Shown here piece after piece: positions 1 to 64,000 of a DNA stretch of 64,000 bases. How positions within the stretch are numbered: the stretch's first letter is position 1; each line of letters begins with the position of its first letter. The notes under the pieces were generated by a model, which saw only the letters and a list, made by a program, of their open reading frames with translations, was not told where the DNA came from and did not search any database. The translations under genes were made by a program, and so were the position numbers. The stretch spans positions 59,325 to 123,324 of the forward strand of contig CP064998.1 in the NCBI GenBank assembly GCA_016700035.1, given 5' to 3'. The stretch comes from a bacterium. Its GTDB lineage: Bacteria > Patescibacteriota > Saccharimonadia > CAILAD01 > GCA-016700035.

Positions 1-375
1 AGGAAAGAATTGATAGAATTTTAATTCAACAACATAGTTGGTTTGCTTGCCAAAAGTATTAAAAACCTCCTCGAGAGTTGGTATTTTTTCACCTTTGAAA
101 CGCTTACTAAATTTTATGCCGGCATCAAGTTGCTTGATTTCTTGGAGAGTTTTTGTTGCGACTTGGCCACTTCCAGTAGTTGTTTTATTGAGAGTCGGAT
201 TATGCATGATGATTAGTTTTTTATCGTACGTTAACTGCACGTCTAGCTCGATGGCATCAGCTCTTTGACGGATAGCCTCTTGGAAGGCTGATAGGGTGTT
301 TTCTGGCGCATCGGCAGACGCTCCACGGTGGGCAATTATCATTGGCTGAGTCCGGTGTTTAAAGAAATTATTCAT
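1..375 (-). CDS. glycerophosphodiester phosphodiesterase (GDPD family), N-terminal part only; C-terminus lies outside the window
   Basis: Reverse-strand ORF running off the window edge with ATG at 375. It translates to MNNFFKHRTQPMIIAHRGASADAPENTLSAFQEAIRQRADAIELDVQLTYDKKLIIMHNPTLNKTT, which carries the GDPD HRG..APENT and E.D..LT.D..L...HD/N motifs. It is missing from the ORF track because no stop codon falls inside the window. Confidence 0.75.
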   Translation of the reverse strand, partial: MNNFFKHRTQPMIIAHRGASADAPENTLSAFQEAIRQRADAIELDVQLTYDKKLIIMHNPTLNKTTTGSGQVATKTLQEIKQLDAGIKFSKRFKGEKIPTLEEVFNTFGKQTNYVVELKFYQFFP

Positions 376-435
376 AGCAATAGTATACTGGAGAGTGATA
401 GGGTTTGTTGATAGCATCAAGATAGGAGAGTTAAT

Positions 436-1086
436 TTGGTTGACCGAGATGTAATTTTAGCCGAGCGACAGTTTTTGGTAAAAATTCTGCAGGGACTTAC
501 AAACAAGCAGTGGCGAGGAGATACGCTATGTGCTGGCTGGACAGTGGAGGATTTGGCGGCGCATCTGATTGTACGCGAAAGAGGTTCGATACTGGCGCGA
601 GCTGGTATTATGTTGCCTTTTTTACACGACTATCATGATGGGGCTATCAAGAATATGAAGCAAATGAGTCATGTTGATATGATTGAGCGATTGAGTCATC
701 CGCCTGGCTGGGTGAAACGTTTGTCTTATAATGTGGTGGAATTTTATGTTCATAATGAAGATATTTTGCGTGGCGATCTGAAACAGGCACGGGTACCGAG
801 CGATGAGCTGGAATGGGCTTTGTCAGGCTTTGTTATGCAGTTGGGGCGGTTTGCGTTTCGTCGAGTGGAGGGCGGTTTTTGGTTGATTATTCATGATGAA
901 AGTTCTGGTAGTGTGCATGAGTGGCAAGTTGGTAAGAAGTCACAGAATATGCCTGAGCTCGATATTTCGGCTCCAGTCGGGGAGTTGACACTGTTGTTTA
1001 TGGGGCGAGGCAGGCATGCACGGGTGGATGTGCGTGGTAGTGAGGAGGCTAAGCGGCTGTATCGATTGGCTGATGTAGGGGTTTAA
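436..1086 (+). CDS. DinB_2 / mycothiol-maleylpyruvate-isomerase N-terminal domain family protein (TIGR03083-like, actinobacterial type)
   Basis: 216 aa ORF. The N-terminal LTNKQWRGDTLCAGWTVEDLAAHL resembles the MDMPI_N/DinB_2 signature. The locus is GC-rich by eye. Confidence 0.5.
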   Translation: MVDRDVILAERQFLVKILQGLTNKQWRGDTLCAGWTVEDLAAHLIVRERGSILARAGIMLPFLHDYHDGAIKNMKQMSHVDMIERLSHPPGWVKRLSYNVVEFYVHNEDILRGDLKQARVPSDELEWALSGFVMQLGRFAFRRVEGGFWLIIHDESSGSVHEWQVGKKSQNMPELDISAPVGELTLLFMGRGRHARVDVRGSEEAKRLYRLADVGV

Positions 1087-1156
1087 TGTCTTGCAATTTT
1101 GACAGATTTTTAGTATGATTTTATTTCTGTACCTCAATAGATGAAAGAGAGAAAAC

Positions 1157-1657
1157 TTGCATTACGAACCTGATAGAGATGAGTCCTCGAGTCGAGCGGC
1201 TCATCCGTCTGGCCAGGGTAACTTCCCTTGCGAATTTCATGTTTATGGCATGAATGGTGTTCAGGCGCGCATTACGCCAAGGCTTGATTTTGAGCGGGGG
1301 ACCTTCTGGTTGTCAATCCAGTCCGACGGTAGAACAATACCGTTTGATGCTGGATCGATTGATGAACTGATCGGTGTCATGGAGGCACAGATCCAGCAGG
1401 AACTCGGCTATCGACAGCATAACTTTGCCTTTCGGGGATCGACGCTCAGCGTGTTCCCATTGAGTCGCGGTTCCGACCAGACTCGCTGTGTCGGGATTAT
1501 GCTGGGAGGATCGACGCTACACTTGGATATGGAGGGGGTTGCCAGTCTGAGTGCTGAGCTGAGGCGGGTACGTAATGGCTTGGAAGTGCATGCTTCAACG
1601 CGAGGCATGCGACCGCCATCACGTCAGCTTCATTTGGTTGCAACATCCGAAACCTGA
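1157..1657 (+). CDS. hypothetical protein (start uncertain: TTG at 1157 or ATG at 1247)
   Basis: 166 aa ORF in a GC-rich patch with a purine-rich stretch upstream. No recognisable motifs. Confidence 0.4.
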   Translation: MHYEPDRDESSSRAAHPSGQGNFPCEFHVYGMNGVQARITPRLDFERGTFWLSIQSDGRTIPFDAGSIDELIGVMEAQIQQELGYRQHNFAFRGSTLSVFPLSRGSDQTRCVGIMLGGSTLHLDMEGVASLSAELRRVRNGLEVHASTRGMRPPSRQLHLVATSET

Positions 1658-1674
1658 AGAAAAAGGAGCTAACC

Positions 1675-1989
1675 ATGCGAGAACCTGATACTGATACCGG
1701 TTGGCAGCATCTGTTGACGCTGTGCGATGCAGATGATTGTTGCCCGCAAGTTTTCTATCACGAGAGTGCGCCAGTCGACTACAGTGTCCGGGTTGAGGAT
1801 GACTATGGGAATGTGGTCTTTTTCAGTCCGGGTGAGTTGTTGGAGGCTCGGCTGATTCCGATGGAGGATGGACCAGAGGCTTGGGCGCTACGTGATTGCT
1901 TCGGTAATGAGGCTTACATGACGCCCGATCAGCTGGCCGTCCTGCATACTGCGGACAATCTTCAGCTCATCGGAGATTTGCATAGCTAG
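1675..1989 (+). CDS. hypothetical protein
   Basis: 104 aa ORF with a good SD (aaaaggagctaacc ATG), same strand and GC-rich context as the two preceding genes. No recognisable motifs. Confidence 0.5.
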   Translation: MREPDTDTGWQHLLTLCDADDCCPQVFYHESAPVDYSVRVEDDYGNVVFFSPGELLEARLIPMEDGPEAWALRDCFGNEAYMTPDQLAVLHTADNLQLIGDLHS

Positions 1990-2066
1990 AGCTTAAGCTG
2001 TGCACTAACCTTCCAGACTTTGTCTGGAGGGTATTTTTTATATCTAGTCCATACTAGAATAAGGGC

Positions 2067-2786
2067 ATGGTTGTAGCTCAAGATTTTATTGATGCACTGT
2101 CACGAGTGGGTGATCCGGTTCGCGCTGAGCATTCATTGCGGTTTTTTAAGACGGGACCCGGTGAATACGGCGAAGGGGATAGGTTTTTTGGAGTAACTGT
2201 GCCAAATACTCGTAAATTGGTCGCTCAGTATAAGGTGCTACCACTTACGGAAATACAAAAACTCTTAGTCAGCGAGTGGCATGAGGCACGATTGGGTGGA
2301 TGTTTAATTTTGGTGGCTCAGTTTGAGCGGGGTGATTTGACTCGCCAACAGGAGATTTATAATTTTTATTTAAAGAATGCTCGGCGAATAAATAACTGGG
2401 ATTTGGTGGATAGTTCGGCGCCAAATATTGTTGGGACTTGGTTAGTCGGTACTGGTAATTGGAGCGTATTAAATCAGCTTGCGATTTCTGAAAATATTTG
2501 GGAGCGTCGCATTGCAATGCTGGCAACATTTGCTTTTATTCGCAATGGAAATTCGGAACCAACTTATGAGATTGCTGAGATTTTATTAGGTGATGAGCAT
2601 GATTTGATACATAAGGCAGTTGGCTGGATGTTGCGTGAAGCTGGGAAGCGAGTGAGCGAGACAGAGCTAGAGCTATGGATGCAGGAGGATGGTAGATATA
2701 AGATTATGCCTCGGACGATGTTGCGTTATGCAATAGAGCGCCTGCCGGAAGTTACGCGAAAAAGCTATTTAGTAGGTGAAAAGTAA
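2067..2786 (+). CDS. DNA alkylation repair protein (AlkD/AlkC-like HEAT-repeat glycosylase family)
   Basis: The N-terminal RFFKTGPGEYGEGDRFFGVTVPNTRKLVAQY matches the DNA_alkylation family signature. The ORF is 239 aa. Confidence 0.65.
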   Translation: MVVAQDFIDALSRVGDPVRAEHSLRFFKTGPGEYGEGDRFFGVTVPNTRKLVAQYKVLPLTEIQKLLVSEWHEARLGGCLILVAQFERGDLTRQQEIYNFYLKNARRINNWDLVDSSAPNIVGTWLVGTGNWSVLNQLAISENIWERRIAMLATFAFIRNGNSEPTYEIAEILLGDEHDLIHKAVGWMLREAGKRVSETELELWMQEDGRYKIMPRTMLRYAIERLPEVTRKSYLVGEK

Positions 2787-2873
2787 AAAGCCCGAACAAA
2801 TTGTCCGGACCACTCCCTTGTCTCGAGTACATACTTAGACTATCAGGTTTGATTGATAATCCCAAGCATAGAC

Positions 2874-4082
2874 TTATTCATCGAAATAAAAGCGTTCATC
2901 GGCTAGTTCGTCTGGTAAAAAGCCGTTTGGCGCCTGAAAGTCAGCCTTCCACTGATAGCTTTTGCCATAGCCGAGCTCTTTCATTAGTTTGGTGGGGGCG
3001 TTACGTAGACCAAGCGGTACTTGGGCGGTTGGATTATTCTGGACGGCTTTTTTAGCTCGGCTCATAGCATCTGCCACTGAGCGACTTTTTGGTGATTTAG
3101 CTAAGGTAATAGTGGTGTGGGCCAGCGCGTACTCACCCTCTGGCAAGCCAATCCGTTCTATAGCCTGAAAGCAACTAACAGCCAGATTGAGCGCAGCCGG
3201 AGCAGCCATACCAATATCTTCTGAAGCAAGAATGATTAGGCGACGCGCGATAAACTTAGGGTCTTCACCGGCTTCAAGCATACGAAACAAGTAAAAAAGT
3301 GCAGCATCTACATGGCTGCCGCGGATAGATTTTATAAAGGCCGAGATAAGATTGTAGTGGTATTCGCCGGTTTTATCATAGCTGAGGACAAGTGTTTGCA
3401 TGGCTTGCTTAACTGTTTCGGGGGTGATGTGGGCTGGCGAGACTTGGATGGCACTCTCCAGCCCACCAAGTGCCGACCGCGCATCTCCAGCTGCTAGCTC
3501 AGCTAAAAGATCAAGCGCTGACTTATCAACTTTGGTGGTTGGATAGTTTTTTAAGGCTCGTCGAAGTAGTTTGATAAGTTCAGTTTTGGGGATTGCCTCC
3601 AAGACAACAACTCGGCTCCGCGATAATAACGGCGCAATTACCTCAAAACTAGGATTCTCGGTAGTGGCCCCTATAAAAGTAATGGTTCCATTTTCGATAT
3701 GGGGTAAGAAAGCATCTTGCTGGGCTTTGTTAAAACGATGAATTTCATCAACAAAAAGGATGGTTTGCGTGCCTAGCCGTTGCATGGCCTTGGCGTCTTC
3801 AATAACATGCATAACATCGGCCTTTGTGGCGGTAACGGCGGAGATTTCGACAAAATGGTAATTGCCAGACCGAGCCAGAATGCGAGCTAGGGTAGTTTTA
3901 CCACAGCCGGGAGGTCCCCAAAAGATGAGTGAAGATACCTGACCGGACTCTATAAGTTGGCGTATAAAACTACCCTTACTAATGACAGCTTCTTGGCCAA
4001 CCATCTCTTTCAGATTTTGGGGGCGAAGTCGATCGGCCAAGGGGCGAAACTCAATTTTTTTATGAGAGTTATCCTGAGGCAT
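2874..4082 (-). CDS. rarA: replication-associated recombination protein A (RarA/MgsA AAA+ ATPase)
   Basis: Walker A GPPGCGKTTLARILA, Walker B ILFVDEIHRFNKAQQD and the MgsA C-terminal helical domains are present. The ORF is 402 aa. Confidence 0.9.
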   Translation of the reverse strand: MPQDNSHKKIEFRPLADRLRPQNLKEMVGQEAVISKGSFIRQLIESGQVSSLIFWGPPGCGKTTLARILARSGNYHFVEISAVTATKADVMHVIEDAKAMQRLGTQTILFVDEIHRFNKAQQDAFLPHIENGTITFIGATTENPSFEVIAPLLSRSRVVVLEAIPKTELIKLLRRALKNYPTTKVDKSALDLLAELAAGDARSALGGLESAIQVSPAHITPETVKQAMQTLVLSYDKTGEYHYNLISAFIKSIRGSHVDAALFYLFRMLEAGEDPKFIARRLIILASEDIGMAAPAALNLAVSCFQAIERIGLPEGEYALAHTTITLAKSPKSRSVADAMSRAKKAVQNNPTAQVPLGLRNAPTKLMKELGYGKSYQWKADFQAPNGFLPDELADERFYFDE

Positions 4083-4200
4083 AAATATATTATATCAGGT
4101 AACAACGAAGAAATTGCGAACACTGGAGCTTGTTATTGGATTCCTTTATTATAGAGGTATGACTTTTTATCAGCGCCAACAATCTGGAGGGATTATCGTA

Positions 4201-4326
4201 ATGGCTTTAGTTGTAATGCTGATGATTGCAATGGTGGCGGCTCTTATTTGGTATGCATTTAATGGTGGTAAACAGGCCACTACTCCAAGATCCACTCCAG
4301 CTGAAACAGTGATTCCAATCGACTAG
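4201..4326 (+). CDS. putative 41-aa single-TM small protein
   Basis: ATG preceded by GGAGGG at 9 nt spacing. The peptide MALVVMLMIAMVAALIWYAFNGG... is strongly hydrophobic. It is the 3' part of a longer 70-aa track ORF. Coding status is unproven. Confidence 0.3.
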   Translation: MALVVMLMIAMVAALIWYAFNGGKQATTPRSTPAETVIPID

Positions 4327-5717
4327 TTATTGCGCCGATTGCTTGAGCTACTTGGTGAGGTAGATGGAGTTGGGGCTGGAAGGTAATTACCGTAGTCGGA
4401 TCCGATGATGATAACAAAATCTTGAGCTGGGTTCTTGACCTCTTTTTCGGGGGTTGTGGCGGTGACTTTAAGGACTCCTTCTAGATATGATTTAGTATTA
4501 TTCTTCGCGCCACCAGTGTAGTCGATAATTTGCGTGGTGGCGTGATCGCGCTTAAGAGCATTGGTTACTTGGGTGATGGTAAATGGTAGCTTTTCTTTAT
4601 TGAGCTTGGTTTCAAGTTTTCCACCGAGGCCTGCCGTTGATGTGCCATTTTGAATAACGATGGTAGCATTTTCTTTCCAGATGGGACCGAGCCGGAAAAT
4701 ATCTTGTGCGAAAGTTTGGATAGAAGCAAGGGTTGAGTCGACCGGTAAAAGATCACTCGATCCGGCTGGGTCTGGCTCCAGAAATCCATTTGGCTCAAAC
4801 GAGAATACAGCATTAATAATTTGATCATCGGCAATATCTTTAGTGAGGTCATTGAGGCGTAACATACCTTGAACCGACATATCAGTTTTAACATTATCAC
4901 CAGCGGTTTGAATGAGAGCGGTGAGTTTTGCAGGATTTAAGATGGTCTCAGTACTCATGGCTTTAGTGCGGATGGCGGTGATTACCTCTTGCTGCCTGGT
5001 GGCTCGGCCAAAATCATCACCACAAGTACCTTTGCGACAACGAGCGTATTTGAGGGCGGTTGCGCCATCAACCTTTTGCCGACCAGGCTGAAGCTTAAAG
5101 CCACAGCTTTTCCATTGGTTTTTATCGCAGGGATATTCGGGGTCATGCAATAGGTATTGATTGTCTATTTCAATTCCACCAACAGCATCAACAGCTTGTT
5201 TGAGGCCAGTAAAGTTGGCGCGAACATAGTAATGCACGGGCACATCTAGAAAATCTTCAACAGTTTGAGTAGCGAGTGGAATATCGCCGTAGGAGTTGGC
5301 AGTATTAATTTTTTGATAACCATGGCCCTTAACTTTTACTCGAGTATCACGCGGTATGGAGATCATCGCGAGCTTTTTTTCACGCGTATTGACACTCAGT
5401 AAAATATTGGTGTCCGCTAGCCCCTCGCCATCGTGGCCGGGGTCGCCGGTGCCAAGTAGGAGGATATTGACTCGACCCTCGTCTTCACCCTTGAGCTTAG
5501 ATTCAAATTTAAAGAAATTTGGGGCGATTTTAGCAATATTCTTAAATGCAAATAAGCCAAAAATTACTAATATAACAGTAAAAATACAGCCCAATACGAG
5601 TAGGACTTTTTTCCATCGCGACATGGGCTCTTTTTTGCGTCCTACAACTTTTTTCAAATTGTGGCGTTTGTCGCTGATGGGGTCGTAGATAAAATCTGGC
5701 GGTGGTTGCTTTTGCAT
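4323..5717 (-). CDS. LCP family (LytR-CpsA-Psr) cell-wall glycopolymer transferase
   Basis: N-terminal TM anchor followed by the LCP core (ILLLGTGD...ADTNILLSVN...ISIPRDT...VNYYV) and a LytR_C-like tail. The ORF is 464 aa. Confidence 0.85.
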   Translation of the reverse strand: MQKQPPPDFIYDPISDKRHNLKKVVGRKKEPMSRWKKVLLVLGCIFTVILVIFGLFAFKNIAKIAPNFFKFESKLKGEDEGRVNILLLGTGDPGHDGEGLADTNILLSVNTREKKLAMISIPRDTRVKVKGHGYQKINTANSYGDIPLATQTVEDFLDVPVHYYVRANFTGLKQAVDAVGGIEIDNQYLLHDPEYPCDKNQWKSCGFKLQPGRQKVDGATALKYARCRKGTCGDDFGRATRQQEVITAIRTKAMSTETILNPAKLTALIQTAGDNVKTDMSVQGMLRLNDLTKDIADDQIINAVFSFEPNGFLEPDPAGSSDLLPVDSTLASIQTFAQDIFRLGPIWKENATIVIQNGTSTAGLGGKLETKLNKEKLPFTITQVTNALKRDHATTQIIDYTGGAKNNTKSYLEGVLKVTATTPEKEVKNPAQDFVIIIGSDYGNYLPAPTPSTSPSSSSNRRNN

Positions 5718-5826
5718 ATTAATAGAAACTGGAGTAGTTTAAGCTAATTTGCTACAGAATGCAATCCAGCCTTTTTATTATAACGCGAACTATGGTGTGG
5801 TTATCCAGAAAATTTAGTGTGACTTT

Positions 5827-6405
5827 TTATAATCCTAGGGCCTGCGCTACGTCTTGCACACAAGCGCCTAGTTTATCATTAATGATGATGCTGAAATTTG
5901 GCTGTTGTGATTGAGTATTGGCCCAGGCTCGTTCTTTGGCGACTTCAGCCAGACGTTCGTCTAGAAGTTCTGGATTAATATTGGGTTGACGGTTTAGAAT
6001 GCGCTCCTTTTGGGCCTGAGTATTAGGAAAATCTAAGAAAATCACCCGTACGGTATAACCAAGTTGGCGATAATTTTCGACACCCCGCGGATCAACTGTT
6101 ATGATGGGTGTTTTACCAGACAGGATAGCATCTTCTAGGGAATGAGCTAAGGTACCGTAGGCTTCACCGTAAATCTGGGTGTCTTCAGCTAGCTGTCCGG
6201 ATTGCTTCAGCCAACTAAAGCGTACTTGATCTACAAAATAGTATTGTTTACCAAATAGCTCTTTTGGTCTAGCTGGCCAACGAGTAGTTACGCTGATGAT
6301 TTGTGTTAGCGAGCGGTATTGACGGACGAGCTCAGCAATAACAGCATTTTTACCGACTCCTGAACTACCAGTAATTAGAAAAATAGGCTTATGAAGACTT
6401 GGCAA
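5827..6405 (-). CDS. gmk: guanylate kinase
   Basis: P-loop ITGSSGVGK, then SVTTRWPARPKE..YYFV and IYGEAYGT, aligns with the Gmk STTR.PR and YGT motifs. The ORF is 192 aa. Confidence 0.8.
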   Translation of the reverse strand: MPSLHKPIFLITGSSGVGKNAVIAELVRQYRSLTQIISVTTRWPARPKELFGKQYYFVDQVRFSWLKQSGQLAEDTQIYGEAYGTLAHSLEDAILSGKTPIITVDPRGVENYRQLGYTVRVIFLDFPNTQAQKERILNRQPNINPELLDERLAEVAKERAWANTQSQQPNFSIIINDKLGACVQDVAQALGL

Positions 6406-6456
6406 TGAATTCTCCCCTTAAATTACTTAATAGCATAACATATTTCATAATATATA

Positions 6457-6485
6457 TTGACAGTAGTAATAATTAGTGTTTAAAT
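6457..6485 (+). promoter_or_regulatory. sigma-70-like promoter TTGACA-17-TTAAAT immediately upstream of a small ORF
   Basis: TTGACA at 6457-6462, a 17-nt spacer, then TTAAAT at 6480-6485. The ATG codons at 6486 and 6495 imply a leaderless or very short-leader transcript. Confidence 0.4.
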
Positions 6486-6630
6486 ATGATTATTATGAAT
6501 AATTTACTCAATCACATGATTGGCTATCCGACCTATTCGGCTGATGATAAATCAGCTGGGTTTGCTCACGCACTCAAAATTTCCTGGAGTCTGGTGCTCG
6601 AATAAAATAATTTTTCTTTTCAAGTAACTG

Positions 6631-6657
6631 GCCTCCGAAAGGAGGCAATTTTATTTT
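6631..6657 (+). terminator. intrinsic terminator (perfect GCCUCC-GAAA-GGAGGC hairpin plus U-tract)
   Basis: gcctcc gaaa ggaggc followed by aattttatttt. It lies 26 nt after the stop of the 6486-6605 small ORF. Confidence 0.6.
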
Positions 6658-6741
6658 AAAACCACCGAACTTCGGAGCTCAATTACTCGACAAGAAACCA
6701 CTTGTCGAGCGTACCTTACCCAGAAGAGAGAAGAGGATGTC

Positions 6742-7389
6742 ATGGCATTTGGTTGTCAGATGAGTGTCAGTCTTGACGATGGCCGTACGGTTGAGCTGAA
6801 GCCCTTTACGCGCGAAGATGTGTCTGATGCGGTAGGTGGCATGCAGCGCTATTCGAATTTGAAGTGGCTCTCAACTAACCATGCCCAGACCATCGAATCC
6901 GAACAGGCTTGGTATGATCATATCGCCAGCTCGACCGATGAAGTCATCTTTGGTGTGCATATCGATAACCAGTTGATTGGAAGTTTTGGCTTGCATCGCA
7001 TTGCTGATCGGCGAGGAACGGCTGGTGCCGTGATGTTCTCGCGTGATCATCAGGAAATGGGTATTGGCACGGCGGTGACACGAGCTGGTCTCTACTACGC
7101 TGTGCAGGTGCTTGATATGGTTGCGATTGACTCGGCTGTTCTGTCGATGAATGTGCGGTCCTTGAGTATGCAGGAGTCGGCTGGTTTTGTGGTGACGGGA
7201 CGCAAGTTGCGTTGTCACATTGTCGATGGTCGTCCCTGTGATGAGCTCATCATGGTTTGGATTAACCCGAATCGACACACTTGGCAGTACATCTGGAGGA
7301 ATACTAGTGAAGGCAAGCAGTTTGTCGAGGCACGTAAGCGAGCCTGGAGTGTCCTGAGTTGGGCTGAAGAGCACGTTACACTTCTCTAA
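6742..7389 (+). CDS. GNAT family N-acetyltransferase
   Basis: 215 aa, GC-rich. The central region HQEMGIGTAVTRAGLYYAV is typical of the GNAT acetyl-CoA binding motif A region (Q/R-x-x-G-x-G/A). SD aagagga lies 5 nt upstream. Confidence 0.6.
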   Translation: MAFGCQMSVSLDDGRTVELKPFTREDVSDAVGGMQRYSNLKWLSTNHAQTIESEQAWYDHIASSTDEVIFGVHIDNQLIGSFGLHRIADRRGTAGAVMFSRDHQEMGIGTAVTRAGLYYAVQVLDMVAIDSAVLSMNVRSLSMQESAGFVVTGRKLRCHIVDGRPCDELIMVWINPNRHTWQYIWRNTSEGKQFVEARKRAWSVLSWAEEHVTLL

Positions 7390-7408
7390 TCTCTTGATGA
7401 GTATCTTA

Positions 7409-7445
7409 CGGTCAGGTTTTATGCACCTGGCCGTTTTTCATTTTG
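7409..7445 (+). terminator. intrinsic terminator after the GNAT gene
   Basis: cggtcagg / cctggccg forms an 8-bp stem with one GU pair, followed by tttttcatttt. Confidence 0.55.
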
Positions 7446-7543
7446 AATTAGGTTGCGTTTTAAGAGTGATAATGAATGCTGCTAGCTTTGGTAATAGGAA
7501 TATTCTGGAATGCTGGTGATGATGGGGTTACAATAAGAAAAGT

Positions 7544-7795
7544 ATGAAGTCCGAAGATAAAGTTTGGTTTAAGAAGCGCTCACATGGGCCTGGTTGGCTA
7601 CCTAAGAACTGGCTTGGCTGGCTGATAGTATTTGTGTGGCTGATGTTTGTTACTGGTGGTATATCGTGGCTTAACCTGGTATTTGAAAATGTTTGGTTGG
7701 CAATGGCTGTTTCAGTTGTTTGGTGTGGTTTCATGCTGGGCGTTCTGTCTGCGGTGGCACATTTAAAAAGTGGTAAGCCAAAAGATATGGAATAG
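7544..7795 (+). CDS. small membrane protein (2 predicted TM helices), hypothetical
   Basis: 83 aa with Trp-rich hydrophobic segments. Confidence 0.4.
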   Translation: MKSEDKVWFKKRSHGPGWLPKNWLGWLIVFVWLMFVTGGISWLNLVFENVWLAMAVSVVWCGFMLGVLSAVAHLKSGKPKDME

Positions 7796-7812
7796 TTAGT
7801 AAAAGATTATCT

Positions 7813-8244
7813 ATGAGGCTAGTGCTTTTTGTTCATTTAGTGGCTTTTGCGGTCGGCTTTGGCTCGGTGATGCTGGTTGATATTACTGGTGCATTGTGGG
7901 CGATTGGTAGAACCCAAAAAGACCTGGTAGTAAGAGTGGGTGCCATAGCTCAATGGGTAATATGGGCGAGTGTTGCCTTGTTGGTGATTAGTGGATTGGT
8001 GTTATTGCCCGACAATATCACCACACAACTCAAAATTAAGCTAGTGGCGGTAGGGATATTGGTTATTAATGGCTTTTTACTAGCTGGATTACACAAGGCT
8101 ACAGAGGCGGCCCACCAAGATAAATTTATTGAACTGCCACATAGTTTACAGTTGCGGAGTATTATTCTGATCTCGGTCTCTCAGATGATGTGGTGGACAG
8201 CAATGTTTATTGGGTTTTTATCTAGCTTTGGTTACGTTTTGTAG
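7813..8244 (+). CDS. membrane protein (about 4 TM helices), hypothetical
   Basis: 143 aa, strongly hydrophobic, with SD-like context. Confidence 0.45.
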   Translation: MRLVLFVHLVAFAVGFGSVMLVDITGALWAIGRTQKDLVVRVGAIAQWVIWASVALLVISGLVLLPDNITTQLKIKLVAVGILVINGFLLAGLHKATEAAHQDKFIELPHSLQLRSIILISVSQMMWWTAMFIGFLSSFGYVL

Positions 8245-9598
8245 CTTTCTTTAAGAGTTTTTTTAATTCTTCGCGAACCACCCGACGGTCATCCCAGCTA
8301 GATTTTTTACCATCTATAACAATTGATTGTTCGGCGCCTTTTCCGGTAATCAAAACTAGATCGCCAGGTCCAGCTAAAGATAGGGCATGTGCAATACCGG
8401 CTCGTCGATCGGAGATTTGCCAGTATGTTTTATTTAGCTTGCCACCGGATTCTTCAACCCCGCTGGCGATATCGGCGATGATTTTTTCAGGATTATCACG
8501 ATAGGGATCGACATTAGACAAGACAACAAAGTCGCTGTCCGACATGGCAATTCTCCCCATAATCGGTCGTTTTAACTTATCCCTGCCACCACCTTCTGCC
8601 CCCAGCAGGGTGATGACTTTACAGTTTTTCTGCACCATATCTTTAGCACTTTCCATGAGGGCCTGCATGCCGGTTTCCTCGTGCGCATAATCCACTATGA
8701 CATGAAAATTCTGCCCAGCTTCAATCCGCTCCATGCGCCCCGGTATGACTGTGAGATTTTGTAAGCCACGGGCAATAACTTGGGGAGATTTACCCAGTTC
8801 AAGTGCAGAGGCAATGGCACCGGCGGCATTACTAACATTAATTGATCCAGCTATGGGAATTCGATAAGAGTGTTTATTAATAACAAAGTTAGAGCCTGTC
8901 GCATCGCTTTCAATGCGTGTTGCGCGATAGTCACTTTTTTTGGTTACCGAATAGCTACGCTTGATGTCGGCGATGTGGTCAAAGTATTGTGTGAAATGTT
9001 CAGCATCAGAGTTAGCAATCAAAATCTTTGGCTGTAGTCGGCCTTGGACGGTTTTAGGTTTTTGCGAAAGACTAGCAAATACACGCTTATTGTGTTCGTG
9101 GAGGATTTCTAATGAATAGTTATGGCTGGCCATAAGCTCGCGGGTGACATTGGTAAAAATCAACATGTCAAAATGAATGCCAACGTGTCGCCACTGCGCC
9201 TGTCCTTCAGACGGCACTTCCATGACGGCATATTGACAGCCAGCTTGTTGCATTTCTGCGAGCACTTTTTGTAGACGGTGGCGACCTGGCATGGTCATGT
9301 GATAGGGGTTAAGGCGCTCGGCATGACCAATACGAATATTGGCGGTGCCAACTAAGCCGACTTTTGAACCATCTCCAGATAGAGCCGCCCACAGTAGGTT
9401 GGCAAGTGTAGTCTTGCCTTTTGAGCCAACCACACCAATTACAACCATGTGGCGGCTGGGCTGTCGATAGGCAAAGCTAGAAGCAATCGCTTCGAAGTAG
9501 TGAAAACTATTAATGGCACTTTGGGGAATTAGTTTTTTAAATTGATGAATCATATTATCCATTGTAAACGTTTTTTGCTCGGTCGTCAGACTTCTCAA
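8222..9598 (-). CDS. Mur ligase family protein, most like MurE (UDP-MurNAc-L-Ala-D-Glu : diamino acid ligase)
   Basis: P-loop VGSKGKTT and central VDYAHEE are MurE-like (DYAH). The C-terminal SNVDPYRDNPEKIIADI aligns with the MurE DNPR...IIxDI region. The ORF is 458 aa. Confidence 0.65.
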   Translation of the reverse strand: MRSLTTEQKTFTMDNMIHQFKKLIPQSAINSFHYFEAIASSFAYRQPSRHMVVIGVVGSKGKTTLANLLWAALSGDGSKVGLVGTANIRIGHAERLNPYHMTMPGRHRLQKVLAEMQQAGCQYAVMEVPSEGQAQWRHVGIHFDMLIFTNVTRELMASHNYSLEILHEHNKRVFASLSQKPKTVQGRLQPKILIANSDAEHFTQYFDHIADIKRSYSVTKKSDYRATRIESDATGSNFVINKHSYRIPIAGSINVSNAAGAIASALELGKSPQVIARGLQNLTVIPGRMERIEAGQNFHVIVDYAHEETGMQALMESAKDMVQKNCKVITLLGAEGGGRDKLKRPIMGRIAMSDSDFVVLSNVDPYRDNPEKIIADIASGVEESGGKLNKTYWQISDRRAGIAHALSLAGPGDLVLITGKGAEQSIVIDGKKSSWDDRRVVREELKKLLKKATKRNQS

Positions 9599-9612
9599 GT
9601 GGGCTTATATGG

Positions 9613-10530
9613 TTGATAATGGCTATGATGAGGAAATTAAATATTATCTGTGCCGGAACTTCTGAGGGAAGTGTGAATTATGGTTGTGAGGCTGCGCCAG
9701 AAGTAATCTTGCAATCTGGCCTGGAAACGATGCTCAATCGTGCAAATTGGGAGCTTAAAGTGTCTCATGTACCAGCAGTGGATGAAGACGCTCACTATCA
9801 TGATATAGCGCTCCGTAATGCCACTACGCTAATTCCTTGGTTGCGGGAATTATACCGTCAAATAGGCACTACTACTTCTTATGATGAGCGCGTATTGGTG
9901 CTAGGGGGTGATCATTCGGTTGGGGCTTCTAGTTTACTTGCCACCAAACATAGATATCCGGATGCAGTCTGTATCTATATCGATGCACACCCCGACGCAC
10001 ACACCACCGAGACCACTCAAACTAATAATCTACATGGTTTACCACTAAGAATTGCAACCGGCCAGACCCTTACAAAGGAGTTTGCCGGCCCATATTACAA
10101 GCCCCAAGAAGTTTTTTTAGTGGGCATCAAAGATATTGATTTGGCTGAAGCTCAGTGGCTCAAGGAACACAATATTGCACACCGAACTATGGATGATAAT
10201 ATTGAACAAGGAATTGGTACAATAATGAGAGAAGTAATCAAGTGGGTAGGTGACCGACCAGTACATATTAGTTTTGATATTGATTCAATAGATGCGGTGT
10301 TTGCTCCTGGTACGGGTATTCAGAATATGGGTGGTTTTACATATCGAGAGGCAGAGTATATTGCTAGAAAACTAAGTACATTGGAGCCAGTTGCAATTGA
10401 CATGGTGGAGGTAAACCCATTGCGCGATATAGATGGTAAGACGGTACTGCTAGCACAAGAGTTGAGCATGAAGCTATTAGGGGAAGAGTGGAGTGCTTAT
10501 CATAATTATTTACATTCTAGCGTGCAGTAA
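9613..10530 (+). CDS. arginase/agmatinase/formiminoglutamase (ureohydrolase) family protein
   Basis: The manganese-binding motifs GGDHS, DAHPD and SFDIDSIDAVFAPGTG are present. The ORF is 305 aa (start may be an internal Met). Confidence 0.8.
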   Translation: MIMAMMRKLNIICAGTSEGSVNYGCEAAPEVILQSGLETMLNRANWELKVSHVPAVDEDAHYHDIALRNATTLIPWLRELYRQIGTTTSYDERVLVLGGDHSVGASSLLATKHRYPDAVCIYIDAHPDAHTTETTQTNNLHGLPLRIATGQTLTKEFAGPYYKPQEVFLVGIKDIDLAEAQWLKEHNIAHRTMDDNIEQGIGTIMREVIKWVGDRPVHISFDIDSIDAVFAPGTGIQNMGGFTYREAEYIARKLSTLEPVAIDMVEVNPLRDIDGKTVLLAQELSMKLLGEEWSAYHNYLHSSVQ

Positions 10531-11132
10531 TGCGGGCGTCTCGACATCGTCGAGAAGAGATGCATTCCAGGCTAATTTTGGCTGGAATAGTATTATTGAT
10601 TGGGCTTTTTTTGGGGTTTTTGGCTTGGCGTTTTTGGGTAGGTCAGAGGGAGATTGTTTCATTTACACCTAAGTCTATTGAATTGGTTGATCGCACAGAT
10701 ATGCAGCGTGTTGAAACAGCCTGCTATGAGATGTATTTACCGAAAGACTTTGAAGTTATTAAGAACATGGATTGCCGCATGGGAGCCTATGCTAGACCTA
10801 GGAAACATAGTTATTTTCAGGTATCTCCATATTATGCTGTGAGCAGTGAAGAGGAGATGTTGGCTAAATGGCGCGAGCGCTGGTTAACACTTGGAGCAGA
10901 AGAACGTACTAAGGACAGGATAGTAATTGGTGGTCGCTTGGCCTGGAAGCTAGTGGACTATTATCCGCAAAATAAAGAGAGTTTTGTGACATATCTGGTG
11001 TTTTTGGATGCCGGAATACAAGTTGACGGCAAAGATTCGATACGGGCTTTTGAGTTACGGGGCTGGAGCACAAGTGAGGCGGATCAAAACCTGATAGCCG
11101 GAATAATACAGGACTGGCATTGGCGATTTTAG
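10530..11132 (+). CDS. membrane-anchored protein, member 1 of a local paralogous family (C-terminal WHWRF)
   Basis: 200 aa. N-terminal TM, then CYEMYLP...C and a C-terminal DWHWRF. The start overlaps the arginase stop (TAATG). Confidence 0.6.
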   Translation: MRASRHRREEMHSRLILAGIVLLIGLFLGFLAWRFWVGQREIVSFTPKSIELVDRTDMQRVETACYEMYLPKDFEVIKNMDCRMGAYARPRKHSYFQVSPYYAVSSEEEMLAKWRERWLTLGAEERTKDRIVIGGRLAWKLVDYYPQNKESFVTYLVFLDAGIQVDGKDSIRAFELRGWSTSEADQNLIAGIIQDWHWRF

Positions 11133-11191
11133 ACCACTACTGAGTTCTAAGATGCTCATGCTATACTACAAACAGCAAGCATTGTTATTTT

Positions 11192-12358
11192 ATGAATCCT
11201 GCAGACCCAAATCTACCCCAAGCGAACCCTACTCCTCAGCCACCTCAGCCAGCTTCTCCTGCTGGTGACGTGCCGGTTTTTCATAACCCATTGGCACAAG
11301 GCTACGAAAATGGTACAGCACAGCTTCCACCGATCCAGCCAGACTCAGTTCAGCCGGTAATTCCACCACAGACTAGCTCGGTAGCACCCAATCAGCCATC
11401 GGTTAGCCCATCACATTCAATTACTGATCCACCAAGTGGCGTAAGTGCGGAGTCAGCCACCACATCATCTCCACAGCCTGTAGTTGGCGTTGGGCAAGCT
11501 CAGCCTAGAGTGAGTGAGCTATCCGACTCCTCTATAAAGCCCGCTCCTGTACGTCTAGCTCCAGTACCACGCAGTGACGATATACACGCCGGGGGCTTGC
11601 AGGATAGCTCGCAGAGTGCGCCATTTGGATCAGTGCCAACAACCAATGTCGCACCAGCCCCATCGACTAATCAAATACCATCGCAAGCAAATGTTGCAAA
11701 ACGTAAACCCATTGGGTTAATTGTTGGTCTTGCGGTTGGCGTCGCGGTTTTGCTAGTGGCTGGAATTGGAGGATATGCGTTTTTTGTGTCCAAGAAATCA
11801 AACCAACCAGTTGCTTCTAGCTCGGTTGCTGTGGGTTCAGTTCGGGATAAGACTGAAAAGCCAACTCAACCATTTAGTGAGAAGATTTCTACAGACTGCT
11901 ACATCGCTCAGGCACTTACGCCGGTTGAGACTCAGCAGAATAAAGATTGTGCATTATCAATTACGTATGGTGAACAAAAAGTTTCTTCAATATTCGTATC
12001 GGCACTTGGTCAATTTGATCTTACAACAGGAGGACAGACAGATAACAATAGCCAAAATGCTAATAATCATACAGATACTAAAAAGTATTTAGAGGCATTA
12101 ATTGTTGATATTATTCCTAAAGATTTAGTGACAACTCGGGAGGACATAAAGGTTGGCGGCTTAGATGCTACAAAAGTAGTTGGGAAAAAAGATGCCGCAT
12201 CAAGTGTTGATGTGGCCTATGTATTTATTATTCTCCCAGAGGGCGATAAGACATTTGGCGATAAGACATTTGTCGCTTTTATTGTTACCGGCGCATACAA
12301 TGATGACTATAGCCGTAAGGGCTTTGATCAATTTCTATCAACCTGGTCTTGGAAATAA
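11192..12358 (+). CDS. membrane-anchored protein with a Pro-rich N-terminal region, member 2 of the paralogous family (C-terminal WSWK)
   Basis: 388 aa. About 170 aa of P/Q/S-rich low complexity, a TM helix, then DCYIAQ...C...TWSWK. Confidence 0.6.
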   Translation: MNPADPNLPQANPTPQPPQPASPAGDVPVFHNPLAQGYENGTAQLPPIQPDSVQPVIPPQTSSVAPNQPSVSPSHSITDPPSGVSAESATTSSPQPVVGVGQAQPRVSELSDSSIKPAPVRLAPVPRSDDIHAGGLQDSSQSAPFGSVPTTNVAPAPSTNQIPSQANVAKRKPIGLIVGLAVGVAVLLVAGIGGYAFFVSKKSNQPVASSSVAVGSVRDKTEKPTQPFSEKISTDCYIAQALTPVETQQNKDCALSITYGEQKVSSIFVSALGQFDLTTGGQTDNNSQNANNHTDTKKYLEALIVDIIPKDLVTTREDIKVGGLDATKVVGKKDAASSVDVAYVFIILPEGDKTFGDKTFVAFIVTGAYNDDYSRKGFDQFLSTWSWK

Positions 12359-12373
12359 TATTAGGAGATAGGT

Positions 12374-13030
12374 ATGGGCAATATTATGGAGTCACAAAAA
12401 CATGCGCGTAAATATCATTTACTAGCAATTGGATTGGGCTTGATTGCTGTAATAGTAATATCTTTTACTATATATGCTTTTTTAACAAAAAAATCACCTC
12501 ATGATCAGCAAAAAGGGCAGGGTAGTACGGCTGTAAATGATGTTGTGGGCCAAGGTGAGTTGCAGGGTAATGAACAGAGGGATAAGGGTAAGATTGAAAA
12601 TGAATGCTACACATTTGAAGTTCCTCGCAGTATAAGTTTAGGGATGAACCAATATTGTGCAGTTGATTTGGGGTATGGCTCGAGTGAAGGGGGAGCATTG
12701 GTAGTCGCGCCTCATGCAATGGCCTATAGCGGTGAGAGTGTCATTAATTTCGATAAGAGCCTAGAGGCTTATAGAAAACAACTTCAAACAGAAGGGGTAA
12801 CGATTGCATCCGAAGTAGCGATTAAATTGGGTGGCCAGGAGGCGGTGCGGTTAACCACTGTTAAAGGCGCTGACAAGAAGATTATTATTTTAGCCAAAAC
12901 TAATACCTCGACTAGATTTGATAGTGTTGGTCAACCAATTCAAGGGATTCTAATTAGTACACCAAATATGAGCAGAGAAAACATAGAGGTAATTGATGGC
13001 GCAGTTAAGACCTGGCAGTGGCGACAGTAA
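12374..13030 (+). CDS. membrane-anchored protein, member 3 of the paralogous family (C-terminal TWQWRQ)
   Basis: 218 aa. N-terminal TM, then ECYTFEVP...C...KTWQWRQ. SD aggaga lies upstream. Confidence 0.6.
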   Translation: MGNIMESQKHARKYHLLAIGLGLIAVIVISFTIYAFLTKKSPHDQQKGQGSTAVNDVVGQGELQGNEQRDKGKIENECYTFEVPRSISLGMNQYCAVDLGYGSSEGGALVVAPHAMAYSGESVINFDKSLEAYRKQLQTEGVTIASEVAIKLGGQEAVRLTTVKGADKKIIILAKTNTSTRFDSVGQPIQGILISTPNMSRENIEVIDGAVKTWQWRQ

Positions 13031-13584
13031 CACTAGATACACCACCAATTGCGTTAATTATTCATGGCTGGAATGATGATCCAGCTAGAGGGTGGCTTGG
13101 TTGGCTAAATGCCCAATTGACGGAGCGGGGCTATGATGTTCGCTCACCACATCTGCAGATAGGCGAAAGGCCACTCCTCAAGCGCTGGAATAATCAGATT
13201 GGGCCTCTTGCTAACGAATTGAGCCAGCAGAGCATAGTGGTGGCTCACTCGCTGGGCTGTTTTTTAACTTTGCGCATGCTTGAAGCGATTAGTTTGGATG
13301 ACCCAGTTGATAAGGTGATCTTAGTGAGTGGTTTTTATGATGCCCCGAATGATACGGCGTCAAAATTTTTTGCTCCGGAGCCAGACTGGATACACATAAA
13401 AGAACAGGCTCGAAAATTTATTTGTATCTATTCTAATGATGATACTATTGTTACTCCTGATCGAACGCGACGGCTATCGCATAAGCTAGATGCAGAGCTC
13501 ATGATGCTTGCTGATAAAGGGCATTTTTTAGGCAGTCGAGGCCTGAAGACTTTGCCAGAAATATTAGAGTTTATAGAAGAGTAA
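13018..13584 (+). CDS. alpha/beta serine hydrolase of the RBBP9/YdeN-like family
   Basis: IIHGWNDDPARGWLGWL plus the nucleophile elbow AHSLG and a downstream Asp/His. The ORF is 188 aa. Confidence 0.55.
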   Translation: MATVTLDTPPIALIIHGWNDDPARGWLGWLNAQLTERGYDVRSPHLQIGERPLLKRWNNQIGPLANELSQQSIVVAHSLGCFLTLRMLEAISLDDPVDKVILVSGFYDAPNDTASKFFAPEPDWIHIKEQARKFICIYSNDDTIVTPDRTRRLSHKLDAELMMLADKGHFLGSRGLKTLPEILEFIEE

Positions 13585-13616
13585 ACGCAGTCTTTTCGTT
13601 TACTCTTCGGTTTTGT
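13581..13616 (+). terminator. putative intrinsic terminator after the hydrolase gene
   Basis: gtaaacg / cgtttac forms a 7-bp stem, followed by tcttcggtttt. Confidence 0.4.
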
Positions 13617-13641
13617 AGATTTAGCGCATATAATATTAGCT

Positions 13642-15405
13642 ATGAATGATGTTGAGGAAGTCAAGCAACGGCTGGATATTGTAGAAGTAGTCGCAGGATA
13701 TGTTGAGCTAAAAAAAGCTGGCAAGGATTATCGTGGTATTTCGCCTTTTCGTTCCGAGAAAACACCCAGCTTTTTTGTAAGCCCAGATAAGCAGATTTGG
13801 CATGATTTTGGGGCTAATGAGGGTGGAGATGTGATTAGTTTTGTTATGAGGGCAGAAGGATTGAGTTTTCCTGAGGCCTTGGAGATGTTGGCAGCTCGTG
13901 CGGGTGTGGAACTTAAGCCTCGTAGTCAGGGCATGGGTAGCGAAAAGAAGGGCCGTCTTTTTGCGGTAGTGGAGCTAGCTACAAGGTACTACCATTATCA
14001 ACTTTCGCGATCTGATTTAGCATTGGTATATTTAAAAGAAACACGAGCTTTAAAGCCAGCAACCATTAAGGCTTTTCGATTGGGCTATGCGCCATCAGGC
14101 TGGACCAGCTTTACGGAATATGCCACCAAGCAGGGATTTAGTTTAGATGAGCTAGTTAAGGCTGGATTGAGCGCTAAGAGTAGTCGTTCGCGTGGTGGTT
14201 ACGATGTTTTTCGTGATCGAGTGATGTTTCCAGTTTTTGATGCACAGGCCCGTCCAGTCGGTTTCTCGGGCAGAATACTGGAGGCTGACCAGAAAACGGC
14301 AAAATATGTTAATACTTCAGACACGCCAATTTATCATAAATCAAGGGTGTTATACGGCTTAGCTCAGGCGAAAGAGGCAATTCGTGATCAAGATACGGTG
14401 ATAGTGGTTGAAGGTAATGTAGATGTGGTAATCTTGTGGCAGTTTGGTCAAAAAAATGTGGTTGCAGCTAGTGGGACGGCTCTTACTATCGATCAGGTTA
14501 AAGCTCTGGGGCGACTGGCTTCCACCATCAAGCTATGTTTTGATCAGGATAAGGCAGGTTTACAGGCAACGTTGCGAGCTATTGAGTTAGGGCAGGAAGC
14601 TGGTGTGCGGATTGAAGTTATATCGATTGAGGGGGCTAAAGACCCCGATGAGCTTTTAGTAAAAAGTCCAGAAAAATGGAAAAAATATGTTGATAATTCG
14701 CAGTATGCAATTGATTACTTGTTTGATTATGCGGTCAAAACAATAGGTATTGATGCTGGTCCTGCAAAGAAATCTACTACAAAGTTTCTGATTCCAGTTT
14801 TGCGTAAAATTCATGATCGCATTGAATTAGAGCATTACATAACTCGGCTCAGCCAATTAGTGCAGGTTGATAATGGCGTTATAAAACAGTTAGTTGAGCA
14901 AGAAAAATCTCCAAAAAGTGCGAACACAAAAGTAGCACAAGAGCCTGAAATTACTGCTAAAAAAACTACCACGAAACGCCTTACACGAGGTGCCCGTCTC
15001 GAAGAAATGTTTCTGGAGCTACTTATTGCATACCCTGCTACGCGAATGGCGTTAGAAGACTTAGAGTTAGATGATATCTCACATGATAATAAAAAGCTTT
15101 TTGAATATTTAGCAAAACATCCACGAGTGGGGGAATCTGGCATCGCTAAAGCCTTGCCAGATGTAGGGGATCGTGTTAAAATGCTGGGGTTACGGGGTAG
15201 CCATGAATACTCGGAAATGACCGAGCACGAGAGAGGGCTCGAAGCCTTTACCCAAGTCCATAATTTACTAAAACATACCTATGTACAAAAAAAACAACAA
15301 CTCCAGCGTGAGATTGCCCAAGCTGAAGCTCAGGGTGATGTGGAGGTCGCTGCAAAAAAATTACACCAATACCAGTCTATTATGAAGCAAATGAGCGAAC
15401 TATAG
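13642..15405 (+). CDS. dnaG: DNA primase DnaG (zinc-ribbon ligands all substituted)
   Basis: ZBD-like EKTPSF, the TOPRIM core (VIVVEGNVDVVIL ... DQDKAG) and a C-terminal helicase-interaction region are present. TATAAT lies 7 nt upstream of the ATG. Confidence 0.9.
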   Translation: MNDVEEVKQRLDIVEVVAGYVELKKAGKDYRGISPFRSEKTPSFFVSPDKQIWHDFGANEGGDVISFVMRAEGLSFPEALEMLAARAGVELKPRSQGMGSEKKGRLFAVVELATRYYHYQLSRSDLALVYLKETRALKPATIKAFRLGYAPSGWTSFTEYATKQGFSLDELVKAGLSAKSSRSRGGYDVFRDRVMFPVFDAQARPVGFSGRILEADQKTAKYVNTSDTPIYHKSRVLYGLAQAKEAIRDQDTVIVVEGNVDVVILWQFGQKNVVAASGTALTIDQVKALGRLASTIKLCFDQDKAGLQATLRAIELGQEAGVRIEVISIEGAKDPDELLVKSPEKWKKYVDNSQYAIDYLFDYAVKTIGIDAGPAKKSTTKFLIPVLRKIHDRIELEHYITRLSQLVQVDNGVIKQLVEQEKSPKSANTKVAQEPEITAKKTTTKRLTRGARLEEMFLELLIAYPATRMALEDLELDDISHDNKKLFEYLAKHPRVGESGIAKALPDVGDRVKMLGLRGSHEYSEMTEHERGLEAFTQVHNLLKHTYVQKKQQLQREIAQAEAQGDVEVAAKKLHQYQSIMKQMSEL

Positions 15406-15449
15406 ATTTAAAAAACTAGTGATTATTTATCTTAAGTAAAGGAGCCTTT

Positions 15450-16571
15450 ATGCCGCGTAAGGCAAAGAACCTAACACCACCACCAACCCCAGAAATACCA
15501 GATGAACTCAAGCCTATTGTTGATCGACTTTTAATGAAGGGTCGGGAGCAAGGGTTTGTTACGCAGCAGGAAATTATGGCTGCTGTTCCATCCGCTGAGG
15601 AGCAAGTTGAGTTATTGGATGATCTTTATTCAGCCTTGATCGATCAAGGGGTTGAGGTGGTTGATCAAAAAGATAAGCTTATTTGGCAAACTGAGCCAGA
15701 GGAAGATGTTGAAAACGCCACCAGCGAAGAATACATTAAAGACATTGCTGATGATTCTGTGCGGCTTTACTTGCGCGAGATTGGTAAGATTCCACTTATT
15801 ACCGCTGAAGAAGAAGTGGCTCTAGCAAAACGTATTGAGCAGGGTGATAAATCGGCTAAGGATGCCCTAGCTGAGGCAAATATGCGCTTGGTGGTATCGA
15901 TTGCTAAAAAGTATATTGGGCGTGGACTCGATCTCTTGGATCTTATCCAGGAGGGTAATACGGGTCTTTTGCGAGCTGTCGAAAAATTTGATTACACCAA
16001 AGGCTTTAAGTTTTCGACCTATGCCACGTGGTGGATTAGACAAGCTATTACTCGAGCAATAGCGGATCAGGCTAGAGTAATTCGTATTCCAGTTCATATG
16101 GTGGAGACGATTAATAAGCTTATTCGTACGCAACGTCGACTTACTTCTGAACTGGGACGTGAGCCAAGCCCGGAGGAGTTAGCAAAAGAAATGGAGATGG
16201 ATGTCGAGAAGGTTTTGCATATCCAAAAGATTAGTCAGGATACTACATCTCTAGATGCTACAGTTGGTGAGGATGATGACTCGACTCTTTCTGAGTTTAT
16301 TGAAGACCATGACTCGGTTAGTCCAGTTGATGCCGCGACTTATGAGCTTTTGAAGGAGCATATTGATGAGACTCTAGACCTCTTAACGCCTCGCGAGCAG
16401 AAGATTTTACGGATGCGGTTTGGCTTAGAGGATGGGCGTTCGCATACGCTAGAGGAAGTGGGTCAGGAATTTGGCGTGACACGGGAGCGTATCCGCCAGA
16501 TTGAAGCTAAGGCGCTGGCAAAATTGCGCAAGAATAAAGACTCGAAAAAACTTAAAGACTACATTCAATAA
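15450..16571 (+). CDS. rpoD: RNA polymerase sigma-70 factor RpoD/SigA
   Basis: Region 2 ([41 protein letters not shown]) and region 4 ([24 protein letters not shown]) are present. SD aaaggag lies upstream. Confidence 0.95.
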
Positions 16572-16573
16572 AA

Positions 16574-16599
16574 AACACCCAGCCTAATAGCTAGGTGTT
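16574..16599 (-). terminator. hairpin with U-tract on the minus strand (terminator of the 16598-16951 gene); no U-tract for rpoD
   Basis: aacacc(c)agc ctaata gct(a)ggtgtt forms a stem, with aaaaa immediately 5' on the + strand, which becomes the U-tract of the minus-strand transcript. Confidence 0.45.
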
Positions 16600-16951
16600 A
16601 CTGGAGTGGATCCGGTGCTTCGGGTGGTTCGGGATCTACATTGCCTGGTAGCGGGCCATTGCGCAGTTGATCGCGCGCCTCAGGCAGTCGTCGCTCGGCA
16701 ATATCTCGGTAGTGTTTACCAATGCGATGCTGTACAGGGGGTTCCTGTGGGCCCCGTGTTTTACCAGATGCTACACGTTCTTGTGCGGCTTGGAGTTCGG
16801 CTCGTGCCGCATCGGCAGGGCTGGTTGGCGGTGCATCATCAGGGTTGCTGTGTACCAGCTTACTCAGCGCCTCTTTATAGGCTTTAATTTTTTCTGGGTC
16901 AACAATATTATCGCCACGGATATCTCGATCTTTTTCGGATTGTTCGGCCAT
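16598..16951 (-). CDS. hypothetical Pro-rich, probably disordered protein (internal Met start of the 169-aa track ORF)
   Basis: The start was chosen at MAEQSEKDRD to avoid overlap with polA. The gene is GC-rich and has a minus-strand terminator. Two alternative-frame + ORFs overlap it, so coding status is uncertain. Confidence 0.35.
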   Translation of the reverse strand: MAEQSEKDRDIRGDNIVDPEKIKAYKEALSKLVHSNPDDAPPTSPADAARAELQAAQERVASGKTRGPQEPPVQHRIGKHYRDIAERRLPEARDQLRNGPLPGNVDPEPPEAPDPLQ

Positions 16952-17004
16952 AACGCCATTATTACACTGATATCGCGAAAAAACCAGGTATAATCTAAAA
17001 CAGT

Positions 17005-19767
17005 ATGACAAAAAATCGATCACGCATTGCGGTTTTTGATGGCCATGCACTTTTGCATCGAGGCTTTCATGCCATTCCGTACCTATCAACAAAGGACGGT
17101 ACGCCAACCAACGGTGTGTATGGCTTCACGATGATGTTATTGAATGCAATCCGGGAGCTACAGCCAGAGTTTGTGGTGGTGGCCTGGGATATGCCCGGTA
17201 AAACATTTCGACATGAGATGTATGCCGACTACAAGGCTACTCGTAAGGAGACGGATGCTAATCTGATCCCTCAATTTGATACAACTCTGAATCTATTAGA
17301 GGTATTTGAGATACCGGTAATTGGGGTTAAGGGATATGAAGCCGATGACGTGATTGGTACTTTAGCTAAGCGATTTAAATCTTCGCACGATGTAGTGATT
17401 GTGACGGGGGATATGGATGAGCTCCAGCTCGTCGACGAAAACGTCAGGGTTTATACCTTGCGAAGAGGGTTTTCTGACACCGTTCTGTATGATGTTCAGG
17501 CAGTTGAATCTCGCTATGGAGTCTCTCCGCAAGAATTTTTGATTACAAAGGCTTTGAAGGGTGATACTAGTGATAATATTCCGGGCGTAAAAGGAATTGG
17601 TGAGAAGACTGCAGCAGATTTAGTTAAAGCCTATCAGACACTTGATGGAATCTATGATCATTTGGAGGATATAAAACCAGCAGTGAGGAAAAAACTAGAG
17701 CAAGGTAGGGAGGATGCTTATCATTCTCTAGAGCTTTCGCGCATAGCTTGCGATGTGGACTTCAAATTTGACCTGGAGTCAGCTCGCTTGCATCGGTTTG
17801 ATCGAGATAAGTTAGTTAAGCTTTTTACTGAGCTGGAGTTTAGGTCGCTGATTGCAAAACTACCTAAAAATCAGACCGAGGCAACTCAACAGCCAAATCT
17901 TTTTGATGATATATATGGTGCCGACAGTCAGCCGCAGAAGCTATTGAGAGATCATTTAAAGACTGCTAAGTATGAGATTGTACAAAATACTGATGCACTC
18001 GAAAAATTAGCTAAAGCGCTGAGTAAACAAAAAGTTTTTGCCTTTGATACGGAGACGACTGGCCTGGATGTAATGACGGCCGAACTGGTAGGCATGAGCT
18101 TTTCTTGGCAGTCGGGTGAGGCTTATTATGTTCCGGTAGGCCACATAGGGGGAGCGCAATTAAGTGTTGCTACGGTGCTGGATGTATTAGGACCAATTCT
18201 AGAAAGTTCTACTATTGGTAAGGTGGGACACAATATTAAGTACGATTATCAGATTATGAAGCGAGCCGGTGTTGATATGCGAGGTATTGAGTTCGACACC
18301 ATGGTGGCAGCCTTCCTAATTAATCCAATTGCGCGGGCTCAAACTCTTTCGTCTTTGGCGCTAGCAGAACTTGGCATTGAGATGATTGAAATCACCGAGT
18401 TAATTGGTCTAAAAGGTAAGGAGCAAAAGACGTTTGCCCAGGTTGATATAGCTGAAGCTGGCCAGTATGCGGCTGAAGATGCTGACATTACTTGGCGACT
18501 GTATGGGGTATTAAAACTTAGGTTGTCAGAGATTGGCCGACTAACTGAAGTGGGTGAGAAGTTGGAGTGGCCACTTATCCAGGTATTGGGAGATGTAGAG
18601 CTTGCTGGCGTGGAGTTGGATGTTGATTTTTTGGCTGACTTTTCACAGAAACTAACAAAGCGACTGCATGATGTGCAAAAACAGATCTGGGATTATGCTG
18701 AAGGTGAGTTTAATATAGCCTCAACCCAGCAATTAAAATCTGTCTTATTTGATAAGCTAAAAATTGATCACGCTGATCTGAAAAAAGGTAAGACAGGCAT
18801 TTCAACGGCTGCTACGGAGCTCGAGAAGTTGCGTGGTCGACATCCAATTATTGAGCTGATTTTTGAGTTTAGAGAAATTTCCAAGCTTAAGAGTACTTAT
18901 GTAGATGCCTTACCGCTTCTGGTGAATAATACCGACGGACGTATTCATACCAGCTACAACCAAACTATTGCCCAGACTGGCCGGCTTTCCAGTAGTGATC
19001 CAAACCTACAGAATATACCGGTTCGTACACCTTTAGGCCATGAAATACGGCAGGCTTTTGTGGCTGGCCGAGGTAAGGTTTTTGTAGCGGCCGACTATAG
19101 TCAGATTGAATTACGCCTAGCCGCAGCGATGGCGGGCGATACGCAGATGATTAAAGATTTTAAATCTGGTATAGATATTCATACCCTCACGGCAGCTCAA
19201 ATGCACGGCATTAAGCCAGATGAAGTAACAAAAGATCAGCGCTATGGCGCTAAGACAATTAATTTTGGCGTGCTGTATGGGATGAATACGCACGGACTAT
19301 CGGTTGCTACAGGTATGAGTTATGAAGATAGCAAGGCGTTTATTGATCGTTATTTTGAATTGCGCAAGGGTGTAGCCGACTATATTAAGCGCATTAAAAA
19401 ACAAGCTCATGATGAAGGTTATACAGAGACATTGTATGGTAGGCGTCGACCATGTCCAGATGTAAAGTCGAATAATTTTATTGTTCGTTCTGGTGCTGAA
19501 AGGCAGGCCGTTAATATGCCACTCCAGGGTACAGCAGCCGATATGATGAAACTAGCCATGATTCAGCTAGCACCAAAATTAGAACAGCTTAATGGTACGG
19601 CAGAAATAATCCTGCAAATTCATGATGAATTAATTGTGGAGTGTGATAGTGGCTTGCAAGACGAAGTTACGAGCATTATGAAGGCAACTATGGAGGGTGT
19701 CATTAAGCTTGCAGTGCCAATTGTCGTGGAGGTTGAAGCCGGAAAGGATTGGGGTGAGCTCGACTAA
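17005..19767 (+). CDS. polA: DNA polymerase I
   Basis: 920 aa with a 5'-nuclease domain, a 3'-5' exo-like domain and polymerase motifs A, B and C (DYSQIELR, KTINFGVLYG, QIHDEL). TATAAT lies 10 nt upstream of the ATG. Confidence 0.95.
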   Translation: MTKNRSRIAVFDGHALLHRGFHAIPYLSTKDGTPTNGVYGFTMMLLNAIRELQPEFVVVAWDMPGKTFRHEMYADYKATRKETDANLIPQFDTTLNLLEVFEIPVIGVKGYEADDVIGTLAKRFKSSHDVVIVTGDMDELQLVDENVRVYTLRRGFSDTVLYDVQAVESRYGVSPQEFLITKALKGDTSDNIPGVKGIGEKTAADLVKAYQTLDGIYDHLEDIKPAVRKKLEQGREDAYHSLELSRIACDVDFKFDLESARLHRFDRDKLVKLFTELEFRSLIAKLPKNQTEATQQPNLFDDIYGADSQPQKLLRDHLKTAKYEIVQNTDALEKLAKALSKQKVFAFDTETTGLDVMTAELVGMSFSWQSGEAYYVPVGHIGGAQLSVATVLDVLGPILESSTIGKVGHNIKYDYQIMKRAGVDMRGIEFDTMVAAFLINPIARAQTLSSLALAELGIEMIEITELIGLKGKEQKTFAQVDIAEAGQYAAEDADITWRLYGVLKLRLSEIGRLTEVGEKLEWPLIQVLGDVELAGVELDVDFLADFSQKLTKRLHDVQKQIWDYAEGEFNIASTQQLKSVLFDKLKIDHADLKKGKTGISTAATELEKLRGRHPIIELIFEFREISKLKSTYVDALPLLVNNTDGRIHTSYNQTIAQTGRLSSSDPNLQNIPVRTPLGHEIRQAFVAGRGKVFVAADYSQIELRLAAAMAGDTQMIKDFKSGIDIHTLTAAQMHGIKPDEVTKDQRYGAKTINFGVLYGMNTHGLSVATGMSYEDSKAFIDRYFELRKGVADYIKRIKKQAHDEGYTETLYGRRRPCPDVKSNNFIVRSGAERQAVNMPLQGTAADMMKLAMIQLAPKLEQLNGTAEIILQIHDELIVECDSGLQDEVTSIMKATMEGVIKLAVPIVVEVEAGKDWGELD

Positions 19768-19768
19768 G

Positions 19769-20203
19769 TTGCCACGTTGGGTGGTATTCGATTTTCTTGG
19801 TGTGATTGTACCTCTAGGTGCATATTCTGGCTTGAGCTACTTGGGTGTACACACTAAACAGGCAGTTGATGTAGGAATGGTGGGGCTCATGCGGGATTTG
19901 CAGTCTCAAGGGGTGTTGCTTGCAGTTGCTTCAAATAGCGGGAAGGGTTGGATTGAGTCGGTTTGGAAAAAAATAGATAATGCGCCAAAGCTTGATCGAC
20001 TTATTACTCCTGAGATGGGGGCGACCAAGCCAAATCCAGAGTATTTTTCCTATTTGCTCTCAGAAATACGGGCAAAGCCTGCGGAGGTTATCTTTGTGGA
20101 CGATCGCCAGGCTAATTGTGAAGGCGCCAGTCAGGTTGGCATGGGGGTTTTCTGGTATCAAGGAGATATTAAGAAATTACGCAAAACTATCGGGTTCAAC
20201 TAG
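19769..20203 (+). CDS. HAD-superfamily hydrolase-like protein (motif I degenerate: FDFLGV)
   Basis: HAD motifs LAVASNSGK and FVDDRQANCEGA are present. The track ORF overlaps the polA 3' end, so the start was placed at TTG 19769 (GTG 19781 is also possible). Confidence 0.45.
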   Translation: MPRWVVFDFLGVIVPLGAYSGLSYLGVHTKQAVDVGMVGLMRDLQSQGVLLAVASNSGKGWIESVWKKIDNAPKLDRLITPEMGATKPNPEYFSYLLSEIRAKPAEVIFVDDRQANCEGASQVGMGVFWYQGDIKKLRKTIGFN

Positions 20204-20245
20204 CATTACCAGATTAAAATTATCGTAGACTGTATAATATAAGCT

Positions 20246-21124
20246 ATGCCTGAGTTACCTGAAGTAGAAACGGTCAGATTGGGGTTGGCAAAGCTTTTGC
20301 CAGGCCGGGTGATTGTTGGCCTGGAAAATGATTGGCCAAAGAGTTTTCCAAATAATCCAGATGATGTGGAGAAGTATTTAATTGGTGCAAAAGTTAGTCA
20401 AGTTGGACGACGCGGAAAAGCTCTAATTATTCAACTTAATACAGGCTTTAGTTTGCTAATCCATCTAAAAATGACTGGTCAGTTAGTTTTTCGAGATGAT
20501 CAAGGAGGGGGATTTGGTGCTGGCCACCCAAATGATAGTTTAATTGGCGAATTGCCAGACCGATCGACACGGTTAATCTTTAAGTTTATAGATGGTGCTC
20601 ACTTGTATTTTAATGATCAGCGTAAGTTTGGCTGGGTTAAATTGATGCCCTCTGAGCAAATTGCGGATGAGCCATTTATAGCCAAACTTGGTCCGGAGGC
20701 ATTAGCCGAGGACTTTACTTTTGATGAATTCCGTTCGAGGTTGATGCGCCATCCTCGAACTAGTATAAAAGCAGCCATTTTAGATCAGTCAGTCCTGGCT
20801 GGGGTGGGTAATATTTATGCTGATGAGGGGTTATTTGCAGCTCGAATCCATCCCTCTACGCCAGTTGAGAAGGTTAGTGCGGTAAAGTTAAAAAGGCTCT
20901 ATCTGGCATTGCGTGAAGTGATGCAATTATCCATTTCACTGGGTGGCTCGAGTGATCGAAATTATGTCGATGCGGAGGGGCGTAAGGGTAGTTATTTAAC
21001 TTTTGCAAAAGTATTTCGTCGTGAGGGGCAGGCCTGCTCTCATTGTGGACGACCAATTAGTAAGATTCGTGTAGCCAGTCGAGGAACCCATATCTGTGCC
21101 CACTGTCAGCCGAGGGTGGGCTAA
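20246..21124 (+). CDS. mutM: formamidopyrimidine-DNA glycosylase (Fpg/MutM)
   Basis: The N-terminal MPELPEVETVRLGL, H2TH domain and C-terminal zinc finger CSHCGRPI...CAHCQ are present. Confidence 0.9.
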   Translation: MPELPEVETVRLGLAKLLPGRVIVGLENDWPKSFPNNPDDVEKYLIGAKVSQVGRRGKALIIQLNTGFSLLIHLKMTGQLVFRDDQGGGFGAGHPNDSLIGELPDRSTRLIFKFIDGAHLYFNDQRKFGWVKLMPSEQIADEPFIAKLGPEALAEDFTFDEFRSRLMRHPRTSIKAAILDQSVLAGVGNIYADEGLFAARIHPSTPVEKVSAVKLKRLYLALREVMQLSISLGGSSDRNYVDAEGRKGSYLTFAKVFRREGQACSHCGRPISKIRVASRGTHICAHCQPRVG

Positions 21125-22041
21125 TGATTTTATTTTTAGGGGGAGATAATAGTTTTACTATAGCGCAGCACATAAAAAAGCTTCGTCAGCAGTATGCTAA
21201 TAAGTATAAAGATGCCCTCGATGAAGCGGTGGTTGATATGGCTGTAGATGGATTTGCCGAGTTAGAACAATCATTGCTGGCATTACCGATGTTTTTTTCA
21301 CATCGGCTAGTGATTATAGCTGGCATTTTTAGCTTGAAAGATCAGGTTGAACAGCTTGAGAGCTTACTCGCTAGAGTCCCGGATACTACCGTGGCAGTGA
21401 TTGATGGGCGTGGACTAGATAAGCGTACTCGGCTGTATAAAGTATTAGCTAGCTTGCCAAAGGCAAAAATTTTTTCAAGCCTTAACCCGCAGGATAGGAT
21501 TAATTGGATACGTACCGAAGCGAAGCGCCAAGGTGCAACAATTTTACCTGCTGAAGCACAATATTTAATTCAACGAGTGGGCAGTGACGAATGGTTGCTT
21601 GCAAATGAGCTATCGAAGCTAGCCTTAGCAACCAATACAATTACGCGTGAAGTCATTAATGAGCATACGCCGAAGAATGTACACGACAGCGTATTTGATC
21701 TAATTGAGGCTATGGGTAGGGGTCAGATAGCTCGAGCCATAGCTGTTTATGAAGAATTAAATGCTAGTGGTGCGAATGACCAGCAGATAGTGGCAACTCT
21801 AATGTGGCATTATCGAGTGTTGACAATGGCATTGGAGCGAGCTGGTGATGATGAATTAAGGGCCTGTGGTATTAAGCCGTATTCGTTGCAAAAAGCGGGA
21901 GCTTTAATCCAGGATATGTCGATAGATGATATCGCTACGGCCTATGAGCTGATTTTAGATGCAGATATTGCCATGAAGACGGGCGAAAAAAAAGCTCACC
22001 AGGCCATGGTGGATCTGGTGATGCAATTATCGGAAAAGTGA
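21124..22041 (+). CDS. holA: DNA polymerase III delta subunit (HolA)-like
   Basis: 305 aa with a clamp-loader delta-like fold (weak sequence signal). Adjacency to rpsT mirrors the holA-rpsT arrangement common in Firmicutes. It overlaps mutM by TAATG. Confidence 0.5.
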   Translation: MILFLGGDNSFTIAQHIKKLRQQYANKYKDALDEAVVDMAVDGFAELEQSLLALPMFFSHRLVIIAGIFSLKDQVEQLESLLARVPDTTVAVIDGRGLDKRTRLYKVLASLPKAKIFSSLNPQDRINWIRTEAKRQGATILPAEAQYLIQRVGSDEWLLANELSKLALATNTITREVINEHTPKNVHDSVFDLIEAMGRGQIARAIAVYEELNASGANDQQIVATLMWHYRVLTMALERAGDDELRACGIKPYSLQKAGALIQDMSIDDIATAYELILDADIAMKTGEKKAHQAMVDLVMQLSEK

Positions 22042-22045
22042 TAGG

Positions 22046-22411
22046 TTATTTCTTTGGAGCTGGCTTTTTTGCAGTAGAAGACGCCTTTTTGACTGTAGGT
22101 TTCTTGGCTGTAGTTTTCTTGGTTTTTGCAGTAGTGCCGTAAGCCTCTTGAGCTACAGCATTATACGAACGAGTTAGCTTGCTCTTACGGCGAGAGGCGG
22201 TATTTTTATGCAGAGTGCCTTTTTTAACAGCTTTATCAAGCAGAGAAATGGTCTTGGTAAGTTCAGTTTGAGCAGATACTACATCAGCCGTACTAACATG
22301 GCTTAGGGTGGACTTAGTTGATGCTTTAATGCGACGCTTAGTGGCATTGTTTCTGGCGCGGCGTTTTTCTTCCTGGCGAACGCGCTTCATAGCTGATTTG
22401 ATGATGGGCAT
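22046..22411 (-). CDS. rpsT: 30S ribosomal protein S20 with a Lys/Ala/Thr-rich C-terminal extension
   Basis: MPIIKSAMKRVRQEEKRRARN matches the S20 N-terminus. The ORF is 121 aa against a typical length near 87. Confidence 0.85.
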   Translation of the reverse strand: MPIIKSAMKRVRQEEKRRARNNATKRRIKASTKSTLSHVSTADVVSAQTELTKTISLLDKAVKKGTLHKNTASRRKSKLTRSYNAVAQEAYGTTAKTKKTTAKKPTVKKASSTAKKPAPKK

Positions 22412-22557
22412 AATGGTTTCCTTGCTTAATAAATATCACTAAATTAGATGGATTTTGTGGGTCTACCTAAAATCCATATAGACCGCACAATAATACCTGA
22501 TTTTATCCGATTTGTAAAGATTGCTCTTTCGAGGAGAGGGGGTATAACACTTATGCC

Positions 22558-22586
22558 TTGACATAATGGTTAATATTTGGTATATT
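22558..22586 (+). promoter_or_regulatory. near-consensus sigma-70 promoter TTGACA-17-TATATT
   Basis: TTGACA at 22558-22563, a 17-nt spacer, then TATATT at 22581-22586. The ATG at 22598 gives a leader of only a few nucleotides. Confidence 0.55.
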
Positions 22587-22597
22587 GATATATTCGT

Positions 22598-23542
22598 ATG
22601 CAAACTGCTGAACTTACATCTAAGCAACAAACTGTTGAACTCTTGCGTCAAGCCGAGAGTATTTTAATTGTAACTGGTCGTGAGCCTAATATAGACCAGA
22701 TTGCAACGGTTTATGCATTACAGCAAATCTTAGCCCGGTTAGGCAAGAAAAGTCATGCTGTAGTTACCGATGCTGCACCTGTGGCGGCCGAAAAACTATT
22801 GGACACACGCCATATTAGCCGTACTCTTGATGGTATACGTGATTTTGTCGTTTCGCTCGATCTAGCTCAGGTTGAAGTAGATAAGCTAAAATATGACATC
22901 GTCGACGGTCGCTTGGATATTACTATTACACCAGCGGCTGGAAACTTTCAGCCAGATGATACACGGTTTGATTATGGAGCCTATCAGTTTGATTTGGTTG
23001 TTGTGGTTGGCGTGCACAAACTAGCGCAAATTGACAGTATGCTAGAGTCAAATCCTACTCTGTTTGATGGCTTACATCTAATTAATATTGATTATCATCG
23101 TATTAACGAGAATTATGGCAGTGTTAATTTTATTGATACAGCCGCTAGTTCAGTAAGCGAATTGATTATTGGCACGATTGAGTCATTGGGTCAGGGTATG
23201 ATTGATGCAGATATTGCCACCGCTCTTTTAGCTGGCATGATGTCTGCCACTAATAGGTTTACTACTAGCTCTACAACACCAAAAACTCTCACTGTTGCAG
23301 CACAATTGCTGAGTGGAGGGGCTCGCCAGCAAGAGATAGTACGCGAATTATTTAGCGCAGGAGCAGGAGTTGCTGCGCCAGCAAAAAAAGCTCGAAAAAT
23401 ATCTGAAGCACTATCTTCTCAGTCTTTAAATGAACTTCAAATAGTTGCCGATCAACTAAAACAAGAACAGGATAATCCAGCTGGTAATTTAGTGTCGGGT
23501 GGAGTATTTCAACCTGCAGTTGCTCAGTCACCCCAGCAGTAA
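22598..23542 (+). CDS. NrnA-like DHH-family protein with degenerate catalytic motifs (likely inactive or repurposed)
   Basis: Aligns to NrnA: SASSVSE(M/L)I is conserved, DHH becomes DYH, GDTGRF becomes SATNRF, and motif I DPD becomes NID. There is no DHHA1 GGGH motif. It sits upstream of truB as in the rbfA-nrnA-truB arrangement. Confidence 0.6.
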   Translation: MQTAELTSKQQTVELLRQAESILIVTGREPNIDQIATVYALQQILARLGKKSHAVVTDAAPVAAEKLLDTRHISRTLDGIRDFVVSLDLAQVEVDKLKYDIVDGRLDITITPAAGNFQPDDTRFDYGAYQFDLVVVVGVHKLAQIDSMLESNPTLFDGLHLINIDYHRINENYGSVNFIDTAASSVSELIIGTIESLGQGMIDADIATALLAGMMSATNRFTTSSTTPKTLTVAAQLLSGGARQQEIVRELFSAGAGVAAPAKKARKISEALSSQSLNELQIVADQLKQEQDNPAGNLVSGGVFQPAVAQSPQQ

Positions 23543-23585
23543 TTGCTAGTATAGAATAAATAATGTATTCAATGGGTGATAGCAA

Positions 23586-24251
23586 ATGAAGTACGGTACA
23601 GTCGGCTCGCCAGAGGGTATTTGGCTTGTTCAAAAGCCAAAAGGCCAGAGCTCATTTAGGAGTGTTACTCAGCTTCGTAAGCTAACCAACATCAAAAAAG
23701 TTGGCCATACTGGCACGCTTGACCCTTTGGCTACAGGGCTGATGGTGCTTCTTGTTGGTAGGGAATATACGCGTCAAGCCCAGAGTCTCTCGAAGCTCGA
23801 TAAGGTATATGAACTAGAAATTACTTTGGGGCAAAACTCTACAACCGATGATGAGGAAGGTCAAAAGCAGGGAGTGTCGGATGTCAAGCCGTCCTTAAAA
23901 GAAGTGCAGTCTGGGATTGATTACTTAACTGGTGAAATAATGCAAACTCCTCCGATATATAGCGCAATTAAGGTTGATGGCAAGCGGGCCTATAGCTTGG
24001 CGCGTAAGGGTGAAGTGCCGGAGTTAAAATCGCGCCCCGTAACAGTGTATTGGTGGAAGAGCGTTAATTATAGCTATCCAAAAATAACTGCCCAAGTGAA
24101 AGTGTCGAGCGGTACATATATTCGCTCACTCGCGCGTTCTCTGGGGGAGATTTTACAAACGGGAGCCTATTTGTCGGAGCTAAAACGTACTGAAGTGGGG
24201 GAGTTTAGCCTAGCTGATGCTGTGGTACTTGAAAAACTCTTGAAGAACTGA
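23586..24251 (+). CDS. truB: tRNA pseudouridine(55) synthase TruB (short form without C-terminal PUA domain)
   Basis: Catalytic motif GHTGTLDPLATGLMVL is present. The ORF is 221 aa. Confidence 0.9.
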   Translation: MKYGTVGSPEGIWLVQKPKGQSSFRSVTQLRKLTNIKKVGHTGTLDPLATGLMVLLVGREYTRQAQSLSKLDKVYELEITLGQNSTTDDEEGQKQGVSDVKPSLKEVQSGIDYLTGEIMQTPPIYSAIKVDGKRAYSLARKGEVPELKSRPVTVYWWKSVNYSYPKITAQVKVSSGTYIRSLARSLGEILQTGAYLSELKRTEVGEFSLADAVVLEKLLKN

Positions 24252-24269
24252 TATACTTGTAACCTGATT

Positions 24270-24548
24270 ATGGCAACAGAAGCAAAACAAGAGTCTACTA
24301 AGACTAAAATCATCAAAAAGCACGGACAGCACGCCAAAGATACTGGATCAGCTGAGGTGCAGATTGCTATTTTTACTGAAAAAATTGCATCCCTAACAGA
24401 GCATCTTAAGCTACATAAACACGACAATCATAGTCGTCGTGGTTTGTTGGCGATGGTTTCTAAGCGCCGTCGTTTGCTAGACTATCTCCAGAAGAATAGT
24501 CAAGAGCGCTACGAAGCAATTGTTAAAAAGCTCAAACTTCGTCGCTAA
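24270..24548 (+). CDS. rpsO: 30S ribosomal protein S15
   Basis: 92 aa. [28 protein letters not shown] is canonical S15. Confidence 0.9.
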
Positions 24549-24783
24549 TTCGTAGTTGGCCCTAGGGGCTGACTGGGGCTAGATTGGTATGCTTGGTGAG
24601 ATGTATGATTTAGTACATAAAAAATATCAGGTATGACAAAAATATAGTAAAATAAGTCCGTAGTCAGATTGTACATTATCAAATAGTAACTAATCACACC
24701 AGGTGGTTCAGGTGAAAGAGAAGAGTTCATGAGACTTCATGAATTGCTCTCTGGCACCAGGTCCATAGCCTGAGTGTAGATCT

Positions 24784-26940
24784 ATGAGAAAGAAGGAAAA
24801 TATGATAATTCACCCGTTTGGTGGAAAGACTCAGGTATTTGAAACTGAGTTTGCAGGCAAAAAACTTACGATAGAAACTGGAAAGTTAGCCTTTTTAGCT
24901 GATGGTGCTGTAACTGTACGCTATGGTGATACGGTTGTACTGGCTACTGCCGTTGTAGCGCAGGAGCCCAAGCCGGATCAGGATTTCTTCCCGCTACTAA
25001 TCGACTATGAAGAACGGATGTATGCGGCCGGTAAGATCTCCGGCAGTCGGTTTATTAAGCGCGAAGGTCGCCCATCCGAAAAGGCAATCTTGACGGCACG
25101 TTTGATCGACCGACCAATTCGTCCGCTGTTTCCTAAGGGTTATCGCAATGATGTGCAGGTGGTAGTAACGACACTATCGGTTGATGGCGAGCATGAACCA
25201 GATGTGTTGGGTATGATTGCGGCATCGAGCGCACTGATGTTAACTGGTGCGCCGTTTCAGGGTCCGGTAGCGGGTCTTCGGGTGGCTGAAAAAGATGGTG
25301 AGCTGATTGCTTTTCCTACCACCGGAGAGCAGGAGGATTCTAAGCTAAATCTAACCATTGCTGGTACGGCCGATGCGATTATGATGGTAGAGGCCGGTGC
25401 GCGCGAAGTTTCTGAAGAGCTGATGGTAGAAGCTTTTGATCTAGCTATTAAGACCTGGCAGCCAATTATTAAGCTTCAGCATGAGATGGTAAAAGCTATG
25501 TCGGTAACTCCTCAGGAGTATGAAATTTTTCGAGCCGATGAGGATTTGGCAGAGAAAATTACCAGCTTTTTAGAGGGTAAGCTTGGCGAAGATATACGTC
25601 ATTCAGATGGTTTGGAGCGTGAGGATATACTAAAAGATTTACGCAAGTTGGTGATTGATGAGTTTGGCCCACTGCCGGCTGAGATGGAAGATGATAAAGA
25701 GCGTTTTCCACTTGGTGCGGTAAAAACAGCTTTTTCTAGTGTGATTGATGCCGAAATTCGTCGGGCTATCTTAGAGGATGGTGAGCGACCAGATCAGCGT
25801 AAAACTACCCAAGTACGAACCATTTCTGGTGACACTAGTGTTTTGCCACGCACTCACGGTAGTGCAGTATTTACACGCGGCACCACCCAAGCACTTTCGG
25901 TTGCTACACTTGCACCAATTAGCTATGCCCAGCTAATTGATACTATGGAAGAAGATACTACCAAGCGTTACATGCATCACTATAATTTCCCGCCGTATTC
26001 AACCGGTGAGGCTCGTCCATTGCGCTCGACTGGTCGGCGCGAAATTGGTCACGGTGCGTTAGCCGAGCGGGCATTAGAACCGATGTTGCCAGCGGTCGAA
26101 GAATTTCCATATGCTATTCGTGTAGTTTCAGAGATTTTGAGCTCCAACGGCTCTACTTCGATGGCGTCGGTGTGTGGTTCAACGCTATCGCTGATGGATG
26201 CTGGTGTACCGCTCAAGAAGCCAGTAGCCGGTATTGCCATGGGCTTGATGATTGATAAATCTAAACCAGATAACTTTGTGATTCTTTCAGATATTCAGGG
26301 TGTTGAAGATTTTGCTGGAGACATGGATTTTAAAGTAGCTGGAACGGCCGATGGTATCACAGCTCTACAGATGGATATTAAGGTGACTGGTATCACGCTT
26401 GATATTATGCGGGAGGCGTTGGCGCAGGCTAAAGAGGGGCGAGTCCACATTATGGGTAAGATGTTGGATATTTTACCTGAAGTGCGTCCGGAGCTGTCAG
26501 AGTTTGCGCCACGCATTACAAAGGTAGTAATTAATCCTGACAAAATTAAAGAGGTGATTGGTAAGGGTGGGGAGACTATTCAGAAGATTACCGGCGAAAC
26601 AGGTGCGCAAATTGATATTGAAGATGACGGCTTGATTATGATTTACTCAGATGACATGAAAGCAGCCGAGCGAGCTAAGCATTGGATTGAGTCGATTGTA
26701 GCCGAGCCTGAGGTTGGTAAGATTTATGATGCCACAGTAGTGAAAGTGATGGATTTTGGGGCTTTTGTGGAGTTTATGCCTGGTCGAGAGGGCCTGGTGC
26801 ATATTTCGCAGTTGGCCAATCATCGAGTAGAGAATGTATCTGATGAAGTGTCAGAAGGTGATAAAATTCGCGTTAAATTAGTCGAAAAAGATGACCGTGG
26901 GCGGTATAATTTGAGTAAGAAAGCTACTCAAGGCGAGTAA
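24784..26940 (+). CDS. pnp: polyribonucleotide nucleotidyltransferase (PNPase); probable true start at ATG 24802
   Basis: Two RNase PH domains, KH (GKGGETIQKI) and S1 (GKIYDATVVKVMDFGAFVE) are present. SD gaaggaa precedes the second ATG. Confidence 0.95.
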   Translation: MRKKENMIIHPFGGKTQVFETEFAGKKLTIETGKLAFLADGAVTVRYGDTVVLATAVVAQEPKPDQDFFPLLIDYEERMYAAGKISGSRFIKREGRPSEKAILTARLIDRPIRPLFPKGYRNDVQVVVTTLSVDGEHEPDVLGMIAASSALMLTGAPFQGPVAGLRVAEKDGELIAFPTTGEQEDSKLNLTIAGTADAIMMVEAGAREVSEELMVEAFDLAIKTWQPIIKLQHEMVKAMSVTPQEYEIFRADEDLAEKITSFLEGKLGEDIRHSDGLEREDILKDLRKLVIDEFGPLPAEMEDDKERFPLGAVKTAFSSVIDAEIRRAILEDGERPDQRKTTQVRTISGDTSVLPRTHGSAVFTRGTTQALSVATLAPISYAQLIDTMEEDTTKRYMHHYNFPPYSTGEARPLRSTGRREIGHGALAERALEPMLPAVEEFPYAIRVVSEILSSNGSTSMASVCGSTLSLMDAGVPLKKPVAGIAMGLMIDKSKPDNFVILSDIQGVEDFAGDMDFKVAGTADGITALQMDIKVTGITLDIMREALAQAKEGRVHIMGKMLDILPEVRPELSEFAPRITKVVINPDKIKEVIGKGGETIQKITGETGAQIDIEDDGLIMIYSDDMKAAERAKHWIESIVAEPEVGKIYDATVVKVMDFGAFVEFMPGREGLVHISQLANHRVENVSDEVSEGDKIRVKLVEKDDRGRYNLSKKATQGE

Positions 26941-26953
26941 TAAAATTATTGGC

Positions 26954-27556
26954 ATGGCGACGCGTGATGAGAAGCAGACAAAACTTACTCAAATTGCCCA
27001 GCGCATAGCCTCCTGCGAAGTATGTACCGAGTTATGTAAAACTTGCACCAATCCTGTGCCCGGCGAGGGTGACCCAGAAGCTAAGTTGATGTTTGTGGGT
27101 GAAGCCCCCGGGGCACAGGAAGATCGTGAAGGTCGGCCGTTTGTTGGCGCGTCAGGAAAATTTTTGGTAGAAATGCTAGAAACTATCAATCTGACTCGAG
27201 ATGACGTATTTATTACAAATATTGTAAAGTACCGTCCACCTGGCAATCGTGATCCGAAACCAGACGAGATTCAAGCCTGTTTACCGTACCTTTTAGAACA
27301 GATAGACGTGATCAATCCTTTACTGGTAATTTTTTTGGGCAGACATGCAATGAATGTATTTTTCCCAGAGTTAAAGATTAGCACCAGTCATGGTGTGCCA
27401 GTACGGCGAACGTATGCACACTCGGGTAAGCAGCGGACACAAGTTTTTTTACCGTTGTATCATCCGGCTGCGGCGTTATATAACGGCTCGATGCGCAAAG
27501 CTTTACTAGATGATTTTTCACAAATACCACAGTTACTTGAAAAAAATAACAGTTAA
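26954..27556 (+). CDS. uracil-DNA glycosylase, family 4 (4Fe-4S type)
   Basis: CEVCTELCKTC and GEAPGAQEDREGRPFVGASGKFL are present. The ORF is 200 aa. Confidence 0.8.
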   Translation: MATRDEKQTKLTQIAQRIASCEVCTELCKTCTNPVPGEGDPEAKLMFVGEAPGAQEDREGRPFVGASGKFLVEMLETINLTRDDVFITNIVKYRPPGNRDPKPDEIQACLPYLLEQIDVINPLLVIFLGRHAMNVFFPELKISTSHGVPVRRTYAHSGKQRTQVFLPLYHPAAALYNGSMRKALLDDFSQIPQLLEKNNS

Positions 27557-27652
27557 TTATTAGGTTGTATGTTTAAGCTCTAGTTCTGAACTAAGGGCGG
27601 GGCAAGAGCTTAGACATACTAACAAGTTTATAAAGAAAGGAAAATAACAAAC

Positions 27653-29704
27653 ATGTCAGAAGATCTAACAAGCCGTCCATTGTCGGCGGATGATTTAAAA
27701 CCAAATAATCGGCGGCCTCAAACACCGCGACCAAATAGTACCCGCAAACCCGCACAAAGCCAGAATCAGAGTAGTGCTCAGACTGGTCAGCGACGCAATC
27801 AAAGCGCGCCAAATGGGCAGGGGCGACAGCAACGTAATAATAGAAACGGCAATGGTGGTAATGGCCAGCGTCGAGAGCGCGGAAGCTTGGGCCGTCCGCC
27901 ACGCATGCGCATGCCAAAGGGCCCACAGACTTTTGTGCATGGTAGCTTTAATGCTTCCGGCGCACCATCTAATCGCCCAGGTATTAAGGCTGTGGATGTG
28001 AAGGGGGTATCTAAGGCTGATGCTGGTAAACTTAAAATTATTCCACTTGGTGGTCTAAACGAAATTGGCCGTAATATTATGGCCTTAGAGTACGAAGATG
28101 ACATCATCATTATGGATATGGGCTTTAGCTTTCCGGGTGATGATCAGCCGGGTATCGATCTGGTCGTGCCAGATGTTACATACCTAGAGGAGCGCAAGCA
28201 TAAAATTCGTGGTATTCTCATTACTCATGCCCACGAGGACCACGTCGGTGGGATTCCATTTATCTTGCCAAAAATTCCAGCTCCGATTTATGCGGCTCAG
28301 TTTACGATTAAATTTATCGAGCGCAAGCTAGAAGAATATAAGTTGCCGTTTAAGCCAGAGCTACATATCATCGACCAGGATCGACACGACCGCATTCAGC
28401 TAGGTGTGTTTAATGTAGAGTTTTTGCGCACCACGCACTCTATCCCGGACGCTTGCTCGCTGGCAATTCGTACACCAGTTGGAATAATCGTAAACACTGG
28501 TGACTGGCGCTTTGAAGAAAATCCACTTGATGGCAAGACGGCCGATAAGCAACGCCTTAAAGAGCTGGGTGATGAAGGTGTGTTGATGTTGATGTGCGAC
28601 TCTACTAGCTGTGAGACGCCTGGTCGCTCAACCCCAGAAATGGACATTGTTGAAACCCTAGATGAAATTTTTGTTCGCAACTATAACAAGCGTGTTATTA
28701 TTGGGGCTTTCGGTAGTCAGATTACTCGCATGCAGATTGTGGTAAATGCGGTGGCTAAATCGAAGCGTAAGCTGGCTGTGGTGGGGCGCAGTATGCAAAG
28801 CAATCTCGAGCTAGCTGTCAAACTAGGCTATGTCAAAGTACCTCCAGGTGTGCTAATTAAATCTAACGAAGTGAGCCGATACGAGGATGGCCAGATAGTA
28901 GTGCTCTCAACTGGCTCGCAGGGTGAGAATTACTCGGCTCTGCAACGCATGGGTACAGGTGAGCACCGCGATGTAAAGCTTAAGCCTAATGATGTGGTGG
29001 TGCTATCAGCCTCCATTATTCCAGGTAACGAGAAATCAGTTTGGGGAATGGTGGATAATCTCTTTCGTTGGGGTGCTTATGTGTATCAGCCGGCCACAGC
29101 TGCTTTCGATAATTTGGGCAAAATGCACACTGGTGGACACGCTACGGTAGATGAAATTAAGGAAATGCTCCAGTTGGTTCGACCAAAGTATTACCTGCCA
29201 ATTCATGGTGAGATGCATCATATGTTCCATAATGCAGCGATTGCCAAATCTGAAGGCATGGCCGACGAGAACTTGTTCGTGATTGAAAATGGTCAAACTT
29301 TAGTGGCGGATGAAGCTGGTGTTAAAGAAGGACCCAAGGTTACTTCTGGGGTGGTGCTAATTGACGGTGCTGGTATTGGCGATGTTCAGGAGATTGTCTT
29401 AAAAGATCGTCTGGCAATGAGTGCCGATGGGGTCTTTATGATTATCGCAACGGTTGATAAGCGGACCGGTAAGCTAAAGACCAGTCCGGACATCATTTCG
29501 CGTGGCTTTATCTATATGAAAGACAATGTTGAGCTGTTGCAGAAGAGTCGTCAGCTTGTTCAAAATATTTTTGATAAGCGCGATATCTCTACTCCGCCTT
29601 CAAGCCTGATAATCAAAACTCGTATGCGTGATGATGTGGCTAATTATCTATTTAAGGTAACTAAGCGTAATCCAATCGTATTGCCAGTCGTGATTGAGGT
29701 TTAG
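27653..29704 (+). CDS. rnj: ribonuclease J with a roughly 125-aa basic low-complexity N-terminal extension
   Basis: Metallo-beta-lactamase HAHEDHVGG, beta-CASP and RNase J C-terminal domains are present. The canonical N-terminus LKIIPLGGLNEIGRN begins around residue 127. Confidence 0.9.
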   Translation: MSEDLTSRPLSADDLKPNNRRPQTPRPNSTRKPAQSQNQSSAQTGQRRNQSAPNGQGRQQRNNRNGNGGNGQRRERGSLGRPPRMRMPKGPQTFVHGSFNASGAPSNRPGIKAVDVKGVSKADAGKLKIIPLGGLNEIGRNIMALEYEDDIIIMDMGFSFPGDDQPGIDLVVPDVTYLEERKHKIRGILITHAHEDHVGGIPFILPKIPAPIYAAQFTIKFIERKLEEYKLPFKPELHIIDQDRHDRIQLGVFNVEFLRTTHSIPDACSLAIRTPVGIIVNTGDWRFEENPLDGKTADKQRLKELGDEGVLMLMCDSTSCETPGRSTPEMDIVETLDEIFVRNYNKRVIIGAFGSQITRMQIVVNAVAKSKRKLAVVGRSMQSNLELAVKLGYVKVPPGVLIKSNEVSRYEDGQIVVLSTGSQGENYSALQRMGTGEHRDVKLKPNDVVVLSASIIPGNEKSVWGMVDNLFRWGAYVYQPATAAFDNLGKMHTGGHATVDEIKEMLQLVRPKYYLPIHGEMHHMFHNAAIAKSEGMADENLFVIENGQTLVADEAGVKEGPKVTSGVVLIDGAGIGDVQEIVLKDRLAMSADGVFMIIATVDKRTGKLKTSPDIISRGFIYMKDNVELLQKSRQLVQNIFDKRDISTPPSSLIIKTRMRDDVANYLFKVTKRNPIVLPVVIEV

Positions 29705-29812
29705 TGTGCGCTTAAAGAGTAAGCGGGGGGGCGATGGCCGCTTGTCGATGGGTGGCTTGCTGAATTATCGCTATTCCTGATAATTGTTTATATTTTAGTC
29801 ATATATAGATAT

Positions 29813-31060
29813 TTGCCTAGTAGTATAGACTATCTAGCTGTATTACCGGCTGTTATTATTTTTACCATTTTAATAGATGGAATAAAGAGTTTAACAGAGG
29901 CTTTTTTATCAGCCAGGAAGATTTTACATATTCCACGCGAAAAGATACAGGGTAATACACAGCTTTCGGTTCTTATAGCCTGCCATAATGGGGAAAGTAA
30001 GATTGCACAAACAGTCAAAAATGTAAAAGCTTCACTGCCCGGATCGGTCGTTTATGTCGTTGATGACTGTTCTGATGATCGTACTGGTCTAGAGGCATTA
30101 CGGGCGGGTGCCAAAGTATTAAAGCTAGCACGAAATAGAGGTAAAGTTGGGGCTTTGCATAGGTTATTATCGCATATTAAGACAGACTTCGTACTGATTA
30201 TGGATGATGATATGTTGATTGATAATATAAAAATACCCTACGGATTACTCGATAAATTTGATGCTGTTGCATTTAATGTTCTACCTGAGGGTAACTCATT
30301 TTTGAGTAGATTACAGAGATATGAGTATCGGAAAAGTATGGAAATCGGTAAGACTTATCATTCGAGCACAGGATCAGTTTTATGTGTAAGTGGGGCAATA
30401 GGATTTTTTCGCACCAAGCGATTAATTTATCAGGTTGATAAACATAGCGGTGAGTTTAGTGGAGAGGATTTGGAGCGAACCCTACTCATACATTCAATGG
30501 ATGGTTCGAGGGGTGTTACATTCGTTGATTATGTAGTTTCGACTGAGGTTCCGCAATCTATACATACGCTTTTCCGCCAGCGTTGTTTAGGCTGGAATCC
30601 TGGATTTATGGGTAATGTTGTATTATTGATGAGGGTATTGGTTTCAAAAAATAAACCTACTCAATTGCGCTTTGATGTATTTTATAACTTAGTAAATATT
30701 ATTCTTGATATATTGAGAGTGTTATCTTTGCCGATACTTGTAAAATATCCTCTCATTATGATAACAATGTATATTCTCTATGTTGCGATTGATACTATTT
30801 TATATATAATACTAGGTCGCAAAGATCCGCTTTGGACAGTATTAATTGCGCCATTTTATGGAATTTTTTGCTTAATTACACGATTTATAGGTATATTTGT
30901 ATATTTTTACCGCGAACTTACTGAGTTAATATGTTGGCACATGAGAAGTATACCTGACTCGTATAAACAAGCTCCTCTATGGATGCAGTTTATAAGTTTT
31001 GGAGGGACGGCAATCTTATTGATTGGAGTATTGGCGTTAGGTTTGTGGTATACGATGTAA
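29813..31060 (+). CDS. family 2 glycosyltransferase with a C-terminal multi-TM domain (synthase-like)
   Basis: VLIACHNGE...YVVDDCSDD...LIMDDDMLID (DXD) plus FRQRCLGW, a loose fit to the Q..RW of processive GT2 synthases, and 3-4 C-terminal TM helices. The ORF is 415 aa. Confidence 0.7.
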   Translation: MPSSIDYLAVLPAVIIFTILIDGIKSLTEAFLSARKILHIPREKIQGNTQLSVLIACHNGESKIAQTVKNVKASLPGSVVYVVDDCSDDRTGLEALRAGAKVLKLARNRGKVGALHRLLSHIKTDFVLIMDDDMLIDNIKIPYGLLDKFDAVAFNVLPEGNSFLSRLQRYEYRKSMEIGKTYHSSTGSVLCVSGAIGFFRTKRLIYQVDKHSGEFSGEDLERTLLIHSMDGSRGVTFVDYVVSTEVPQSIHTLFRQRCLGWNPGFMGNVVLLMRVLVSKNKPTQLRFDVFYNLVNIILDILRVLSLPILVKYPLIMITMYILYVAIDTILYIILGRKDPLWTVLIAPFYGIFCLITRFIGIFVYFYRELTELICWHMRSIPDSYKQAPLWMQFISFGGTAILLIGVLALGLWYTM

Positions 31061-31096
31061 AAAAATAAATTCAAAATACATATTGATGGTGTATTT
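31060..31096 (-). terminator. hairpin with U-tract on the minus strand between convergent GT2 and ABC genes
   Basis: aaataca / tgtattt forms a 7-bp stem with a 9-nt loop. On the minus strand it is followed by aatttattttttt. Confidence 0.35.
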
Positions 31097-31160
31097 TAGC
31101 TTGGAGCATATCAATACTTGTATTTTGTGCTAAGGTGGACTATTTACGGGTGTAGGGATT

Positions 31161-32909
31161 TTACAATTTAGTTTTACCGGTGCTTGATTGAAGTTCGAAT
31201 AATTTCTTGTAAAGACCACGGGGTTTTTTGATTAGATTGTTGTGGGTTCCACGCTCTACGATTGTACCTTTCTGTAGTACGAGTATTTCATCGGCATGAC
31301 GAACGGTGCTGAGTCGATGGGCGATAGTTAGGCTTAAGCGCCCTTTCATGAGTTTTTTCAGGCCATCTTGCACAAGTTTTTCAGATTCGGAGTCGAGTGC
31401 TGAAGTTGCTTCATCGAGGATTATGAGGTCTGGATCCTTTAAGATAGCTCGTGCAATAGCTACACGTTGCTTTTGGCCACCTGATAGTTTTATGCCACGT
31501 TCACCAACGATGGTGTTGTATTTTTTTGGAAGGTTTTCGATAAACTCAGCAGCATGGGCTTGTTCGACGGCAGTCTCCAGATCGGCTTGAGTAGCTTTAT
31601 CATTGGCTAGCTTGAGGTTTTCTTTAATAGTTCTATTAAATAGAGCAACGTCTTGCATGACCATACCAATGTGTTGACGGACTGATTCGTGAGTATATGT
31701 GTCGGCTGGCTGATCGTTAATTAAGATTTCGCCAGCCGTTGGGGCATAGAAGCGTAGCATTAGTTTTGTTATGGTAGACTTGCCAACACCTGAGGGTCCG
31801 ACGAGGGCAATAGAATTATTTTTATCAATTCGAAAGCTGATATTTTCAATGGCACCCTTCTTGCTGTCTGGATAAGCAAAAGAGACATTGCGAAACTCCA
31901 GTGACTCAAGTTTTATCAGCTGAATGGCATTTGGGCTACTAGGGAAAGTTGGCTTTTCTTCAAGCAGTGTAACTAGGCGCTCCACATCATTTTCTACCCG
32001 ATCAGTATCGGGTATAAATTGTGCAAAAGCACGGGCATTATTTCGTAGTGAGTTATAGTAGGCAGTAACGGCTACAAAAGTACCGGCTGAGAGTCGCCCC
32101 TGAATAAGTTCAAAAATAATTATTATGATAGCTAGTATGAAAGATAGCTCATTAAATATTGATACTCGGAAGCCAGATAATTGCCAAGCGTCACGTACCA
32201 TGAAGGCTTGCTCTAAAACCCTATCTTGCTCTTTACTGAATAGGTTGCGAAATCGATTAACTGAAGAAAGAGTTGAAATTGTGGTCATATTTTGAATAGT
32301 TTCGGAGAATATTGCAGAGCTAGCTTCACTATGTTTGCGCCAGGCCAGATTTGCTGGTCGATTACGCTTGCGGGTTATATGAAATTCGAAAGAGGAATAG
32401 ATTATTATACCGAAACCCAAGAGGCCAATTAAGAGATTAGTTTGCATGAGGATTATAGTAACGATAATCATTGTAAATATTGGACCCAGGAGTGAATAGT
32501 TGAGGCTATTTATCCAAGATGCAAAACTATCGATTGCTTGATTGTTTTTATGGATAATTGCACCAGGTCGATGGGTATCAAAATAGTCTGTGCTTAATGA
32601 GGTAATTTTGGCGAAGACTTTTTGATGTAGTCCAGACCTGACGGTATGGAAGCTTCGATTGCTTACTATATTAAAAATATATGAAGTTGCCAGTACGATT
32701 GCGCTTAATAGTGTTAGAAGTATTAAGTCAGATTTAACATCTGCCCAGCTTAGGCTATTACCTTTGGCGACAACCGTATCGACTATCTGCTTAAATATTT
32801 GTGGCTGGATGGCAGTTATGCCAGCTATGATTAAGCTGGCCACCATGATAGTTAGTAGGCGACCATATTGCTCGCGTATATAAGGCAGTATTTTTAAGAT
32901 ATTCTTCAT
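31161..32909 (-). CDS. ABC exporter, fused permease-ATPase (MsbA/lipid- or polysaccharide-exporter-like)
   Basis: 582 aa. Six N-terminal TM helices, Walker A GPSGVGKST, signature LSGGQKQR and Walker B ILDEATSALD are present. Confidence 0.85.
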   Translation of the reverse strand: MKNILKILPYIREQYGRLLTIMVASLIIAGITAIQPQIFKQIVDTVVAKGNSLSWADVKSDLILLTLLSAIVLATSYIFNIVSNRSFHTVRSGLHQKVFAKITSLSTDYFDTHRPGAIIHKNNQAIDSFASWINSLNYSLLGPIFTMIIVTIILMQTNLLIGLLGFGIIIYSSFEFHITRKRNRPANLAWRKHSEASSAIFSETIQNMTTISTLSSVNRFRNLFSKEQDRVLEQAFMVRDAWQLSGFRVSIFNELSFILAIIIIIFELIQGRLSAGTFVAVTAYYNSLRNNARAFAQFIPDTDRVENDVERLVTLLEEKPTFPSSPNAIQLIKLESLEFRNVSFAYPDSKKGAIENISFRIDKNNSIALVGPSGVGKSTITKLMLRFYAPTAGEILINDQPADTYTHESVRQHIGMVMQDVALFNRTIKENLKLANDKATQADLETAVEQAHAAEFIENLPKKYNTIVGERGIKLSGGQKQRVAIARAILKDPDLIILDEATSALDSESEKLVQDGLKKLMKGRLSLTIAHRLSTVRHADEILVLQKGTIVERGTHNNLIKKPRGLYKKLFELQSSTGKTKL

Positions 32910-32967
32910 AAGCCTATTTTCCTGGAAATACTCAAGTTTGACAACTCTTTATTTTATTGTCCGACTA

Positions 32968-32976
32968 TGCTATAAT
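32968..32976 (+). promoter_or_regulatory. extended -10 promoter element TGcTATAAT upstream of ftsK
   Basis: TGCTATAAT at 32968-32976. The nearest TTGACA at 32938 is spaced too far (27 nt), so extended -10 is the more likely mode. Confidence 0.35.
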
Positions 32977-33075
32977 GGTTGTAGTCGAGAGGGTGAGAAA
33001 TAGCCAGAATTCTCTCGTGTTTTTCTCTTTAAACTATCTGGCGTTTAGCGCTAAAGCGAGGCATAATAAAAGGAT

Positions 33076-35247
33076 ATGGCAACCGGTTCAAAAAAGGGCG
33101 GACGTAAAAAGTCGGCTCGACCAAATACTCGTAAAAAACAAGATGTAGCTGAAAAGAAACCACTTCTTTCCAAAGCTGCAAAACAAGATATTGCCGCAAT
33201 TATTTTAATTGGGTTGGGTGTACTTTTGATAGTGGCCTTTTTTGGTGGTGCCGGTTCGTTGGGGAACTCATTTATGGGGCTTGTGAAGGGGTTGATTGGG
33301 CAAGCAGCATATTTGGTGCCGGCAGCTTTTTTTGGTCTGGCAGTTTTACTCTTTTTACCCAAGCGGTTTGAGCTGAAGGGGCAAAACTACTTTGGCCTGA
33401 TTGCGTTTTTTATTGTACTAGCCGGGATTTTACAATTTAGCTTAGCTGGGGAGGGTACATCGCTAAGCGAACTATCAAATCAGGGTGGTTTTGTGGGCTA
33501 TGCGCTATGGATGATCTTACATCCTTTACTAACAACACCGCTGGCTATTTTCCTTTTGGTATTAGTCGAGTTGGTGGTGATTGTGATTGCCACTGGCGTG
33601 CGACTAGCTGATATTGCACGTAAACTTTTTGGTCGCGAAAAGAAGACCGATGAGAGCAAGTTAGAAGTGAAACAGCCAGGTTTTGCGGTGAATAATAAAC
33701 TTCCTTTTAAGGGTGCGATTGGCAGTGATGATGAGTCGAAAGTCGCACCTGTTACGAAGGCAGCAATGACGGCTACGCTTGATAAAGACTGGAAGTATCC
33801 ACCACTTGATTTACTAAAGGGGATGTCGACTAAGGCGGATGCTGGTAATGAGAAGGAAAAAGCAAAGATCATCCAAGATACCTTAAAAGAATTCAAGATT
33901 GACGTTAATATGGTTGGTGTTAATGTTGGTCCGACCGTTGCGCAGTATACTTTTAAGCCACAGAGTGGTGTGAAGCTCAATAAAATTACTGGTCTAGATA
34001 GAAACTTGGCCTTAGCCTTAAAGGCTCAACATATTCGTATTGAAGCACCAATTGCCGGGACCGACTTGGTTGGTATTGAGGTGCCAAATGAGAAAAGCGC
34101 TCAGGTGCGCTTGCGGGATATTTTAGAAAGCAAAGAGATGCATACCAAGCCGAGTCGCCTGGAGTTTGTGTTGGGGCGTGATGTGGCTGGCGAGATATTA
34201 ACTGGTGATTTAGCTAGCATGCCCCACTTGCTTGTAGCTGGTGCCACCAAAGCTGGTAAGTCGGTAATGATTAACACGATGTTGACTTCATTCTTATACC
34301 GTAATTCACCGGCCCAGCTGAGGTTGATTTTGGTTGATCCAAAGCGCGTGGAGCTTACCCCGTATAATGATATTCCACATCTCCTAACACCAGTTATAAC
34401 TGATCACGAAAAAGCTATTAGTGCTATGAAGTGGGCAGTAACTGAGATGGAGCGACGACTTAATTTGCTAGCCGATAACGGTAAGCGCGATATTGGTGAA
34501 TATAACCAGCAAAAAGGTGTGGATGGCATGCCTTACATTGTAATTGTACTCGACGAATTTGCTGATCTTATGGTGGTTGCTGGCAAGGATGTTGAAAGCC
34601 TGATAGTTCGAATTGCTCAAATGGCTCGAGCAGTTGGGATTCATTTGGTTTTGGCTACTCAGCGCCCAAGTGTTGGTGTGGTGACGGGACTCATTAAGGC
34701 CAACTTGCCTGCTCGTGTGGCGCTAACTACTGCTAGTCAAATTGATAGTCGGACAATTTTGGATCAGAGTGGGGCGGAGAAGCTACTTGGTAAGGGTGAT
34801 ATGTTGTTTTCTTCGCCAGAGTTCATGAAGCCAAAACGAGCACAAGGTGTGTTGATTACAGGCGAGGAAGTTTCAGCGGTGATGAATTTCTTACGTGATG
34901 AACGAGCGCCACAGTATAATGAAGAAGTATTGGCGCAGGCAGTTAAGATTGGTGCCCGTGGCGTGATGGCTAGTGGCGATGGTGGCTCAGGCGATGATGA
35001 CTTATATGATGAAGTGGTGGCTTTCGTGGTGCAGAGTGGTAAGGCATCATCTTCGCTCCTACAGCGTCGTTTTAGGGTTGGTTATGCCCGGGCTGCTCGC
35101 TTGATGGACATGCTTGAAGAAAATGGTGTAATTGGGGCGGCTGAAGGATCAAAGCCGCGCGCAATTCTGATGTCTTCAGTTGGTAGTAGCTCGGCAGATA
35201 TTGGTTTTCAGGAAGATGCAGGGGAGAACGTGAGCGCGGATGAATGA
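33076..35247 (+). CDS. ftsK: DNA translocase FtsK/SpoIIIE
   Basis: N-terminal 4-5 TM helices, a linker, the motor domain (Walker A GATKAGKS, DEFADLM) and a C-terminal gamma winged-helix domain are present. The ORF is 723 aa. Confidence 0.9.
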   Translation: MATGSKKGGRKKSARPNTRKKQDVAEKKPLLSKAAKQDIAAIILIGLGVLLIVAFFGGAGSLGNSFMGLVKGLIGQAAYLVPAAFFGLAVLLFLPKRFELKGQNYFGLIAFFIVLAGILQFSLAGEGTSLSELSNQGGFVGYALWMILHPLLTTPLAIFLLVLVELVVIVIATGVRLADIARKLFGREKKTDESKLEVKQPGFAVNNKLPFKGAIGSDDESKVAPVTKAAMTATLDKDWKYPPLDLLKGMSTKADAGNEKEKAKIIQDTLKEFKIDVNMVGVNVGPTVAQYTFKPQSGVKLNKITGLDRNLALALKAQHIRIEAPIAGTDLVGIEVPNEKSAQVRLRDILESKEMHTKPSRLEFVLGRDVAGEILTGDLASMPHLLVAGATKAGKSVMINTMLTSFLYRNSPAQLRLILVDPKRVELTPYNDIPHLLTPVITDHEKAISAMKWAVTEMERRLNLLADNGKRDIGEYNQQKGVDGMPYIVIVLDEFADLMVVAGKDVESLIVRIAQMARAVGIHLVLATQRPSVGVVTGLIKANLPARVALTTASQIDSRTILDQSGAEKLLGKGDMLFSSPEFMKPKRAQGVLITGEEVSAVMNFLRDERAPQYNEEVLAQAVKIGARGVMASGDGGSGDDDLYDEVVAFVVQSGKASSSLLQRRFRVGYARAARLMDMLEENGVIGAAEGSKPRAILMSSVGSSSADIGFQEDAGENVSADE

Positions 35248-36265
35248 AAGCTCTCGTAAAAATTCTTCTAAATCTCGATTGCAGACACTTGCCTCTATCT
35301 TAAAGCGACGACGTGAGAGTTTAGACTTATCTATTTCTGAAGCCGAGCAGGCTACCAGAATTCGAGCTCGCTACATTGAGGCCCTGGAAGCAAGTGAGTA
35401 CGATATCTTAAAAGATGATGTATATAGTAGGGGGTACGTAAAAAATTATGCTGATTTTTTGGGTCTAGAAGCTAAGCCAATCTTAAAGCTATACGAACAA
35501 GAACGAGCTGGGGCGCGCGAGATGAAGCGCCAAAGTCAGCGTGGTCGCAATGTGGCGCTTGGCGTGAAACCAATTAAGTCGACTCGTATGGTGGTAACAC
35601 CTAAGACATTTGCGCTTTTGTCGATTATGGCGGTCGTAGCTTTGGTGATTGGCTATATTATTTGGCAGGTGATTATTTTGTCGGCACCACCTAAGTTGAG
35701 TATTTCGCAGGATGAGGCTCGCAGTGTATCGACTAATTTTGGCTATGTTTCTGGTAGGGTTGAGGGGGGAGCTGATTTATATATTAATGACTCACCAGTT
35801 TTAGTAGCAGCCGATGGGGCTTTTCGGGAGCGTATTGCCTTAACTGATGGCCGCAATGAAATAAAGTTGACGGCTACTAATCGACTAGGTAAGAGCGTGA
35901 CTCAAACCTATGTTATAACTGCTACTCTACAAGACACTACACCAAGCCCCACACCATCTATTAGCCCTTCGCCAAACTCATCACCGACAGTTGAAGCTGG
36001 TGCCGTGCAGGCGGTTGTAACTGTGACAGATACCCCAACCTGGCTGGTGGTGGAGGCCGATGGTAAGGAAATTTTTAGAGGCACTATGTTGTCGGCTACC
36101 TCGCAAACTTTTTCGGCAGCCGATGTACTGACTCTGGCTACTGGCAACGCTGGAGTAACGCGGGTTGCGCTAACTAATGAGGTGGTGCAGAATAAAGATT
36201 TGGGACTGCTGGGGGCACCCGGTGAAGTGCGTCGTGGCGTAGAGTTGCGTCGCGATACAAATTAG
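35240..36265 (+). CDS. RodZ-like cytoskeleton protein (N-terminal HTH, one TM helix, Ser/Pro/Thr-rich linker, C-terminal domain)
   Basis: LASILKRRRESLDLSISEAEQATRIRARYIEALE...VYSRGYVKNYADFLGL matches the RodZ N-terminal HTH. It overlaps the ftsK 3' end by 8 nt. Confidence 0.55.
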   Translation: MNESSRKNSSKSRLQTLASILKRRRESLDLSISEAEQATRIRARYIEALEASEYDILKDDVYSRGYVKNYADFLGLEAKPILKLYEQERAGAREMKRQSQRGRNVALGVKPIKSTRMVVTPKTFALLSIMAVVALVIGYIIWQVIILSAPPKLSISQDEARSVSTNFGYVSGRVEGGADLYINDSPVLVAADGAFRERIALTDGRNEIKLTATNRLGKSVTQTYVITATLQDTTPSPTPSISPSPNSSPTVEAGAVQAVVTVTDTPTWLVVEADGKEIFRGTMLSATSQTFSAADVLTLATGNAGVTRVALTNEVVQNKDLGLLGAPGEVRRGVELRRDTN

Positions 36266-36273
36266 GAGGTTTT

Positions 36274-36771
36274 ATGGCTAAAGATGCATCTTTTGATGTA
36301 GTAAGTAAGTATGATGTGGCAGATATGATAAATATTGCCGATCAGGTTAAGCGTGAGCTGGCAACGCGCTATGACTTTCAGGGAACTGGTTCGGAGATTG
36401 AATTTGATAGAGAAAAGTCTGAGTTGCGGCTAAAGTCAAATTCAGAGATTAAATTACGAGCTATTAAGGACGTAGTTGAATCAAAATTTATTCGTCGCTC
36501 GGTGGATTTGAAGTTTTTAGATAATAGCCAGGAAATTACGCAGAGTGGCATGGAGTATAAGTGGACGCTTGCTTTAAAGCAGGGTCTCGATCAGGAAAAA
36601 GCTAAGCAGGTATCAAAGATTATTCGCGATCAACATCCCAAGGTTAAGAGTTCTATTCAGGGGGATGCCATTCGGGTGGTGAGTGCAAGCCGGGATGAAC
36701 TGCAGGCTGTGATGCAGACACTGCGTACGGCTGACCTACCATTTGCTGTAAGCTTTGAAAATTTTCGATAA
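36274..36771 (+). CDS. YajQ family (UPF0234) nucleotide-binding protein
   Basis: MAKDASFDVVSKYDVADMINIADQVKRELATRYDFQGT is the canonical YajQ N-terminus. The ORF is 165 aa. Confidence 0.8.
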   Translation: MAKDASFDVVSKYDVADMINIADQVKRELATRYDFQGTGSEIEFDREKSELRLKSNSEIKLRAIKDVVESKFIRRSVDLKFLDNSQEITQSGMEYKWTLALKQGLDQEKAKQVSKIIRDQHPKVKSSIQGDAIRVVSASRDELQAVMQTLRTADLPFAVSFENFR

Positions 36772-36807
36772 AAAGTATAAAAACCGAAAAAAGAAGCACA
36801 AAATCTC

Positions 36808-36837
36808 TTGACCTGTACGTATATTGTTCGGTACTAT
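36808..36837 (+). promoter_or_regulatory. candidate recA promoter TTGACC-18-TACTAT overlapping GTAC-N7-GTTC and GTTC-N15-GAAC repeats
   Basis: TTGACC at 36808-36813 and TACTAT at 36832-36837. SD aggagag lies at 36865-36870 before ATG 36878. Confidence 0.4.
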
Positions 36838-36877
36838 GATTGGTGAACGCAAGAATATAAGATAGGAGAGGTGGATT

Positions 36878-37966
36878 ATGCCAGCTATAACAACCAAGTT
36901 AGAAAAAGGAGCAGTAGTGAAGGATTTATCTAAACAATCAGCATCGGAGCGTAATGCTCGCTTGAAGGCAGTTGAGCTGGCAGTAGAGCAGATTGAGCGT
37001 CAGTTTGGTACTGGTTCGATTATGAAGTTGGGCGAAGGTATGAAGGCTCATGTTGAGACCATTCCAACTGGTAGTTTGGCGCTAGACTTGGCGTTGGGTG
37101 GGGGTTTTCCAAAAGGTCGTATTATTGAGATTTATGGTCCAGAGTCCAGTGGTAAAACCACACTAGCTCTGCATGCTGTGGCTGAAGTGCAAAAGCGTGG
37201 TGGCTTGGCAGCTTTTGTTGATGCCGAGCATGCCCTCGACCCTGAGTATGCTGAAAAAATCGGGGTTAATTTAAATGATTTACTTATCTCGCAACCTGAT
37301 ACCGGAGAGCAGGCGCTAGAGATAACCGAAACTTTAGTACGCTCGGGGGCGGTTGATACGGTGATTGTCGACTCGGTTGCTGCCTTGGTGCCACGAGCAG
37401 AAATTGAAGGTGAAATGGGTGATGCTCACATGGGCCTGCAAGCACGACTGATGAGTCAGGCTTTGCGCAAGCTTACTGGCGTTGTTAGTAAAACTAAATG
37501 TTCAGTTATTTTCATTAACCAGCTACGCATGAAGATTGGTGTGATGTTTGGTAATCCGGAGGTAACAGCTGGTGGTAATGCGCTCAAGTATTATTCTTCG
37601 GTGCGTCTTGATATTCGTCGTACGGAGCAGCTTAAAGAAGGTGATCAAAGTATTGGCAATCACGTAAAAGTGAAAGTGGTCAAGAATAAGATAGCGGCAC
37701 CTTTTAAGATTGCAGAGTTTGACATCATGTTTAATGAAGGTATTTCTAGGCCGGGTGATTTAATCGATTTGGCCGTAAAATATGATTTGGTTAAGAAGGC
37801 TGGTGCTTGGTTTTCTTATAAAGAAGATAAGATTGGGCAGGGGCGTGAGGCAGCTAAGCAATTCTTGAAGTCTCATCCAGAAGTAATGGACGAACTAGAC
37901 ACGAAGATTCGTGAGCGAGCCACAGGTGGCAGTCAAGTAGATCTGGCAGAAGATAAGAAAAAATAG
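36878..37966 (+). CDS. recA: recombinase RecA
   Basis: Walker [10 protein letters not shown], the L1/L2 loops and overall canonical RecA sequence are present. The ORF is 362 aa. Confidence 0.95.
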
Positions 37967-37992
37967 CCTAGGTTTAGAGGGGACTGTACGGT

Positions 37993-38586
37993 ATGCCTGT
38001 TGTTACAAAGCTTACCTCTCAGAAGCAGAAAGATTTTGTAAATCTCTATGTTGATGATGAGTTCTGCTGTGGATTAAGCCTTAATCAGGTTGCATCCTGG
38101 CGCCTGCACAAGGGCTCAGAGCTAACCCATGATCAGCTAGATAGACTGCGTAATGAAGCTCGAGCAAGTAAGGCTTATAACCTAGCAATTCGATACTTGG
38201 GATTACGGATTCATTCCTCACAGGAGGTTATGGAATATTTGAGGCGAAAAGAATTTGAAGATGTGTCAATTGCTGTAGTGGGAGATCTTAAGCGAGAGGG
38301 ATACTTACAAGATGGGGACTTTGCATTACGGTGGAGCGCGATGCGTCAGCAGATGCTGTGGTCGCCTCGTGCAATCCGGGACGAGTTAAGTCGTAAAGGT
38401 ATTCCTAAAGATATCATCGATGATTGTATAGGTGGTATTGATACCAAAGAGATAATCCTTGGGTTAATCGCAAAGAAAAGTCGTAATCGGACAGTGAACC
38501 GTGAAAAGATGATGAGCTATCTCGTTGGTAGGGGGTTTAGTTACCCGGATATAAAACTATGCTTAGATGAGTCAGGCTCTAAGTAA
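37993..38586 (+). CDS. recX: recombination regulator RecX
   Basis: 197 aa with a helical-repeat profile (AIRYLGLRIHSSQEVMEYLRRKEF ...), immediately downstream of recA. Confidence 0.7.
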   Translation: MPVVTKLTSQKQKDFVNLYVDDEFCCGLSLNQVASWRLHKGSELTHDQLDRLRNEARASKAYNLAIRYLGLRIHSSQEVMEYLRRKEFEDVSIAVVGDLKREGYLQDGDFALRWSAMRQQMLWSPRAIRDELSRKGIPKDIIDDCIGGIDTKEIILGLIAKKSRNRTVNREKMMSYLVGRGFSYPDIKLCLDESGSK

Positions 38587-38765
38587 TAATTGTGTATTGA
38601 TTTAATTTGGACTTATCGTGAGATTAGTACAGCACGAATGCAAATCGCAACTGCAATAACCCACAGGCCAGCCATTATTAGCAAAACTTCATACCCTCTT
38701 AATACCTCTTATGGTAGGCCATTAATTAAGACGATACAAGCAAATTTTTACCGAACAAAACTATC

Positions 38766-39314
38766 CTAAGCTGTAGCCGGTTTTATGGCAGTCTTCTTAA
38801 ATGATCTCATCTCAGATTGTATGATAATCAGTTTTTTATCAGGTATGACATCGGAAATTGTGGAGGCTTGGATTACCAGTAGGCTTTGCTTAAAACTTTT
38901 CAGTAGAGGCCTTCTGACGTATATGCGATCCATATGCATGAGAGGTAGTTTGACGGCGCAATCTTCAACTTGTCCAATTTTGCTACCATTCGTGTCGCAT
39001 ACTTTATAGGAAATAAGCCGACAATTATCAGAAAATGCTACTTTATCTCGAATAAAATCAGCTTTTTCCCCAAAACACTCAATTCCCTGTGCGGTAAGTA
39101 GGTTATCTACCACGGCGGTTTGGTCGGATCTAATAAAATTAGTCTCACCGGCGACTAAACATTCCAGAAAGGCAAGCTGGAGATTTTCTCGACGAAAAAT
39201 TGCTCCTTCAATGAGGCCAAGCGGACGTAGTTCGCGACGATCAAAAATAATCATTCCACGCAATTGAGAAAGTAACAATTGCTGGCCCAATGCACGCTTT
39301 TTCATGCTTTGCAT
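38766..39314 (-). CDS. hypothetical protein
   Basis: 182 aa ORF, the only minus-strand gene between the recA-recX and rpsF-ssb-rpsR units. No confident motifs. Confidence 0.4.
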   Translation of the reverse strand: MQSMKKRALGQQLLLSQLRGMIIFDRRELRPLGLIEGAIFRRENLQLAFLECLVAGETNFIRSDQTAVVDNLLTAQGIECFGEKADFIRDKVAFSDNCRLISYKVCDTNGSKIGQVEDCAVKLPLMHMDRIYVRRPLLKSFKQSLLVIQASTISDVIPDKKLIIIQSEMRSFKKTAIKPATA

Positions 39315-39461
39315 TATACTCCTAACACTTGATTTATTCTGGTATTTTCGGTAAAATTACGGTGTTTAACAATAAATAACCTTTTTGTTGACGTGAACGC
39401 ACTAAGTTGTAGTTTAAGAACGTCAGCGAACCTCGCTAAATGTGAGTGAACCAAAGAAAGG

Positions 39462-39818
39462 ATGTCTATGCGACAGTATGAAGTGGGTGTGATTTTACAT
39501 CCTGACCTCGAGATTGATCTCGATCGTGCCGTAAGCAAGGTCGAAAGTATTATCACTAATCTTGGCGGTAAAGTAGAAAATAAAGATAACTGGGGGAAGC
39601 GCAAGCTTGCTTATCGAATTAAGAAGCAGGATTGGGGGATTTACGTATTCTTTCAAGTTAAGCTTGATCCAGCTAAGATTCAAGAGCTTGATAATACTTT
39701 GCGCATTACCTCAGAGGTGATCCGTTATATAGTTGTTTCACTTGAAGATGTGCGGCCGGTTAATAAGGGTGCAAAAAATAGCACCAAAAAGCCAGTAGAA
39801 AAACCAGAGACTGAATAA
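39462..39818 (+). CDS. rpsF: 30S ribosomal protein S6
   Basis: MRQYEVGVILHPDLE... matches the S6 N-terminus. It lies in the conserved rpsF-ssb-rpsR order. Confidence 0.85.
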   Translation: MSMRQYEVGVILHPDLEIDLDRAVSKVESIITNLGGKVENKDNWGKRKLAYRIKKQDWGIYVFFQVKLDPAKIQELDNTLRITSEVIRYIVVSLEDVRPVNKGAKNSTKKPVEKPETE

Positions 39819-39839
39819 TATAAGCGTAAGGAGATAGGG

Positions 39840-40280
39840 ATGGCAAAAGATTTTAACCAAGCAATTATAATGGGGAATCTCACACGAGACCCAGAATTAC
39901 GACAGACTCCCTCGGGTCAGTCGGTGGCGAGCTTTGCGGTTGCGACAAACCGTATTTGGCAAGATCCGCAGAGTGGCGATAAGAAGGATGCAGTTGAATT
40001 CCATGATGTAGTGGCTTGGGGTAAGCTGGGCGAACTATGCGCAAATTATCTATCAAAAGGTCGTAAAGTATTGGTTGTAGGTCGATTACAGACTCGCTCT
40101 TGGGATGCTGATGGAGTAAAGAAGCAGCGCACCGAGATTGTTGCAACTGATATTAACTTCTTGAGCGCTGGCTCTGGTGAAGGTGGAGCACCATCTTCCT
40201 CTGGGGCTAAAAAGACCGACGATCCAGATATCCAGGAGATGCCTGGCGATGATATTAATCTTGATGACATCCCATTTTAA
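39840..40280 (+). CDS. ssb: single-stranded DNA-binding protein
   Basis: OB-fold core, Gly/Ser-rich linker and acidic C-terminal tip DDIPF are present. Confidence 0.9.
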   Translation: MAKDFNQAIIMGNLTRDPELRQTPSGQSVASFAVATNRIWQDPQSGDKKDAVEFHDVVAWGKLGELCANYLSKGRKVLVVGRLQTRSWDADGVKKQRTEIVATDINFLSAGSGEGGAPSSSGAKKTDDPDIQEMPGDDINLDDIPF

Positions 40281-40289
40281 GGAGAAAAC

Positions 40290-40502
40290 ATGGCAGAATT
40301 TCGTAAGCAGAATCGTTTTTATGCAGAACAAGTAGCGGTAATAGATTACAAAGATGTAAAGCTTTTACAGCGCTACGTTTCTAGTGTAGGAAAGATTGAA
40401 AACCGCAAGCGTACTGGTGCTTCAATGAAACATCAGCGAATGTTAGCAAAAGCTTTGAAGCGGGCACGACACATGGCGCTTTTACCATTCGTTGTTAAGT
40501 AA
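40290..40502 (+). CDS. rpsR: 30S ribosomal protein S18
   Basis: 70 aa. Contains [45 protein letters not shown]. Confidence 0.9.
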
Positions 40503-40657
40503 CCTACTCGACGCGTTTTGAGCGGCATCTGCTGCGTTGAAATTTTGTATCTCGCTTGGATGTACATGAAGTACAACTTGTCCACGAGACTCAACCTCGT
40601 CTTGCAGCTGCTCACTCAGAAACACGTCTTAGTACTCATTAATTAAGGAGGTGTTCA

Positions 40658-41218
40658 GTGTATGGACCAACTGATTTAAGGAAAGAAACATTAGTCGAGA
40701 TAGATGGCGCACCATATAAGGTGGTCGATTACGCCCAGAAGCAAATGGGTCGAGGTGGTTCGATTGTAAATACTAAGCTGAAAAATCTCATTACTGGCGG
40801 AGTGATTGACCGTACGTTTCGTAATGACGAGCGTGTGAAGCCGGCTGATGTAGTGCGACAAAAGTTACAGTATCTTTATACGCAAAGTGATGGGCATAGT
40901 CTAATGGACCTTGGAAGCTATGAGACATATGAAGTGGCCAAGGCTATTGATGAAGATCTGCCAAAATATATCTTAGAGGGTGGCGAGATTGAAGGATATC
41001 TTTTTCATGGCCGGGTGATTGGCTTTGAGTGGCCAAAAAATGTTGTGCTGACTGTAGTTGAAGCGCCAGGTTCAGATAAAGGAAACTCGGCAGCTGGAGC
41101 GACTAAGGCCGTGAAGCTCGAAACTGGTATTGAAGTACAGGCGCCACTTTTTATTAAGGTCGGCGATAGGGTAAAAGTAGATACCCGTAACGGGGCCTAC
41201 TTAGAGCGCGTTAAATAA
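40658..41218 (+). CDS. efp: elongation factor P (GTG start)
   Basis: 186 aa with a KOW-like N-domain and the loop carrying the modified lysine or arginine (KNLITGGV). SD aaggagg lies 6 nt upstream. Confidence 0.9.
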   Translation: MYGPTDLRKETLVEIDGAPYKVVDYAQKQMGRGGSIVNTKLKNLITGGVIDRTFRNDERVKPADVVRQKLQYLYTQSDGHSLMDLGSYETYEVAKAIDEDLPKYILEGGEIEGYLFHGRVIGFEWPKNVVLTVVEAPGSDKGNSAAGATKAVKLETGIEVQAPLFIKVGDRVKVDTRNGAYLERVK

Positions 41219-41293
41219 TATTGATTATTATCCAGGTTCTTCAATCGAGAAGGAGAGAACCTTGGATATCCCACATGTTCCGCAGTCTGGCTG

Positions 41294-41346
41294 CCGACTG
41301 TTTAGCTTGGCGCAATGCCACTGACACACAGTCGGTGGTTTTTTAT
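41294..41346 (+). terminator. intrinsic terminator after efp
   Basis: ccgactgt ... acagtcgg forms an 8-bp stem with a long structured loop, followed by tggtttttttattt. Confidence 0.5.
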
Positions 41347-42426
41347 TTACACGTTAAATTTAAATAGTACGACATCACCATCCTGCATGATGTAATCGCG
41401 GCCTTCGAGTCGCACTTTGCCAGCTGTGCGTGCGCCAGCCCAACCGCCACAAGTTATAAAATCTTCAGAAGATACAATCTCGGCTTTAATAAACCCCTTT
41501 TCAAAATCGGTGTGAATAACGCCAGCCGCCTCGGGCGCAGTTGCTCCTTGCGGAATAACCCAGGCCCGAGCTTCTTTTTCACCAGCCGTAAAATAGGTTT
41601 GGAGACCGAGAGTTGAAAAACCAAGTTGAGCTAACGCATTGAGGCCAGACTCGGTTTGCCCATATTCGGTGAGTAAATCCGAGGCTTCGTCGTTGGGCAT
41701 ATCTTTGAGCTGGGCTTCAAGATCGGCACACAGCACCAGGGCGGGTAGCGGGGCGACGTTGGCACAGAGTTTTTTGTGCAGCTCTTTGTCGGCAAGCCCG
41801 GCCTCATCAACATTAAAGACATAAATAAATGGTTTGGCGGTTAGCAGTTGGAGTTCACGAATGATCGGAGGTATTGCATTGGCATATAGAGCGATAGCCA
41901 GCGATCCGTCGTCTAATGCGGAGCGTACTTTAGTTAGTTCGGTCATAGCTTCACGCGCTTCGGCAGAAGTTTTGGCTTCTTTTTCAAGTCGCGGTAGGAC
42001 TTTGTCGATAGTTGTTAGGTCAGCCAAGATTAGCTCGGTCTTAACCGTTTCAATATCGCGCATCGGATCAATCGTGTTATCCACATGAATAATATCGCCC
42101 GACTCAAAAGCTCGCACAACCTGTACGATTGCCGAGCACTCACGAATATGGGTAAGGAATTTGTTTCCAAGACCAGCCCCTTCGGCAGCACCTTTTACGA
42201 TGCCGGCGATATCCGTAAAAGTAACCGGAGCTGGGATAATTTTTTGAGTATTCGCAACATGAGCTAATTTGCTTAAGCGCTTATCGGGCAGAGGCACAAT
42301 ACCAACATTCGGCTCAATAGTGGCAAATGGGTAGTTGGCGGCTAATATATCAGACTTGGTGAGGGCATTAAACAGTGTGGACTTACCAACATTTGGTAAG
42401 CCAACAATACCGAGAGATAGGCTCAT
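41347..42426 (-). CDS. ychF: ribosome-binding ATPase YchF/Ola1
   Basis: G1 motif [18 protein letters not shown], the G-domain and the C-terminal TGS domain are present. The ORF is 359 aa. Confidence 0.9.
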
Positions 42427-42507
42427 ATGGTTATTTTATCAGATGTGCAGACAGCTATAAAACAAAAGCATTATCAATAAGATGCTTATGGTATTATTTA
42501 GTTAATA

Positions 42508-44334
42508 ATGCGCGAGTCCGAAAAACAGTATAGTCCTCAGGATAGACAAGGTGCGGAAAACTTTTCGCGCGCGCAAGCATATCTGTCGCTGAAGGGAGAA
42601 GGACTGCAAACGCGTACTGAGCATTCGCGTAGTTTAGAGGATGCAGAGAAGTATCGTGCTCTTGAAACACTCAAGAGTTTGGGGGTACTCATACCGCTGA
42701 GTGAGCTAGAGATATACCATGGTCGTGCAGCGCATCCAGGCGAAACTGAGGCATGGGAGGTAGATCCGGCTTTTAGTAATGGCGGTAATAATACTGGTAA
42801 TTCAAACGTTAATAAACGCTCAACTCTATATACTGGACACCGGGAGATTGCAACCGATTTTGCTAGAGCAAGATCTGGTAGGACTCGAGATGGGTCTATT
42901 TCTCAGCCAGAAATTCATCGCATTGATACGCATGATTTGGACGCAACGGTATTTAATCACAACTTTGATATTAGTAAGCTAAGCCCTCAGCAGATAAGTG
43001 AATATACCCAAGCCTTGAGTAAGATTCTGGTATCGCCAACTGAAGGATCGCCGTTAGATTTTCAGGATCGAGCCGCTTGGGGGCAGCTTATACCACATAT
43101 TGCGTCCCTCGGGGAGCGTAGGTTCTTTTCGGATGATGATACGGATAGATTAGTCACTCAGTCAGGTTTATCTACCGAAGTGGTAACGCAATTAATTGGT
43201 GCAATAAATTCTCGACAAATGGCTAAAGTTAATCCGGGCTATTTAATATCAAGACTAGTGAATGGCTCAGAAGATCTTAGCCATGGTTATATGGTGTTGG
43301 ACGGAGAGCGAATAGATATGCCGCTTAATCTAGAATATGTACAAAAGTATCTGCATGAAGCGCATATTGTGGGCGTACAACAGCCCGTTTATTCTGCTAC
43401 TCTGGACCAAGATATAGAGATTGTATCTTTTTTTGATCTAGATGAAGTTAAGACCAGTCGGTCCAAAGAGCGCGAGCGCGAGCGTAGCTGGACGGCATTT
43501 GGTGGGTTGGCGCAGGCCATGGATGGCTTGGTGAGTCCAGAAGCCCAATCAGATAGTCCATTGATGGCACAACTAACTGATACCCATGCAAAGCCCAGAG
43601 ATATTATGCAAGATGCTCAGCGTGTACCGGGTTATGAGCAGATTTTTGCTGGCTCTGCCGGTGTATGGGAGGGCTTTACACTAGGTGAGCATACCGAAAC
43701 GGTGTTGCGCAATTTTGATGAAACCTACGCTGATCGGATGCCGGTAGGTTTATTGGCACCGATGCGGTTAGCTATTTTGACGCATGATATTGGTAAGAGT
43801 GAGACAGTTGCGAGATTGAGTAAATTAGAGCAATCAAAGATAAATACTCGTCAGGCAATTGATTTTATGGATAAACTTGGCGTAGATGAGCGACATCAGG
43901 ATGTAATTATTTCTATGGTTGGCTTAGGTGCGGATTTGGCATATTTAATTGATGTTAAGGGTGAGGGAGGTAAGGTGAAGCAGGCTATGTTTCAGCTAGC
44001 CCAGGGTACAATGCGAGAATTTTTTGGTCGCGAACCGAGTCGTGATGAAATGCGAGCTTTTGTTGAGATGTGCCGTACTCTACAGCGCTGTGATGGCGGT
44101 GCCTATACCAGCATGGCGGTAACACGTTCACGCGATGGTAATGGTTATTATCGTAACGCACCATCTTTTAACGCATCGTTTGCGCAACCAGTTGATGCAG
44201 GTCGGCGTAAGGTTGGTTTGCGTAAGCCGGGACAGCAGTCGGCTCAGCTCAGTCAGGCACCGAAGAGCATGGAGCCAGTCTCACGTATTCGAATGCAACC
44301 TAGAGGCGTCGCGGCAAAACCGCCAAAGTTATAG
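42508..44334 (+). CDS. large hypothetical protein with a C-terminal HD (metal-dependent phosphohydrolase) domain
   Basis: 608 aa. The H...HD pattern GEHTETV ... LAILTHDIGKSE is present. There is no TM or signal peptide, and the gene is GC-richer than its flanks. Confidence 0.5.
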   Translation: MRESEKQYSPQDRQGAENFSRAQAYLSLKGEGLQTRTEHSRSLEDAEKYRALETLKSLGVLIPLSELEIYHGRAAHPGETEAWEVDPAFSNGGNNTGNSNVNKRSTLYTGHREIATDFARARSGRTRDGSISQPEIHRIDTHDLDATVFNHNFDISKLSPQQISEYTQALSKILVSPTEGSPLDFQDRAAWGQLIPHIASLGERRFFSDDDTDRLVTQSGLSTEVVTQLIGAINSRQMAKVNPGYLISRLVNGSEDLSHGYMVLDGERIDMPLNLEYVQKYLHEAHIVGVQQPVYSATLDQDIEIVSFFDLDEVKTSRSKERERERSWTAFGGLAQAMDGLVSPEAQSDSPLMAQLTDTHAKPRDIMQDAQRVPGYEQIFAGSAGVWEGFTLGEHTETVLRNFDETYADRMPVGLLAPMRLAILTHDIGKSETVARLSKLEQSKINTRQAIDFMDKLGVDERHQDVIISMVGLGADLAYLIDVKGEGGKVKQAMFQLAQGTMREFFGREPSRDEMRAFVEMCRTLQRCDGGAYTSMAVTRSRDGNGYYRNAPSFNASFAQPVDAGRRKVGLRKPGQQSAQLSQAPKSMEPVSRIRMQPRGVAAKPPKL

Positions 44335-44438
44335 TTTTTGCTAATACTTATGTGTAAATCGCTTGCGTTTGCGTATTACAAACGGTAGCATAGAACTTAA
44401 GCATTTTACTTGAAAGTAGTGCGTGGAATTATTTATCA

Positions 44439-47400
44439 ATGCCAAATAAATCGATCGATAGCATTGGCCCAAAGCCAAACAAGAATAACATTAAGCCTGT
44501 TGCTGAGCATAGGGCTGGTGAGGTTGTGCGTCCAAAGGGTGCCCCCACTCAAGCCGGAGAATCGATTAAGCCAAAAGGTTATCAGGCGCCAAAGAAACTG
44601 GAATCAACAGTAGGTAAACCCGACCAGCCTAAGCGACCTGTCAATAAGAAAAAAGTAGCAGTTTTTGCTGGGTTTGTAGGGTTATTTATCCTAGTTTCTC
44701 TAGCTGCAGTTTGGTTATTGCGCGGTACAAATTTACTTAATTCAGTCGGTAAGCCAAAGCCGGCTGCTGGTAATTTTGCCGAGGTTGGAGATCAGGCTTC
44801 AACTTTGGATGAGTTTAATAAGGTCAAAGATGCTTATCAGGGTTTTAATAAAAAGCAGGCTACACCAGCGGATAGTCAAGTGGTGGCCGCTAATGCCTCT
44901 AGAGACCTTATTACTTATCTGGCTCTAAAATCTGAAGCTGTGAAGCAAGGGGTTGAGTGTACTTGGGAAATTGTTGACACGCGCATGGCAACCCAGTATC
45001 AGTCTTATGGTGGGAAGGAGGCCTTTTATGCTTATCTAGCCCAAGAATATGGTTGGAGTAAAGAGGTTAGTTTTATGAAGACCTGCACTGAATATTACCG
45101 AGAAGTATTGGCGCAAAAAGTGATTGGCGGAACGGATGCTTTTGGAGTATATATTCGCTGGGATAACATGGATAATGATTCCACAGCTCAACAAAGGGCG
45201 ACTTATGAACAAGAGGCAAAAGCTAGGTTAGAGCGTGATTTCTTGCCTCTATTTAAGAGCGGAGCCAGCAAAGAGGAGATTTATCGAGCTGCTGATATTA
45301 GTCCGTATAGTACAGATGTAGAATTTGATAAGAAGATGGAAACACCCGGTAGCCCCTGGGTGCGTACAGTTGAATACCCACGCTTAAATGAAACTACTTA
45401 TGCTAGCTTTCAGCAGTATCCAGAGGGTGAAAGGGATATTGACTACATATCAAAGCTAGCTGTTGGTGAGAATACAGTCGTATTTAAGTCTAAGGTTGGT
45501 TATTATGCTATTTTTCGGGCTACTAATAGGATTCAAGGAGAAGCAGGGTCTATAGATCAAGTTATACAAAAGTATATTGATGGCGCTAAGCTCAGTACAG
45601 AATATTATGCATTACCAAAGCCCAGTAGTAATGGACAAGAGCAGTTTGATATGCACGATCTCAAGCAAGATAATACAACCGGCATGCTAGATTCGATGCG
45701 ACAGGCTTTAGTGCCCACGGCCCGGGCAGTAAATTGCTTTACAAACCATCGGCTGCCAATGAGTATTATTTATACCGACTATGCTACAGGTCAGCTAATA
45801 CCACTAGAGCAAATACGTACTAATAAGGGTGCGCCAATTAGTACTTTGCAAATATTAAGTACCGGCAATGTACAAGCAGCCTGTAATGATGAGCCTGCCC
45901 CAATCCAGAACGCTTATGGTGTATTAAACTTTGGATACTGGGCTGGACGAGCTAGCTGGGATGTTTTTGACCACCGAAATAATCCATGGGCTTTTAATCT
46001 GAGTTGTTACACGAGCTGGGAATTTCGCTTTAATAAGGTATATGGCTATGAGCAGGTAAATTATCAAGACGCTAGTCAGTTTGAGGTTACACTTCTAACC
46101 AACCAGTGGATCGTTCAAAATAGGGCTTCGGCTTATACTGATCATTATCGGATTCCACCCGATCTATACCAGGGTATTGCTAACGGTGCTCTCGGATATT
46201 CCATTAATGTAAGGATGCGCAAAGAGCCTCCGACCACTGGATGGAATCCGCCACTTATGACAGTCTCGGGTGAAAAACAAGAGGAAGATGGAACAACTAT
46301 CGGTGCATATGCTGACAATACTGTGAGTGAACAGCCGAACAACTTTACTAGCAGTGGTCAACCCTATTCATTTCCTGGCTTGCGGGCCGATCAAGGCCAT
46401 GTGTTTACTGTAGAGACTGAGCCTAACTATGATGTACTGGGATATCGAATAAATGGCGGGCCAATCAACCAGTCTACAACCTATACTTATGTGGCTGGTA
46501 CGACTGGCGATGGTACTACATTAGATGTGGATTGGATTTTCCGTAGACGTCCAACTGTCAATCTATCGGTAACCTGTGCGCTTATTTCGGGTAATGTTAT
46601 TGGTGGTGGCGGTGCAACCATTGAGACATATGCTCGTGTGGGCGGCGCTGATTTGGTGGATGGTGCTGGCCAGCGGATTATTCAGGGGCGAAACTTTAGC
46701 TTTACAGTTCCTGAAGCGTATAAAGACGGTGTTGGTCGAACCGTTGAGCTTCGTTTGATTGTAGATGGCGTTGACTGGGGTGCCGCCGCCGCCACCACGC
46801 TCAGCTGTAATCGTAACGCATTGTGTAGCAATAATAATTTAGGTACTGTTTTCCCCGGTAATCGTGTAACTATTGGTGTAGGTGGACAAGAAGAGGGAAT
46901 ATCAATTGCCATGTCGAATAATGGTGAGTCGATTTGGAGTACTTATTCTACCGGTACTTATCAACTAGTTCTGACACCAGAGGCAGATATTTACTGGGAT
47001 ATTGTTGCTGGTACATCAGTTCCTGCAGGAGAGAAGATTTATCCTCAGCCTAACCCAATTAGTGGTAAGACTTTTGCACCTATTACCGTTACCCTTACGG
47101 CAAGCCCTTCTGATAGCACTACACCACTAGGTTTTCAAATGGCCTTTATACCAGATGGTGGCGGTGCAGCTCAACGATTTGGAACTGCTTGCTCAACTGA
47201 GTTACGCGTGCTTTCTTCCTATGGTCCGTGGCTCCGTACGCAAAATGGCAATGTTTCTGCAATGGGTGTTATCAAGGGGCAGGAGGCATTATCGCTAACT
47301 GGTGGTAATTTAGGTGGTCGACGAGCCGCCGGTTCAGCTGGAACGACAGCTGATGGGCAAAAAGATGATATCAATTTGGAGGCTACTTACTTATTGCTTT

Positions 47401-48431
47401 CCAAAGTAGCCGGCAATGGTCCATTCTGTAGCACCAATGCCTATATACTTGGTCGTGATGGTAATGCAGGTACGATGTCTGATTTGAATAGTTGTGATTT
47501 TAAACAATATAACTTTGCGCTAAGAGCTAATTTGGAGCGAGCCTTGAGTGCTCAGACGCCAGTATCCGAAGAGCTAATTTATCGGGAAGCTTTTCAGGCT
47601 TATGATGATGCCCCAACCAGTTGCCCGTCAACTGGGCCCGAGCCTAGTGGCCCTGCTAGATATGTTAATGGTGGAACTTATGATGGTAGTGGTGCATTGC
47701 CGGGTATCTCAGCTAATAACTGCCCCACTATAAGGGTGCTAGATGGGGTGCGTGACGGCAGCTATAAGACATTGGGTGCAAATCCAAGTTTACCTTTACC
47801 TGTCGTTCCAATGTTAGTTACGTCTAGGGGTACAGTTTTGGTAGATGGCGATCTTTACATTAATACAAATATTGTAAATGCGCCTTCTGCACCAAGTTTT
47901 AATCGAGATGACCTGAATGCCCTCAATCAACTGCCAAACCTAGGGATAATTGTAAAAGGTAATATTATTATCGACAAAGACGTTACTAGAATTGATGCCT
48001 CGCTCTATGCTAGTGGCAAGATAAAAACTTGCGAGAACTTATATAATCCAAGCTCATCGACAGAAAACGACCCAAATACTTCTAACGGTTTCAAGCTAGA
48101 AGGCGGTACCGTTGCAGAGAATACTCAGGCTGCACGTTGTAGTAAGCAACTCAAAATACATGGCGTGATGGCATCTAAGGGTGGCTTTATGCTGGGGCGT
48201 AATTTTGTGGACTTTAGTGCAATGGCTGGGGCTGGACGTATTGGTCGTTCTCGATTTAGTGCCGATTTTGAATATGATGCGCGACGTGGCCTGTATTATG
48301 GTCAGCCAGCCGAAGATGTTGTCTTTAATGGATTGATGCTGATTTTGCCGCCACCAGGCTTTGAGCATCTTTCAAACCCAGATTTCTTCCAGGCGCGCTA
48401 TACGTCTGAGAGCGCTCAACCTCGCTTCTAA
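44439..48431 (+). CDS. giant membrane-anchored surface protein A (1330 aa), paralog of the downstream gene
   Basis: About 70 aa of basic cytoplasmic N-terminus, a signal-anchor TM (VAVFAGFVGLFILVSLAAVWLL), then a G/T/N/S/Y/W-rich Cys-pair-containing ectodomain with beta-helix-like repeats. Conserved C-terminal tail PPPGFEHLS...QPRF. Confidence 0.85.
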   Translation: MPNKSIDSIGPKPNKNNIKPVAEHRAGEVVRPKGAPTQAGESIKPKGYQAPKKLESTVGKPDQPKRPVNKKKVAVFAGFVGLFILVSLAAVWLLRGTNLLNSVGKPKPAAGNFAEVGDQASTLDEFNKVKDAYQGFNKKQATPADSQVVAANASRDLITYLALKSEAVKQGVECTWEIVDTRMATQYQSYGGKEAFYAYLAQEYGWSKEVSFMKTCTEYYREVLAQKVIGGTDAFGVYIRWDNMDNDSTAQQRATYEQEAKARLERDFLPLFKSGASKEEIYRAADISPYSTDVEFDKKMETPGSPWVRTVEYPRLNETTYASFQQYPEGERDIDYISKLAVGENTVVFKSKVGYYAIFRATNRIQGEAGSIDQVIQKYIDGAKLSTEYYALPKPSSNGQEQFDMHDLKQDNTTGMLDSMRQALVPTARAVNCFTNHRLPMSIIYTDYATGQLIPLEQIRTNKGAPISTLQILSTGNVQAACNDEPAPIQNAYGVLNFGYWAGRASWDVFDHRNNPWAFNLSCYTSWEFRFNKVYGYEQVNYQDASQFEVTLLTNQWIVQNRASAYTDHYRIPPDLYQGIANGALGYSINVRMRKEPPTTGWNPPLMTVSGEKQEEDGTTIGAYADNTVSEQPNNFTSSGQPYSFPGLRADQGHVFTVETEPNYDVLGYRINGGPINQSTTYTYVAGTTGDGTTLDVDWIFRRRPTVNLSVTCALISGNVIGGGGATIETYARVGGADLVDGAGQRIIQGRNFSFTVPEAYKDGVGRTVELRLIVDGVDWGAAAATTLSCNRNALCSNNNLGTVFPGNRVTIGVGGQEEGISIAMSNNGESIWSTYSTGTYQLVLTPEADIYWDIVAGTSVPAGEKIYPQPNPISGKTFAPITVTLTASPSDSTTPLGFQMAFIPDGGGAAQRFGTACSTELRVLSSYGPWLRTQNGNVSAMGVIKGQEALSLTGGNLGGRRAAGSAGTTADGQKDDINLEATYLLLSKVAGNGPFCSTNAYILGRDGNAGTMSDLNSCDFKQYNFALRANLERALSAQTPVSEELIYREAFQAYDDAPTSCPSTGPEPSGPARYVNGGTYDGSGALPGISANNCPTIRVLDGVRDGSYKTLGANPSLPLPVVPMLVTSRGTVLVDGDLYINTNIVNAPSAPSFNRDDLNALNQLPNLGIIVKGNIIIDKDVTRIDASLYASGKIKTCENLYNPSSSTENDPNTSNGFKLEGGTVAENTQAARCSKQLKIHGVMASKGGFMLGRNFVDFSAMAGAGRIGRSRFSADFEYDARRGLYYGQPAEDVVFNGLMLILPPPGFEHLSNPDFFQARYTSESAQPRF

Positions 48432-48515
48432 AAGCTCCAACCACATCTTGTATGCAATAGTGTGTTCAGGTACGATATACATAAGCGTTTTTGAGGTTAG
48501 TTTGTTAGTTTATTT

Positions 48516-51500
48516 ATGAGTCCAAAGCCCATAGACCCCATTTCTCCAAGTCAAAAGGCTTCGGCCGAGTCAGCTGAGTCTATCATTCCACGGAATGCAG
48601 ATTCAGCTCAGGTTTTAGCAGAAGCCAAATCAAGACTAGAGTCCGCCAAAGAGGAACAATCTAGATCTCGCCGGAGGCTATTATTCTGGGGATTACTGGC
48701 TGGTTTGATCATATTTTTGGTTGGTGCTGGAGTTATTGCATATAAAGCATTAGAAGATAAAAAGCTGGCTGAAGATGAGTATGCGGTTATTGAGGGGCGA
48801 TCCATAAAACAGTCTGAGTTTGAAGCTCTGCGCGACGCATATATTCGTTATGATCAACAAAAAGGGCAAAGTGATAAACGTATATCTGAGAGGCGTGCTG
48901 CCGATGAGCTAATGACCAGAGTTGGATTAGAGGTACGGGCTGAGAAGTATGGTATAGGAGTTACTCAAGATGATATTGACTCTTATTTGGCGCCAGCGTA
49001 TTTGCAGTATGGGTCTAGGGATGGCTTACTAAGATACAACCAACATCTTTATGGCTGGGATGAAAAACCTCTATATCATAAAGCTAAGTTAGATTTATTA
49101 AAGCAAAAACTACAATCAAAGATAATTGCGGAGATGGATTTATTGGGTGTGTATATTAGGTGGGATAATCACATGGATAAGTCTGAAGAATTTCAAAAAG
49201 AATATGGGCGTAAGGCTGTTGAACGACTGGAAAAAGATTATCTTCCGAGACTCAATGGAGGCCAAGTCGCAGGTGACTTTATTAAAACAACGGACGTAAA
49301 CGCGTCTCTGCCTGTAGAATTGAATAACGAAAGGCTTAATAAAACTGACGACCCCATAGTACGTTATCTGGAGTTAAAGTCAGCGGTTAATGACCCTAAA
49401 AATGATCCTTTTCAGCACGGGCAGAAAGCTAGTGATGCAAAGTCCGCTTGGGCAGAGATAGAGAAGCTTGAGAAAGTAGGGGACACTACGCCGGTTTTCA
49501 AATCTGATAGTGGTATGTATTTAGCCTTGCGTATCGAAAGGAAGTCAGAAGGCGAATACATAAGCTATGAGTCATACCTCAAAAAAGCTATACAAGAGGG
49601 AAAAGTAGACAGCAGTTATAATGAACTACCAATACCGGATAATGGCCGCAACATTCTACCAACACCAACAAGTAGTGCGGATGTAAGTTTGCTTGCCAAG
49701 TTTCTACCAAAAGCTACTGCTTCAGGGTCGAGAGACTGTTGGGCACAAGACCCCCTTCAGTATGAGATGCGGCCAGCAGATGGTAGTGCGGGTTATGCGT
49801 CAATTACTAATAATCCATTTACGGTACTTGTAGTTCGTTCTGGATCCGATACGTGTATTCCGTATAATGGTTTTGGTTATTTTATGAATGCGCAAGGAAG
49901 ACAAGCGTGGACATCTCCGAATGTGCAGCACGGTATGGTGATACCGCTCAATTGTTATGGTGTAGTGTGGGATTTTGCTTGGTCAGCTCCTAGTGGCTAC
50001 CAGGGCTTTACCGCGGGTGATTATCAGGCTCCAAACAGAATATTAACCGGTTTTGGATCTGGTCTTGTATGGGCACCATCTGACATATCGGGGCTTTGGA
50101 GAAATGCGAATATCTATTATGGTATTGCAAACGGCGCTGGTCGCTATGCGGTAGCACCTATCTTTTATCCTGATGCACCACCCCCACCACCACCACCTCT
50201 CTACAATATTACCGGATGGAAAGCTGATCGCTACGGCAATGCAACGCCACAAGTTGCTGGTGCTGTAGTTCGAGATACTAGTGTGGGTGATTCAAGTGCG
50301 ACGCAACCATTTACGCTAAATGGAAGAAATCAAGCTCAAGACCATATTGTCCAAGCTCAGGATACACCAGACTGGACTGCGACTGGCTGGGAGCTAGTGA
50401 ATAATGGTACATCTGGTAATCAAAACTATTATGGTTTTCCGGCCAGTTCAACACCAGTTAATTCAACCCAATCAATGATTTTTCGTTATGAACCACGTCC
50501 ATCTAGCGTTAGAGCTGGGATACTTGTAAAAGATCCTTCTACGGGTGCTTTATCAAACCCATGCACACAGTCAGGTTATCAGAATGTACCATGTAGTAGC
50601 GGGACGAATGTTACCTTGCAACGTACCTTTAATTTACCGCCTGGTTTAGTAAATTCTTATTCAAATGCAACAATGAGTCAGACTACATCAAATGGGGCAG
50701 CTACATATGGGGGTCTTTATACTGGTAGTTATACAGCAACAGCTAGTGGTATTCCGGCAGGCTGGCAGATAGTGGGCACTTATCAGTGTAGCGATAATGC
50801 TGATCCAAGCAATTGTTTTCCAGCCGATGGGGCGGGTGTTAGCCCAAATTCTAATGGTGTGATGCCGATTTGGATAGAAGCTAATCGTAGTCGGCCGGTA
50901 TTTTACGTATTGCAACCAAATCAAATGGCACTAAAGGGAGATAAGAAAGGGCCGGGGACATTTACTAGTACTCAAAATAGCGATACTACCAACTTAGGTG
51001 TTGGGACTATAATGGTTGGCGCTCAGACGGTTTCTGGCAATAATCAGGCTGGAGCTTGGAATGCTCCACTTAACTTTAATCCTTCCAGTGGTGCATATAG
51101 TGTGCGTGCGGTAGCTCCGGCAGGCTGGCGAATTCGTGGCTATGCATTTTGTGCGTCAGCCTCAGCACTGTCTAGTTGTGCGTCAAATGATGCTGTTTTG
51201 GCGCCAAATAATCAAACTCAGGGCCAACTTATTCTTGGCGGCAATGATACAACAGATTATTCATTAAACATTGATTATACAAATCCAGATGGCCAAGCTC
51301 GGTTTAATGGTGTAGTAATTCCGGCTGGAGGACAACTTTGGGTAACCTTTTTCTTTAAGCCAGCACCAGTAACAATTCAGGTACGAGGCAAGATAGACAT
51401 GCAAGGAGGCAATGGTACCGCCAATACCGACCTTAATCCCTGCGCATTCAATGACTATAAAAGAAATCTTTGCACCCAGACTGAACTACAACCCGTGCGC

Positions 51501-54500
51501 ATGAATACGCGTGGTCTCCCTATTACTAGTAATCCAACGATGATTGATATTGATGATCCTGCGGGTGCATCTGGGGGTGGTGCTTGTGCGTCTAAGGATT
51601 ATGTGCCAACTAAGCCGGGTTATAATTATGGGAGTTTTGCCAGTTCGGGCTTTTACTGTACTAATGAGGGTGGTAACGGCAGTATTACTCAAGCCAAATT
51701 TATTACCGGTAACAGTCCTTTGCGCTATGGTATGACTTTAGATGCTAGAACGGGTGGCGTTGGCAATAATACTAATCCAGCAGAGAATAATCTTGCTATT
51801 GTTCGCAATGTTTATCCTGGTAAATATAGCTTTCAGATGAAAGGCCTACCACAATATAATGGAGAAGATGCTTACAATGTAGCACAAGCCACCTGTGCGC
51901 CAAATCAGCTAGATTGCTCAATGAGCACTGCGCCAATCAATAATGTTGATGGTTGTCTTTTAAATCATCGTCGACAGGCGGAGTATACGGCTGTCACGTA
52001 TTTTTTGTGGTGGCCTATCTATACACCAATTGTTGCACCTTATAATGCATCTGCCCTAAATGACCCAGCTGGTCAGAATTACTGTACTATTATGTGGTCT
52101 GGTGCACCAGGGGCAGATAATTGGCCAAGTGGAGGAACACCACAATCTTGGAATATTTCCGCTCAAAGACCACGCCAATGCCTGCTAACTAATGGCGTGT
52201 GGGCTTATAATCCACAATGGAATGCGGGCACGGGTAGCTATGGGATAGATGCAAGTGGTACATCGCCTTGCGGTTATCGTAAGGATGCTAAAACAACTGG
52301 CCCAAATACTTTTACAATGGGACTTCCAATAGATACTGGCTTCCGGGAGCAAGTATTCTATTATTCGCCCAAAATATTAGCCACAAATACAAATCTAACT
52401 TGTGATAATTATTCAGCTACTGTGGTATTTATGCCGGATCCTTCACGACCAGTGACGACATACTATCGATTTGGGCGGTATGGTCAGCCAGCCACAACTA
52501 CTTTAATGCGCACCGATAGTTCGACAGGTGGAGATGTGATGTTGGCTACAACTCAGACTAGTGGACCTAATGCGCATCAAATACGTATAGATATACCAAA
52601 ATATAATGGTCAGGGTGGAGAATTATTGAAGGATGGAGATCGTCGTTCGTTTGAGGTCTATGCTCGCTATGGTGATAGTTCTAGTAATAGCCCAGATGGC
52701 GACTTAGTAAATGGCTATGGTTCCGAGAGAGATTGGGGCTCAGCATTTGGATCTTGGAAGTATGCACCAGCTAGAATTTCTTCTTTAACACATCAGTGTC
52801 AGAATAATGCAACTTGTGATCAGGCTAGCTTCAATAATCAGCTCAATGCTATTGCTATTATGGATGCAGATGATCCACAAGCCAATACAATCGATGTGAC
52901 AGTGACGAACACCGGCCATAGCTTTTGGCAACAGAATGTAAATGAGAATGGTGCGTCAATTACAACTGGCCACGAACTGACAGTTACGGGGGGTACCTTA
53001 CTAGCTGCAAGTATAAATGATTCGCGTGGTTGGTATATTGCTGGGCCAGATTATCGCATGGCTGATGGGACGCAGGTTTATCCAGTCGCTTTAAATCCGA
53101 GTGCTTCAACCTATAAATTTACAATGCATATAAATCCGCCAAAAGATGGTGGTAGTAAGTTTACACTTGGTTTTCAAATGCGCCAGTACAAGCCAAGCTC
53201 TGGCTATACGGAAGTATTTGGTACAGCCTGCGAAGGGCAAATGGAGATCAAGGTTAGTTATAAGCCATGGTATCGAGTTCAAAATGGTAATGTAACGGCA
53301 CTGGGGGAGATTCGAGATCAGCCTGAATCTGCTCGAGGTATGTATAAGGCTGAGAATCGTACTAATAATAATCCATATCCAGGTAGTGTGGATAATGTAG
53401 CTAAGTTAAAAACTGACAGTGCCAAGCCAGTGATGAACTTGCATGCTCAATTTTCGGTTGTCGCCGAGGGTGGGGGGACAAACTTCTGCTCTACAAACTT
53501 TTATATGCTAGGCATTGCCGACCCACCAAATAGTTTTACGCCAAATGCTTCACAGCAGAGTAGAAAGTGTAGTTTTGGTGGTATGGATTTGAATATTCCT
53601 CAGGCTGAGGATTCTAATGGTGACGGTACAAAAGAGCTTAAAAATGATCAGCTGATTGTTACGGCTAATAACGCTTATCGCGATAATGGGCAGTGTGTTG
53701 ATGTAGGAAGCAATCCAGAAGATGATGGTGGCCCATATGAACTTTCAGCACCCACTAAATATTATCGGTCTTGGGAATCAGCGCCTTATGACGTGCCGAG
53801 TTTGAAGTGGAGTACTGAGCAAAAGCCAAATAATAGTGACGATGGCCCATTTGGGCGGCATGCTTCTGGTAATCCGGCTGAGCGAGGGTTGTATCTTGTA
53901 AATATCACCAATAATCCATTGCATCGTCCTTGCCCAACTATATTTAAGCTTGATACGCCATCAAATCCGTCCAATCAGTTTGTACAAAGTGGCTATCGAA
54001 GACTCGGCGGCTTCATTTATGGCGCTGGTCGCTCTACAATTCTTTCTGATCAAACCATATATATTACTGATAATATTACGGTTAGTATTCCGACATCACC
54101 ACCGTATAGCTTTCAGAGAAATGGAGTGCCAGATATGGCTGGGCTGAATGCAGTGCCAAATCTTGGCATTATATCGGAGGGTGATATTGTGGTGGCTAGT
54201 AATGTGGAAAGAATTGATGCCTCATTGTATGCCAAAGGCAGGATTATAACCTGTGATCAATATGTGCCAAACTCTGGGCTAAATGAAGATGCTGGTAAGA
54301 CCGATCAACCGGGCTCGACCGGCACCAAGTGGATTCGACGCGGTGCTGGCATTGGCTTGGATTCTAACCCACTAGCCAGTGAGACGACTGATCCAAATGT
54401 AATTGAGGCACCGAATGCTGATAATGCGGAAGCCAAAAAATGCGCAAACCGACTCAAGATCACTGGCAGTGTGACCGGTGGGTCTGGTTTTACTCTGGGG

Positions 54501-54863
54501 CGTAATCATATTGATTTTAGTGAAATGGTACAGCGTTGGGGTAATAACGAAGGTGGAGCTTTTGGTGGACAGTCGCCTCAGGAGTTTGGTAAGTTTTGTA
54601 ATTTGTCAGATGTGATTGGTATCCGTCGGGTATGTAATCTGTATGGTGTGCGCAAAGATTTTGATTCTCCTGATAATACAGGGGCTACCTACTGGCTAGC
54701 TGAAAAAGCCGGTTGGCCACAAAATTATTATACTGGTGGACCGGCAGAAGACTTTGTTGGTAACGGTATATCAAGCTTTATGCCACCACCTGGTTTTGAA
54801 AATATCAGTACATCTGCGCAAACTGCCAAGTATTATAAGAATACTGCCCGACCTAGGTTTTAG
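48516..54863 (+). CDS. giant membrane-anchored surface protein B (2115 aa), paralog of the upstream gene
   Basis: N-terminal cytoplasmic segment, a TM (LLFWGLLAGLIIFLVGAGVIAY), then an ectodomain sharing several colinear blocks with protein A (GVYIRWDN, LGFQM...FGTAC...PW.R.QNGNV, NLGII..G.I....V.RIDASLYA.G.I.TC, ..LKI.G.....GF.LGRN..DFS.M). It also has a poly-Pro stretch, internal repeats and a C-terminal tail PPPGFENIS...RPRF. Confidence 0.85.
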   Translation: MSPKPIDPISPSQKASAESAESIIPRNADSAQVLAEAKSRLESAKEEQSRSRRRLLFWGLLAGLIIFLVGAGVIAYKALEDKKLAEDEYAVIEGRSIKQSEFEALRDAYIRYDQQKGQSDKRISERRAADELMTRVGLEVRAEKYGIGVTQDDIDSYLAPAYLQYGSRDGLLRYNQHLYGWDEKPLYHKAKLDLLKQKLQSKIIAEMDLLGVYIRWDNHMDKSEEFQKEYGRKAVERLEKDYLPRLNGGQVAGDFIKTTDVNASLPVELNNERLNKTDDPIVRYLELKSAVNDPKNDPFQHGQKASDAKSAWAEIEKLEKVGDTTPVFKSDSGMYLALRIERKSEGEYISYESYLKKAIQEGKVDSSYNELPIPDNGRNILPTPTSSADVSLLAKFLPKATASGSRDCWAQDPLQYEMRPADGSAGYASITNNPFTVLVVRSGSDTCIPYNGFGYFMNAQGRQAWTSPNVQHGMVIPLNCYGVVWDFAWSAPSGYQGFTAGDYQAPNRILTGFGSGLVWAPSDISGLWRNANIYYGIANGAGRYAVAPIFYPDAPPPPPPPLYNITGWKADRYGNATPQVAGAVVRDTSVGDSSATQPFTLNGRNQAQDHIVQAQDTPDWTATGWELVNNGTSGNQNYYGFPASSTPVNSTQSMIFRYEPRPSSVRAGILVKDPSTGALSNPCTQSGYQNVPCSSGTNVTLQRTFNLPPGLVNSYSNATMSQTTSNGAATYGGLYTGSYTATASGIPAGWQIVGTYQCSDNADPSNCFPADGAGVSPNSNGVMPIWIEANRSRPVFYVLQPNQMALKGDKKGPGTFTSTQNSDTTNLGVGTIMVGAQTVSGNNQAGAWNAPLNFNPSSGAYSVRAVAPAGWRIRGYAFCASASALSSCASNDAVLAPNNQTQGQLILGGNDTTDYSLNIDYTNPDGQARFNGVVIPAGGQLWVTFFFKPAPVTIQVRGKIDMQGGNGTANTDLNPCAFNDYKRNLCTQTELQPVRMNTRGLPITSNPTMIDIDDPAGASGGGACASKDYVPTKPGYNYGSFASSGFYCTNEGGNGSITQAKFITGNSPLRYGMTLDARTGGVGNNTNPAENNLAIVRNVYPGKYSFQMKGLPQYNGEDAYNVAQATCAPNQLDCSMSTAPINNVDGCLLNHRRQAEYTAVTYFLWWPIYTPIVAPYNASALNDPAGQNYCTIMWSGAPGADNWPSGGTPQSWNISAQRPRQCLLTNGVWAYNPQWNAGTGSYGIDASGTSPCGYRKDAKTTGPNTFTMGLPIDTGFREQVFYYSPKILATNTNLTCDNYSATVVFMPDPSRPVTTYYRFGRYGQPATTTLMRTDSSTGGDVMLATTQTSGPNAHQIRIDIPKYNGQGGELLKDGDRRSFEVYARYGDSSSNSPDGDLVNGYGSERDWGSAFGSWKYAPARISSLTHQCQNNATCDQASFNNQLNAIAIMDADDPQANTIDVTVTNTGHSFWQQNVNENGASITTGHELTVTGGTLLAASINDSRGWYIAGPDYRMADGTQVYPVALNPSASTYKFTMHINPPKDGGSKFTLGFQMRQYKPSSGYTEVFGTACEGQMEIKVSYKPWYRVQNGNVTALGEIRDQPESARGMYKAENRTNNNPYPGSVDNVAKLKTDSAKPVMNLHAQFSVVAEGGGTNFCSTNFYMLGIADPPNSFTPNASQQSRKCSFGGMDLNIPQAEDSNGDGTKELKNDQLIVTANNAYRDNGQCVDVGSNPEDDGGPYELSAPTKYYRSWESAPYDVPSLKWSTEQKPNNSDDGPFGRHASGNPAERGLYLVNITNNPLHRPCPTIFKLDTPSNPSNQFVQSGYRRLGGFIYGAGRSTILSDQTIYITDNITVSIPTSPPYSFQRNGVPDMAGLNAVPNLGIISEGDIVVASNVERIDASLYAKGRIITCDQYVPNSGLNEDAGKTDQPGSTGTKWIRRGAGIGLDSNPLASETTDPNVIEAPNADNAEAKKCANRLKITGSVTGGSGFTLGRNHIDFSEMVQRWGNNEGGAFGGQSPQEFGKFCNLSDVIGIRRVCNLYGVRKDFDSPDNTGATYWLAEKAGWPQNYYTGGPAEDFVGNGISSFMPPPGFENISTSAQTAKYYKNTARPRF

Positions 54864-54951
54864 AGGATAGATAATAAATGGAGGCGTCATAACAAAATAG
54901 GTGCAAAAGGGGGAGTACTAATTCAAAATAGTTATGCTAAAATAAGAACAC

Positions 54952-55989
54952 ATGGAATTATTCGTTGAAGATGAACATTATTTTGGAGTTGACCTCGGTA
55001 ACTCCGGTATCCGATTGGTTGAGCTTAAACTAATTCATGATAAGCCCACACTCGTTACTTATGGTGATATTGAATTACCGTTTGGACTGATGAGTTCTGA
55101 TTCTCCAGCTGATCAGGCGCGAATTTCAGAGATACTCAAAAAGCTGGTATCAGACGCTCGTGTGAGTACCAAAAATGTTGTAGCTGGTTTACCGGCTAGC
55201 AAAGTATTTGCCAGCGTGCTTAAACTGCCACAGATGGCTGATAATGAAATTGCCCACACTATTCGCTTCCAGGCCGATAAATATATTCCGATGCCAATTG
55301 ATCAGGTGAAGCTAGATTTTTTCCGTATAACTCGCGATAAGGAAGCTGAAGAGATCGATGTATTATTGGTTGCCACACCAACCAGTATTGCCAATAAATA
55401 CCTTAATATTTTCCAGCAAGCTGGACTGGAGTTGATGGCTTTAGATATTAATGCAATTGCTCAGTCGCGCTCGATGGTACCAAATGCTGATATTGATGTG
55501 GTGGTAGTAGATTTTGCTTCTTTAACCACTGATATTGGCCTAATATCGGCTGGAATTCCGGGACTGATTCGATCGGTTAATGTGGGTGCTAAATCTCTTA
55601 TTCGAGTGACATCTCAAAACCTTGGTCTCGATGAAGTGCAGGCCGAGCAGTTTGTGCGTAAGTTTGGCCTAACTCAAACTAAGCTAGAGGGGCAAGTTTA
55701 CCGCTCGATGAAGCCGTTACTTGATAATGTAGTAGAAGAGATTAAGCGCTCAATGGAGTTCTTTTACCAAAGTAACTCTGGCCGTAAAGTGGAGAAGATT
55801 GTTATTACTGGTGGTCCGGCAGCAATTCCAGAAATGCCGGTTTATCTTGCAAATGCACTGGGCTTACCCGTTGAAATGGGTAATCCATGGCAGAAGATTA
55901 GCTATGCCACTGAGTTTACAGACCGCTTGTCGGGTATGGCGTTAAGTTATTCCACATCGGTTGGTTTGGCGTTAAGGAATATGGTGTAG
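54952..55989 (+). CDS. pilM: type IV pilus assembly protein PilM (actin-like ATPase fold)
   Basis: FGVDLGNSGIRLVELK has an N-terminal actin-like fold. The ORF is 345 aa, first of the pilMNO order. Confidence 0.8.
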   Translation: MELFVEDEHYFGVDLGNSGIRLVELKLIHDKPTLVTYGDIELPFGLMSSDSPADQARISEILKKLVSDARVSTKNVVAGLPASKVFASVLKLPQMADNEIAHTIRFQADKYIPMPIDQVKLDFFRITRDKEAEEIDVLLVATPTSIANKYLNIFQQAGLELMALDINAIAQSRSMVPNADIDVVVVDFASLTTDIGLISAGIPGLIRSVNVGAKSLIRVTSQNLGLDEVQAEQFVRKFGLTQTKLEGQVYRSMKPLLDNVVEEIKRSMEFFYQSNSGRKVEKIVITGGPAAIPEMPVYLANALGLPVEMGNPWQKISYATEFTDRLSGMALSYSTSVGLALRNMV

Positions 55990-55992
55990 GCT

Positions 55993-56619
55993 ATGTCGGT
56001 TCGGATCAATTTGCTCCCCGAAGCCCGTATGATAAAGCTGAAAAATCAGCAAACCAAACGCTTGGTTACGGTGGTTTGCTTGGTTCTTTGCAGTAGTGTA
56101 GGGATTGTCTTAGTGGTATTACTCCTGCTTTTGGGTGCACGCAATATTCAGTTTGCTACTAACAAGGGAAATATCGAAGAGCTGAATAAAAAGATTGCTG
56201 CTAAAGCTGGTGTAGAGCAAGATGTGGCATGGTTTAATGGAGCTCTTACCGAAGCTGATTCACTTTCTAATAATCGAATTCTCATCTCGCAGCTTTTTGG
56301 TCAACTAGCTAATGCTGCACCTCCTGGCATTAAGATTGCAAGTCTATCGGTGGATCCAGAGTATAAGGTCAAAGCATCGGTTGAGGCGACTGACTTTAAT
56401 AATGTGGCACTCTTTATGAATGCCTTAAAGACTTATAATGTTGAGTTTAATCCGATTGCTGGTTTTGATAGGGTGCCAGTTTTTACCGATGTTGATGTTC
56501 AGGCTGTTACCAAGCGTAAGCAGACTGATAATGCCAACTTTGAAGTAAGCTTTAAAGTTGATGAGAAGCTAGTAAAGAAATTCCGTGAAGACAGTAAGGC
56601 GAATGAGGAGAATAAATAA
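55993..56619 (+). CDS. pilN: type IV pilus assembly protein PilN
   Basis: 208 aa. INLLP motif near the N-terminus, a single TM, then a periplasmic-type domain. Confidence 0.7.
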   Translation: MSVRINLLPEARMIKLKNQQTKRLVTVVCLVLCSSVGIVLVVLLLLLGARNIQFATNKGNIEELNKKIAAKAGVEQDVAWFNGALTEADSLSNNRILISQLFGQLANAAPPGIKIASLSVDPEYKVKASVEATDFNNVALFMNALKTYNVEFNPIAGFDRVPVFTDVDVQAVTKRKQTDNANFEVSFKVDEKLVKKFREDSKANEENK

Positions 56620-57356
56620 TGGCACCCACTAAGAAGCCAGCCACTCCTGTTGCTAGCAAAAAAAAGCTGGTTCCACCGCAAACTCCAGGTACGGAGGCTG
56701 CCATGCAGGGAATTCGCAATTATCTTATCATTGCGATTGGTGTTACGGTGCTGGTTGTTTTAGTTGGGGGTTATTTTATATATACTCTGGCGCAATCTAA
56801 TGTTAAGAAAGCCCTGGAAGTTCGAGCTCAGGAATATCAAATTAAGCTTTCGGAGAATAAAATTGCCAAACTCGATGAAGCTGAACCTGAGATCCTAAAA
56901 CTTAAACAAGCAGATGGCGATAAGCCATCAAGATTTGATTTTATTACTCAACGCACATTGCCAGAAAATGAAGATTTTGAAGCTATTTTAACTATCTTTA
57001 ACCGTCTCCAAAAAGACTATCAAGTAGATATTGAGTCTATTACTAAACCGGGCACCGCTACTGCTGGAGTTGCAACTACAGCAAGGAGCACACCAAACAC
57101 AACTGGTGCTGGCAAATCTCAGTCTAGTTTAATTGCAATTAAGGCCACTGGATCGCAAGAAGCAGTAATTAGCTTCTTACAAGCGCTAGAATCATCATCA
57201 CGTATCTTTGACTTTTCAACAATGAAGATTTCGAGTGAACAGGGTAGCTTTTCATTGGATATGCAGTACAAAATTTATGCCATGCCAAAACCTTCAATCA
57301 ATAGCACAGATGTAAAAATTGATGAATACGAAGCTGATAAAGGAAAATACGAATGA
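56619..57356 (+). CDS. pilO: PilO-like pilus assembly protein
   Basis: 245 aa. N-terminal TM plus coiled coil, and position after pilN. It overlaps pilN by TAATG. Confidence 0.55.
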   Translation: MAPTKKPATPVASKKKLVPPQTPGTEAAMQGIRNYLIIAIGVTVLVVLVGGYFIYTLAQSNVKKALEVRAQEYQIKLSENKIAKLDEAEPEILKLKQADGDKPSRFDFITQRTLPENEDFEAILTIFNRLQKDYQVDIESITKPGTATAGVATTARSTPNTTGAGKSQSSLIAIKATGSQEAVISFLQALESSSRIFDFSTMKISSEQGSFSLDMQYKIYAMPKPSINSTDVKIDEYEADKGKYE

Positions 57357-57604
57357 AAAAACGAGATATTATAGGGCTGGTAATAGCGGTTGCGCTAATT
57401 GCGATTACTGGAGTACTACTATATACACAATTAGCCCCCGCTCCAAAAGATACTGGTATATCGGTTAGCGTACCAGCTAAGGTGGCTGTGCCATTATCCG
57501 ATCCAAAAGATCAAGAAAAATTAACTGAGTTGGAGCGTTACGAGGACTTCTCAAAGCCACAGCAGTGTACGAACGAGACTTGTGGACGAGAGAACCCATT
57601 GTAG
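57353..57604 (+). CDS. small single-TM protein in the pilus operon (PilP-like or accessory, unknown)
   Basis: 83 aa with an N-terminal TM. It overlaps pilO by ATGA and ends with a Cys pair (CTNETC). Confidence 0.45.
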   Translation: MKKRDIIGLVIAVALIAITGVLLYTQLAPAPKDTGISVSVPAKVAVPLSDPKDQEKLTELERYEDFSKPQQCTNETCGRENPL

Positions 57605-57628
57605 CCCTAGCGAGGTAGATACTATAAA

Positions 57629-59422
57629 ATGCTGACGTTAGAAAATCAAAAGATCATCGAAAATATGATTGTGCAGGGCGATATTGTCCCGCACGATGTG
57701 TTGGAGATTGCAAAATTGCGGTCCGCCAAAGAGAGCAAAGGACTTTTACAGGTATTATTAGATATGAAGGCTTTATCTGAGGATGATTCAGTTAAGCTAA
57801 TTGCTATTTCAAAAAAGATTCCCTTTGTTGATTTGATGCATCTGGATCGCCCTGTTGATCAAAAGGTTCTGGAGATGGTACCACTTGAAATTGCCAAAAC
57901 CTACATGGCCGTACCGTTTGGGGTGTCTAATAGCTCGTTAAATGTTGCATTGCTTGACCCAACTAATTTGCAGGCGATCGATTTTATATCGCGTAAAACT
58001 GGCTACACTATTAATCCATATATTGCTTCTCAGGCCGGTATTGATTTTGTGCTGGGGATGTATAAAGAGAAGTTTTCTCAAGAAGTATCAGAGGTTTTAA
58101 AGAATATTGCTTCGGCTCAAAAAGAAGAAGTTGAGGCTGAAAAAAAGACTGTTCAAGATCAGAAAAAGATCAACGACATTGTTCAGGATGCACCAATTAC
58201 TCGAGCCCTCAATACTATTTTAGAGTATGCAATTAACTCACGAGCATCAGATATTCATGTTGAACCCCGTCAAAAAGAGCTGAAGATTCGGTTTCGTGTC
58301 GATGGTATTTTGCAGGAAGTGATGACGTTACCAAAAACCACCGAAGCAGCCCTTATCTCTCGTATTAAAATTATGTCTAATCTCAAGATTGATGAGCACC
58401 GTATTCCTCAAGACGGGCAAGCGGTATATATTTTTGCTGGTCGCGAAGTTGATTTGCGTATTGCGATTGCGCCAATTAGCTATGGGGAACAAGTGGTAAT
58501 TCGTATTTTGGATAAGAACGCCCAAAATATTACTCTGGATACGCTAGGCTTTAGGGGGCGTAGTTTACGCCTTATTACATCTGGTATGCATAAGCCACAC
58601 GGTATGATTCTATCAACTGGCCCAACTGGTTCAGGTAAATCCACTACTCTGTATGCGGTGGTGGGGGCAATTAAATCGGTGGCAATCAATATTGTGACGC
58701 TTGAAGACCCGGTGGAATATAAAATGGAGGGTATTAACCAAATTCAGGTTAATACGGCGGTGGGGCTAACCTTTGCTAATGGTTTACGGTCTATTTTGCG
58801 TCAGGACCCTAATGTGGTGCTAGTGGGGGAGATTCGTGATGCCGAAACGGCCGATCTAGCCGTGCAGGCAGCGTTGACTGGACACACAGTACTTTCCACA
58901 CTCCACACCAACTCCGCAGCTGGTGTTTTACCACGTATGCTAGATATGAAGATTGAGCCATTTTTGATTGCCTCAACCGTCAACACTGTAATTGGCCAGC
59001 GCCTAGTGCGTCGCGTTTGTCAAAAGTGTAAGCAAGCTTATGCGGCGCCGGGCACAGCGGTGGAGCTAATTAATAAGATTATAGGTTCATTTTTACCTAA
59101 AACTCAGGCCGAAGTGCAGGCTAAAGAGCAAGAATATGGATACGAGGGTTTGCCACTCTATAGTCAAAACGCTTATACTTTATATAGGGGGGTAGGCTGC
59201 GACGAATGTAAAGATGGTTACTCTGGTCGTATTGGTATCTTTGAGGTGTTTGAGATGAATCCAGCGATGGAAAAGCTCTTGCTCAGTAGGGCAACCACCA
59301 ACGATATTCAGAACCAGGCAATCAAAGATGGCATGCTGACTATGCAACAAGATGGCTATCTAAAGGCATTAACAGGTGTGACCACCGTAGAAGAAGTGGC
59401 ACGTGTGGCAACCGATCATTAG
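57629..59422 (+). CDS. pilB: type IV pilus extension ATPase PilB (GspE family)
   Basis: N-terminal GSPII_E_N domain, Walker A GPTGSGKST, Asp/His boxes and tetracysteine zinc motif CQKCK...CDECKDG are present. The ORF is 597 aa. Confidence 0.9.
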   Translation: MLTLENQKIIENMIVQGDIVPHDVLEIAKLRSAKESKGLLQVLLDMKALSEDDSVKLIAISKKIPFVDLMHLDRPVDQKVLEMVPLEIAKTYMAVPFGVSNSSLNVALLDPTNLQAIDFISRKTGYTINPYIASQAGIDFVLGMYKEKFSQEVSEVLKNIASAQKEEVEAEKKTVQDQKKINDIVQDAPITRALNTILEYAINSRASDIHVEPRQKELKIRFRVDGILQEVMTLPKTTEAALISRIKIMSNLKIDEHRIPQDGQAVYIFAGREVDLRIAIAPISYGEQVVIRILDKNAQNITLDTLGFRGRSLRLITSGMHKPHGMILSTGPTGSGKSTTLYAVVGAIKSVAINIVTLEDPVEYKMEGINQIQVNTAVGLTFANGLRSILRQDPNVVLVGEIRDAETADLAVQAALTGHTVLSTLHTNSAAGVLPRMLDMKIEPFLIASTVNTVIGQRLVRRVCQKCKQAYAAPGTAVELINKIIGSFLPKTQAEVQAKEQEYGYEGLPLYSQNAYTLYRGVGCDECKDGYSGRIGIFEVFEMNPAMEKLLLSRATTNDIQNQAIKDGMLTMQQDGYLKALTGVTTVEEVARVATDH

Positions 59423-59446
59423 TAATTATATTTAAGAGGAATTATT

Positions 59447-60712
59447 ATGCAGCCAACAGATCCAAACAGCCCAGCCCAGCCCAGCGGAATTCCTATTGAT
59501 GGAGTAAGTGGGGTAGTTTCTAGTGTACCGCCAGCAGCCCAAACTCAAACTCCGGCTCCGGTAGCTCCAAGCCAAAGCCCCGCACCGGCTCCAGCTGCAG
59601 AAGTAAGTGCGGCCGATCAAGTGCACCAGATGGATTCGAGTCAACATGCCGGCAAGCTTTCCATCGAGCCGTATTTGGAGGAAGTTATCCGTCGAGATGC
59701 TTCAGATATCCATATTCAGGTTGGCTTACCACCAATGTTGCGCGTTGACGGGGCATTGGAACCAATTAAAGATGTGGAACCACTGACTGCCGAAGGTATT
59801 GATGATATTATTTTTAGCCTCCTCGATGATGATCAACGCGAAGTGTACCTGAAAGATAAAGAAATTGACTTTTCTTTTGCGTATGGCGATTTGGGTCGTT
59901 TTCGTGTTAATGCCTTCCACGAAAAGGGTAACCCAGCTGGTGCGTTTCGACTTATTCCAAACAAAATTCGGACCGTAGAAGATCTTGGTTTACCGCCGAT
60001 TATGAATAAGCTAACCGAATTTCCGCGTGGCTTGGTGCTGGTTACTGGCCCAACTGGTTCGGGTAAATCTACTACCTTGGCTGGTATGCTCGATAAAGTG
60101 AATCGTGAGCGGGCGGTGCATATCATCACCATTGAAGATCCTATCGAATATCAGCATCATCATAAGAAATCTATTGTGGTTCAGCGCGAAGTACACTTTG
60201 ATACCAAGAGCTTCTCCTCCGCACTTCGCTCCAGCTTGCGGGAAGATCCCAACGTAGTGCTTATCGGTGAGATGCGCGACCTAGAAACTATCTCCACCGC
60301 CATTACGGTGGCAGAAACTGGCCACTTGGTGTTTGCCACACTTCACACTAACTCGGCAGCTCAGTCGATTGACCGTATGGTAGATGTTTTCCCACCCCAC
60401 CAACAGCAGCAAATCCGTATTCAGTTATCTAGCGTATTGCAAGGGATTGTGGCGCAACGACTCATTCCGATGATTGGTGGTGGCCGTATGGCGGTGGCAG
60501 AAATTCTAGTGGTTACTCCAGCTGTACGTAATATTATTCGTGAAGGCAAAACCCACCAGCTCGATGCTGTTATTCAAACTGGTGCCGAATACGGCATGCA
60601 GTCCATGGACGCTACACTTGCACATCACATTCACGAGGGTAAGATTAGCTATGAAGAGGCCAAGAATTATGCTGTTAACTTAGAGGAGTTAGATCGCTTA
60701 ATGCGACACTAA
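59447..60712 (+). CDS. pilT: type IV pilus retraction ATPase PilT with a Pro/Ala-rich N-terminal extension of about 60 aa
   Basis: PilT core DIHIQVGLPPMLRVDG, Walker A GPTGSGKST, and the AIRNLIRE-type motif (AVRNIIREGK) are present. SD aagagga precedes the annotated ATG. Confidence 0.85.
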   Translation: MQPTDPNSPAQPSGIPIDGVSGVVSSVPPAAQTQTPAPVAPSQSPAPAPAAEVSAADQVHQMDSSQHAGKLSIEPYLEEVIRRDASDIHIQVGLPPMLRVDGALEPIKDVEPLTAEGIDDIIFSLLDDDQREVYLKDKEIDFSFAYGDLGRFRVNAFHEKGNPAGAFRLIPNKIRTVEDLGLPPIMNKLTEFPRGLVLVTGPTGSGKSTTLAGMLDKVNRERAVHIITIEDPIEYQHHHKKSIVVQREVHFDTKSFSSALRSSLREDPNVVLIGEMRDLETISTAITVAETGHLVFATLHTNSAAQSIDRMVDVFPPHQQQQIRIQLSSVLQGIVAQRLIPMIGGGRMAVAEILVVTPAVRNIIREGKTHQLDAVIQTGAEYGMQSMDATLAHHIHEGKISYEEAKNYAVNLEELDRLMRH

Positions 60713-60729
60713 GTGGGCAATAAAAAACG

Positions 60730-61974
60730 ATGCTAGATTTTCAATATAAAGCTAAAGACAAATCGACAGGCCGAATCATAGTTGGTTCTATTCAGGCCGA
60801 TAATGAAATGGCTGCCGGTAAATTGCTTTTAAAGCAAGAGCTTTATCCGATCGAGATGAAGCCCAAAAAAGCCTCAGCTTTCTCGACTAGCAATGCTCAC
60901 GCTAAAGCTAAAACCAAGCATAAGGTTGTATTTACTCGCCAGCTAGCTACACTCATTAAGGCTGGTCTACCGGTAGCGGCAGCTCTAAACTCTTCAATGA
61001 GCCAGGTGGATGACAAGACTATGAAGTCGGTCATCTTCAAGCTGACTAAATCAGTGGAAGGTGGTACCCAGCTCTCCCAAGCTCTAGCCGAGTATCCAGA
61101 AAACTTTAATACCATCTACATTTCTATGGTGCAGGCTGGTGAGGCCAGTGGTAATCTAGAAATTACCCTAGAGCGCCTAGCCACCCAATTGGAAAAAGAG
61201 GCTGAAATTACTGCCAAAATTCGTGGCGCGATGATTTATCCGGCTATCGTACTGGTGGTAATTCTTTTGGTGATGGGCTTTATGATGACCAGCGTGGTAC
61301 CACAAATTGCCGAGTTGTATAAGAGTTTTAATAAGTCTCTGCCTTGGATAACTCAAATAATGATGTTTGGTTCGGATATGATTACCAAGTGGTGGTTTAT
61401 TACATTTCCATTTATTGGAGCGGTTATTTTTGGTATCTTTAAATACCTCAAAACTCCTATGGGTCAGCATAATATGGCTCGGACAAAGCTCACTATGCCA
61501 CCGTTTAATCAGCTCTTTTTAAAGATGTATATGGCTCGGTTTTCACGTACGCTAGGAAGCTTGGTAGCTAGTGGCATACCAATTTTAGAATCACTCAAGC
61601 TGGTTTCAGAAAGCTTAAATAATGATATTTTAAAAGCCGAAGTTGAGATAATGGCGGATGAAGTAAAATCTGGCCGAGCCCTGTCTGAAGCTCTGCATAA
61701 ATCTGAGTATTTTTTACCGCTAGTGAGTCAGATGATAAAAGTTGGGGAAGATTCTGGGACAATGAGCGATATGCTCGACCGCCTTGCCACTTTTTATGAA
61801 AATGAAGTAGATCAGGCTGTAAAAAATATTTCTACCATTATTGAGCCAGTACTGATAGTGGTTATGGGTGGGTTAGTCGTACTGATGATAATTGGCGTCC
61901 TGTATCCAGTTTATAATTTAGTAGGGCAAGATTTAAGTGGCGGCGGTGGTGCTACTACAACTAGCGGGCAGTAG
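60730..61974 (+). CDS. pilC: type IV pilus platform protein PilC (GspF family)
   Basis: Two GspF repeats and three TM segments. The ORF is 414 aa. Confidence 0.85.
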   Translation: MLDFQYKAKDKSTGRIIVGSIQADNEMAAGKLLLKQELYPIEMKPKKASAFSTSNAHAKAKTKHKVVFTRQLATLIKAGLPVAAALNSSMSQVDDKTMKSVIFKLTKSVEGGTQLSQALAEYPENFNTIYISMVQAGEASGNLEITLERLATQLEKEAEITAKIRGAMIYPAIVLVVILLVMGFMMTSVVPQIAELYKSFNKSLPWITQIMMFGSDMITKWWFITFPFIGAVIFGIFKYLKTPMGQHNMARTKLTMPPFNQLFLKMYMARFSRTLGSLVASGIPILESLKLVSESLNNDILKAEVEIMADEVKSGRALSEALHKSEYFLPLVSQMIKVGEDSGTMSDMLDRLATFYENEVDQAVKNISTIIEPVLIVVMGGLVVLMIIGVLYPVYNLVGQDLSGGGGATTTSGQ

Positions 61975-62002
61975 TTGACGCCAGCTCACAGTTTGCTATT
62001 AT
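61975..62002 (+). promoter_or_regulatory. candidate strong promoter of the major pilin gene, TTGACG-16-TATTAT
   Basis: TTGACG at 61975-61980 and TATTAT at 61997-62002. A 46-nt leader carries SD aaggagg at 62037-62043. Confidence 0.5.
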
Positions 62003-62048
62003 AAGCATAAGCGTTATAAAAATACGTGAATATTATAAGGAGGTCTTT

Positions 62049-62453
62049 ATGACAGATAAAAAAATGAAAAAAGGGTTTACCCTGATTGAAATTGTAATTG
62101 TACTGGCAATTGCGGCTTTGATTATGGTGGTTGTATTCTTTGCCGTGCAGGGTGCTCAGCGCGAACAACGTAATACTACTCGCAAGGATGTAGCTAACCG
62201 TGTTAAAGCCGCTATGGTGACTGCACGCGGTAATAATAATGGCGGTACTGTCACTGATGCAGTATTAGCAACCTATGTACCTGCTGCAGAGCGTGCTATG
62301 GGGGCAACAACTATCGGTGTTGCTACTGGTGTTGTCTTTGCGGCCGGCTGTACTGTTAATAATACAGTTAATGTGCAGTGGGCTACTCCAGATACGGCAT
62401 CTATTTGTCTCGAAACAGGTGGTGCTACAGGTGTACCATATTTAGCTCGTTAG
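62049..62453 (+). CDS. type IV major pilin (class III signal peptide, cleavage G|FTLIE)
   Basis: MTDKKMKKG|FTLIEIVIVLAIAALIMVVV with Glu at +5, and a C-terminal Cys pair forming the usual disulfide loop. The ORF is 134 aa. Confidence 0.85.
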   Translation: MTDKKMKKGFTLIEIVIVLAIAALIMVVVFFAVQGAQREQRNTTRKDVANRVKAAMVTARGNNNGGTVTDAVLATYVPAAERAMGATTIGVATGVVFAAGCTVNNTVNVQWATPDTASICLETGGATGVPYLAR

Positions 62454-62473
62454 TGAATCTACCAACACCAAAC

Positions 62474-62497
62474 GAGCCCCCGCATGGGGGCTTTTTG
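62474..62497 (+). terminator. strong intrinsic terminator after the pilin gene
   Basis: gagccccc gcat gggggctt followed by ttttt. Confidence 0.7.
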
Positions 62498-62532
62498 GTT
62501 ATTGGTAATGCTTTCGCATATAATAAGCTTAT

Positions 62533-63333
62533 ATGAATGGTGAGTGGTCAGGATTTCTTATATTTTTAGTTGGTATTTATGGCCTGCTCGTCGGCTCATT
62601 TCTAAATGCCTGGGTGTGGCGGGTGCATACGCATCGCAAGGTGTCTAAGGGGCGCAGTATGTGCCCCCATTGCAAGACAACGCTACATTGGTATGAGCTT
62701 TTACCAGTTCTATCCTGGTTGGGCCTAAAAGGCAAATGTCGAACCTGCCACAAGCTAATATCTTGGCAGTATCCAGCCGTGGAGCTCGCTAATGCCGGCT
62801 TGTGGGTGGCACTTCTACTATTTTTTGCTCCGGCTAGCCCACTGGCTTGGTTACAGCTTGGGCTATGGTGTGTGTTGGCCTCCTTGCTGTTGGCAGCCCT
62901 AGTTTACGATACCCGCTGGATGCTCTTACCAGATGCTTTTGTAATGCCAGCTACGGCCGTAGCACTGGTGCTGGCTGGCTTGTCGGCCATGCAGGCTGGA
63001 TCGCTGGCTGAGCTGTGGCCTAAATTGCTAGCTGCCACTATCTTTGCCGGAGTATTTTTCCTTATCTGGCTTGTTTCTGGCGGTAGCTGGATAGGAGATG
63101 GTGATATTTGGCTAGCTGGCATTATGGGCTTGGTTCTTTCTGGTACGCAACTGGTGGTGGCGATATTTGTAGCATTTAATTTGGGCGCAATTGTTGGGCT
63201 GGCGCTAATTGTAATTCATAAAAAAACACGCAAAAGCATGATTGCGTTTGGGCCGTTTTTAATAATTGGCTTATTTGCTGGGCTGTTTTTTGGCGAGGCA
63301 TTATTAAATTGGTACATGGGGATATTCGTCTAG
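62533..63333 (+). CDS. pilD: prepilin peptidase PilD (A24 family)
   Basis: N-terminal zinc motif CPHCK...CRTCH, Asp-containing peptidase core and multi-TM profile are present. The ORF is 266 aa. Confidence 0.85.
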   Translation: MNGEWSGFLIFLVGIYGLLVGSFLNAWVWRVHTHRKVSKGRSMCPHCKTTLHWYELLPVLSWLGLKGKCRTCHKLISWQYPAVELANAGLWVALLLFFAPASPLAWLQLGLWCVLASLLLAALVYDTRWMLLPDAFVMPATAVALVLAGLSAMQAGSLAELWPKLLAATIFAGVFFLIWLVSGGSWIGDGDIWLAGIMGLVLSGTQLVVAIFVAFNLGAIVGLALIVIHKKTRKSMIAFGPFLIIGLFAGLFFGEALLNWYMGIFV

Positions 63334-63386
63334 CCAACCATAAGTGGTATACTTGAGACTAAGCATGCTAAAGTTTTTATCCTTGT

Positions 63387-64000
63387 ATGAAGAAAATCTC
63401 TAAAAGAAATTTACGTTTTAAGTATCTGCTACGGAGCAGGCCTGGTATTTCTTTGGTGGAAGTCATTATGGTGCTGGGGATTTCCAGTATGTTGATTGCT
63501 GGCTCGTTTGCTTGGTTTGATTCACGTAAGAGTAGTGATTTTTATGACCAGGTGCGTCAAATAGAGTCAAAAATTCGTGAAGTTCAGAGTGAGAATACCT
63601 CGAGCTTGGTGCCTGGTTTTACCAGTGATAGTAGATGTTCGCCGGTTGTGACTACAACTTGCCCACTACTTGCCCGTGGTGAAGAGGTATTTGGCACGGC
63701 TGTATCAATGGCTGTACCAAATACTGGTGATACGACAAAACTCAGGATTGGCTATTTTAAGAGAGGCCCTAAACTTGGATCACCACCAGTTCAGGCTTTG
63801 TCTGTGCAGGATTATGAACGTAGCGAAATTGAGTTGCCAGCTACAATTAAGCTGGAGGGTTTTACGGTGTTTGGAGATGCTACCTGTACATCTGGTGCAT
63901 ACAATAATTGGCGCGAACTACCGAATACCGGAGGTAGTGATGCTGGCTATCAGGATTTTAATAGTCCGGGAAATAAATCGATGATTGTGTTTAGGCGTAC
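63387..64000 (+). CDS. pilin-like protein (minor pilin or pseudopilin) with a long class III leader; 3' end outside the window
   Basis: Open frame from ATG 63387 to the window end with no stop, so it is absent from the ORF track. MKKISKRNLRFKYLLRSRPG|ISLVEVIMVLGISSMLIAGSF has Glu at +5 after the Gly cleavage site. Confidence 0.6.
   Translation, partial: MKKISKRNLRFKYLLRSRPGISLVEVIMVLGISSMLIAGSFAWFDSRKSSDFYDQVRQIESKIREVQSENTSSLVPGFTSDSRCSPVVTTTCPLLARGEEVFGTAVSMAVPNTGDTTKLRIGYFKRGPKLGSPPVQALSVQDYERSEIELPATIKLEGFTVFGDATCTSGAYNNWRELPNTGGSDAGYQDFNSPGNKSMIVFRR

Follow-up and report, generated by a model that had tools for sequence, protein, structure and literature searches.

A GC-rich orphan gene pair beside an actinobacterial-type DinB_2/MDMPI_N gene in a conserved Saccharibacteria locus

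Gene acquisition by Saccharibacteria has been documented for the arginine deiminase system of mammal-associated members (PMC8764695), and an analysis of gene origination and transfer by Jaffe et al. noted that evidence is lacking for gene exchange within those pairs of host and epibiont that have been profiled experimentally (PMC8406219). Here, we analyzed a 64-kb stretch of Saccharibacteria DNA (the window), near the start of which three adjacent genes, termed g1, g2 and g3, lie between conserved flanks (Table 1). An earlier note on this DNA had described the three as one GC-rich patch that might have been transferred from an actinobacterial host. We evaluated their composition, synteny, phylogeny and predicted folds.

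Base composition of the window

The GC content of the window is 44.2%, with an ORF mean of 44.9% (sd 3.1), a mean GC3 of 40.7% (sd 7.3) and an intergenic value of 38.9%. All three open reading frames are present as the earlier note had described them. The mid-50s % GC that it had ascribed to the whole patch was observed for g2 (GC 53.5%, GC3 0.52) and g3 (GC 53.3%, GC3 0.56), but g1 is ordinary (GC 47.8%, GC3 0.45, z 0.9). Spanning g2 and g3, positions 1157–1989 reach 53.2% GC versus 44.2% for the whole window and constitute the top 833-nt stretch for GC in the 64 kb (z 3.2, top 0.08% of positions). Conditioned on amino-acid composition and on how the window as a whole uses synonymous codons, the synonymous-codon GC excess amounted to z 3.3 for g2 and z 4.1 for g3 (GC3 z 3.7 and 4.0, respectively), with A-ending codons at 12% in the pair versus 25% elsewhere. 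GC and codon usage are thus non-uniform, as the earlier note had anticipated, for g2 and g3 but not for g1.

Table 1. Features of the locus and of one further GC-rich gene, in window coordinates.
Feature	Coordinates	Strand	Remarks
GDPD (glycerophosphodiester phosphodiesterase), 5' part, truncated at window start	1..342	-	conserved left flank
g1, DinB_2/MDMPI_N-type putative metal-binding enzyme, 216 aa	436..1086	+	HMM scores; GenBank QQS27016.1
sigma-70-like promoter match TTGCAA-17-TATGAT	1091..1119	+	9/12 matches, consensus match only
g2, 166-aa orphan protein, GC-rich, predicted (beta4-alpha)x2 topology	1157..1657	+	
g3, 104-aa acidic (pI 4.05) Cys-containing orphan protein, GC-rich	1675..1989	+	
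intrinsic-terminator-like hairpin, 11-bp stem, 6 GC pairs, then T run	2008..2042	+	closes g2-g3 unit
AlkD-like DNA alkylation repair protein (PF08713)	2067..2786	+	E 4e-54; synteny; composition normal (z -1.1)
MgsA/RarA AAA+ ATPase, conserved block anchor	2874..4082	-	Pfam and synteny
GNAT acetyltransferase	6742..7389	+	Pfam match; GC 51.5%, GC3 0.55, z 4.7

Three further genes of the window had also been singled out as GC-richer. For the GNAT gene this proved correct (Table 1); it shares the synonymous GC excess of g2-g3, and its offset is conserved in relatives, the ortholog in L018/L019 having 56.5–56.8% GC at a locus GC of 49%. No GNAT was called in the corresponding stretch of L021. The small ORF at 16598–16951 on the minus strand does have 54.2% GC, but its GC3 is normal (0.40), and its high GC is explained by a Pro/Ala/Glu-rich composition. 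The HD gene at 42508–44334 is not enriched (GC 46.6%, z -1.2). Two very large ORFs of the window were considered as RNA polymerase subunits, an idea that was set aside because Pfam found no domain in them. The 64-kb window holds no tRNA or tmRNA genes, and no Rfam family reached its gathering score.

g1 and its syntenic block

The domain call made for g1 in the earlier note was confirmed, with scores above the cutoffs of both PF11716, the N-terminal domain of mycothiol-dependent maleylpyruvate isomerase (37.4 bits, cutoff 24.2), and TIGR03083 (65.7 bits, cutoff 50). Against TIGR03085, a hypothetical equivalog, g1 scored 97.1 bits, below the cutoff of 138.85, and so appears to be a divergent relative of that family, outside membership by the NCBI threshold. 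Like the actinobacterial TIGR03085/TIGR03083 proteins, it matches TIGR03085 over its full length (residues 10–205 on profile positions 4–196), whereas its identity to them is only 29–36%. Six residues (H43, E102, H106, E108, D109 and R112) are invariant among 17 diverse homologs, and the invariant His and Glu-x3-His (E102-x3-H106), which resemble residues typical of DinB-type metal sites, are candidate metal ligands. No PDB chain is related to g1 by sequence. The gene has a dN/dS of 0.07–0.10.

In all, 563 relatives of g1 were confirmed, and taxonomy and tree were derived from the best 80 of these 563 genome loci. Consistent with the description of the family as mostly actinobacterial, 75 of the 80 belong to Actinomycetota (29–36% identity). 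The other five come from Saccharibacteria or unclassified MAGs, namely three Saccharibacteria MAGs at 66–67% identity to g1, and one further Saccharibacteria MAG together with one unclassified "bacterium" MAG at 35–36%; the nearest syntenic genomes carry the label Candidatus Saccharibacteria. In a midpoint-rooted NJ tree of only these 80 best-scoring loci, the Saccharibacteria-type copies formed one bipartition in 500/500 bootstraps. The earlier note had proposed phylogenies as a check for nearest neighbors among Actinobacteria; for g1, the outcome is a single Saccharibacteria clade, with g1 no more than 35% identical to the actinobacterial homologs sampled.

The gene lies in a block with the order GDPD, g1, variable slot, MgsA, LytR and Gmk. 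GDPD is the neighbor in all relatives, and in L001, whose g1 is identical, the upstream GDPD gene (PF03009) ends at a distance of 93 nt from g1. The same block is retained where g1 identity is just 38–57%, and the chromosomal position of g1 is unchanged across lineages at only 38–67% identity; even in L028/L029, PepM3 and MsrB lie upstream again. Identities of g1 to its relatives (67/60/56%) parallel those of GDPD (67/62/65%) and AlkD (73/70/62%), and the GC of g1 approximates that of its locus in every relative examined. The slot itself holds g2, g3 and alkD in the core clade, msrA and alkD in L112, msrA, orf116 and TfoX_N in L111, and g3 only in L113. In deeper lineages, msrA follows g1 by 4–26 nt, with msrB or FMN reductases close by. 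As g2 shares the slot and approximate length of msrA, we also considered it as a degenerate MsrA, which was rejected (hhalign probability 0.7%).

Transfer from Actinomycetota to Saccharibacteria would be the most economical history of g1, its direction being suggested by the family's distribution. Any such transfer appears to be ancient, because the Saccharibacteria copies form one clade, occupy a fixed position and have diverged in step with their neighbors. Most likely, g1 entered an ancestor of these Saccharibacteria once, long ago, and was then inherited vertically at a fixed site, where its composition would have converged on that of the genome. Judged by gene neighborhood only, g1 may help to repair or detoxify damage by oxidants or electrophiles in a thiol- or metal-dependent manner, because msrA and msrB/FMN reductases (in deeper lineages) and the AlkD-like glycosylase (in this lineage) lie near it. 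This setting of msrA, msrB and AlkD is not one of aromatic catabolism. The organism that carries g1 is not known to produce mycothiol.

The g2-g3 cassette and its predicted fold

Judged by its signals, the g2-g3 pair appears to be a bicistronic cassette with its own promoter-like site, which lies in the 70-nt spacer between g1 and g2, with Shine-Dalgarno sequences (AAGGAG precedes g3) and with a terminator-like hairpin. Both genes have dN/dS values of 0.07–0.25, indicating purifying selection, and their orthologs share 19–29% (g2) and 36–47% (g3) identity, compared with 79–89% for MgsA among the same relatives. They are therefore real genes under purifying selection that nevertheless diverge quickly, and they belong to a very rare family. 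A g3 search of a set of 1.84e9 proteins gave 12 matches among the representatives listed, corresponding to about 11 real clusters, and the JGI metagenomes yielded only two loci for g2/g3, with the same context in both. The pair was found in every sub-clade member whose contig reaches the site. The earlier statement that g2 and g3 have no recognizable homologs agrees with the lack of matches in Pfam, NCBIfam, PADLOC, PHROGs and PDB sequences, but related genomes do contain positional orthologs. Distant single-repeat homologs of g3 also exist outside the clade, on contigs of 66% and 38% GC. Within one sub-clade, g2-g3 fills the variable slot downstream of g1 that deeper lineages use for msrA.

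Several assignments were rejected. As paralogs, g2 and g3 gave no profile signal in hhalign. A C-x-x-V ... V-R-D ... G motif seen by eye had pointed to g3 as a DUF397/BldB-like protein (PF04149), but no Pfam hit was obtained at E ≤ 10, and comparison with a DUF397-like protein of L073, itself identified by motif, yielded an hhalign probability of 0.5%. A phage or defense origin of g1-g3 was dismissed on the basis of no PADLOC or PHROG matches and no g3 relatives in IMG/VR. An internal repeat in g2 (E 0.0015, probability 16%) is merely suggestive.

Structure prediction gave g3 a beta4-alpha repeat topology (pLDDT 82). For g2, a (beta4-alpha)x2 arrangement was predicted with low confidence as a single-sequence fold, the best model having a pLDDT of 55.6 and only 1/5 models exceeding 42. 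The predicted topology of both matches the PC4/PUR/Whirly-like fold with its two repeats per domain, as reviewed in PMC7549692. Foldseek with the confident g3 model returned nothing significant (best E 0.27), and eight members of either family had no match to Pfam PurA, Whirly, MRP, DUF2128 and similar entries at E ≤ 10. Unlike a member of the PC4-like family (Pur-alpha, Whirly/PBF-2 p24, trypanosome MRP1/MRP2, Borrelia Bpur, YdbC; PMC7549692), neither protein has sequence-profile similarity to it. A further difference lies in the acidity of g3 and in its Cys cluster (motif C-[HD]-x3-C-C-P ... D-D-[YF]-G-N), a feature not described for the PC4-like proteins. The acidity extends to the g3 family (pI 4–6) and is unusual for a nucleic-acid binder. 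By its fold, the pair might nonetheless bind single-stranded nucleic acid, or bind protein in the manner of SsgB, and may act as a heteromer, like MRP1/MRP2.

Origin and role of the locus

On balance, we think it reasonably probable that the locus has two layers, an anciently acquired and vertically inherited g1, and a separate g2-g3 accessory cassette of old origin in a GC-richer donor. The host-to-symbiont transfer raised in the earlier note, by which all three genes would be one recent island that a Saccharibacteria epibiont received from its actinobacterial host, strikes us as highly improbable. It draws on the overwhelmingly actinobacterial family of g1, on g2-g3 as the window's GC-richest stretch with atypical codon usage, and on the parasitism of cultured Saccharibacteria, including a wastewater isolate, on Actinobacteria (PMC11880426). 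The family affinity of g1 stands, but a single recent three-gene island does not, given that g1 is normal in composition and old, monophyletic in Saccharibacteria (500/500) and syntenic down to 38% identity. The high identity to a donor expected of a recent island was not found, with g1 at no more than 35% identity to the sampled Actinomycetota and no g2/g3 homologs within 6 kb of 75 actinobacterial g1 genes. Presence in sister genomes, which the earlier note had suggested comparing, likewise speaks against it, g1 being syntenic in all relatives examined and g2-g3 orthologs occurring in all sampled sub-clade members. Nor does the patch show hallmarks of mobility, with no tRNA gene in the window and flanking repeats that are only short chance matches. 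The g2-g3 pair itself may or may not derive from a host. All relatives show the GC excess of the pair, independently of their genomic GC (baseline 44% to 54%), and it therefore gives no evidence of recent arrival; the excess is synonymous and, with intergenic GC at 38.9%, is also not a neutral equilibrium. Most likely, the GC-rich codon usage would be the incompletely erased trace of an old acquisition by the sub-clade ancestor from a donor GC-richer than the recipient, and the distant single-repeat g3 homolog on a 66%-GC contig supports such a history. Against amelioration, the same GC3 offset is seen in lineages with saturated synonymous divergence, where it should be mostly erased, and gene-specific selection accounts for the persistent offset equally well. 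It is accordingly possible, if doubtful, that g2-g3 was born in the lineage or has long resided there, its GC-rich codons being a gene-specific equilibrium kept by selection (e.g., on mRNA structure or translation rate) and not a relic of transfer. This would fit the similar size of the GC/GC3 offset in each lineage while the baseline shifts from 44% to 54% GC, the same conserved offset in GNAT, the purifying selection on both genes, and searches of actinobacterial g1 loci, IMG/VR (for g3) and 1.84e9 proteins that gave no donor. However, the slot is variable and occupied by msrA in deeper lineages, so that g2-g3 came by insertion or replacement; the distant g3 homologs on the 66% and 38% GC contigs indicate that the family did not arise de novo here; and no mechanism is known for choosing G/C-ending codons in only these genes.

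As to function, g3 could instead be a small Cu/Zn-binding protein with g2 as its partner, in which case the cassette would serve metal or redox homeostasis beside the DinB-like metalloenzyme and would not bind nucleic acid. We consider this unlikely, even though C17, C23 and P24 of g3 are invariant, C22 is nearly so, and His18 and Cys37 occur in most members; the protein is also acidic and is always directly downstream of g1 or g2, including in L113, which has g1 and g3 only. The single-repeat homolog P0100 adjoins a divergently transcribed CsoR/RcnR/FrmR-type metal-sensing repressor on three independent contigs, but these come from one lineage only. Moreover, the window's own clade has Asp/Ser in place of His18/Cys37, leaving three Cys, and g3 has no match to any metal-binding family. 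A more elaborate proposal, which we rate as decidedly improbable, is that g2-g3 represents a previously unrecognized, Saccharibacteria-restricted PC4/PUR-like pair, one member having a Cys cluster, and works with g1 and AlkD as a damage-response module, in which g1 would use a thiol that the epibiont cannot make (e.g., host-derived mycothiol). If true, finding the locus in a genome would indicate reliance on actinobacterial hosts.

As the locus illustrates, recent transfer from host to symbiont is not the only possible source of a GC-rich patch in the reduced genome of an epibiont. Here, the actinobacterial-type g1 appears fully ameliorated and old, whereas the compositionally odd g2-g3 has no traceable donor. 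The former is one example, reasonably well supported, of an Actinomycetota-type gene that Saccharibacteria captured in ancient times, which fits the known association of this group with actinobacterial hosts. The latter is a very rare pair of orphan genes, located next to genes for DNA repair and predicted to have a nucleic-acid-binding fold, and its gene-specific GC3 excess, persisting over deep divergence, poses a small puzzle for amelioration models. Like the documented Saccharibacteria acquisitions (PMC8764695, PMC8406219), the locus would be a small module present in part of the phylum, gained laterally and then inherited vertically. It differs from them in that the candidate donor phylum of g1 is Actinomycetota, and in that the g1 event would be older than the split of lineages that are only 35–38% identical.

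Base composition of the window

We compared the GC content of each gene with an expectation derived from its amino-acid sequence and the leave-one-out synonymous codon usage of the window. The window is 44.2% GC, and its ORFs average 44.9% (sd 3.1) with a GC3 of 0.41 (sd 0.07). The earlier note had described a GC-rich patch of three genes; the excess was confirmed for the orphan genes g2 and g3 (z 3.3 and 4.1) and not for g1, a DinB_2/MDMPI_N-type gene (z only 0.9). Together, g2 and g3 span the richest segment of its size (833 nt) in the window (z 3.2, top 0.08%). Amino-acid composition accounts for about half of the excess in g2 and a quarter in g3, and the remainder is codon choice, with GC3 above the value expected from amino acids and window codon usage (z 3.7 and 4.0, respectively) and A-ending codons at 12% in g2-g3 versus 25% in the remaining plus-strand genes. 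Because intergenic DNA in the window is only 38.9% GC, this excess is not a neutral equilibrium.

Three further genes had been named as GC-rich. The acetyltransferase (GNAT) gene shares the anomaly and carries the window's strongest synonymous GC excess (z 4.7); relatives retain this excess, the matching part of L021 has no GNAT call, and the gene's behaviour is that of a GC-rich accessory gene, as with g2-g3. The 117-aa low-complexity, Pro/Ala/Glu/Asp-rich ORF, which reads on the minus strand only and has no Pfam family, is indeed GC-rich, although its GC3 is normal and its GC stems from its Pro/Ala/Glu-rich composition. The HD gene shows no anomaly (z -1.2).

The family-2 glycosyltransferase gene displays the opposite anomaly (z -5.1, amino-acid corrected) and was perhaps acquired separately as an AT-rich gene; it adjoins an ABC exporter gene that is also AT-rich, via its amino-acid composition. 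Two adjacent, very large ORFs combine unusually low GC3 (z -2.2 and -5.8, respectively) with high GC2, yielded no Pfam domain at E <= 1e-5, and may encode giant proteins with function not assigned.

Coordinates and composition of the features discussed (window coordinates unless a relative's locus is named)
Feature	Position	GC (%)	GC3
g1	436-1086	47.8	0.45
Promoter-like site upstream of g2	1091-1119
g2	1157-1657	53.5	0.52
g2-g3 segment	1157-1989	53.2
15-nt stretch, g2 5' end	1166-1180
g3	1675-1989	53.3	0.56
15-nt stretch, g3 5' end	1681-1695
11-bp hairpin and T run past g3	2008-2042
GNAT	6742-7389; L018 11589-12245; L113 9401-10048
373-aa ORF flanking the 117-aa ORF	15450-16571
117-aa ORF	16598-16951	54	0.40
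920-aa ORF flanking the 117-aa ORF	17005-19767
Family-2 glycosyltransferase	29813-31060	36.4
ABC exporter (-)	31161-32909
HD gene	42508-44334
1330-aa ORF	44439-48431		0.35
2115-aa ORF	48516-54863		0.32
TfoX_N-domain gene	L111 6826-7167
64-aa homolog of g3 N-terminal half	L107 863-1057

Family, position and age of g1

The g1 protein (GenBank QQS27016.1) exceeds the PF11716 (MDMPI_N) and TIGR03083 cutoffs and aligns end to end with TIGR03085 at 97 bits, below the cutoff of 138.9; no PDB chain is related to it by sequence. Residues H43, E102, H106, E108, D109 and R112 are invariant across 17 diverse homologs and are compatible with a putative DinB-type His/Glu/His metal site. Pattern-based scanning of GTDB, with each species represented by a single genome, gave 563 confirmed relatives, and we examined the best 80. 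Three of these are Saccharibacteria at 66–67% identity, two lie at 35–36% (one labelled Saccharibacteria and an unclassified 'bacterium' MAG whose upstream genes are the same), and the other 75 are Actinomycetota at 29–36%, including Micromonosporaceae, Acidimicrobiia, Dermatophilaceae and Cellulomonas. Identity of the window copy to the sampled actinobacterial proteins is at most 35% (mean 31%). In a midpoint-rooted neighbor-joining tree of the best 80 loci, which fixes neither root nor sister group, a single bipartition held all Saccharibacteria-type sequences in 500 of 500 bootstraps. By these relatives and this bipartition, the family distribution is actinobacterial, with the Saccharibacteria copies as one divergent offshoot, and a single ancient transfer out of Actinomycetota is the most economical explanation.

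The order GDPD(-), g1(+), variable genes, MgsA(-), LytR(-) is kept with g1 homologs at 67, 60, 57, 56, 47 and 38% identity, Gmk(-) follows LytR(-) in every g1 contig long enough to include that position, and most contigs with 38–67% homologs have PepM3, MsrB or both a few genes upstream. The two remotest loci (35–36%) retain PGI-PepM3-MsrB on the left and are also near FMN reductases and an SLT transglycosylase, with MsrA in L028. This synteny establishes g1 as an old gene in a fixed position. The nearest genomes that share the gene order carry the label uncultured Candidatus Saccharibacteria, in agreement with the organism first guessed. Divergence of g1 matches that of GDPD and AlkD. In each lineage the gene has the GC content of its locus, and its dN/dS in close strains is 0.07–0.10.

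Protein identity to the window copy and GC content in relatives
Locus	GDPD/g1/AlkD/MgsA identity (%)	g2/g3 identity (%)	g2/g3 GC (%)	Locus GC (%)
Window			53.5/53.3	44.2
L018	67/67/73/89	24/42	54.7/55.3	49.1
L021	62/60/70/84	29/47	53.5/56.2	48.8
L023	65/56/62/79	19/36	59.0/58.8	53.7
L113 (g3 only)			g3 56.8 (GC3 0.70)	51.7

Nothing favours the recent host-derived three-gene island that had been proposed, as g1 is ordinary in GC and syntenic, and g2-g3 are separate. The finding is thus real, and is smaller and structured otherwise than suggested: g1 is probably an actinobacterial-type DinB_2 enzyme, captured anciently, now native and lying in a damage-repair neighbourhood, a transfer that is plausible yet unsurprising.

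The g2-g3 cassette

The slot after g1 holds g2, g3 and alkD in the window's sub-clade (g2, GenBank QQS27017.1, locus tag IPM44_00325), g3 only in L113, msrA (after a 4-nt gap) and alkD in L112, and msrA, orf116 and TfoX_N in L111; g2-g3 are a cassette separate from g1, in a variable slot. The TfoX_N-domain gene lies past g1-msrA in one Saccharibacteria lineage, and its domain is also present in TfoX/Sxy, a competence regulator. Searches with g2 and g3 HMMs against six-frame ORFs of 105 sequences (the window and 104 loci) matched only within the window's sub-clade and found no homologs within 6 kb of actinobacterial g1 genes. The positional orthologs are homologous (E 1e-13 to 1e-28 for g3, 1e-7 to 1e-17 for g2), with the g2 ortholog of one lineage escaping BLAST detection. 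A promoter-like site precedes g2, a 17-nt gap separates the genes, an AAGGAG Shine-Dalgarno sequence precedes g3, and a hairpin with a T run follows. Both are genuine coding genes, as judged by dN/dS (g2 0.09–0.25, g3 0.07–0.15).

The family is very rare. Exhaustive phmmer with g3 against 1.84 billion representatives returned 12 proteins, one a spurious repeat protein; a JGI metagenome scan gave 2 loci, both in the same gene context, and an IMG/VR search no match. Two of the g3 matches are single-repeat proteins outside the clade, P0100 on a 66%-GC contig adjoining a CsoR/FrmR-type repressor and P0103 on a 38%-GC contig. The homolog beside the repressor, 64 aa long and matching the g3 N-terminal half (motif C-H-x3-C-C-P ... 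D-D-Y-G), is carried by contigs L107-L109 (about 66% GC), where it and the metal-sensing repressor gene (CsoR/RcnR/FrmR family) are divergently transcribed.

A 15-nt stretch is common to the 5' ends of g2 and g3, 13/15 identical (GAACCTGATAGAGAT vs GAACCTGATACTGAT), with E-P-D-x-D at codons 3–8 in both and only in the window's close strains; this could be chance, or local duplication or conversion. L021 is nearer the window than L018 for g2 and g3, and L018 is nearer for g1, AlkD, MgsA and GDPD, a mild incongruence that could reflect rate differences or cassette exchange among Saccharibacteria.

The GC offset recurs in all these lineages and is therefore older than the split of those with MgsA 79–89% identical; the GNAT offset parallels it across relatives. 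The excess gives no date for the arrival of g2-g3. We lean slightly towards reading it as the gradually fading trace of an old acquisition whose donor was far richer in GC, given the variable slot, the existence of relatives outside the clade, one of them in 66%-GC DNA, and the avoidance of A-ending codons; an equilibrium particular to these genes and held by selection is slightly less favoured.

Possible fold and role of g2 and g3

Neither protein matched Pfam, NCBIfam, PADLOC, PHROG or PDB sequences. We regard the pair as a distinct, rare, fast-evolving cassette of untraced origin with, tentatively, a PC4/PUR-like fold: a lead, not a result. Because g3 is acidic (pI 4.05) and its C-x4-C-C-P cluster is invariant, with most homologs also having His18 and Cys37, a putative metal-binding or protein-binding role is a live alternative to nucleic-acid binding. 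As for the PC4-like fold, the independent models of g2 and g3 share their top-matching chain, which is suggestive, and we put the chance that one or both adopt it at slightly better than even. The g3 model, from a 12-sequence alignment, is confident (pLDDT 82, pTM 0.76), with a predicted topology of beta4-alpha followed by beta3-alpha-alpha; PC4-like proteins are single-stranded nucleic-acid binders with a beta4-alpha repeat topology as their defining feature (PMC7549692).

Follow-up and report, generated by a model that had tools for sequence, protein, structure and literature searches.

The Mog1p/PsbP-like fold, an alpha/beta sandwich common to LpqN, DcrB, PsbP, and the Eag chaperones, is known in roles that include Ran binding, an extrinsic subunit of photosystem II, T6SS chaperones, immunity proteins, and lipoproteins. 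The eukaryotic Mog1p/RANGRF proteins bind Ran in the cytosol or nucleus and have no membrane anchor, and PsbP belongs to a photosynthetic context. The DcrB/DUF1795 group (PA0094, EagT6, SciW, and DcrB; PDB 1tu1, 6xrb, and 6e8a) comprises both the Eag chaperones, cytoplasmic T6SS components that bind the transmembrane (TM) helices of effectors, and DcrB itself, a lipoprotein of diderm bacteria. In the group of LpqN (Rv0583c) and its secreted or lipoprotein relatives from actinobacteria, LpqT, Apa, and MTC28 (PDB 6e5d, 5zxa, and 4pws), a lipobox or signal peptide takes the place of a TM anchor, and LpqN is described, in the part of PMC7458404 that cites Melly et al. 2019, as an envelope-biogenesis factor that interacts with MmpL3 and MmpL11. 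Here, we describe three consecutive saccharibacterial genes, designated M1, M2, and M3, whose products share a domain, predicted to be extracytoplasmic, that constitutes a previously unnamed sequence family and a new branch of this known fold.

The three genes lie in tandem within the window, by which we mean the whole stretch of 64,000 nucleotides that was analyzed (Table 1). An earlier note had read them as open reading frames (ORFs) of one common architecture, with a cytoplasmic N-terminal segment, a single TM helix, and an extracytoplasmic domain, and both the ORFs and this architecture were recovered for each of them. The size of about 170 residues that it gave for the ectodomain is reached only if the conserved linker is counted, the folded part being about 145 to 160 residues. 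The TM helices span 21 to 27 residues across the three proteins, and a linker of about 30 residues holds the ectodomains close to the membrane. The cytoplasmic segments of M1 and M3 are only about 15 residues long, that of M1 being basic (MRASRHRREEMHSR), as against the 170 residues of M2, where an extra Pro/Gln/Ser-rich N-terminal region had correctly been pointed out. We infer an N-in/C-out topology for all three proteins from their basic N-termini, the tails without a signal peptide, the cytoplasmic Zn-ribbons of relatives, and the conserved Cys pair; the charge pattern flanking the TM helix of M3 is by itself no firm guide to topology. None of them has the makings of a lipoprotein: a cytoplasmic segment of 15 to 170 residues is followed by the TM helix, and there is no Cys near the helix end.

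Table 1. Features of the M1–M3 locus, in coordinates of the window
Feature	Residues	Nucleotides	Strand	Remarks
murE		8222..9598	-	TIGR01085, 298 bits (cut-off, 257); conserved context, outside the family
Arginase-family gene		9613..10530	+	Pfam PF00491, E 3e-55
M1		10530..11132	+	200 aa; ORF, ortholog alignment, profile matches to M2 and M3
M1 TM helix	~15-35	10572-10634	+	
M1 Cys pair	C65; C82	10722-10724; 10773-10775	+	
M1 W-x-W	W196-H-W198	11115-11123	+	followed by R-F-stop
M2		11192..12358	+	388 aa; core member; ORF, ortholog alignment
M2 cytoplasmic tail	1-170	11192..11701	+	Pro/Gln/Ser-rich, predicted disordered
M2 tail motif PVFHNPLA		11273-11296	+	conserved (FxNPL)
M2 tail motif PAPVRLAP		11540-11563	+	conserved (APVRLAP)
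M2 TM helix	174-200	11711..11791	+	AF2 helix; AKRKP just before
M2 ectodomain	229-388	11876..12355	+	PsbP/Mog1-like fold (predicted)
M2 Cys pair	C236; C253	11897-11899; 11948-11950	+	
M2 disordered insertion	275-293	12014-12070	+	within the ectodomain
M2 W-x-W-K	W385-S-W387-K	12344-12355	+	
M3		12374..13030	+	218 aa; ORF
M3 TM helix	~16-37	12419-12484	+	
M3 linker DVVGQGELQGNEQRDKGKIE		12539-12598		nearly invariant, though predicted disordered
M3 ectodomain	72-218	12587-13027	+	
M3 Cys pair	C78; C95	12605-12607; 12656-12658	+	
M3 W-x-W	W214-Q-W216	13013-13021	+	
Ser_hydrolase gene (PF06821)		13018..13584	+	Pfam E 1.6e-25

Upstream, murE and the arginase-family gene are transcribed divergently, and M1 does start, as first read, on the stop codon of the latter, the two sharing the letters TAATG. 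M2 and M3 are separated by 15 nt, with an AGGAGA 5' of M3. The reported overlap of M3 with the Ser_hydrolase gene amounts to 13 nt with the GTG at 13018 as start and thus depends on the choice of start; in the related locus L003, the hydrolase gene is called 81 nt further downstream. Cotranscription of the arginase, M1–M3, and hydrolase genes is plausible. The hydrolase gene is followed by dnaG and then rpoD, an LCP transferase gene lies near the family locus, and elsewhere the window has type IV pilus genes, clustered as is usual in Saccharibacteria. The arginase-family gene directly precedes the family in all full-length related loci, L014 aside, as seen in L001, L003, L004, L017, and L019, and murE keeps its position in L001, L004, L017, and L019. 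The order murE (minus strand)/arginase/family/Ser_hydrolase/dnaG/rpoD persists even where the members match only at E values of about 1e-13 to 1e-17. In the streamlined genomes of Saccharibacteria, such synteny may reflect inherited gene order and not functional linkage.

The paralogy that had been proposed for the three proteins is supported by pairwise and profile alignments alike. In BLASTP comparisons, M1/M3 and M2/M3 were recovered at E values of 5e-7 and 7e-6 and M1/M2 at 0.004, with mutual identities of about 17 to 25%. Alignment of the three sets of orthologs with hhalign gave probabilities of 95.3% (E 2e-8), 98.1% (E 1e-13), and 97.7% (E 2e-12), and these matches run end-to-end over the full domain, i.e., the similarity extends well past the motifs. 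The contexts of the Cys pair are as previously described in all three proteins, at a spacing of exactly 17 residues in each, and the same holds for the tails DWHWRF, TWSWK, and TWQWRQ. In a joint alignment (n = 38), two Cys and two Trp are the only invariant columns; in the alignment of M1 orthologs, both Cys and the W-x-W-R-F are invariant. Among the 87 ORFs of at least 80 residues in the window, M1–M3 alone have a W-x-W no more than three residues from the stop codon, an ending for which, from a Trp frequency of 1.1%, the chance is about 5e-4 per protein. The low identities, together with the BLASTP value of the M1/M2 pair, are all that might recommend attributing the resemblance to chance, or the ORFs to annotation artefacts, and we regard the probability of this as next to negligible in the face of the profile–profile E values, the many orthologs of each ORF under purifying selection, the confidently predicted folds, and motifs that no other ORF of the window shares. 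As for the tandem triplication that had been suggested, three adjacent paralogs are indeed present, but a recent event was rejected: every paralog has a separate set of orthologs, and the mutual identity is 17 to 20%, making the paralogs ancient. A profile search of the window found no further paralogs; two weak matches, to a pilin whose N-terminus bears a methylation motif (62049-62453) and to an ORF of the pilM/pilN pilus cluster without a family match (56619-57356), probably arise where the profile covers the TM helix.

Beyond the window, a profile search at E <= 1e-3 recovered 216 clusters, with nearly all matches reaching the protein C-terminus. The two hallmarks are conserved in orthologs and across this wider family: W-x-W lies within four residues of the protein end in 113 of 139 relatives, and the ectodomain has exactly two Cys in 174 of 183 members, mostly spaced by 17 to 18 residues, giving the signature C-[YF]-x16-17-C ... 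W-x-W-[KR]. All records that bear a name belong to Saccharibacteria or Patescibacteria, in support of the earlier idea of a lineage-specific family of membrane-anchored extracytoplasmic paralogs. The remark that no named domain family could be recognized likewise stands: M1–M3 have no Pfam or NCBIfam match at E <= 1, and no known Pfam or DUF family with an unconserved W-x-W was found to cover the domain. Further architectural variety is seen among relatives, which display N-terminal tails of up to 340 residues without a signal peptide, N-terminal, cytoplasmic Zn-ribbons (eight relatives), tandem arrays of two to four domain copies per polypeptide, and, in one multidomain protein of 1147 residues, a Big_7 domain. 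Other members of the domain family are surrounded by unrelated gene contexts. We found nothing relevant in the literature linking Saccharibacteria or Patescibacteria with PsbP, LpqN, or Mog1, or on PsbP_2 (PF18933).

Comparison of predicted models with solved structures places the ectodomain among the Mog1p/PsbP-like alpha/beta sandwiches, in which helices flank a central antiparallel sheet. It is a known fold and not a new one, with identities of 3 to 15% to every structural neighbor. At the sequence level, PsbP_2 (threshold, 27 bits) is matched weakly by 5 of 139 distant relatives at E <= 0.01 (best E, 3e-6), a scan of three batches of relatives against it adding the marginal matches P0182 (E 0.068) and P0161 (E 0.032); M1–M3 themselves do not match it at E <= 1. 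They also lack matches to PsbP (PF01789), DcrB/DUF1795 (PF08786), LpqN (PF10738), and Mog1 (PF04603), and these four are outside the top 25 Pfam families for the 139 relatives. All sequence-profile matches to PDB entries (among them FliL, ACE2, and the poliovirus receptor) were discarded as TM-helix-driven noise. The LpqN group is alike in fold, but its identity to M1–M3 is only 4 to 12%, with no HMM match, and M1–M3 differ from it in having a cytoplasmic tail and an N-terminal TM helix as anchor, in a C-[YF]...C and W-x-W-[KR] signature of their own, and in the occurrence of three tandem paralogs. Similarly, M1–M3 share the fold of the DcrB group, but they are TM-anchored where DcrB is a lipoprotein, and their locus offers no T6SS context such as that of the Eag chaperones. 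A photosynthetic context, as for PsbP, is equally missing from the locus, and there is no sequence similarity to Mog1p/RANGRF.

The three paralogs are unequal in their conservation. M2 was found in all 16 related loci examined, with M1 and M3 variably present, so that the copy number of the family at the locus ranges from one to three across lineages. In close relatives, the ectodomain of M2 retains 81 to 86% identity, comparable to MurE (83 to 86%) and DnaG (79 to 84%), as against 54 to 68% for M1 and 55 to 59% for M3. On these comparisons, M2 is the ancestral core member, conserved at the level of housekeeping proteins, and M1 and M3 are duplicates that evolve faster. The tail of M2 is modeled with low confidence (pLDDT below 50-55 over most of residues 1-170 in the AF2 model), but nearly all of the scanned M2 orthologs, including those with as little as about 35% identity, keep FxNPL and APVRLAP, and the MxPxD N-terminus is likewise conserved. 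The NPL motif is also enriched in the long tails of distant members (18 of 46, versus 3.7±1.7 in shuffles).

The position of W-x-W, one to three residues from the stop codon in M1–M3 and near the end in most relatives, might suggest that W-x-W-[KR]-COOH is a sorting, anchoring, or recognition signal, comparable to WxL, to sortase or exosortase substrates, or to ligands of PDZ proteases. The tandem-domain relatives make this very improbable: their internal copies, each with its own Cys pair, all end in W-x-W (in one case F-x-W) followed by a linker, and a free carboxyl terminus is hence unnecessary, on which ground we rejected the PDZ-ligand and sorting-signal readings. Because the internal copies keep it, W-x-W marks where the domain structurally ends and is not a signal of the free C-terminus; of the conserved extreme C-terminus that had been reported, the conservation is real, but the motif closes a domain. 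In keeping with this, the last residues of M3 are modeled as a beta-strand within the fold at a pLDDT of about 93, and the C-terminal tail of M2 is likewise a high-confidence strand. Known sorting signals have a hydrophobic segment after the motif. Such a segment is absent here, with only zero to two residues after W-x-W-[KR], which also speaks against signals of the LPXTG, PEP-CTERM, and GlyGly-CTERM types. Neither M1–M3 nor the 139 relatives match a Pfam WxL or sorting-signal family, and the WxL domain (PF13731) is further set apart by the single W-x-W per domain and the predicted PsbP-like fold.

As to function, M1–M3 could be adhesion or host-interaction proteins of an epibiotic lifestyle that bind the surface of a host (e.g., an actinobacterium), with the paralogs diversifying specificity. 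The predicted surface exposure, a family so far restricted to the lineage, the variable copy number, the multidomain versions such as the Big_7 protein, the faster evolution of M1 and M3 relative to the neighboring genes, and the pilus cluster would all accord with such a role. We nevertheless hold it to be rather unlikely, as the M2 ectodomain is conserved like MurE and DnaG, which is not the pattern of a typical adhesin, small proteins such as these are kept near the membrane by their linker, and an operon-like housekeeping context is maintained across deep lineages. That context, in which rpoD lies downstream of the genes and translation of M1 is coupled to that of the arginase, could instead be taken together with the overall architecture, the conserved motifs of the M2 tail, and the Zn-ribbons of the eight relatives to indicate a transmembrane sensor or anti-sigma-like device, whose tail relays a ligand signal, possibly to RpoD, DnaG, or the arginase. 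This too strikes us as unlikely. No zf-HC2/RsiW-type anti-sigma, kinase, or other signaling domain was found in M1–M3 or the 139 relatives, for which reason a membrane anti-sigma factor was rejected as a candidate. The sigma factor encoded nearby is RpoD, the primary one, and not an ECF factor; control of a primary sigma factor by a membrane anti-sigma factor is not known. Moreover, the cytoplasmic segments of M1 and M3 comprise only about 15 residues.

We propose instead that M1–M3 are N-in/C-out proteins whose PsbP-like domains form a nonenzymatic binding or adaptor platform in cell-envelope biogenesis, a joint reading to which we give an even chance of being right. The fold alone fixes no role, as it is functionally promiscuous; on our analysis, a role of the module in the biogenesis or maintenance of the envelope is most likely, given the analogy with LpqN and DcrB and the conserved neighborhood of murE and the LCP transferase gene. 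Each protein would display one domain of about 150 residues at the external surface of the cytoplasmic membrane. The domain opens with C-[YF], and its Cys pair probably forms a disulfide staple, in line with a place outside the cytoplasm; speaking against the staple, the two Cys precede strands beta2 and beta4, which would lie somewhat apart in a simple meander. The short terminal beta-strand, W-x-W-[KR], closes the fold. The linear motifs of the M2 tail (MxPxD, FxNPL, and APVRLAP) most likely recruit a cytoplasmic partner, and M1 and M3 probably associate with M2 via their ectodomains or the conserved juxtamembrane linkers, such side-by-side working of copies fitting the tandem fusions of two to four copies seen elsewhere. 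A more specific version, in which M2 is an essential, Saccharibacteria-specific factor coupling the tail-recruited partner to an LpqN-like platform formed with M1 and M3, we consider quite improbable as it stands. In that version, the partner could be the arginase, with its translational coupling to M1, or peptidoglycan-precursor machinery associated with MurE, and the platform might serve to handle a wall precursor or, alternatively, to take up host-derived lipids. Saccharibacteria have been reported to be unable to synthesize lipids themselves.

The definition of the domain does not in itself reveal a new mechanism. Given its housekeeping-level conservation and its locked synteny with murE, the arginase-family gene, and dnaG-rpoD, M2 offers itself as a concrete target in the few cultivable Saccharibacteria, by Tn-seq or CRISPRi as well as by pull-downs with tail peptides. 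Seed alignments are supplied from which a Pfam-style family, new to the PsbP/Mog1 clan, can be built. A large share of the membrane and surface proteins encoded by the small genomes of Saccharibacteria and other Patescibacteria is unannotated; for the M1–M3 set, there is now a defined domain, for which boundaries, signature, and fold class are described and the topology is predicted.

M1, M2 and M3, the three neighboring membrane-anchored proteins of this Candidatus Saccharibacteria genome, are encoded by the three ORFs that the earlier note had delimited, and the cysteine contexts and C-terminal tails quoted there (DWHWRF, TWSWK and TWQWRQ) are correct in the sequence. Their two cysteines are 17 residues apart in each case, and no other ORF among the 87 in the window that reach 80 aa has a W-x-W motif within 3 residues of the stop; with tryptophan at 1.1% of residues, the chance of such an end is about 5e-4 per protein. 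Pairwise BLASTP similarity is weak (M1/M3, E 5e-7; M2/M3, E 7e-6; M1/M2, E 0.004). Separate searches retrieved 11, 13 and 29 ortholog clusters for the three proteins, and when the three ortholog alignments were compared profile to profile, the domain matched end to end (95.3%, E 2e-8; 98.1%, E 1e-13; 97.7%, E 2e-12). In the joint alignment of 38 sequences, the two Cys and two Trp are the only invariant columns. Chance or artefact as the source of the resemblance is vanishingly improbable and was excluded. Of the proposed tandem triplication, the paralogy stands, whereas a recent origin is rejected because mutual identity is 17 to 20% and each paralog has its own orthologs; judged by sequence, the three are ancient paralogs.

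Coordinates of the family genes and of other features in the window
Feature	Position	Strand	Remarks
LCP (LytR-CpsA-Psr) glycopolymer-peptidoglycan transferase gene	4323-5717	-	about 5 kb upstream of the family
Small multi-TM ORF	7544-7795	+	83 aa; no family assignment
Small multi-TM ORF	7813-8244	+	143 aa; no family assignment
murE	8222-9598	-	
Arginase-family gene	9613-10530	+	
M1	10530-11132	+	ORF, 200 aa
M2	11192-12358	+	ORF, 388 aa
M3	12374-13030	+	ORF, 218 aa
M3 juxtamembrane linker DVVGQGELQGNEQRDKGKIE	12539-12598	+	residues 56-75; almost invariant in M3 orthologs; AlphaFold pLDDT <50
Hairpin	16574-16599	-	11-bp stem; strand as reported
Giant ORF	44439-48431	+	1330 aa; directly upstream of pilus cluster
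Giant ORF	48516-54863	+	2115 aa; directly upstream of pilus cluster
Type IV pilus cluster	54952-63333		typical of Saccharibacteria

As the earlier note had suspected, no named domain family covers these proteins: Pfam and NCBIfam gave no match to any of the three even at E<=1, and PDB sequence-profile searches returned only matches driven by the TM helix. The Pfam domain PsbP_2 (PF18933) is matched by 5 of 139 distant relatives (best E 3e-6) and was not reached by M1, M2 or M3 in the Pfam search. In the AlphaFold2 model of M3 (mean pLDDT 80.8; ectodomain mostly 80 to 98), a TM helix (residues 11-37) and a low-confidence linker (40-68) precede five strands, a helix, four strands, a helix and a short final strand, which is the W-x-W. 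The separate M2 model has a disordered tail (1-170), a TM helix (174-200), a disordered insertion (275-293) and the same order of secondary structure in its ectodomain; structure comparison matched it to LpqN (10.5), PA0094 (10.0), PsbP (10.0) and Mog1 (9.7). Since both models match known members, the predicted fold is the known Mog1p/PsbP-like sandwich.

A search of 1.84 billion representatives with the 38-sequence profile recovered 216 clusters at E<=1e-3 (98 at E<=1e-10), almost all of the matches reaching the last residue of the protein. W-x-W, mostly followed by K or R in family members, lies at most 4 residues from the C-terminus in 113 of the 139 new representatives. Exactly two Cys, mostly spaced by 17 to 18, occur within the last 175 residues of 174 of 183 family proteins, with Y or F directly after the first in 172 of those 174. 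Nearly all members possess a single strongly hydrophobic segment directly before the domain, and their N-terminal regions, of about 10 to 340 residues, are usually Pro-rich; eight relatives have N-terminal zinc ribbons. All organism-named records are Candidatus Saccharibacteria or "Patescibacteria group," so that, for named records, the family is lineage specific as had been suggested.

The near-terminal W-x-W could be read as a C-terminal sorting or recognition signal, but relatives with two to four domain copies per polypeptide contradict this. Four are present in P0132, and two each in P0090, P0100, P0110, P0112, P0115, P0129, P0131, P0137, P0141, P0152 and P0170; the internal copies each contain a Cys pair of their own and close with W-x-W-[KRLQ] (F-x-W in one case), after which comes a linker. 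Hence, W-x-W is a structural element, the strand that ends the domain, and readings requiring a free carboxyl terminus (a sorting signal or PDZ ligand) are ruled out, leaving a terminal signal highly improbable. The high pLDDT of W-x-W in both models agrees with a last strand, on which both Trp side chains are predicted to face one side, either the core or an exposed aromatic patch. Two of these distant members occur in other gene contexts and architectures: P0132 (L020, 2966-6409; 1147 aa) combines a Big_7 domain with its four tandem copies near DivIC and Peptidase_M23 genes, and P0090 (L021, 1120-2493) is a Zn-ribbon-TM protein whose gene is followed by that of a Zn-ribbon Peptidase_M48.

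We infer an N-in/C-out topology from the basic N-termini (M1, MRASRHRREEMHSR; M2, AKRKP ahead of the helix), from tails of 170 to 340 aa that could not be exported for want of a signal peptide, from the cytoplasmic type of the relatives' zinc ribbons and from the even number of Cys, a pair, that nearly all members have in the C-terminal domain; for M3 on its own, the charge balance around the TM is not decisive. The M3 juxtamembrane segment (consensus DVVGxGELQGNEQRGxGKIE) is highly conserved despite its predicted disorder and may thus be a binding interface. The M2 linker VRDKTEKPTQPFSEK is similarly conserved, and both are candidate interaction segments.

M1 does start on the arginase-family stop codon (overlap TAATG), and M3 overlaps the hydrolase gene (PF06821) by 13 nt, counted from its GTG start. 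The M1-M2 gap is 59 nt, and the M2-M3 gap 15 nt, with AGGAGA 5' of M3. As the junctions are overlapping or tight and no convincing terminator was found in the intergenic gaps, cotranscription from the arginase-family gene to the hydrolase gene is plausible. The hairpin directly after the rpoD stop may be a terminator; no other strong terminator-like site occurs from the arginase gene to the end of rpoD, and this fits a long operon. The order murE (-), arginase-family gene, family genes, Ser_hydrolase, dnaG and rpoD is kept in three closely related loci (L001, L003 and L004) and around the very distant members P0095 (E 2e-17 to the profile) and P0124 (E 3e-13). Copy number varies across loci, with M1-M2-M3 in the window's clade, M1 and M2 in L015 and L016, an M2-like and an M3-like gene in L017, and a lone long-tailed M2-like gene in L011, L013, L014 and L019; hence, M2 forms the core, with M1 and M3 as accessory duplicates. 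Identity to close relatives is 81 to 86% in the M2 ectodomain, comparable to MurE (83 to 86%) and DnaG (79 to 84%), with M1 at 54 to 68%, M3 at 55 to 59% and the M2 tail at 51 to 59%. Within that tail, all full-length orthologs scanned, to identities as low as about 35%, retain P[VAS]FxNPL, and just two of them lack APVRLAP. More distant long tails show an M-x-P-x-D N-terminus, [ML]PPNPL and YGPPPKK ahead of the helix; NPL occurs in 18 of 46, versus 3.7±1.7 in shuffles.

The divergent murE and arginase-family genes are just 14 nt apart, a pairing conserved over deep Saccharibacteria lineages (L001, L004, L017 and L019). The DNPR motif marks meso-DAP-specific MurE enzymes; the window MurE has VDPY in its place and is, on this motif, probably not DAP type. 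As an ornithine-producing arginase adjoins murE, one idea is that L-ornithine (or Lys) might occupy position 3 of the peptidoglycan stem. An LCP gene also lies near the family locus in L019, and these LCP genes add to the cell envelope flavor of the neighborhood. Unannotated ORFs similar in size to the small multi-TM ORFs occupy the matching place in L004 (87 and 143 aa), and two ORFs, 143 and 124 aa long, lie near murE in L017/L018. The pilus cluster encodes PilM, a PilN-like protein, two ATPases of the T2SSE family (PilB/PilT-like), a platform protein of the T2SSF family and a pilin bearing an N-terminal methylation motif, and it includes an unassigned 245-aa ORF. The giant ORFs, for which Pfam gave only a sub-threshold SurA_N_2 match in the N-terminal part of the 2115-aa ORF, may be large surface proteins.

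Solved members of the Mog1p/PsbP-like fold include noncatalytic binding platforms. Photosystem II is the docking site of PsbP, the Eag proteins act as clamps on hydrophobic helices, and DcrB is a membrane-tethered envelope homeostasis factor. LpqN is described in PMC7458404, in a passage citing Melly et al. 2019, as interacting with MmpL3/MmpL11 and supporting envelope biogenesis. We tentatively propose that the ectodomain, stapled by a disulfide, serves as an adaptor or ligand-binding module on the outer membrane face, that M1, M2 and M3 would form an assembly probably acting in envelope biogenesis or maintenance, and that the M2 tail motifs might recruit a cytoplasmic partner. This functional proposal, itself on the doubtful side, draws on the fold precedent, the extracytoplasmic membrane-proximal location, the housekeeping-level conservation of M2, the neighboring murE (TIGR01085, above cut-off) and LCP genes, and the fused copies seen in other lineages. 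A role in host adhesion would agree with exposure at the surface and with a copy number that varies but is a poor match to M2 conservation and the short tether, and we consider it unlikely. A sensor or anti-sigma-like relay, suggested by the architecture and the location upstream of rpoD, is quite unlikely, as no signaling domain was detected and the sigma factor concerned, RpoD, is the primary one.

We hold the structural and family description with high confidence; the whole explanation, function included, is evenly poised. Neither the fold nor the general kind of protein (membrane-tethered, extracytoplasmic and PsbP/Mog1-like) is new. Pfam, NCBIfam and the literature searched do not describe the sequence family with its C-[YF]...C/W-x-W signature, its type II anchoring with a motif-bearing disordered tail, or its fixed place in Saccharibacteria, by murE and the arginase gene. 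The family would be no surprise to a specialist, and it is a useful, well-delimited domain of unknown function and a good genetic target.

Follow-up and report, generated by a model that had tools for sequence, protein, structure and literature searches.

The closest described systems to the locus analyzed here are large proteins associated with type IV pili (T4P). The ~10 C-terminal residues of PilC/PilY1 are essential and dock into PilK by strand complementation; MshQ, a protein of ~1200 aa unrelated to PilC/PilY1, is predicted to do likewise (10.64898/2026.02.14.705861). ComZ (Thermus thermophilus) and cyanobacterial PilX are tip pilins, with a beta-solenoid that interrupts the pilin fold ahead of its final strand and is proposed to cap the pilus tip. 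Finally, the tapirins of Caldicellulosiruptor, a monoderm, offer a comparison: they are beta-helix adhesins that lack known anchoring motifs and are encoded next to a T4P locus. T4P are essential to the episymbiotic life of cultured Saccharibacteria.

The window, i.e., the whole stretch of DNA that was analyzed (64,000 nucleotides), belongs to a Saccharibacteria/Patescibacteria MAG: the product of gene A is 100% identical to NCBI IPM44_00545, and its relatives are Ca. Saccharibacteria, as the preliminary description had suspected. Two giant genes, A and B, precede a T4P operon:

44439..48431, + strand: gene A, 1330 aa, a giant envelope protein with an anchor/chaperone part fused to a C-module protein
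48516..54863, + strand: gene B, 2115 aa, an A paralog with a far longer middle region
54952-55989, + strand: pilM (Pfam PilM_2, E 8e-46)
55993-56619, + strand: pilN (Pfam PilN, E 1.7e-5), with an INLLP motif at its start
56619-57356, + strand: pilO-like gene
57353..57604, + strand: single-TM ORF of 83 aa between pilO and pilB
57629-59422, + strand: pilB
59447-60712, + strand: pilT
60730-61974, + strand: pilC
62049-62453, + strand: major-pilin-like gene
62533-63333, + strand: prepilin peptidase gene
63387..64000, + strand: pilin-like ORF (..RPG|ISLVEV..), incomplete at the window end, with a weak N_methyl match (E 0.0034)

The lengths and positions first given for A and B, the 88-bp gap between B and pilM, and the T4P operon 3' of B were all recovered; A and B are separated by 84 bp. 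A promoter and terminator scan returned nothing above shuffled sequences, the A-B and B-pilM gaps contain no terminator, and the window contains no tRNA or Rfam feature. The 83-aa ORF was without match in the Pfam scan; related loci also have a gene call of 79-95 aa in this place. In three loci (L023, L032, and L033), pilD is followed by pilin-like genes, and the pilin-like ORF at the window end probably opens the series of minor pilins located after pilD in relatives. A 608-aa ORF upstream of A, considered as a third paralog, was rejected; it is also missing from most relatives.

Sequence comparison indicates that A and B are old tandem paralogs, colinear along their whole length as proposed earlier (two BLASTP HSPs, E 3e-45 and 8e-39), the best score reaching 178 bits, while none of 30 shuffles of B scored above 31 bits. 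The B orthologs found at the same position are 2120-2230 aa long. Both proteins are rich in G/A/T/S/N and contain 15 (A) and 31 (B) cysteines; B also carries the PPPPPPP run mentioned in the preliminary description, from residue 555. The internal repeats attributed to B (GWQIVGTYQC at 749, GWRIRGYAFC at 870) hold at the level of motifs only, a B-versus-B BLASTP giving no repeat at E ≤ 0.01. The anatomy of the two proteins is as follows:

44439..44738, + strand: A residues 1-100, basic cytoplasmic tail MxKSIDSIGP[KR]P..., then a TM helix at 70-100 (hydropathy)
44739..45623, + strand: A residues ~101-395, PpiD/SurA/PrsA-like chaperone module (SurA_N-like helices and a parvulin-like subdomain)
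45624..45722, + strand: A residues 396-428, disordered junction (pLDDT below 50)
45750..47213, + strand: A residues ~438-925, beta-sandwich (CnaB/Ig/FN3-like) domains with conserved Cys
47214..48428, + strand: A residues ~926-1330, conserved C-terminal module (C-module), a predicted beta-solenoid
48306..48428, + strand: A tail, residues 1290-1330, PAEDVVFNGLMLILPPPGFEHLSNPDFFQARYTSESAQPRF
48516..49640, + strand: B residues 1-375, cytoplasmic tail MSPKPIDPIS..., TM helix 53-80, and SurA_N-like chaperone module
53160..54860, + strand: B residues 1549-2115, C-module with large insertions and the tail at its end
54741-54860, + strand: B tail, PAEDFVGNGISSFMPPPGFENISTSAQTAKYYKNTARPRF

As first described, each protein starts with a basic tail, and its only hydrophobic segment comes next (A 70-100, B 53-80; hydropathy). 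The N-terminal motif is kept in A-type and B-type homologs, and other lineages carry it in their small, separate upstream genes. The N-terminal part of B matches SurA_N_2 (E 3.8e-5) and SurA_N_3 (E 1.2e-4); neither match reaches the Pfam gathering score. The counterpart of B 1-375 is a separate 363-373-aa gene in L003-6, and the L003 protein also matches SurA_N_2 (E 3.1e-5). The junction is the point at which the gene is split in other lineages, with split pairs found in L003-6 and L023-25. A conserved P-x-A-x-A motif (VPTARA in A, 426-431) straddles the end of this junction, and appears by alignment to correspond to the signal-peptide cleavage regions of the split forms. A and B are, each, a fused two-gene cassette, consisting of a predicted membrane-anchored PpiD/SurA-like chaperone and a secreted signal-peptide protein. 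The preliminary description had put A and B forward as prime candidates for adhesins. An adhesin or host-binding role of A and B is a plausible candidate function, but it does not extend to the ectodomain as a whole: its first ~300 residues are a predicted chaperone fold. The conserved C-terminal part has a recognisable, solenoid-like fold.

Foldseek searches against the PDB matched tandem Ig/FN3 only. The C-module is recognized by the invariant motifs PW..QNG, FCS.N.Y, CP, PNLGII..G.I.I...V..IDA.LYA.G.I.TC, and GRN, the first two of which lie in A 926-1027, outside the modelled part of the module. Structural modelling predicts an ice-binding-protein/ComZ/tapirin type of beta-solenoid, with lower similarity to tapirins than to ice-binding proteins and ComZ; the fold search thereby backs the earlier view of the NLGII..G.I.....V.RIDASLYA.G.I.TC block as beta-helix-like. 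At the sequence level, DUF3494 (the ice-binding protein family) gave no match at E ≤ 1 in 18 C-modules, DUF7305 gave sub-threshold matches in 3 of the 18 (best E 0.0029), and PDB profile searches with the family alignments A1, A2, and A3 returned nothing, or chance peroxiredoxin matches at E ≥ 0.013.

A and B belong to an undescribed Saccharibacteria/Patescibacteria family. Word-indexed homolog searches return 7-12 proteins each, and the family is seen only by exhaustive profile search, which yields ~2200 clusters at 50% identity (2209 matches). Genome and metagenome scans, based on alignment A2, reach Saccharibacteria-like members only. The clusters are named 'hypothetical', except for one 'carboxypeptidase regulatory-like domain'. 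The proteins, of ~600-2200 aa, combine the conserved C-terminal domain with non-homologous N-terminal regions of variable length, and are exported by a Sec signal or an anchor. The prepilin motif G[FMLIVY][ST][LI][ILVP]E does not occur within the first 60 residues of 164 family proteins, and the N_methyl model matches neither A nor B. As anticipated in the preliminary description, homology does not assign A and B to a known family: Pfam and NCBIfam gave nothing above threshold for A, B, and 28 other members (weak SurA_N matches only). The family is absent from these databases and from two published genetic analyses of the Saccharibacteria pilus. TM7x PilX1 was considered as a family member and rejected on account of its pilin domain and its jelly-roll or lectin-like domain.

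The suggested association with the pilus genes is conserved. In every related locus that reaches the neighbour gene, about 30 from Saccharibacteria/Patescibacteria, one or more C-module genes lie directly upstream of pilM, and this linkage persists down to ~25% identity, as well as in L035, the upstream neighbourhood of which is unrelated. In L036, the T4P cluster contains a distant member (P0148) in a PilY1-like position, immediately behind pilD and three N_methyl pilins, and a second cassette is located between pilC and pilA. The 369-aa gene that follows P0148 looks PilX_N-like by eye, without Pfam support. P0146, another distant relative, is encoded away from T4P genes. In the cultured S. 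epibionticum, ychF and pilM are 11 bp apart and the slot is empty; pilus assembly, therefore, does not depend on the family throughout Saccharibacteria.

These arrangements bear on the possibility that A and B are structural parts of the pilus machine (a collar, conduit, or alignment extension through the wall and S-layer), replacing PilP/PilQ/TsaP-type components, TM-tethered, and coupled to the cytoplasm via the N-terminal tail. In every carrier genome examined, a family gene does come first in the pilMNO block; the MxKSIDSIGP.. motif, conserved in fused and separate anchor proteins, suggests a cytoplasmic partner; and a large rigid solenoid, with beta-sandwich domains as spacers, could bridge an envelope. 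Such a role is nevertheless quite improbable, as the middle regions are non-homologous and vary from about 200 to 1500 aa, the cassettes number 1 to 3 per genome, L033 has no anchor gene, and the slot of S. epibionticum is empty despite its essential T4P genes. In addition, the tail motif is unlike the PilM-binding INLLP motif of PilN.

The tail common to A and B, noticed at the outset as a possible recognition signal, reads ...PAED..NG....PPPGFE..(about 20 aa)..PRF. Searched across the family, it turned out to be a positionally fixed hallmark: PPPG lies 26-28 aa from the C-terminus in 104 of 124 motif-matching proteins, PRF forms the final residues in 89 of 164 family proteins, and the P, R, and F/L columns reach 3.3-4.3 bits at a fixed distance from the COOH end (127 representatives). 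Outside the solenoid core, no other short stretch is as strongly conserved as these final residues; the last 16 residues of A have a pLDDT below 50 in the monomer model. The earlier statement that the tail is neither LPXTG- nor PEP-CTERM-like is confirmed because no TM helix follows it, the sole hydrophobic segment of A and B being N-terminal. The 26-28 residues after PPPG are polar, and the tripartite signal of LPXTG, PEP-CTERM, PGF-CTERM, or GlyGly-CTERM was not found.

This conservation also weighs against a tapirin-like function, in which A and B would be envelope adhesins co-transcribed or co-regulated with the pilus, outside the filament, and binding host-cell or matrix polymers. Here, they would be retained in the envelope by the N-terminal anchor, and in the split forms by non-covalent binding, the C-module and tail serving folding, wall or S-layer attachment, or oligomerisation. 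This is unlikely: a free adhesin needs no invariant extreme C-terminus, no known wall-sorting signal fits, and the similarity scores place tapirins behind ice-binding proteins and ComZ. Moreover, the position before pilM (after the minor pilins in L036) survives synteny change, and is tighter than co-regulation needs.

Alternatively, the tail could be a recognition peptide for the cognate PpiD/SurA-like module, acting as a targeting or folding tag and not as a docking strand. The module in question is the one fused to the client or encoded just ahead of it, and this role is compatible with any of the other models. However, the tail is kept, equally conserved, where the upstream gene is chaperone-less and only 91-93 aa long (L024, L032) or absent (L033). 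The tail tracks T4P linkage, not the chaperone partner. Pairing is not exclusive either, as Saccharibacteria also carry a stand-alone SurA_N and PPIase protein (SEML1_0121), and a chaperone tag is, accordingly, hardly probable.

The reading that is preferred, with a probability of roughly 0.4, is that A and B are T4P-associated tip proteins, each made of an anchored foldase and a tip-capping passenger with a docking tail. In its favour are the linkage to the pilus genes, the PilC/PilY1-like architecture, and the fixed tail, which accompanies T4P linkage. The first part would be a membrane-anchored PpiD/PrsA-like foldase or anchor module. The second would be a Sec-exported passenger, made of variable beta-sandwich domains, the conserved solenoid, and an invariant ~12-residue end peptide (..E[YF]xPRF-COOH), and would be a functional analogue of PilC/PilY1/MshQ. 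Its solenoid would cap the pilus tip, as proposed for ComZ and cyanobacterial PilX, its extreme C-terminal peptide would complete the beta-sheet of the apical minor pilin in trans, and its variable N-proximal domains would bind host or substrate. The upstream or fused chaperone module would fold the passenger, or hold it at the membrane, until loaded, and the one to three paralogous cassettes per genome may provide alternative specificities.

Against the tip reading stand the TM anchors of A and B, the empty slot of S. epibionticum, and the location of P0146 away from T4P genes. The reading presupposes processing at the junction that would free the passenger from the fused anchor, since A and B keep an N-terminal TM anchor and a protein bound for the tip cannot stay in the membrane. 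No acceptor minor pilin (lacking Glu5) was identified in the window or related loci.

A broader version, somewhat doubtful for now, is that the whole family constitutes the PilY1-type tip module of environmental Saccharibacteria, and perhaps of other Patescibacteria: a non-pilin solenoid plug, delivered by its own PpiD-like membrane chaperone, in many cases fused to it, and locked onto the tip by trans strand complementation through its tail. If true, the choice of host cell by the episymbiont would depend on interchangeable N-proximal domains, present in one to three cassettes per genome. Since the family is large, locked to the pilus operon, and variable in copy number and ectodomain, its members are candidate host-range determinants in environmental Patescibacteria.

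Compared with known foldases, the N-terminal module has a predicted PpiD-like layout, with SurA_N-like helices and a parvulin-like subdomain placed after an N-terminal TM helix. It differs from PpiD, SurA, and PrsA in scoring below the Pfam gathering thresholds and in serving a single giant client, by fusion or translational coupling, which is unusual in itself for a PpiD-like foldase; it also carries a conserved cytoplasmic tail, which PpiD does not have.

With PilC/PilY1 and MshQ, the family shares the features of large Sec-exported non-pilins encoded in pilus clusters, with a conserved C-terminal domain, a variable N-terminal region, and a conserved C-terminal peptide at a fixed position. 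Nevertheless, there is no sequence similarity between them (no Pfam match), and PilC/PilY1 is a beta-propeller, whereas the conserved domain of the family is a predicted beta-solenoid without propeller character. Its gene lies before pilM and not after the minor pilins, except in L036, and many members carry, or are paired with, a TM-anchored chaperone module. ComZ and PilX have a pilin/pseudopilin domain with its N-terminal helix, while the family has neither, and sequence similarity to them is undetectable by PDB profile search. As the ComZ/PilX solenoid sits before the last pilin strand, the family would keep a 'solenoid plus terminal strand' topology. It would extend the principle recently proposed for Proteobacteria, in which the tip complex is licensed or anchored by a strand at the end of a large adhesin, to a deeply divergent phylum and a different fold.

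Genes A and B, the two giant paralogous ORFs upstream of the type IV pilus (T4P) operon, occupy the positions assigned to them in the preliminary description, both sets of coordinates being confirmed:

44439..48431, plus strand: ORF A, 1330 aa
48516..54863, plus strand: ORF B, 2115 aa

A is identical to NCBI protein IPM44_00545. Gaps of 84 bp and 88 bp separate A from B and the end of B from pilM, respectively. Their description as tandem paralogs is borne out by BLASTP, which aligns them colinearly over the whole length in two HSPs, one covering the C-terminal halves (E 3e-45) and the other the N-terminal halves (E 8e-39), with a top score of 178 bits, while 30 shuffles of B reach at most 31 bits. 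As described, both proteins start with a basic stretch and have a single hydrophobic segment, at residues 70-100 in A and 53-80 in B; the rest is rich in G/A/S/T/N, with 15 cysteines in A and 31 in B. The common ending was also found, namely PAED..NG....PPPGFE, followed by about 20 residues and a terminal PRF-COOH. The internal repeats attributed to B, on the other hand, reduce to a short common motif, no repeat being detectable.

Word-indexed searches recovered few homologs of A and B. A profile of the C-module, the conserved C-terminal part of the family (A ~926-1330; alignment A2), was searched against 1.84 billion cluster representatives; the matches number 2209 at E<=1e-3, 201 at E<=1e-10 and 101 at E<=1e-30, and in every one the module forms the C-terminal end. 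In a census of the best 150 profile matches plus earlier finds, 88 proteins begin with an ordinary signal peptide and 44 with a cytoplasmic tail and TM helix, as in A and B; none carries a prepilin motif. The protein ends in PRF in 89/164 cases and in PKF in a further 10, and in 104 of the 124 motif-matching proteins the distance from PPPG to the end is 26-28 residues. The consensus of 127 sequences reads PAE-x-I-..-G-....-PPPG-[FLI]-[DE], then about 10 variable residues, then [LV]-[KQR]-[YIL]-[DN]-x-x-[GS]-E-[YLF]-x-P-R-[FL]-COOH, the final P, R and F/L columns scoring 3.3-4.3 bits. Since the tail is fixed in position across the census, it is a family hallmark, as was suspected earlier. The absence of a hydrophobic helix after it in A and B excludes a sortase-, exosortase- or archaeosortase-type signal, in line with the earlier view that it matches no recognised sorting tag. 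The tail could instead be a recognition tag for a SurA/PpiD-like partner, given a resemblance by eye to the SurA-binding peptide WEYIPNV; this is very improbable, the tail being equally conserved where the partner is absent or has no chaperone domain.

All related loci from species-representative genomes belong to genomes titled Candidatus Saccharibacteria or Patescibacteria, and their PilM, PilB and RecA share 77-96% identity with those of the window, which therefore derives from a Saccharibacterium. One family protein from a 6.9-kb Logan contig (P0008, 1298 aa) appears to be an A/B mosaic: its cytoplasmic tail and its C-terminus, which ends in PRL, are of the A type, and its chaperone module is of the B type (76% identical to B over 31% of B); it represents either paralog recombination or a chimeric assembly.

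The pilus genes previously read 3' of B were found, together with an additional small ORF; the order is pilM, pilN, a pilO-like gene, an 83-aa TM ORF, pilB, pilT, pilC, a pilin carrying a class III signal and a prepilin peptidase gene. The flanking and intervening features are:

36878-42426: recA-recX-(PRC-like ORF, minus strand)-rpsF-ssb-rpsR-efp-ychF(-), the block preceding the pilus operon
42508-44334, plus strand: 608-aa ORF between ychF and A, with an HD-like 'LAILTHDIGK' stretch
57353-57604, plus strand: single-TM ORF of 83 aa between the pilO-like gene and pilB, ending with a CxxxxC pair
63387-64000, plus strand: pilin-like ORF (..RPG|ISLVEVIMVLGI..) after the prepilin peptidase, running off the window end

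The 83-aa ORF has no family assignment; at its position, the related loci with gene tables examined have a called gene of 79-95 aa, and the ORF may be an unrecognised small pilus-machine subunit. The 608-aa ORF, which has no Pfam or NCBIfam match, is an insertion in the ychF-A slot, as most relatives lack it. Locus L006 has a 212-aa HD-domain gene in this slot, and L015 has a homolog, 50% identical, about 3.6 kb upstream of its C-module genes.

Linkage was examined using tblastn maps of all loci with the window proteins, together with gene tables. The proposed association of the giant genes with pilM holds in relatives: in every sufficiently long locus, the C-module gene or genes directly precede pilM-N-O-(79-95-aa ORF)-pilB-pilT-pilC-pilA-pilD, usually downstream of recA-recX-..-rpsF-ssb-rpsR-efp-..-ychF(-). 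The linkage is kept down to members at E 1e-21 to 1e-30 (25-30% identity), and in L035 despite unrelated upstream genes (MFS, HAD, peptidase C39). Two distant members with aberrant tails (E ~1e-15) lie elsewhere: P0146 between dprA and topA, away from any pilus genes, and P0148 (L036) within a different T4P cluster, where it follows pilD and three N_methyl pilins, the position of PilY1 in fimU-pilVWXY1E-type operons. The same locus has a second cassette between pilC and pilA. The cassette following its minor pilins is succeeded by a 369-aa gene with an N-terminus that is PilX_N-like by eye, without Pfam support. Nearly all related loci have the recA-to-ychF block ahead of the pilus operon, and the 'T4P locus two' of TM7x has been described as containing recAX (PMC11623550); this adjacency may reflect synteny alone or something more, for example a competence link.

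The N-terminal part is encoded separately in many lineages, by a small gene with a stop codon that overlaps or directly adjoins the start of a signal-peptide C-module gene. The small gene encodes the cytoplasmic motif MxKSIDS[IL].. and a TM helix, with or without a SurA-like domain. The split pairs are:

L003-5: 373+1754 aa
L006: 363+>436 aa
L023: 238+829 aa
L024: 93+808 aa
L025: 227+842 and 343+1079 aa
L032: 91+901 aa
L035: 190+836 aa
L036: 296+632 and 329+1943 aa

L033 has a C-module gene without any small gene. Each of A and B is a fusion of such a gene pair, the two-gene cassette. The split point of other lineages falls on the disordered linker of A, and a P-x-A-x-A motif kept at the junction of fused forms (A VPTARA, B LPKATA) appears to line up with the signal-peptidase region of split forms (..SPKAEA, ..APKAQA). 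The tandem duplication proposed earlier thus stands, with the cassette as the duplicated unit. One copy is found in L016-18, L022-24, L031-33 and L035, two in the window, L001-15, L025 and L026, and three in L027/L030, a single contig (Ga0105047_10000532) where the C-module genes stand consecutively between ychF and pilM.

The cytoplasmic N-terminus is strikingly conserved in fused proteins and separate anchor genes, although more distant members begin MNDI.PPK.. or MDIKKP...:

44439-44573: residues 1-45 of A, MxKSIDSIGP[KR]P.K...KP...HKAGE..RP.G....AGE..KP

This motif, which differs from the INLLP motif of PilN, suggests a cytoplasmic partner. Together with the first-gene position, it would suit a structural collar or conduit of the pilus machine, an improbable role in view of the extreme variability, the 1-3 copies, the anchorless members and the empty slot in Southlakia. 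In S. epibionticum ML1, a cultured Saccharibacterium of the oral type, ychF ends at 103880 and pilM starts at 103892 (SEML1_0103/0104), 11 bp apart, with no gene in the slot occupied by A and B (PMC10633639 supplement). Most T4P genes of S. epibionticum are class I essential, and the family is therefore accessory at phylum scale. A stand-alone SurA_N and PPIase protein, SEML1_0121, is encoded shortly after its pilus locus (PMC10633639 supplement). TM7x has the modular pilins PilX1 and PilX2, with lectin-like and propeller domains, and the study describing them does not mention the family (PMC11623550).

The AF2 model of A 700-1330 (mean pLDDT 69) predicts two confident Ig/FN3-like sandwiches at 700-925, in agreement with Foldseek, and, with moderate confidence, the C-terminal module. 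Residues 926-1027 have pLDDT <50 and lie outside the solenoid model, yet carry the invariant PW..QNG and FCS.N.Y. Besides its main matches (ice-binding proteins, ComZ and tapirins), the fold search retrieves two-partner-secretion and autotransporter beta-helices at lower scores. No curated family or PDB entry is linked to the C-module by any sequence method, DUF7305 giving sub-threshold matches only, in 3/18 members. The tapirin matches, the TM anchor and the dispensability would fit tapirin-like surface adhesins that never join the filament, a somewhat unlikely reading that leaves the invariant terminus and tight gene position unexplained.

Any mechanism has to explain the rearrangement-resistant T4P linkage, Sec export, a conserved, predicted C-terminal solenoid behind non-homologous N-proximal domains of variable length, an invariant C-terminal peptide that has no structure by itself, a membrane chaperone-like protein in paired or fused form, differing copy numbers, and dispensability in one cultured lineage having modular PilX-type pilins instead. 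ComZ has a solenoid that is similar to ice-binding proteins and compatible only with a position at the pilus tip (PMC6561018); such a solenoid is present in all cyanobacterial PilX, where it has been proposed to stand in for the PilY1 'tip plug' (10.64898/2026.02.12.705559). PilK of Neisseria and Acinetobacter has its beta-sheet completed by the last ~10 residues of PilC/PilY1, which pilus initiation requires and for which they are partly sufficient; MshQ (~1200 aa), an unrelated protein, is predicted to behave in the same way (10.64898/2026.02.14.705861). Because of these parallels, a PilY1/MshQ-like tip adhesin is favoured, with a probability of roughly 40%: the solenoid would cap the pilus tip, an apical minor pilin would accept the tail, and host binding would fall to the variable N-proximal domains. 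The solenoid of ComZ and PilX interrupts the pilin fold immediately ahead of its last strand; the family may correspond to 'solenoid plus last strand' without a pilin domain, that is, to the way in which PilY1 and PilK combine in trans. The chief obstacle is the TM anchor of A and B, as processing that would release the passenger must be assumed. The apical Glu5-less pilin that such docking would require was not seen among the two or three pilin-like genes following the prepilin peptidase gene in L023, L032 and L033, all with Glu5.

The family, absent from Pfam, NCBIfam and the Saccharibacteria pilus papers examined, is a specific and testable candidate for the means by which environmental Patescibacteria recognise their hosts, its function being putative. 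The known kind with which it compares is that of large non-pilin or solenoid-bearing proteins associated with type IV filament tips. No sequence relation to PilY1, ComZ, tapirins or DUF3494 is detectable; the family differs from PilY1 by another conserved domain, and from ComZ and PilX by having no pilin domain. Its gene position at the head of pilMNO is new, and it is coupled or fused to a putative PpiD-like membrane foldase.

Follow-up and report, generated by a model that had tools for sequence, protein, structure and literature searches.

The window, that is, the whole 64,000-nt stretch of DNA analysed here, contains ten open reading frames (ORFs) in one orientation at positions 54952–64000, arranged as pilM–pilN–pilO–small gene–pilB–pilT–pilC–major pilin–pilD–second pilin. 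The initial annotation had given the same order, and it is borne out. Rfam and tRNA scans of the 64-kb window returned no matches. The features of the locus and its upstream flank are as follows.

44439–54863, + strand: two tandem giant paralogous genes (products of 1330 and 2115 aa), just upstream of pilM
54932–54943, + strand: extended −10 box TTATGCTAAAAT, ending 8 nt ahead of the pilM ATG
54952–55989, + strand: pilM, cytoplasmic actin-like alignment protein (PF11104, 7.9e-46; TIGR01175, 196 bits, cut-off 133)
55993–56619, + strand: pilN, bitopic alignment protein (PF05137, 25.2 bits, cut-off 22.8)
56619–57356, + strand: divergent pilO (transmembrane helix, coiled coil and a C-terminal domain with two alpha-beta-beta repeats)
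57353–57604, + strand: small gene for an 83-aa single-pass membrane protein (MKKRDI, a transmembrane segment and a short external tail)
57629–59422, + strand: pilB, extension ATPase (T2SSE, 1.7e-128; MshEN, 1.3e-12; TIGR02538, 546.7 bits)
59447–60712, + strand: pilT, retraction ATPase (TIGR01420, 474 bits, cut-off 319)
60730–61974, + strand: pilC, inner-membrane platform (T2SSF, 2.3e-64, two stretches)
61975–62012, + strand: pilA promoter (−35 TTGACG at 61975–61980, 16-nt spacer, TG-extended −10 TATTAT at 61997–62002, AGCATAAGC at 62004–62012)
62049–62453, + strand: pilA, major prepilin (N_methyl, 9.5e-08; TIGR02532)
62474–62498, + strand: intrinsic terminator of pilA: GAGCCCCC-GCAT-GGGGGCTT and a T run
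62519–62524, + strand: TATAAT box, separated by 8 nt from the pilD ATG, without a Shine-Dalgarno sequence
62533–63333, + strand: pilD, prepilin peptidase/N-methyltransferase (A24_N_bact, 7e-29; Peptidase_A24, 2.1e-10)
63387–64000, + strand, cut by the window end: pilin 2, minor pilin in the PilV1 position (315 aa at full length)

The set had been described as complete and as containing two pilin genes; however, the end of the window cuts the cluster. A contig identical to the window over 2868 nt (L081) adds 4.7 kb and carries the remainder of pilin 2, two prepilin genes (201 and 217 aa) and a PilX-like gene (442 aa). With these three additional pilin-like genes the total is five, and the count of two was an artefact of truncation. 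The resulting 13-gene order is common to the related loci L001 and L002, to the identical contig and to the complete TM7-H1 genome. The clustering is far beyond chance. Packing is tight, as had been noted, with a TAATG overlap between pilN and pilO and an ATGA overlap between pilO and the small gene. All 13 ORFs are intact across the window and L081, and the overlapping stop and start codons, Shine-Dalgarno sequences, promoters and terminator are conserved among relatives. A decaying or silent remnant, for which nothing speaks but the divergent sequences of PilN, PilO and the pilins, is thus scarcely credible. The closest PilT loci all belong to metagenome-assembled genomes of Saccharibacteria, with identities of 91%, 80%, 76% and lower, and by sequence comparison the source of the window is a Saccharibacterium (TM7/CPR).

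The genes of a PilM–PilN–PilO alignment complex of the type IVa pilus (T4aP) kind were found, PilM and PilN by scores above the family cut-offs and PilO through profile and fold evidence. The N-terminus of PilN, MSVRINLLPEAR, includes the INLLP motif, which binds PilM in studied systems. The designation of the next gene as pilO-like stands on indirect grounds. Searches of Pfam and NCBIfam gave the protein no direct match (PF04350 was absent at E ≤ 0.01), and its family profile found nothing significant among PDB sequences (Thermus PilN, E 1.3). Homology was nevertheless detected through an intermediate representative profile, and the predicted fold matches PilO of P. aeruginosa; these two lines, profile and fold, support its assignment as a divergent PilO. 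The small gene that follows has no family match in Pfam or NCBIfam. In 29 related loci the slot between pilO and pilB is likewise occupied by an ORF of 72–115 aa with an N-terminal transmembrane segment. Its counterpart in TM7x, TM7x_00430, is missing from the table of pil genes published for that strain (Table S3 of Grossman 2025, PMC12206443), and the small gene would thus be a conserved subunit outside that table.

The motor, platform and peptidase genes are also those of a T4aP. PilB combines the T2SSE domain with an MshEN N-domain and has a Walker A motif (GPTGSGKST) and a CQKC...CDEC tetracysteine; TIGR02538 is its top NCBIfam match, yet the score of 546.7 bits lies below the equivalog cut-off of 675.65. 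PilT, preceded by the Shine-Dalgarno sequence AAGAGGA ahead of its ATG at 59447, is a retraction ATPase by TIGR01420 and by the alignment of solved PilT structures to its residues ~66–420 (E 1e-108 to 1e-111). Its N-terminus carries a ~65-aa extension rich in Pro, Ala, Ser and Gln. The platform protein PilC scores below its NCBIfam equivalog cut-off, and PilD features CPHC...CRTC and GDGD motifs. The sub-cut-off scores of PilB and PilC, together with the lack of a direct family match for PilO, mark the cluster proteins as divergent.

These scores bear on a type II secretion-like pseudopilus that would export proteins instead of forming a surface pilus. GspE (541.5 bits) and GspF (371.5 bits) score nearly as high as the PilB and PilC families, and earlier genome papers annotated type II secretion in Saccharibacteria, according to PMC10633639. 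Both values, however, are below the respective cut-offs (630 and 424), the locus encodes PilMNO as well as a genuine PilT retraction ATPase, and GspC, GspD, GspK, GspL and GspM were not found in the cluster with Pfam or NCBIfam. The combination that defines a type II secretion system is accordingly lacking, and since cultured relatives bear pili of the matching type (PMC12206443, PMC9894109), this alternative is very improbable. The Com pseudopilus profiles fared similarly: ComGA (260.7 against a cut-off of 300), ComGB (156 against 240) and ComGC (22.6 against 75) all fell short, and Com systems do not include PilT and PilMNO, both present here, so that the locus does not qualify as a competence pseudopilus.

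Secretin families matched none of the window ORFs of at least 400 aa and none of the cluster proteins (64 kb of a ~916-kb genome), in agreement with the earlier remark that no PilQ is recognisable. PilQ is mandatory in the diderm T4aP model. Across the CPR, PilB, PilT, PilC, PilM, PilN, PilO and PilD are co-localised and PilQ does not occur (Meheust 2019, PMC6744442); its absence is hence a published feature of the group and not new here. On both grounds the locus is a monoderm variant and not a diderm system. A monoderm wall also fits the presence in the window of a gene for an LCP wall-polymer ligase. The secretin-less pilus of a monoderm or CPR-type cell proposed at the outset agrees with the saccharibacterial relatives of PilT, the window search and the CPR-wide pattern (PMC6744442). 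The retractile pilus deduced from PilT is likewise upheld by the confirmed identity of that gene and by the PilT-dependent twitching of cultured Saccharibacteria (Xie 2022, PMC9894109; Grossman 2025, PMC12206443), among them TM7i, which combines twitching with quercetin-sensitive host attachment (Xie 2022, PMC9894109).

The product of pilA has the features of a major pilin, namely, a short leader with G at −1, F at +1 and E at +5 (MTDKKMKKG|FTLIE), and a mature length of 125 aa with two Cys near the C-terminus. A strong Shine-Dalgarno sequence, AAGGAGG, precedes the gene. The match to solved pilins is limited to the N-terminal helix. The position of pilA in the locus is that of TM7x pilA1, one of the two most expressed pilins in that strain (Grossman 2025, PMC12206443). 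For pilin 2, the start codon was corrected to 63387. The basic 20-aa leader, MKKISKRNLRFKYLLRSRPG, followed by ISLVE with I at +1, is as first described; the N_methyl score is sub-threshold (17.3 bits), and counterparts in L001, L002 and L020 likewise have V or I at +1. Regarded initially as unusually long, the leader does lie in the upper tail of the distribution but is not unique, since leaders of at least 18 aa occur in 13 of 106 saccharibacterial prepilin ORFs. The 442-aa PilX-like protein resembles TM7x PilX1, both being without a PilD site.

The transcription signals appear to divide the cluster into three units: a leaderless pilM–pilC unit, a pilA unit with strong expression and a terminator of its own, and a leaderless unit of pilD and the minor pilins. 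The 8 nt that separate the −10 box of pilM from its ATG contain no Shine-Dalgarno sequence, which suggests a leaderless mRNA. Of the 31 related Saccharibacteria loci listed, 21 have the same box, (G)CTTATG(C/G)TA(T/A)AAT, at a distance of 6–13 nt 5′ of the pilM start codon. The arrangement of extended −10 box and ATG at pilD is also found in L001, L002 and many other loci, and the same spacing (6–13 nt) suggests a leaderless transcript for pilD and the minor pilins. Over the whole window TTATGNTAWAAT is not enriched (4 found, 5.6 expected). The near-consensus pilin promoter (TTGACG, 16 nt, TATTAT at 61975–62002) exists as claimed; however, it is intergenic and not within pilC, because the −35 box begins one base past the pilC stop codon (61972–61974). 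L001 and L002 retain TTGACG, TAT(G/T)AT and AAGCATAAGC at this promoter. The window has a single copy of the motif, which lies, as in 13 related loci, 5′ of the gene for the major pilin. AGCATAAGC at first suggested a pilin-specific operator; its reverse complement GCTTATGCT, however, normally stands immediately 5′ of the −10 box of pilM promoters, and AGCATAAGC may therefore represent a mirror-image −10 context instead.

The terminator reported after the major pilin was recovered at 62474–62493 as a hairpin whose 8-bp stem includes 6 G-C pairs, together with a T run, and most related loci examined have a hairpin and T run 3′ of the pilin gene. Counts from promoter and terminator scans of the window did not exceed those of shuffled sequences, and support for these elements is therefore taken from their conservation in relatives. 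On that basis, the −35/−10 pair and the hairpin with its T run sustain the idea of a separate pilin transcription unit. The candidate map of three units, two of them leaderless, is a by-product of the analysis.

TM7x locus one, T4P-1 (TM7x_00415–00475, PMC12206443), has the same 13 slots: pilM, pilN, pilO, an untabulated gene, pilB, pilT, pilC, pilA, pilD and four pilin-like genes. Set against Table S3 of that study, the window and L081 together reproduce the order with pilT inside. T4P-1 is the sole machinery set of TM7x with PilT and has no secretin; the present locus likewise includes PilT and no secretin. We infer orthology from the gene order and from the reported conservation of locus one across Saccharibacteria (Grossman 2025, PMC12206443). 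There are differences: TM7x PilT has 356 aa, whereas PilT here has the additional low-complexity N-extension; and two giant membrane-anchored genes precede pilM here, while the TM7x tags begin at pilM, with none tabulated upstream. By locus span, T4P1 of Southlakia epibionticum (13 locus tags, SEML1_0104–0116; Wang 2023, Cell, PMC10633639) is also similar. Firmicutes monoderm type IVa-like pili, as in Clostridium and Streptococcus sanguinis (Melville and Craig 2013, as cited in PMC6744442), have PilB, PilT, PilC, PilD, PilMNO and several pilins without a secretin or PilP, as here, but in another gene order. Two traits appear specific to the saccharibacterial lineage, the small bitopic gene that follows pilO and the pattern of leaderless promoters. 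Diderm T4aP (Pseudomonas, Myxococcus, Thermus) share homologous ATPases, platform, peptidase, PilMNO and the pilin N-terminus; their PilP, PilQ and TsaP/PilF-type outer-membrane components are absent here.

In TM7x, T4P-1 is essential and has been linked to the thick (~3.2 nm) pilus driving twitching (PMC12206443), the link being by elimination because the T4P-1 genes are essential. Most T4P genes of Southlakia are class I essential (PMC10633639), so that the system is essential in both genetically tractable Saccharibacteria, where it is tied to twitching and to attachment to the host. A pilus serving mainly competence, with PilT retraction bringing DNA or nucleotides to ComEC, would suit organisms that are naturally competent and unable to make nucleotides (Wang 2023, PMC10633639). 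T4P-2 of TM7x is reported as dispensable for competence (Grossman 2025, PMC12206443), which leaves T4P-1 as the candidate, and a recX gene lies 17 kb upstream within the window. Yet comEC mutants of Southlakia are viable while the T4P genes are essential (PMC10633639), so competence does not explain the essentiality. The two roles are not mutually exclusive; as the main role, competence is unlikely.

With a probability of about 0.88, the locus is T4P-1, the core machinery of the type IV pilus, from a Saccharibacterium not yet in culture. It is a conserved T4P cluster of Saccharibacteria (TM7), minute cells living on other bacteria, and an ordinary further example of the system studied in cultured relatives, an additional environmental member that confirms the rigidity of the 13-gene architecture. 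In the proposed assembly, PilD would cleave the basic leaders and N-methylate PilA and the minor pilins. PilM would bind the INLLP N-terminus of PilN, and PilN with the divergent PilO, probably joined by the small bitopic protein, would surround the PilC platform as an alignment complex in the membrane. A hexamer of PilB would polymerise PilA, with the four minor or PilX-like pilins whose genes lie 3′ of pilD as primers, and PilT would depolymerise it for retraction. As there would be no outer membrane, no secretin would be needed, and the fibre would exit straight through the wall. By analogy with the cultured relatives, the pilus would drive twitching, and the cell would need it to arrive at its host bacterium and stay attached. 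In CPR/Patescibacteria, type IV pili play a central part in finding host bacteria, binding to them and exploiting them.

Both giant paralogues have a transmembrane anchor at the N-terminus, a region like SurA_N, a middle part that varies and, at the C-terminus, a conserved beta-solenoid-like domain whose last residues are PRF. This domain shows similarity to ice-binding/DUF3494 folds and to ComZ, the tip pilin of Thermus; a literature search on ComZ in Patescibacteria gave nothing relevant. Members of the family sit 5′ of pilM in 13 related loci, and the paralogues may be associated surface proteins of the locus. They add a family of putative giant surface proteins that accompanies the locus in Saccharibacteria other than the oral G1 clade. 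The transcription map, small subunit and giant proteins leave the current understanding of the system unchanged. It is conceivable, if doubtful, that T4P-1 of many environmental Saccharibacteria comprises undescribed parts, namely, one or two giant type-II membrane-anchored proteins and a small bitopic alignment subunit. In that case, the giants might act as host adhesins working with the pilus or as envelope partners at its exit, and the small protein as a fourth alignment-complex subunit in the place of PilP.

On the forward strand, positions 54952-64000 hold ten closely packed ORFs, which were assigned with Pfam and NCBIfam as follows:

54952-55989, +, pilM (PF11104, 7.9e-46; TIGR01175, 196 bits, cut-off 133)
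55993-56619, +, pilN (PF05137, 25.2 bits, cut-off 22.8)
56619-57356, +, pilO-like ORF of 245 aa (no Pfam or NCBIfam family match)
57353-57604, +, ORF of 83 aa (no Pfam or NCBIfam family match)
57629-59422, +, pilB (T2SSE, 1.7e-128; MshEN)
59447-60712, +, pilT (TIGR01420, 474 bits, cut-off 319)
60730-61974, +, pilC (T2SSF, two stretches)
62049-62453, +, major prepilin gene pilA (N_methyl, 9.5e-08; leader MTDKKMKKG, then FTLIE)
62533-63333, +, pilD (A24_N_bact; Peptidase_A24)
63387-window end, +, pilin 2 (leader MKKISKRNLRFKYLLRSRPG, then ISLVE)

The ORFs and their family matches bear out the gene order of the initial annotation, from pilM to a second pilin-like gene. The TAATG and ATGA overlaps described among pilN, pilO and the small gene are present in the junction sequences, which also contain the Shine-Dalgarno sequences AAGAGGA before pilT and AAGGAGG before pilA. 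The N-terminus of PilN, MSVRINLLPEAR, includes INLLP, the motif that binds PilM. The PilB translation contains the Walker A sequence GPTGSGKST and a tetracysteine motif (CQKC...CDEC), that of PilT contains AVRNIIREGK, a variant form of AIRNLIRE, and that of PilD contains CPHC...CRTC and GDGD. Two C-terminal cysteines are shared by PilA and the pilins of the related loci L001 and L002. PilT carries an N-terminal Pro/Ala/Ser/Gln-rich extension of about 65 aa (59447-59640), and a good Shine-Dalgarno sequence precedes the pilT start codon. The relatives in L001 and L002 can be aligned with this extension, which is missing in solved PilT structures and in the PilT of Nanosynbacter lyticus TM7x (356 aa).

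The window breaks off within pilin 2. Over an overlap of 2868 nt, the Logan contig L081 has the same sequence as the window; it extends further, continuing with:

the remainder of pilin 2, full length 315 aa
a 201-aa prepilin with a G/MTLIE cleavage context (G then MTLIE; N_methyl, 24.3 bits)
a 217-aa prepilin (G then YTLLE)
a PilX-like protein of 442 aa in which no PilD site is recognisable

The next gene, on the opposite strand, encodes a xerC/D-type recombinase. Since L081 carries on past the window end, the whole locus is seen to comprise 13 genes, five of them pilin-like. The description of a complete set with two pilins therefore does not hold, as the window cuts pilin 2 and L081 adds three pilin-like genes. 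Among 106 Saccharibacterial prepilin ORFs, the most frequent leader length is 8 aa and 13 leaders have at least 18 aa; the 20-aa leader of pilin 2, called unusually long, lies in the upper tail but is not alone there. A non-aromatic residue (I, V or L) at +1 is rare (7/106), and is shared by the pilin 2 counterparts of L001 (V), L002 (I) and a third related locus, L020 (I).

The gene order matches that of TM7x type IV pilus locus one: pilM1, pilN1, pilO1, TM7x_00430 (untabulated), pilB1, pilT, pilC1, pilA1, pilD, pilV1, pilZ1, pilW1 and pilX1 (Grossman et al. 2025, PMC12206443), with pilin 2 in the PilV1 position. In TM7x, the retraction ATPase is encoded in locus one only, deletion of the locus-one pilin genes was not achievable, and the thick pilus responsible for twitching was attributed to this locus by elimination; conservation of the locus is reported in Saccharibacteria outside clade G1 (PMC12206443). 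In Southlakia epibionticum (T4P1, SEML1_0104-0116), most T4P-associated genes are class I essential (PMC10633639), and in the cultured Saccharibacterium TM7i, twitching is T4P-dependent and host attachment is quercetin-sensitive (PMC9894109). The present locus is an ordinary further example of this known, experimentally studied pilus system. The closest PilT relatives in one-genome-per-species contigs all belong to Saccharibacteria MAGs (91%, 80%, 76% identity and below). The 13-gene order is common to L001, L002 and the complete TM7-H1 genome (L045, PilT 64% identical), and a tblastn search over 80 loci found the order pilM, pilN, pilB, pilT, pilC, pilA, pilD widely kept in Saccharibacteria. 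One contig labelled as a Burkholderiaceae MAG (L049, JAYVTZ010000005.1) carries a Saccharibacteria-type T4P-1 with a 71% identical PilT and the gene order and promoter motifs of the window; it is probably mis-binned.

No match to secretin families was found among the 13 window ORFs of at least 400 aa, one of which (4323-5717, -) encodes an LCP protein (LytR_cpsA_psr and LytR_C). LCP enzymes attach wall polymers to peptidoglycan and are typical of monoderm bacteria; the protein is consistent with a predicted monoderm envelope. In a CPR survey, PilB, PilT, PilC, PilM, PilN, PilO and PilD were co-localised and no PilQ was found, consistent with the lack of an outer membrane (Meheust et al. 2019, PMC6744442), and the absence of PilQ in Parcubacteria had already been noted in 2015. 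The secretin-less, CPR-type or monoderm interpretation of the initial annotation is thus right, because a secretin is absent from these ORFs, an LCP protein is present and published CPR surveys agree; that interpretation had itself already been published. With a probability of roughly 0.88, the locus encodes a type IVa-like pilus that lacks a secretin and would serve in twitching and in contact with the host, PilB powering its extension and PilT its retraction. DNA uptake is a possible primary role, against which the comEC result in Southlakia speaks (PMC10633639). A T2SS-like system fails as an explanation, being contradicted by PilT, by PilMNO and by the missing Gsp parts.

The pilO-like claim stood by an indirect route. 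The 245-aa ORF has no direct family match, and its family profile gave nothing significant against PDB sequences. A profile of the family matched 163 representatives among 1.84 billion proteins, and Pfam PilO (PF04350) is carried by 89 of 109 sampled representatives (best E 3.2e-14). Since this indirect evidence supports PilO despite the lack of a direct match, the product is considered a divergent PilO. Its exact NCBI match is the hypothetical protein IPM44_00565 (916,044-bp contig). The slot between pilO and pilB holds an ORF of 72-115 aa with an N-terminal TM helix in 29 related loci, and the start of the protein is conserved as MK(K/Q)xDI. The window member, a single-pass protein of 83 aa, occupies the slot of TM7x_00430, which is missing in the published pil gene table. 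It has no lipobox and is shorter than PilP could be; the most economical reading is a putative extra subunit of the alignment complex.

A promoter-like site for pilA, TTGACG-16-TATTAT (61975-62002), does exist; it had been placed inside the 3' end of pilC but begins directly after the pilC stop codon. Support for the pilA signals is taken from relatives, because the site counts of a promoter/terminator scanner in the window were not above those of shuffles. TTGACG, TATGAT and the downstream AAGCATAAGC are kept in L001 and L002, whose pilins are about 50% identical, and the proposed pilA terminator is supported by a hairpin with a T run 3' of the pilin gene in most related loci examined. In TM7x, pilA1 is one of the two most expressed pilins (PMC12206443). 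Upstream of pilM, an extended -10 box, TTATGCTAAAAT (54932-54943), ends 8 nt before the ATG, with no Shine-Dalgarno sequence between them; of the 31 related loci listed, 21 have a (G)CTTATG(C/G)TA(T/A)AAT box 6-13 nt upstream of the pilM start codon. Similarly, TATAAT (62519-62524) lies 8 nt before the pilD ATG without a Shine-Dalgarno sequence, an arrangement that recurs in L001, L002 and many other loci. The pilM and pilD promoters are new in this analysis. These signals suggest that the locus is transcribed as three units and that two of these are leaderless; pilD would then have its own promoter, and its expression would not require read-through of the pilA terminator. The recurrence of the motifs suggests that leaderless mRNAs may be common in Saccharibacteria. 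A 608-aa ORF at 42508 shows the same -10 arrangement, with TTATGGTATTAT ending 10 nt upstream of the ATG. The motif AGCATAAGC (62004-62012), immediately downstream of the pilA -10 box, occurs once in the window; it precedes the major pilin gene here and in 13 related loci. At pilM promoters, the -10 box usually has the reverse complement of this motif on its 5' side. The motif may therefore mirror a promoter context instead of being an operator; other candidate readings are a promoter that is symmetric or bidirectional, and an operator.

Upstream of pilM, two tandem giant ORFs (44439-54863) encode proteins of 1330 and 2115 aa, the former identical to the hypothetical protein IPM44_00545 (916,044-bp contig). 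They are paralogues: their C-terminal ~765 aa are 27% identical and their N-terminal ~720 aa are 24% identical. Each begins with a basic tail and a single TM helix, followed by a variable middle and a conserved C-terminal domain whose last residues are PRF; a SurA_N-like region before the variable middle is sub-threshold here and recorded for homologues. Their database relatives are all annotated as hypothetical. In 11 related loci, a profile of the C-terminal domain matched a total of 13 ORFs that lie immediately 5' of pilM, a count that includes weak matches to a subgroup with LPPV(L/F) at its C-terminus; L003 and L014 each have a second tandem member. Further upstream, 17 kb from the pilus locus, lies a RecX gene (37993-38586, +), directly preceded by a 362-aa ORF (36878-37966). 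TM7x has a recAX operon within T4P locus two; the scanned window ORFs, which do not include the one at 36878-37966, revealed no second pilus machinery. Just before the giant genes and on the same strand, the 608-aa ORF (42508-44334, +) has no Pfam match and contains an HD-like motif, LTHDIGK.
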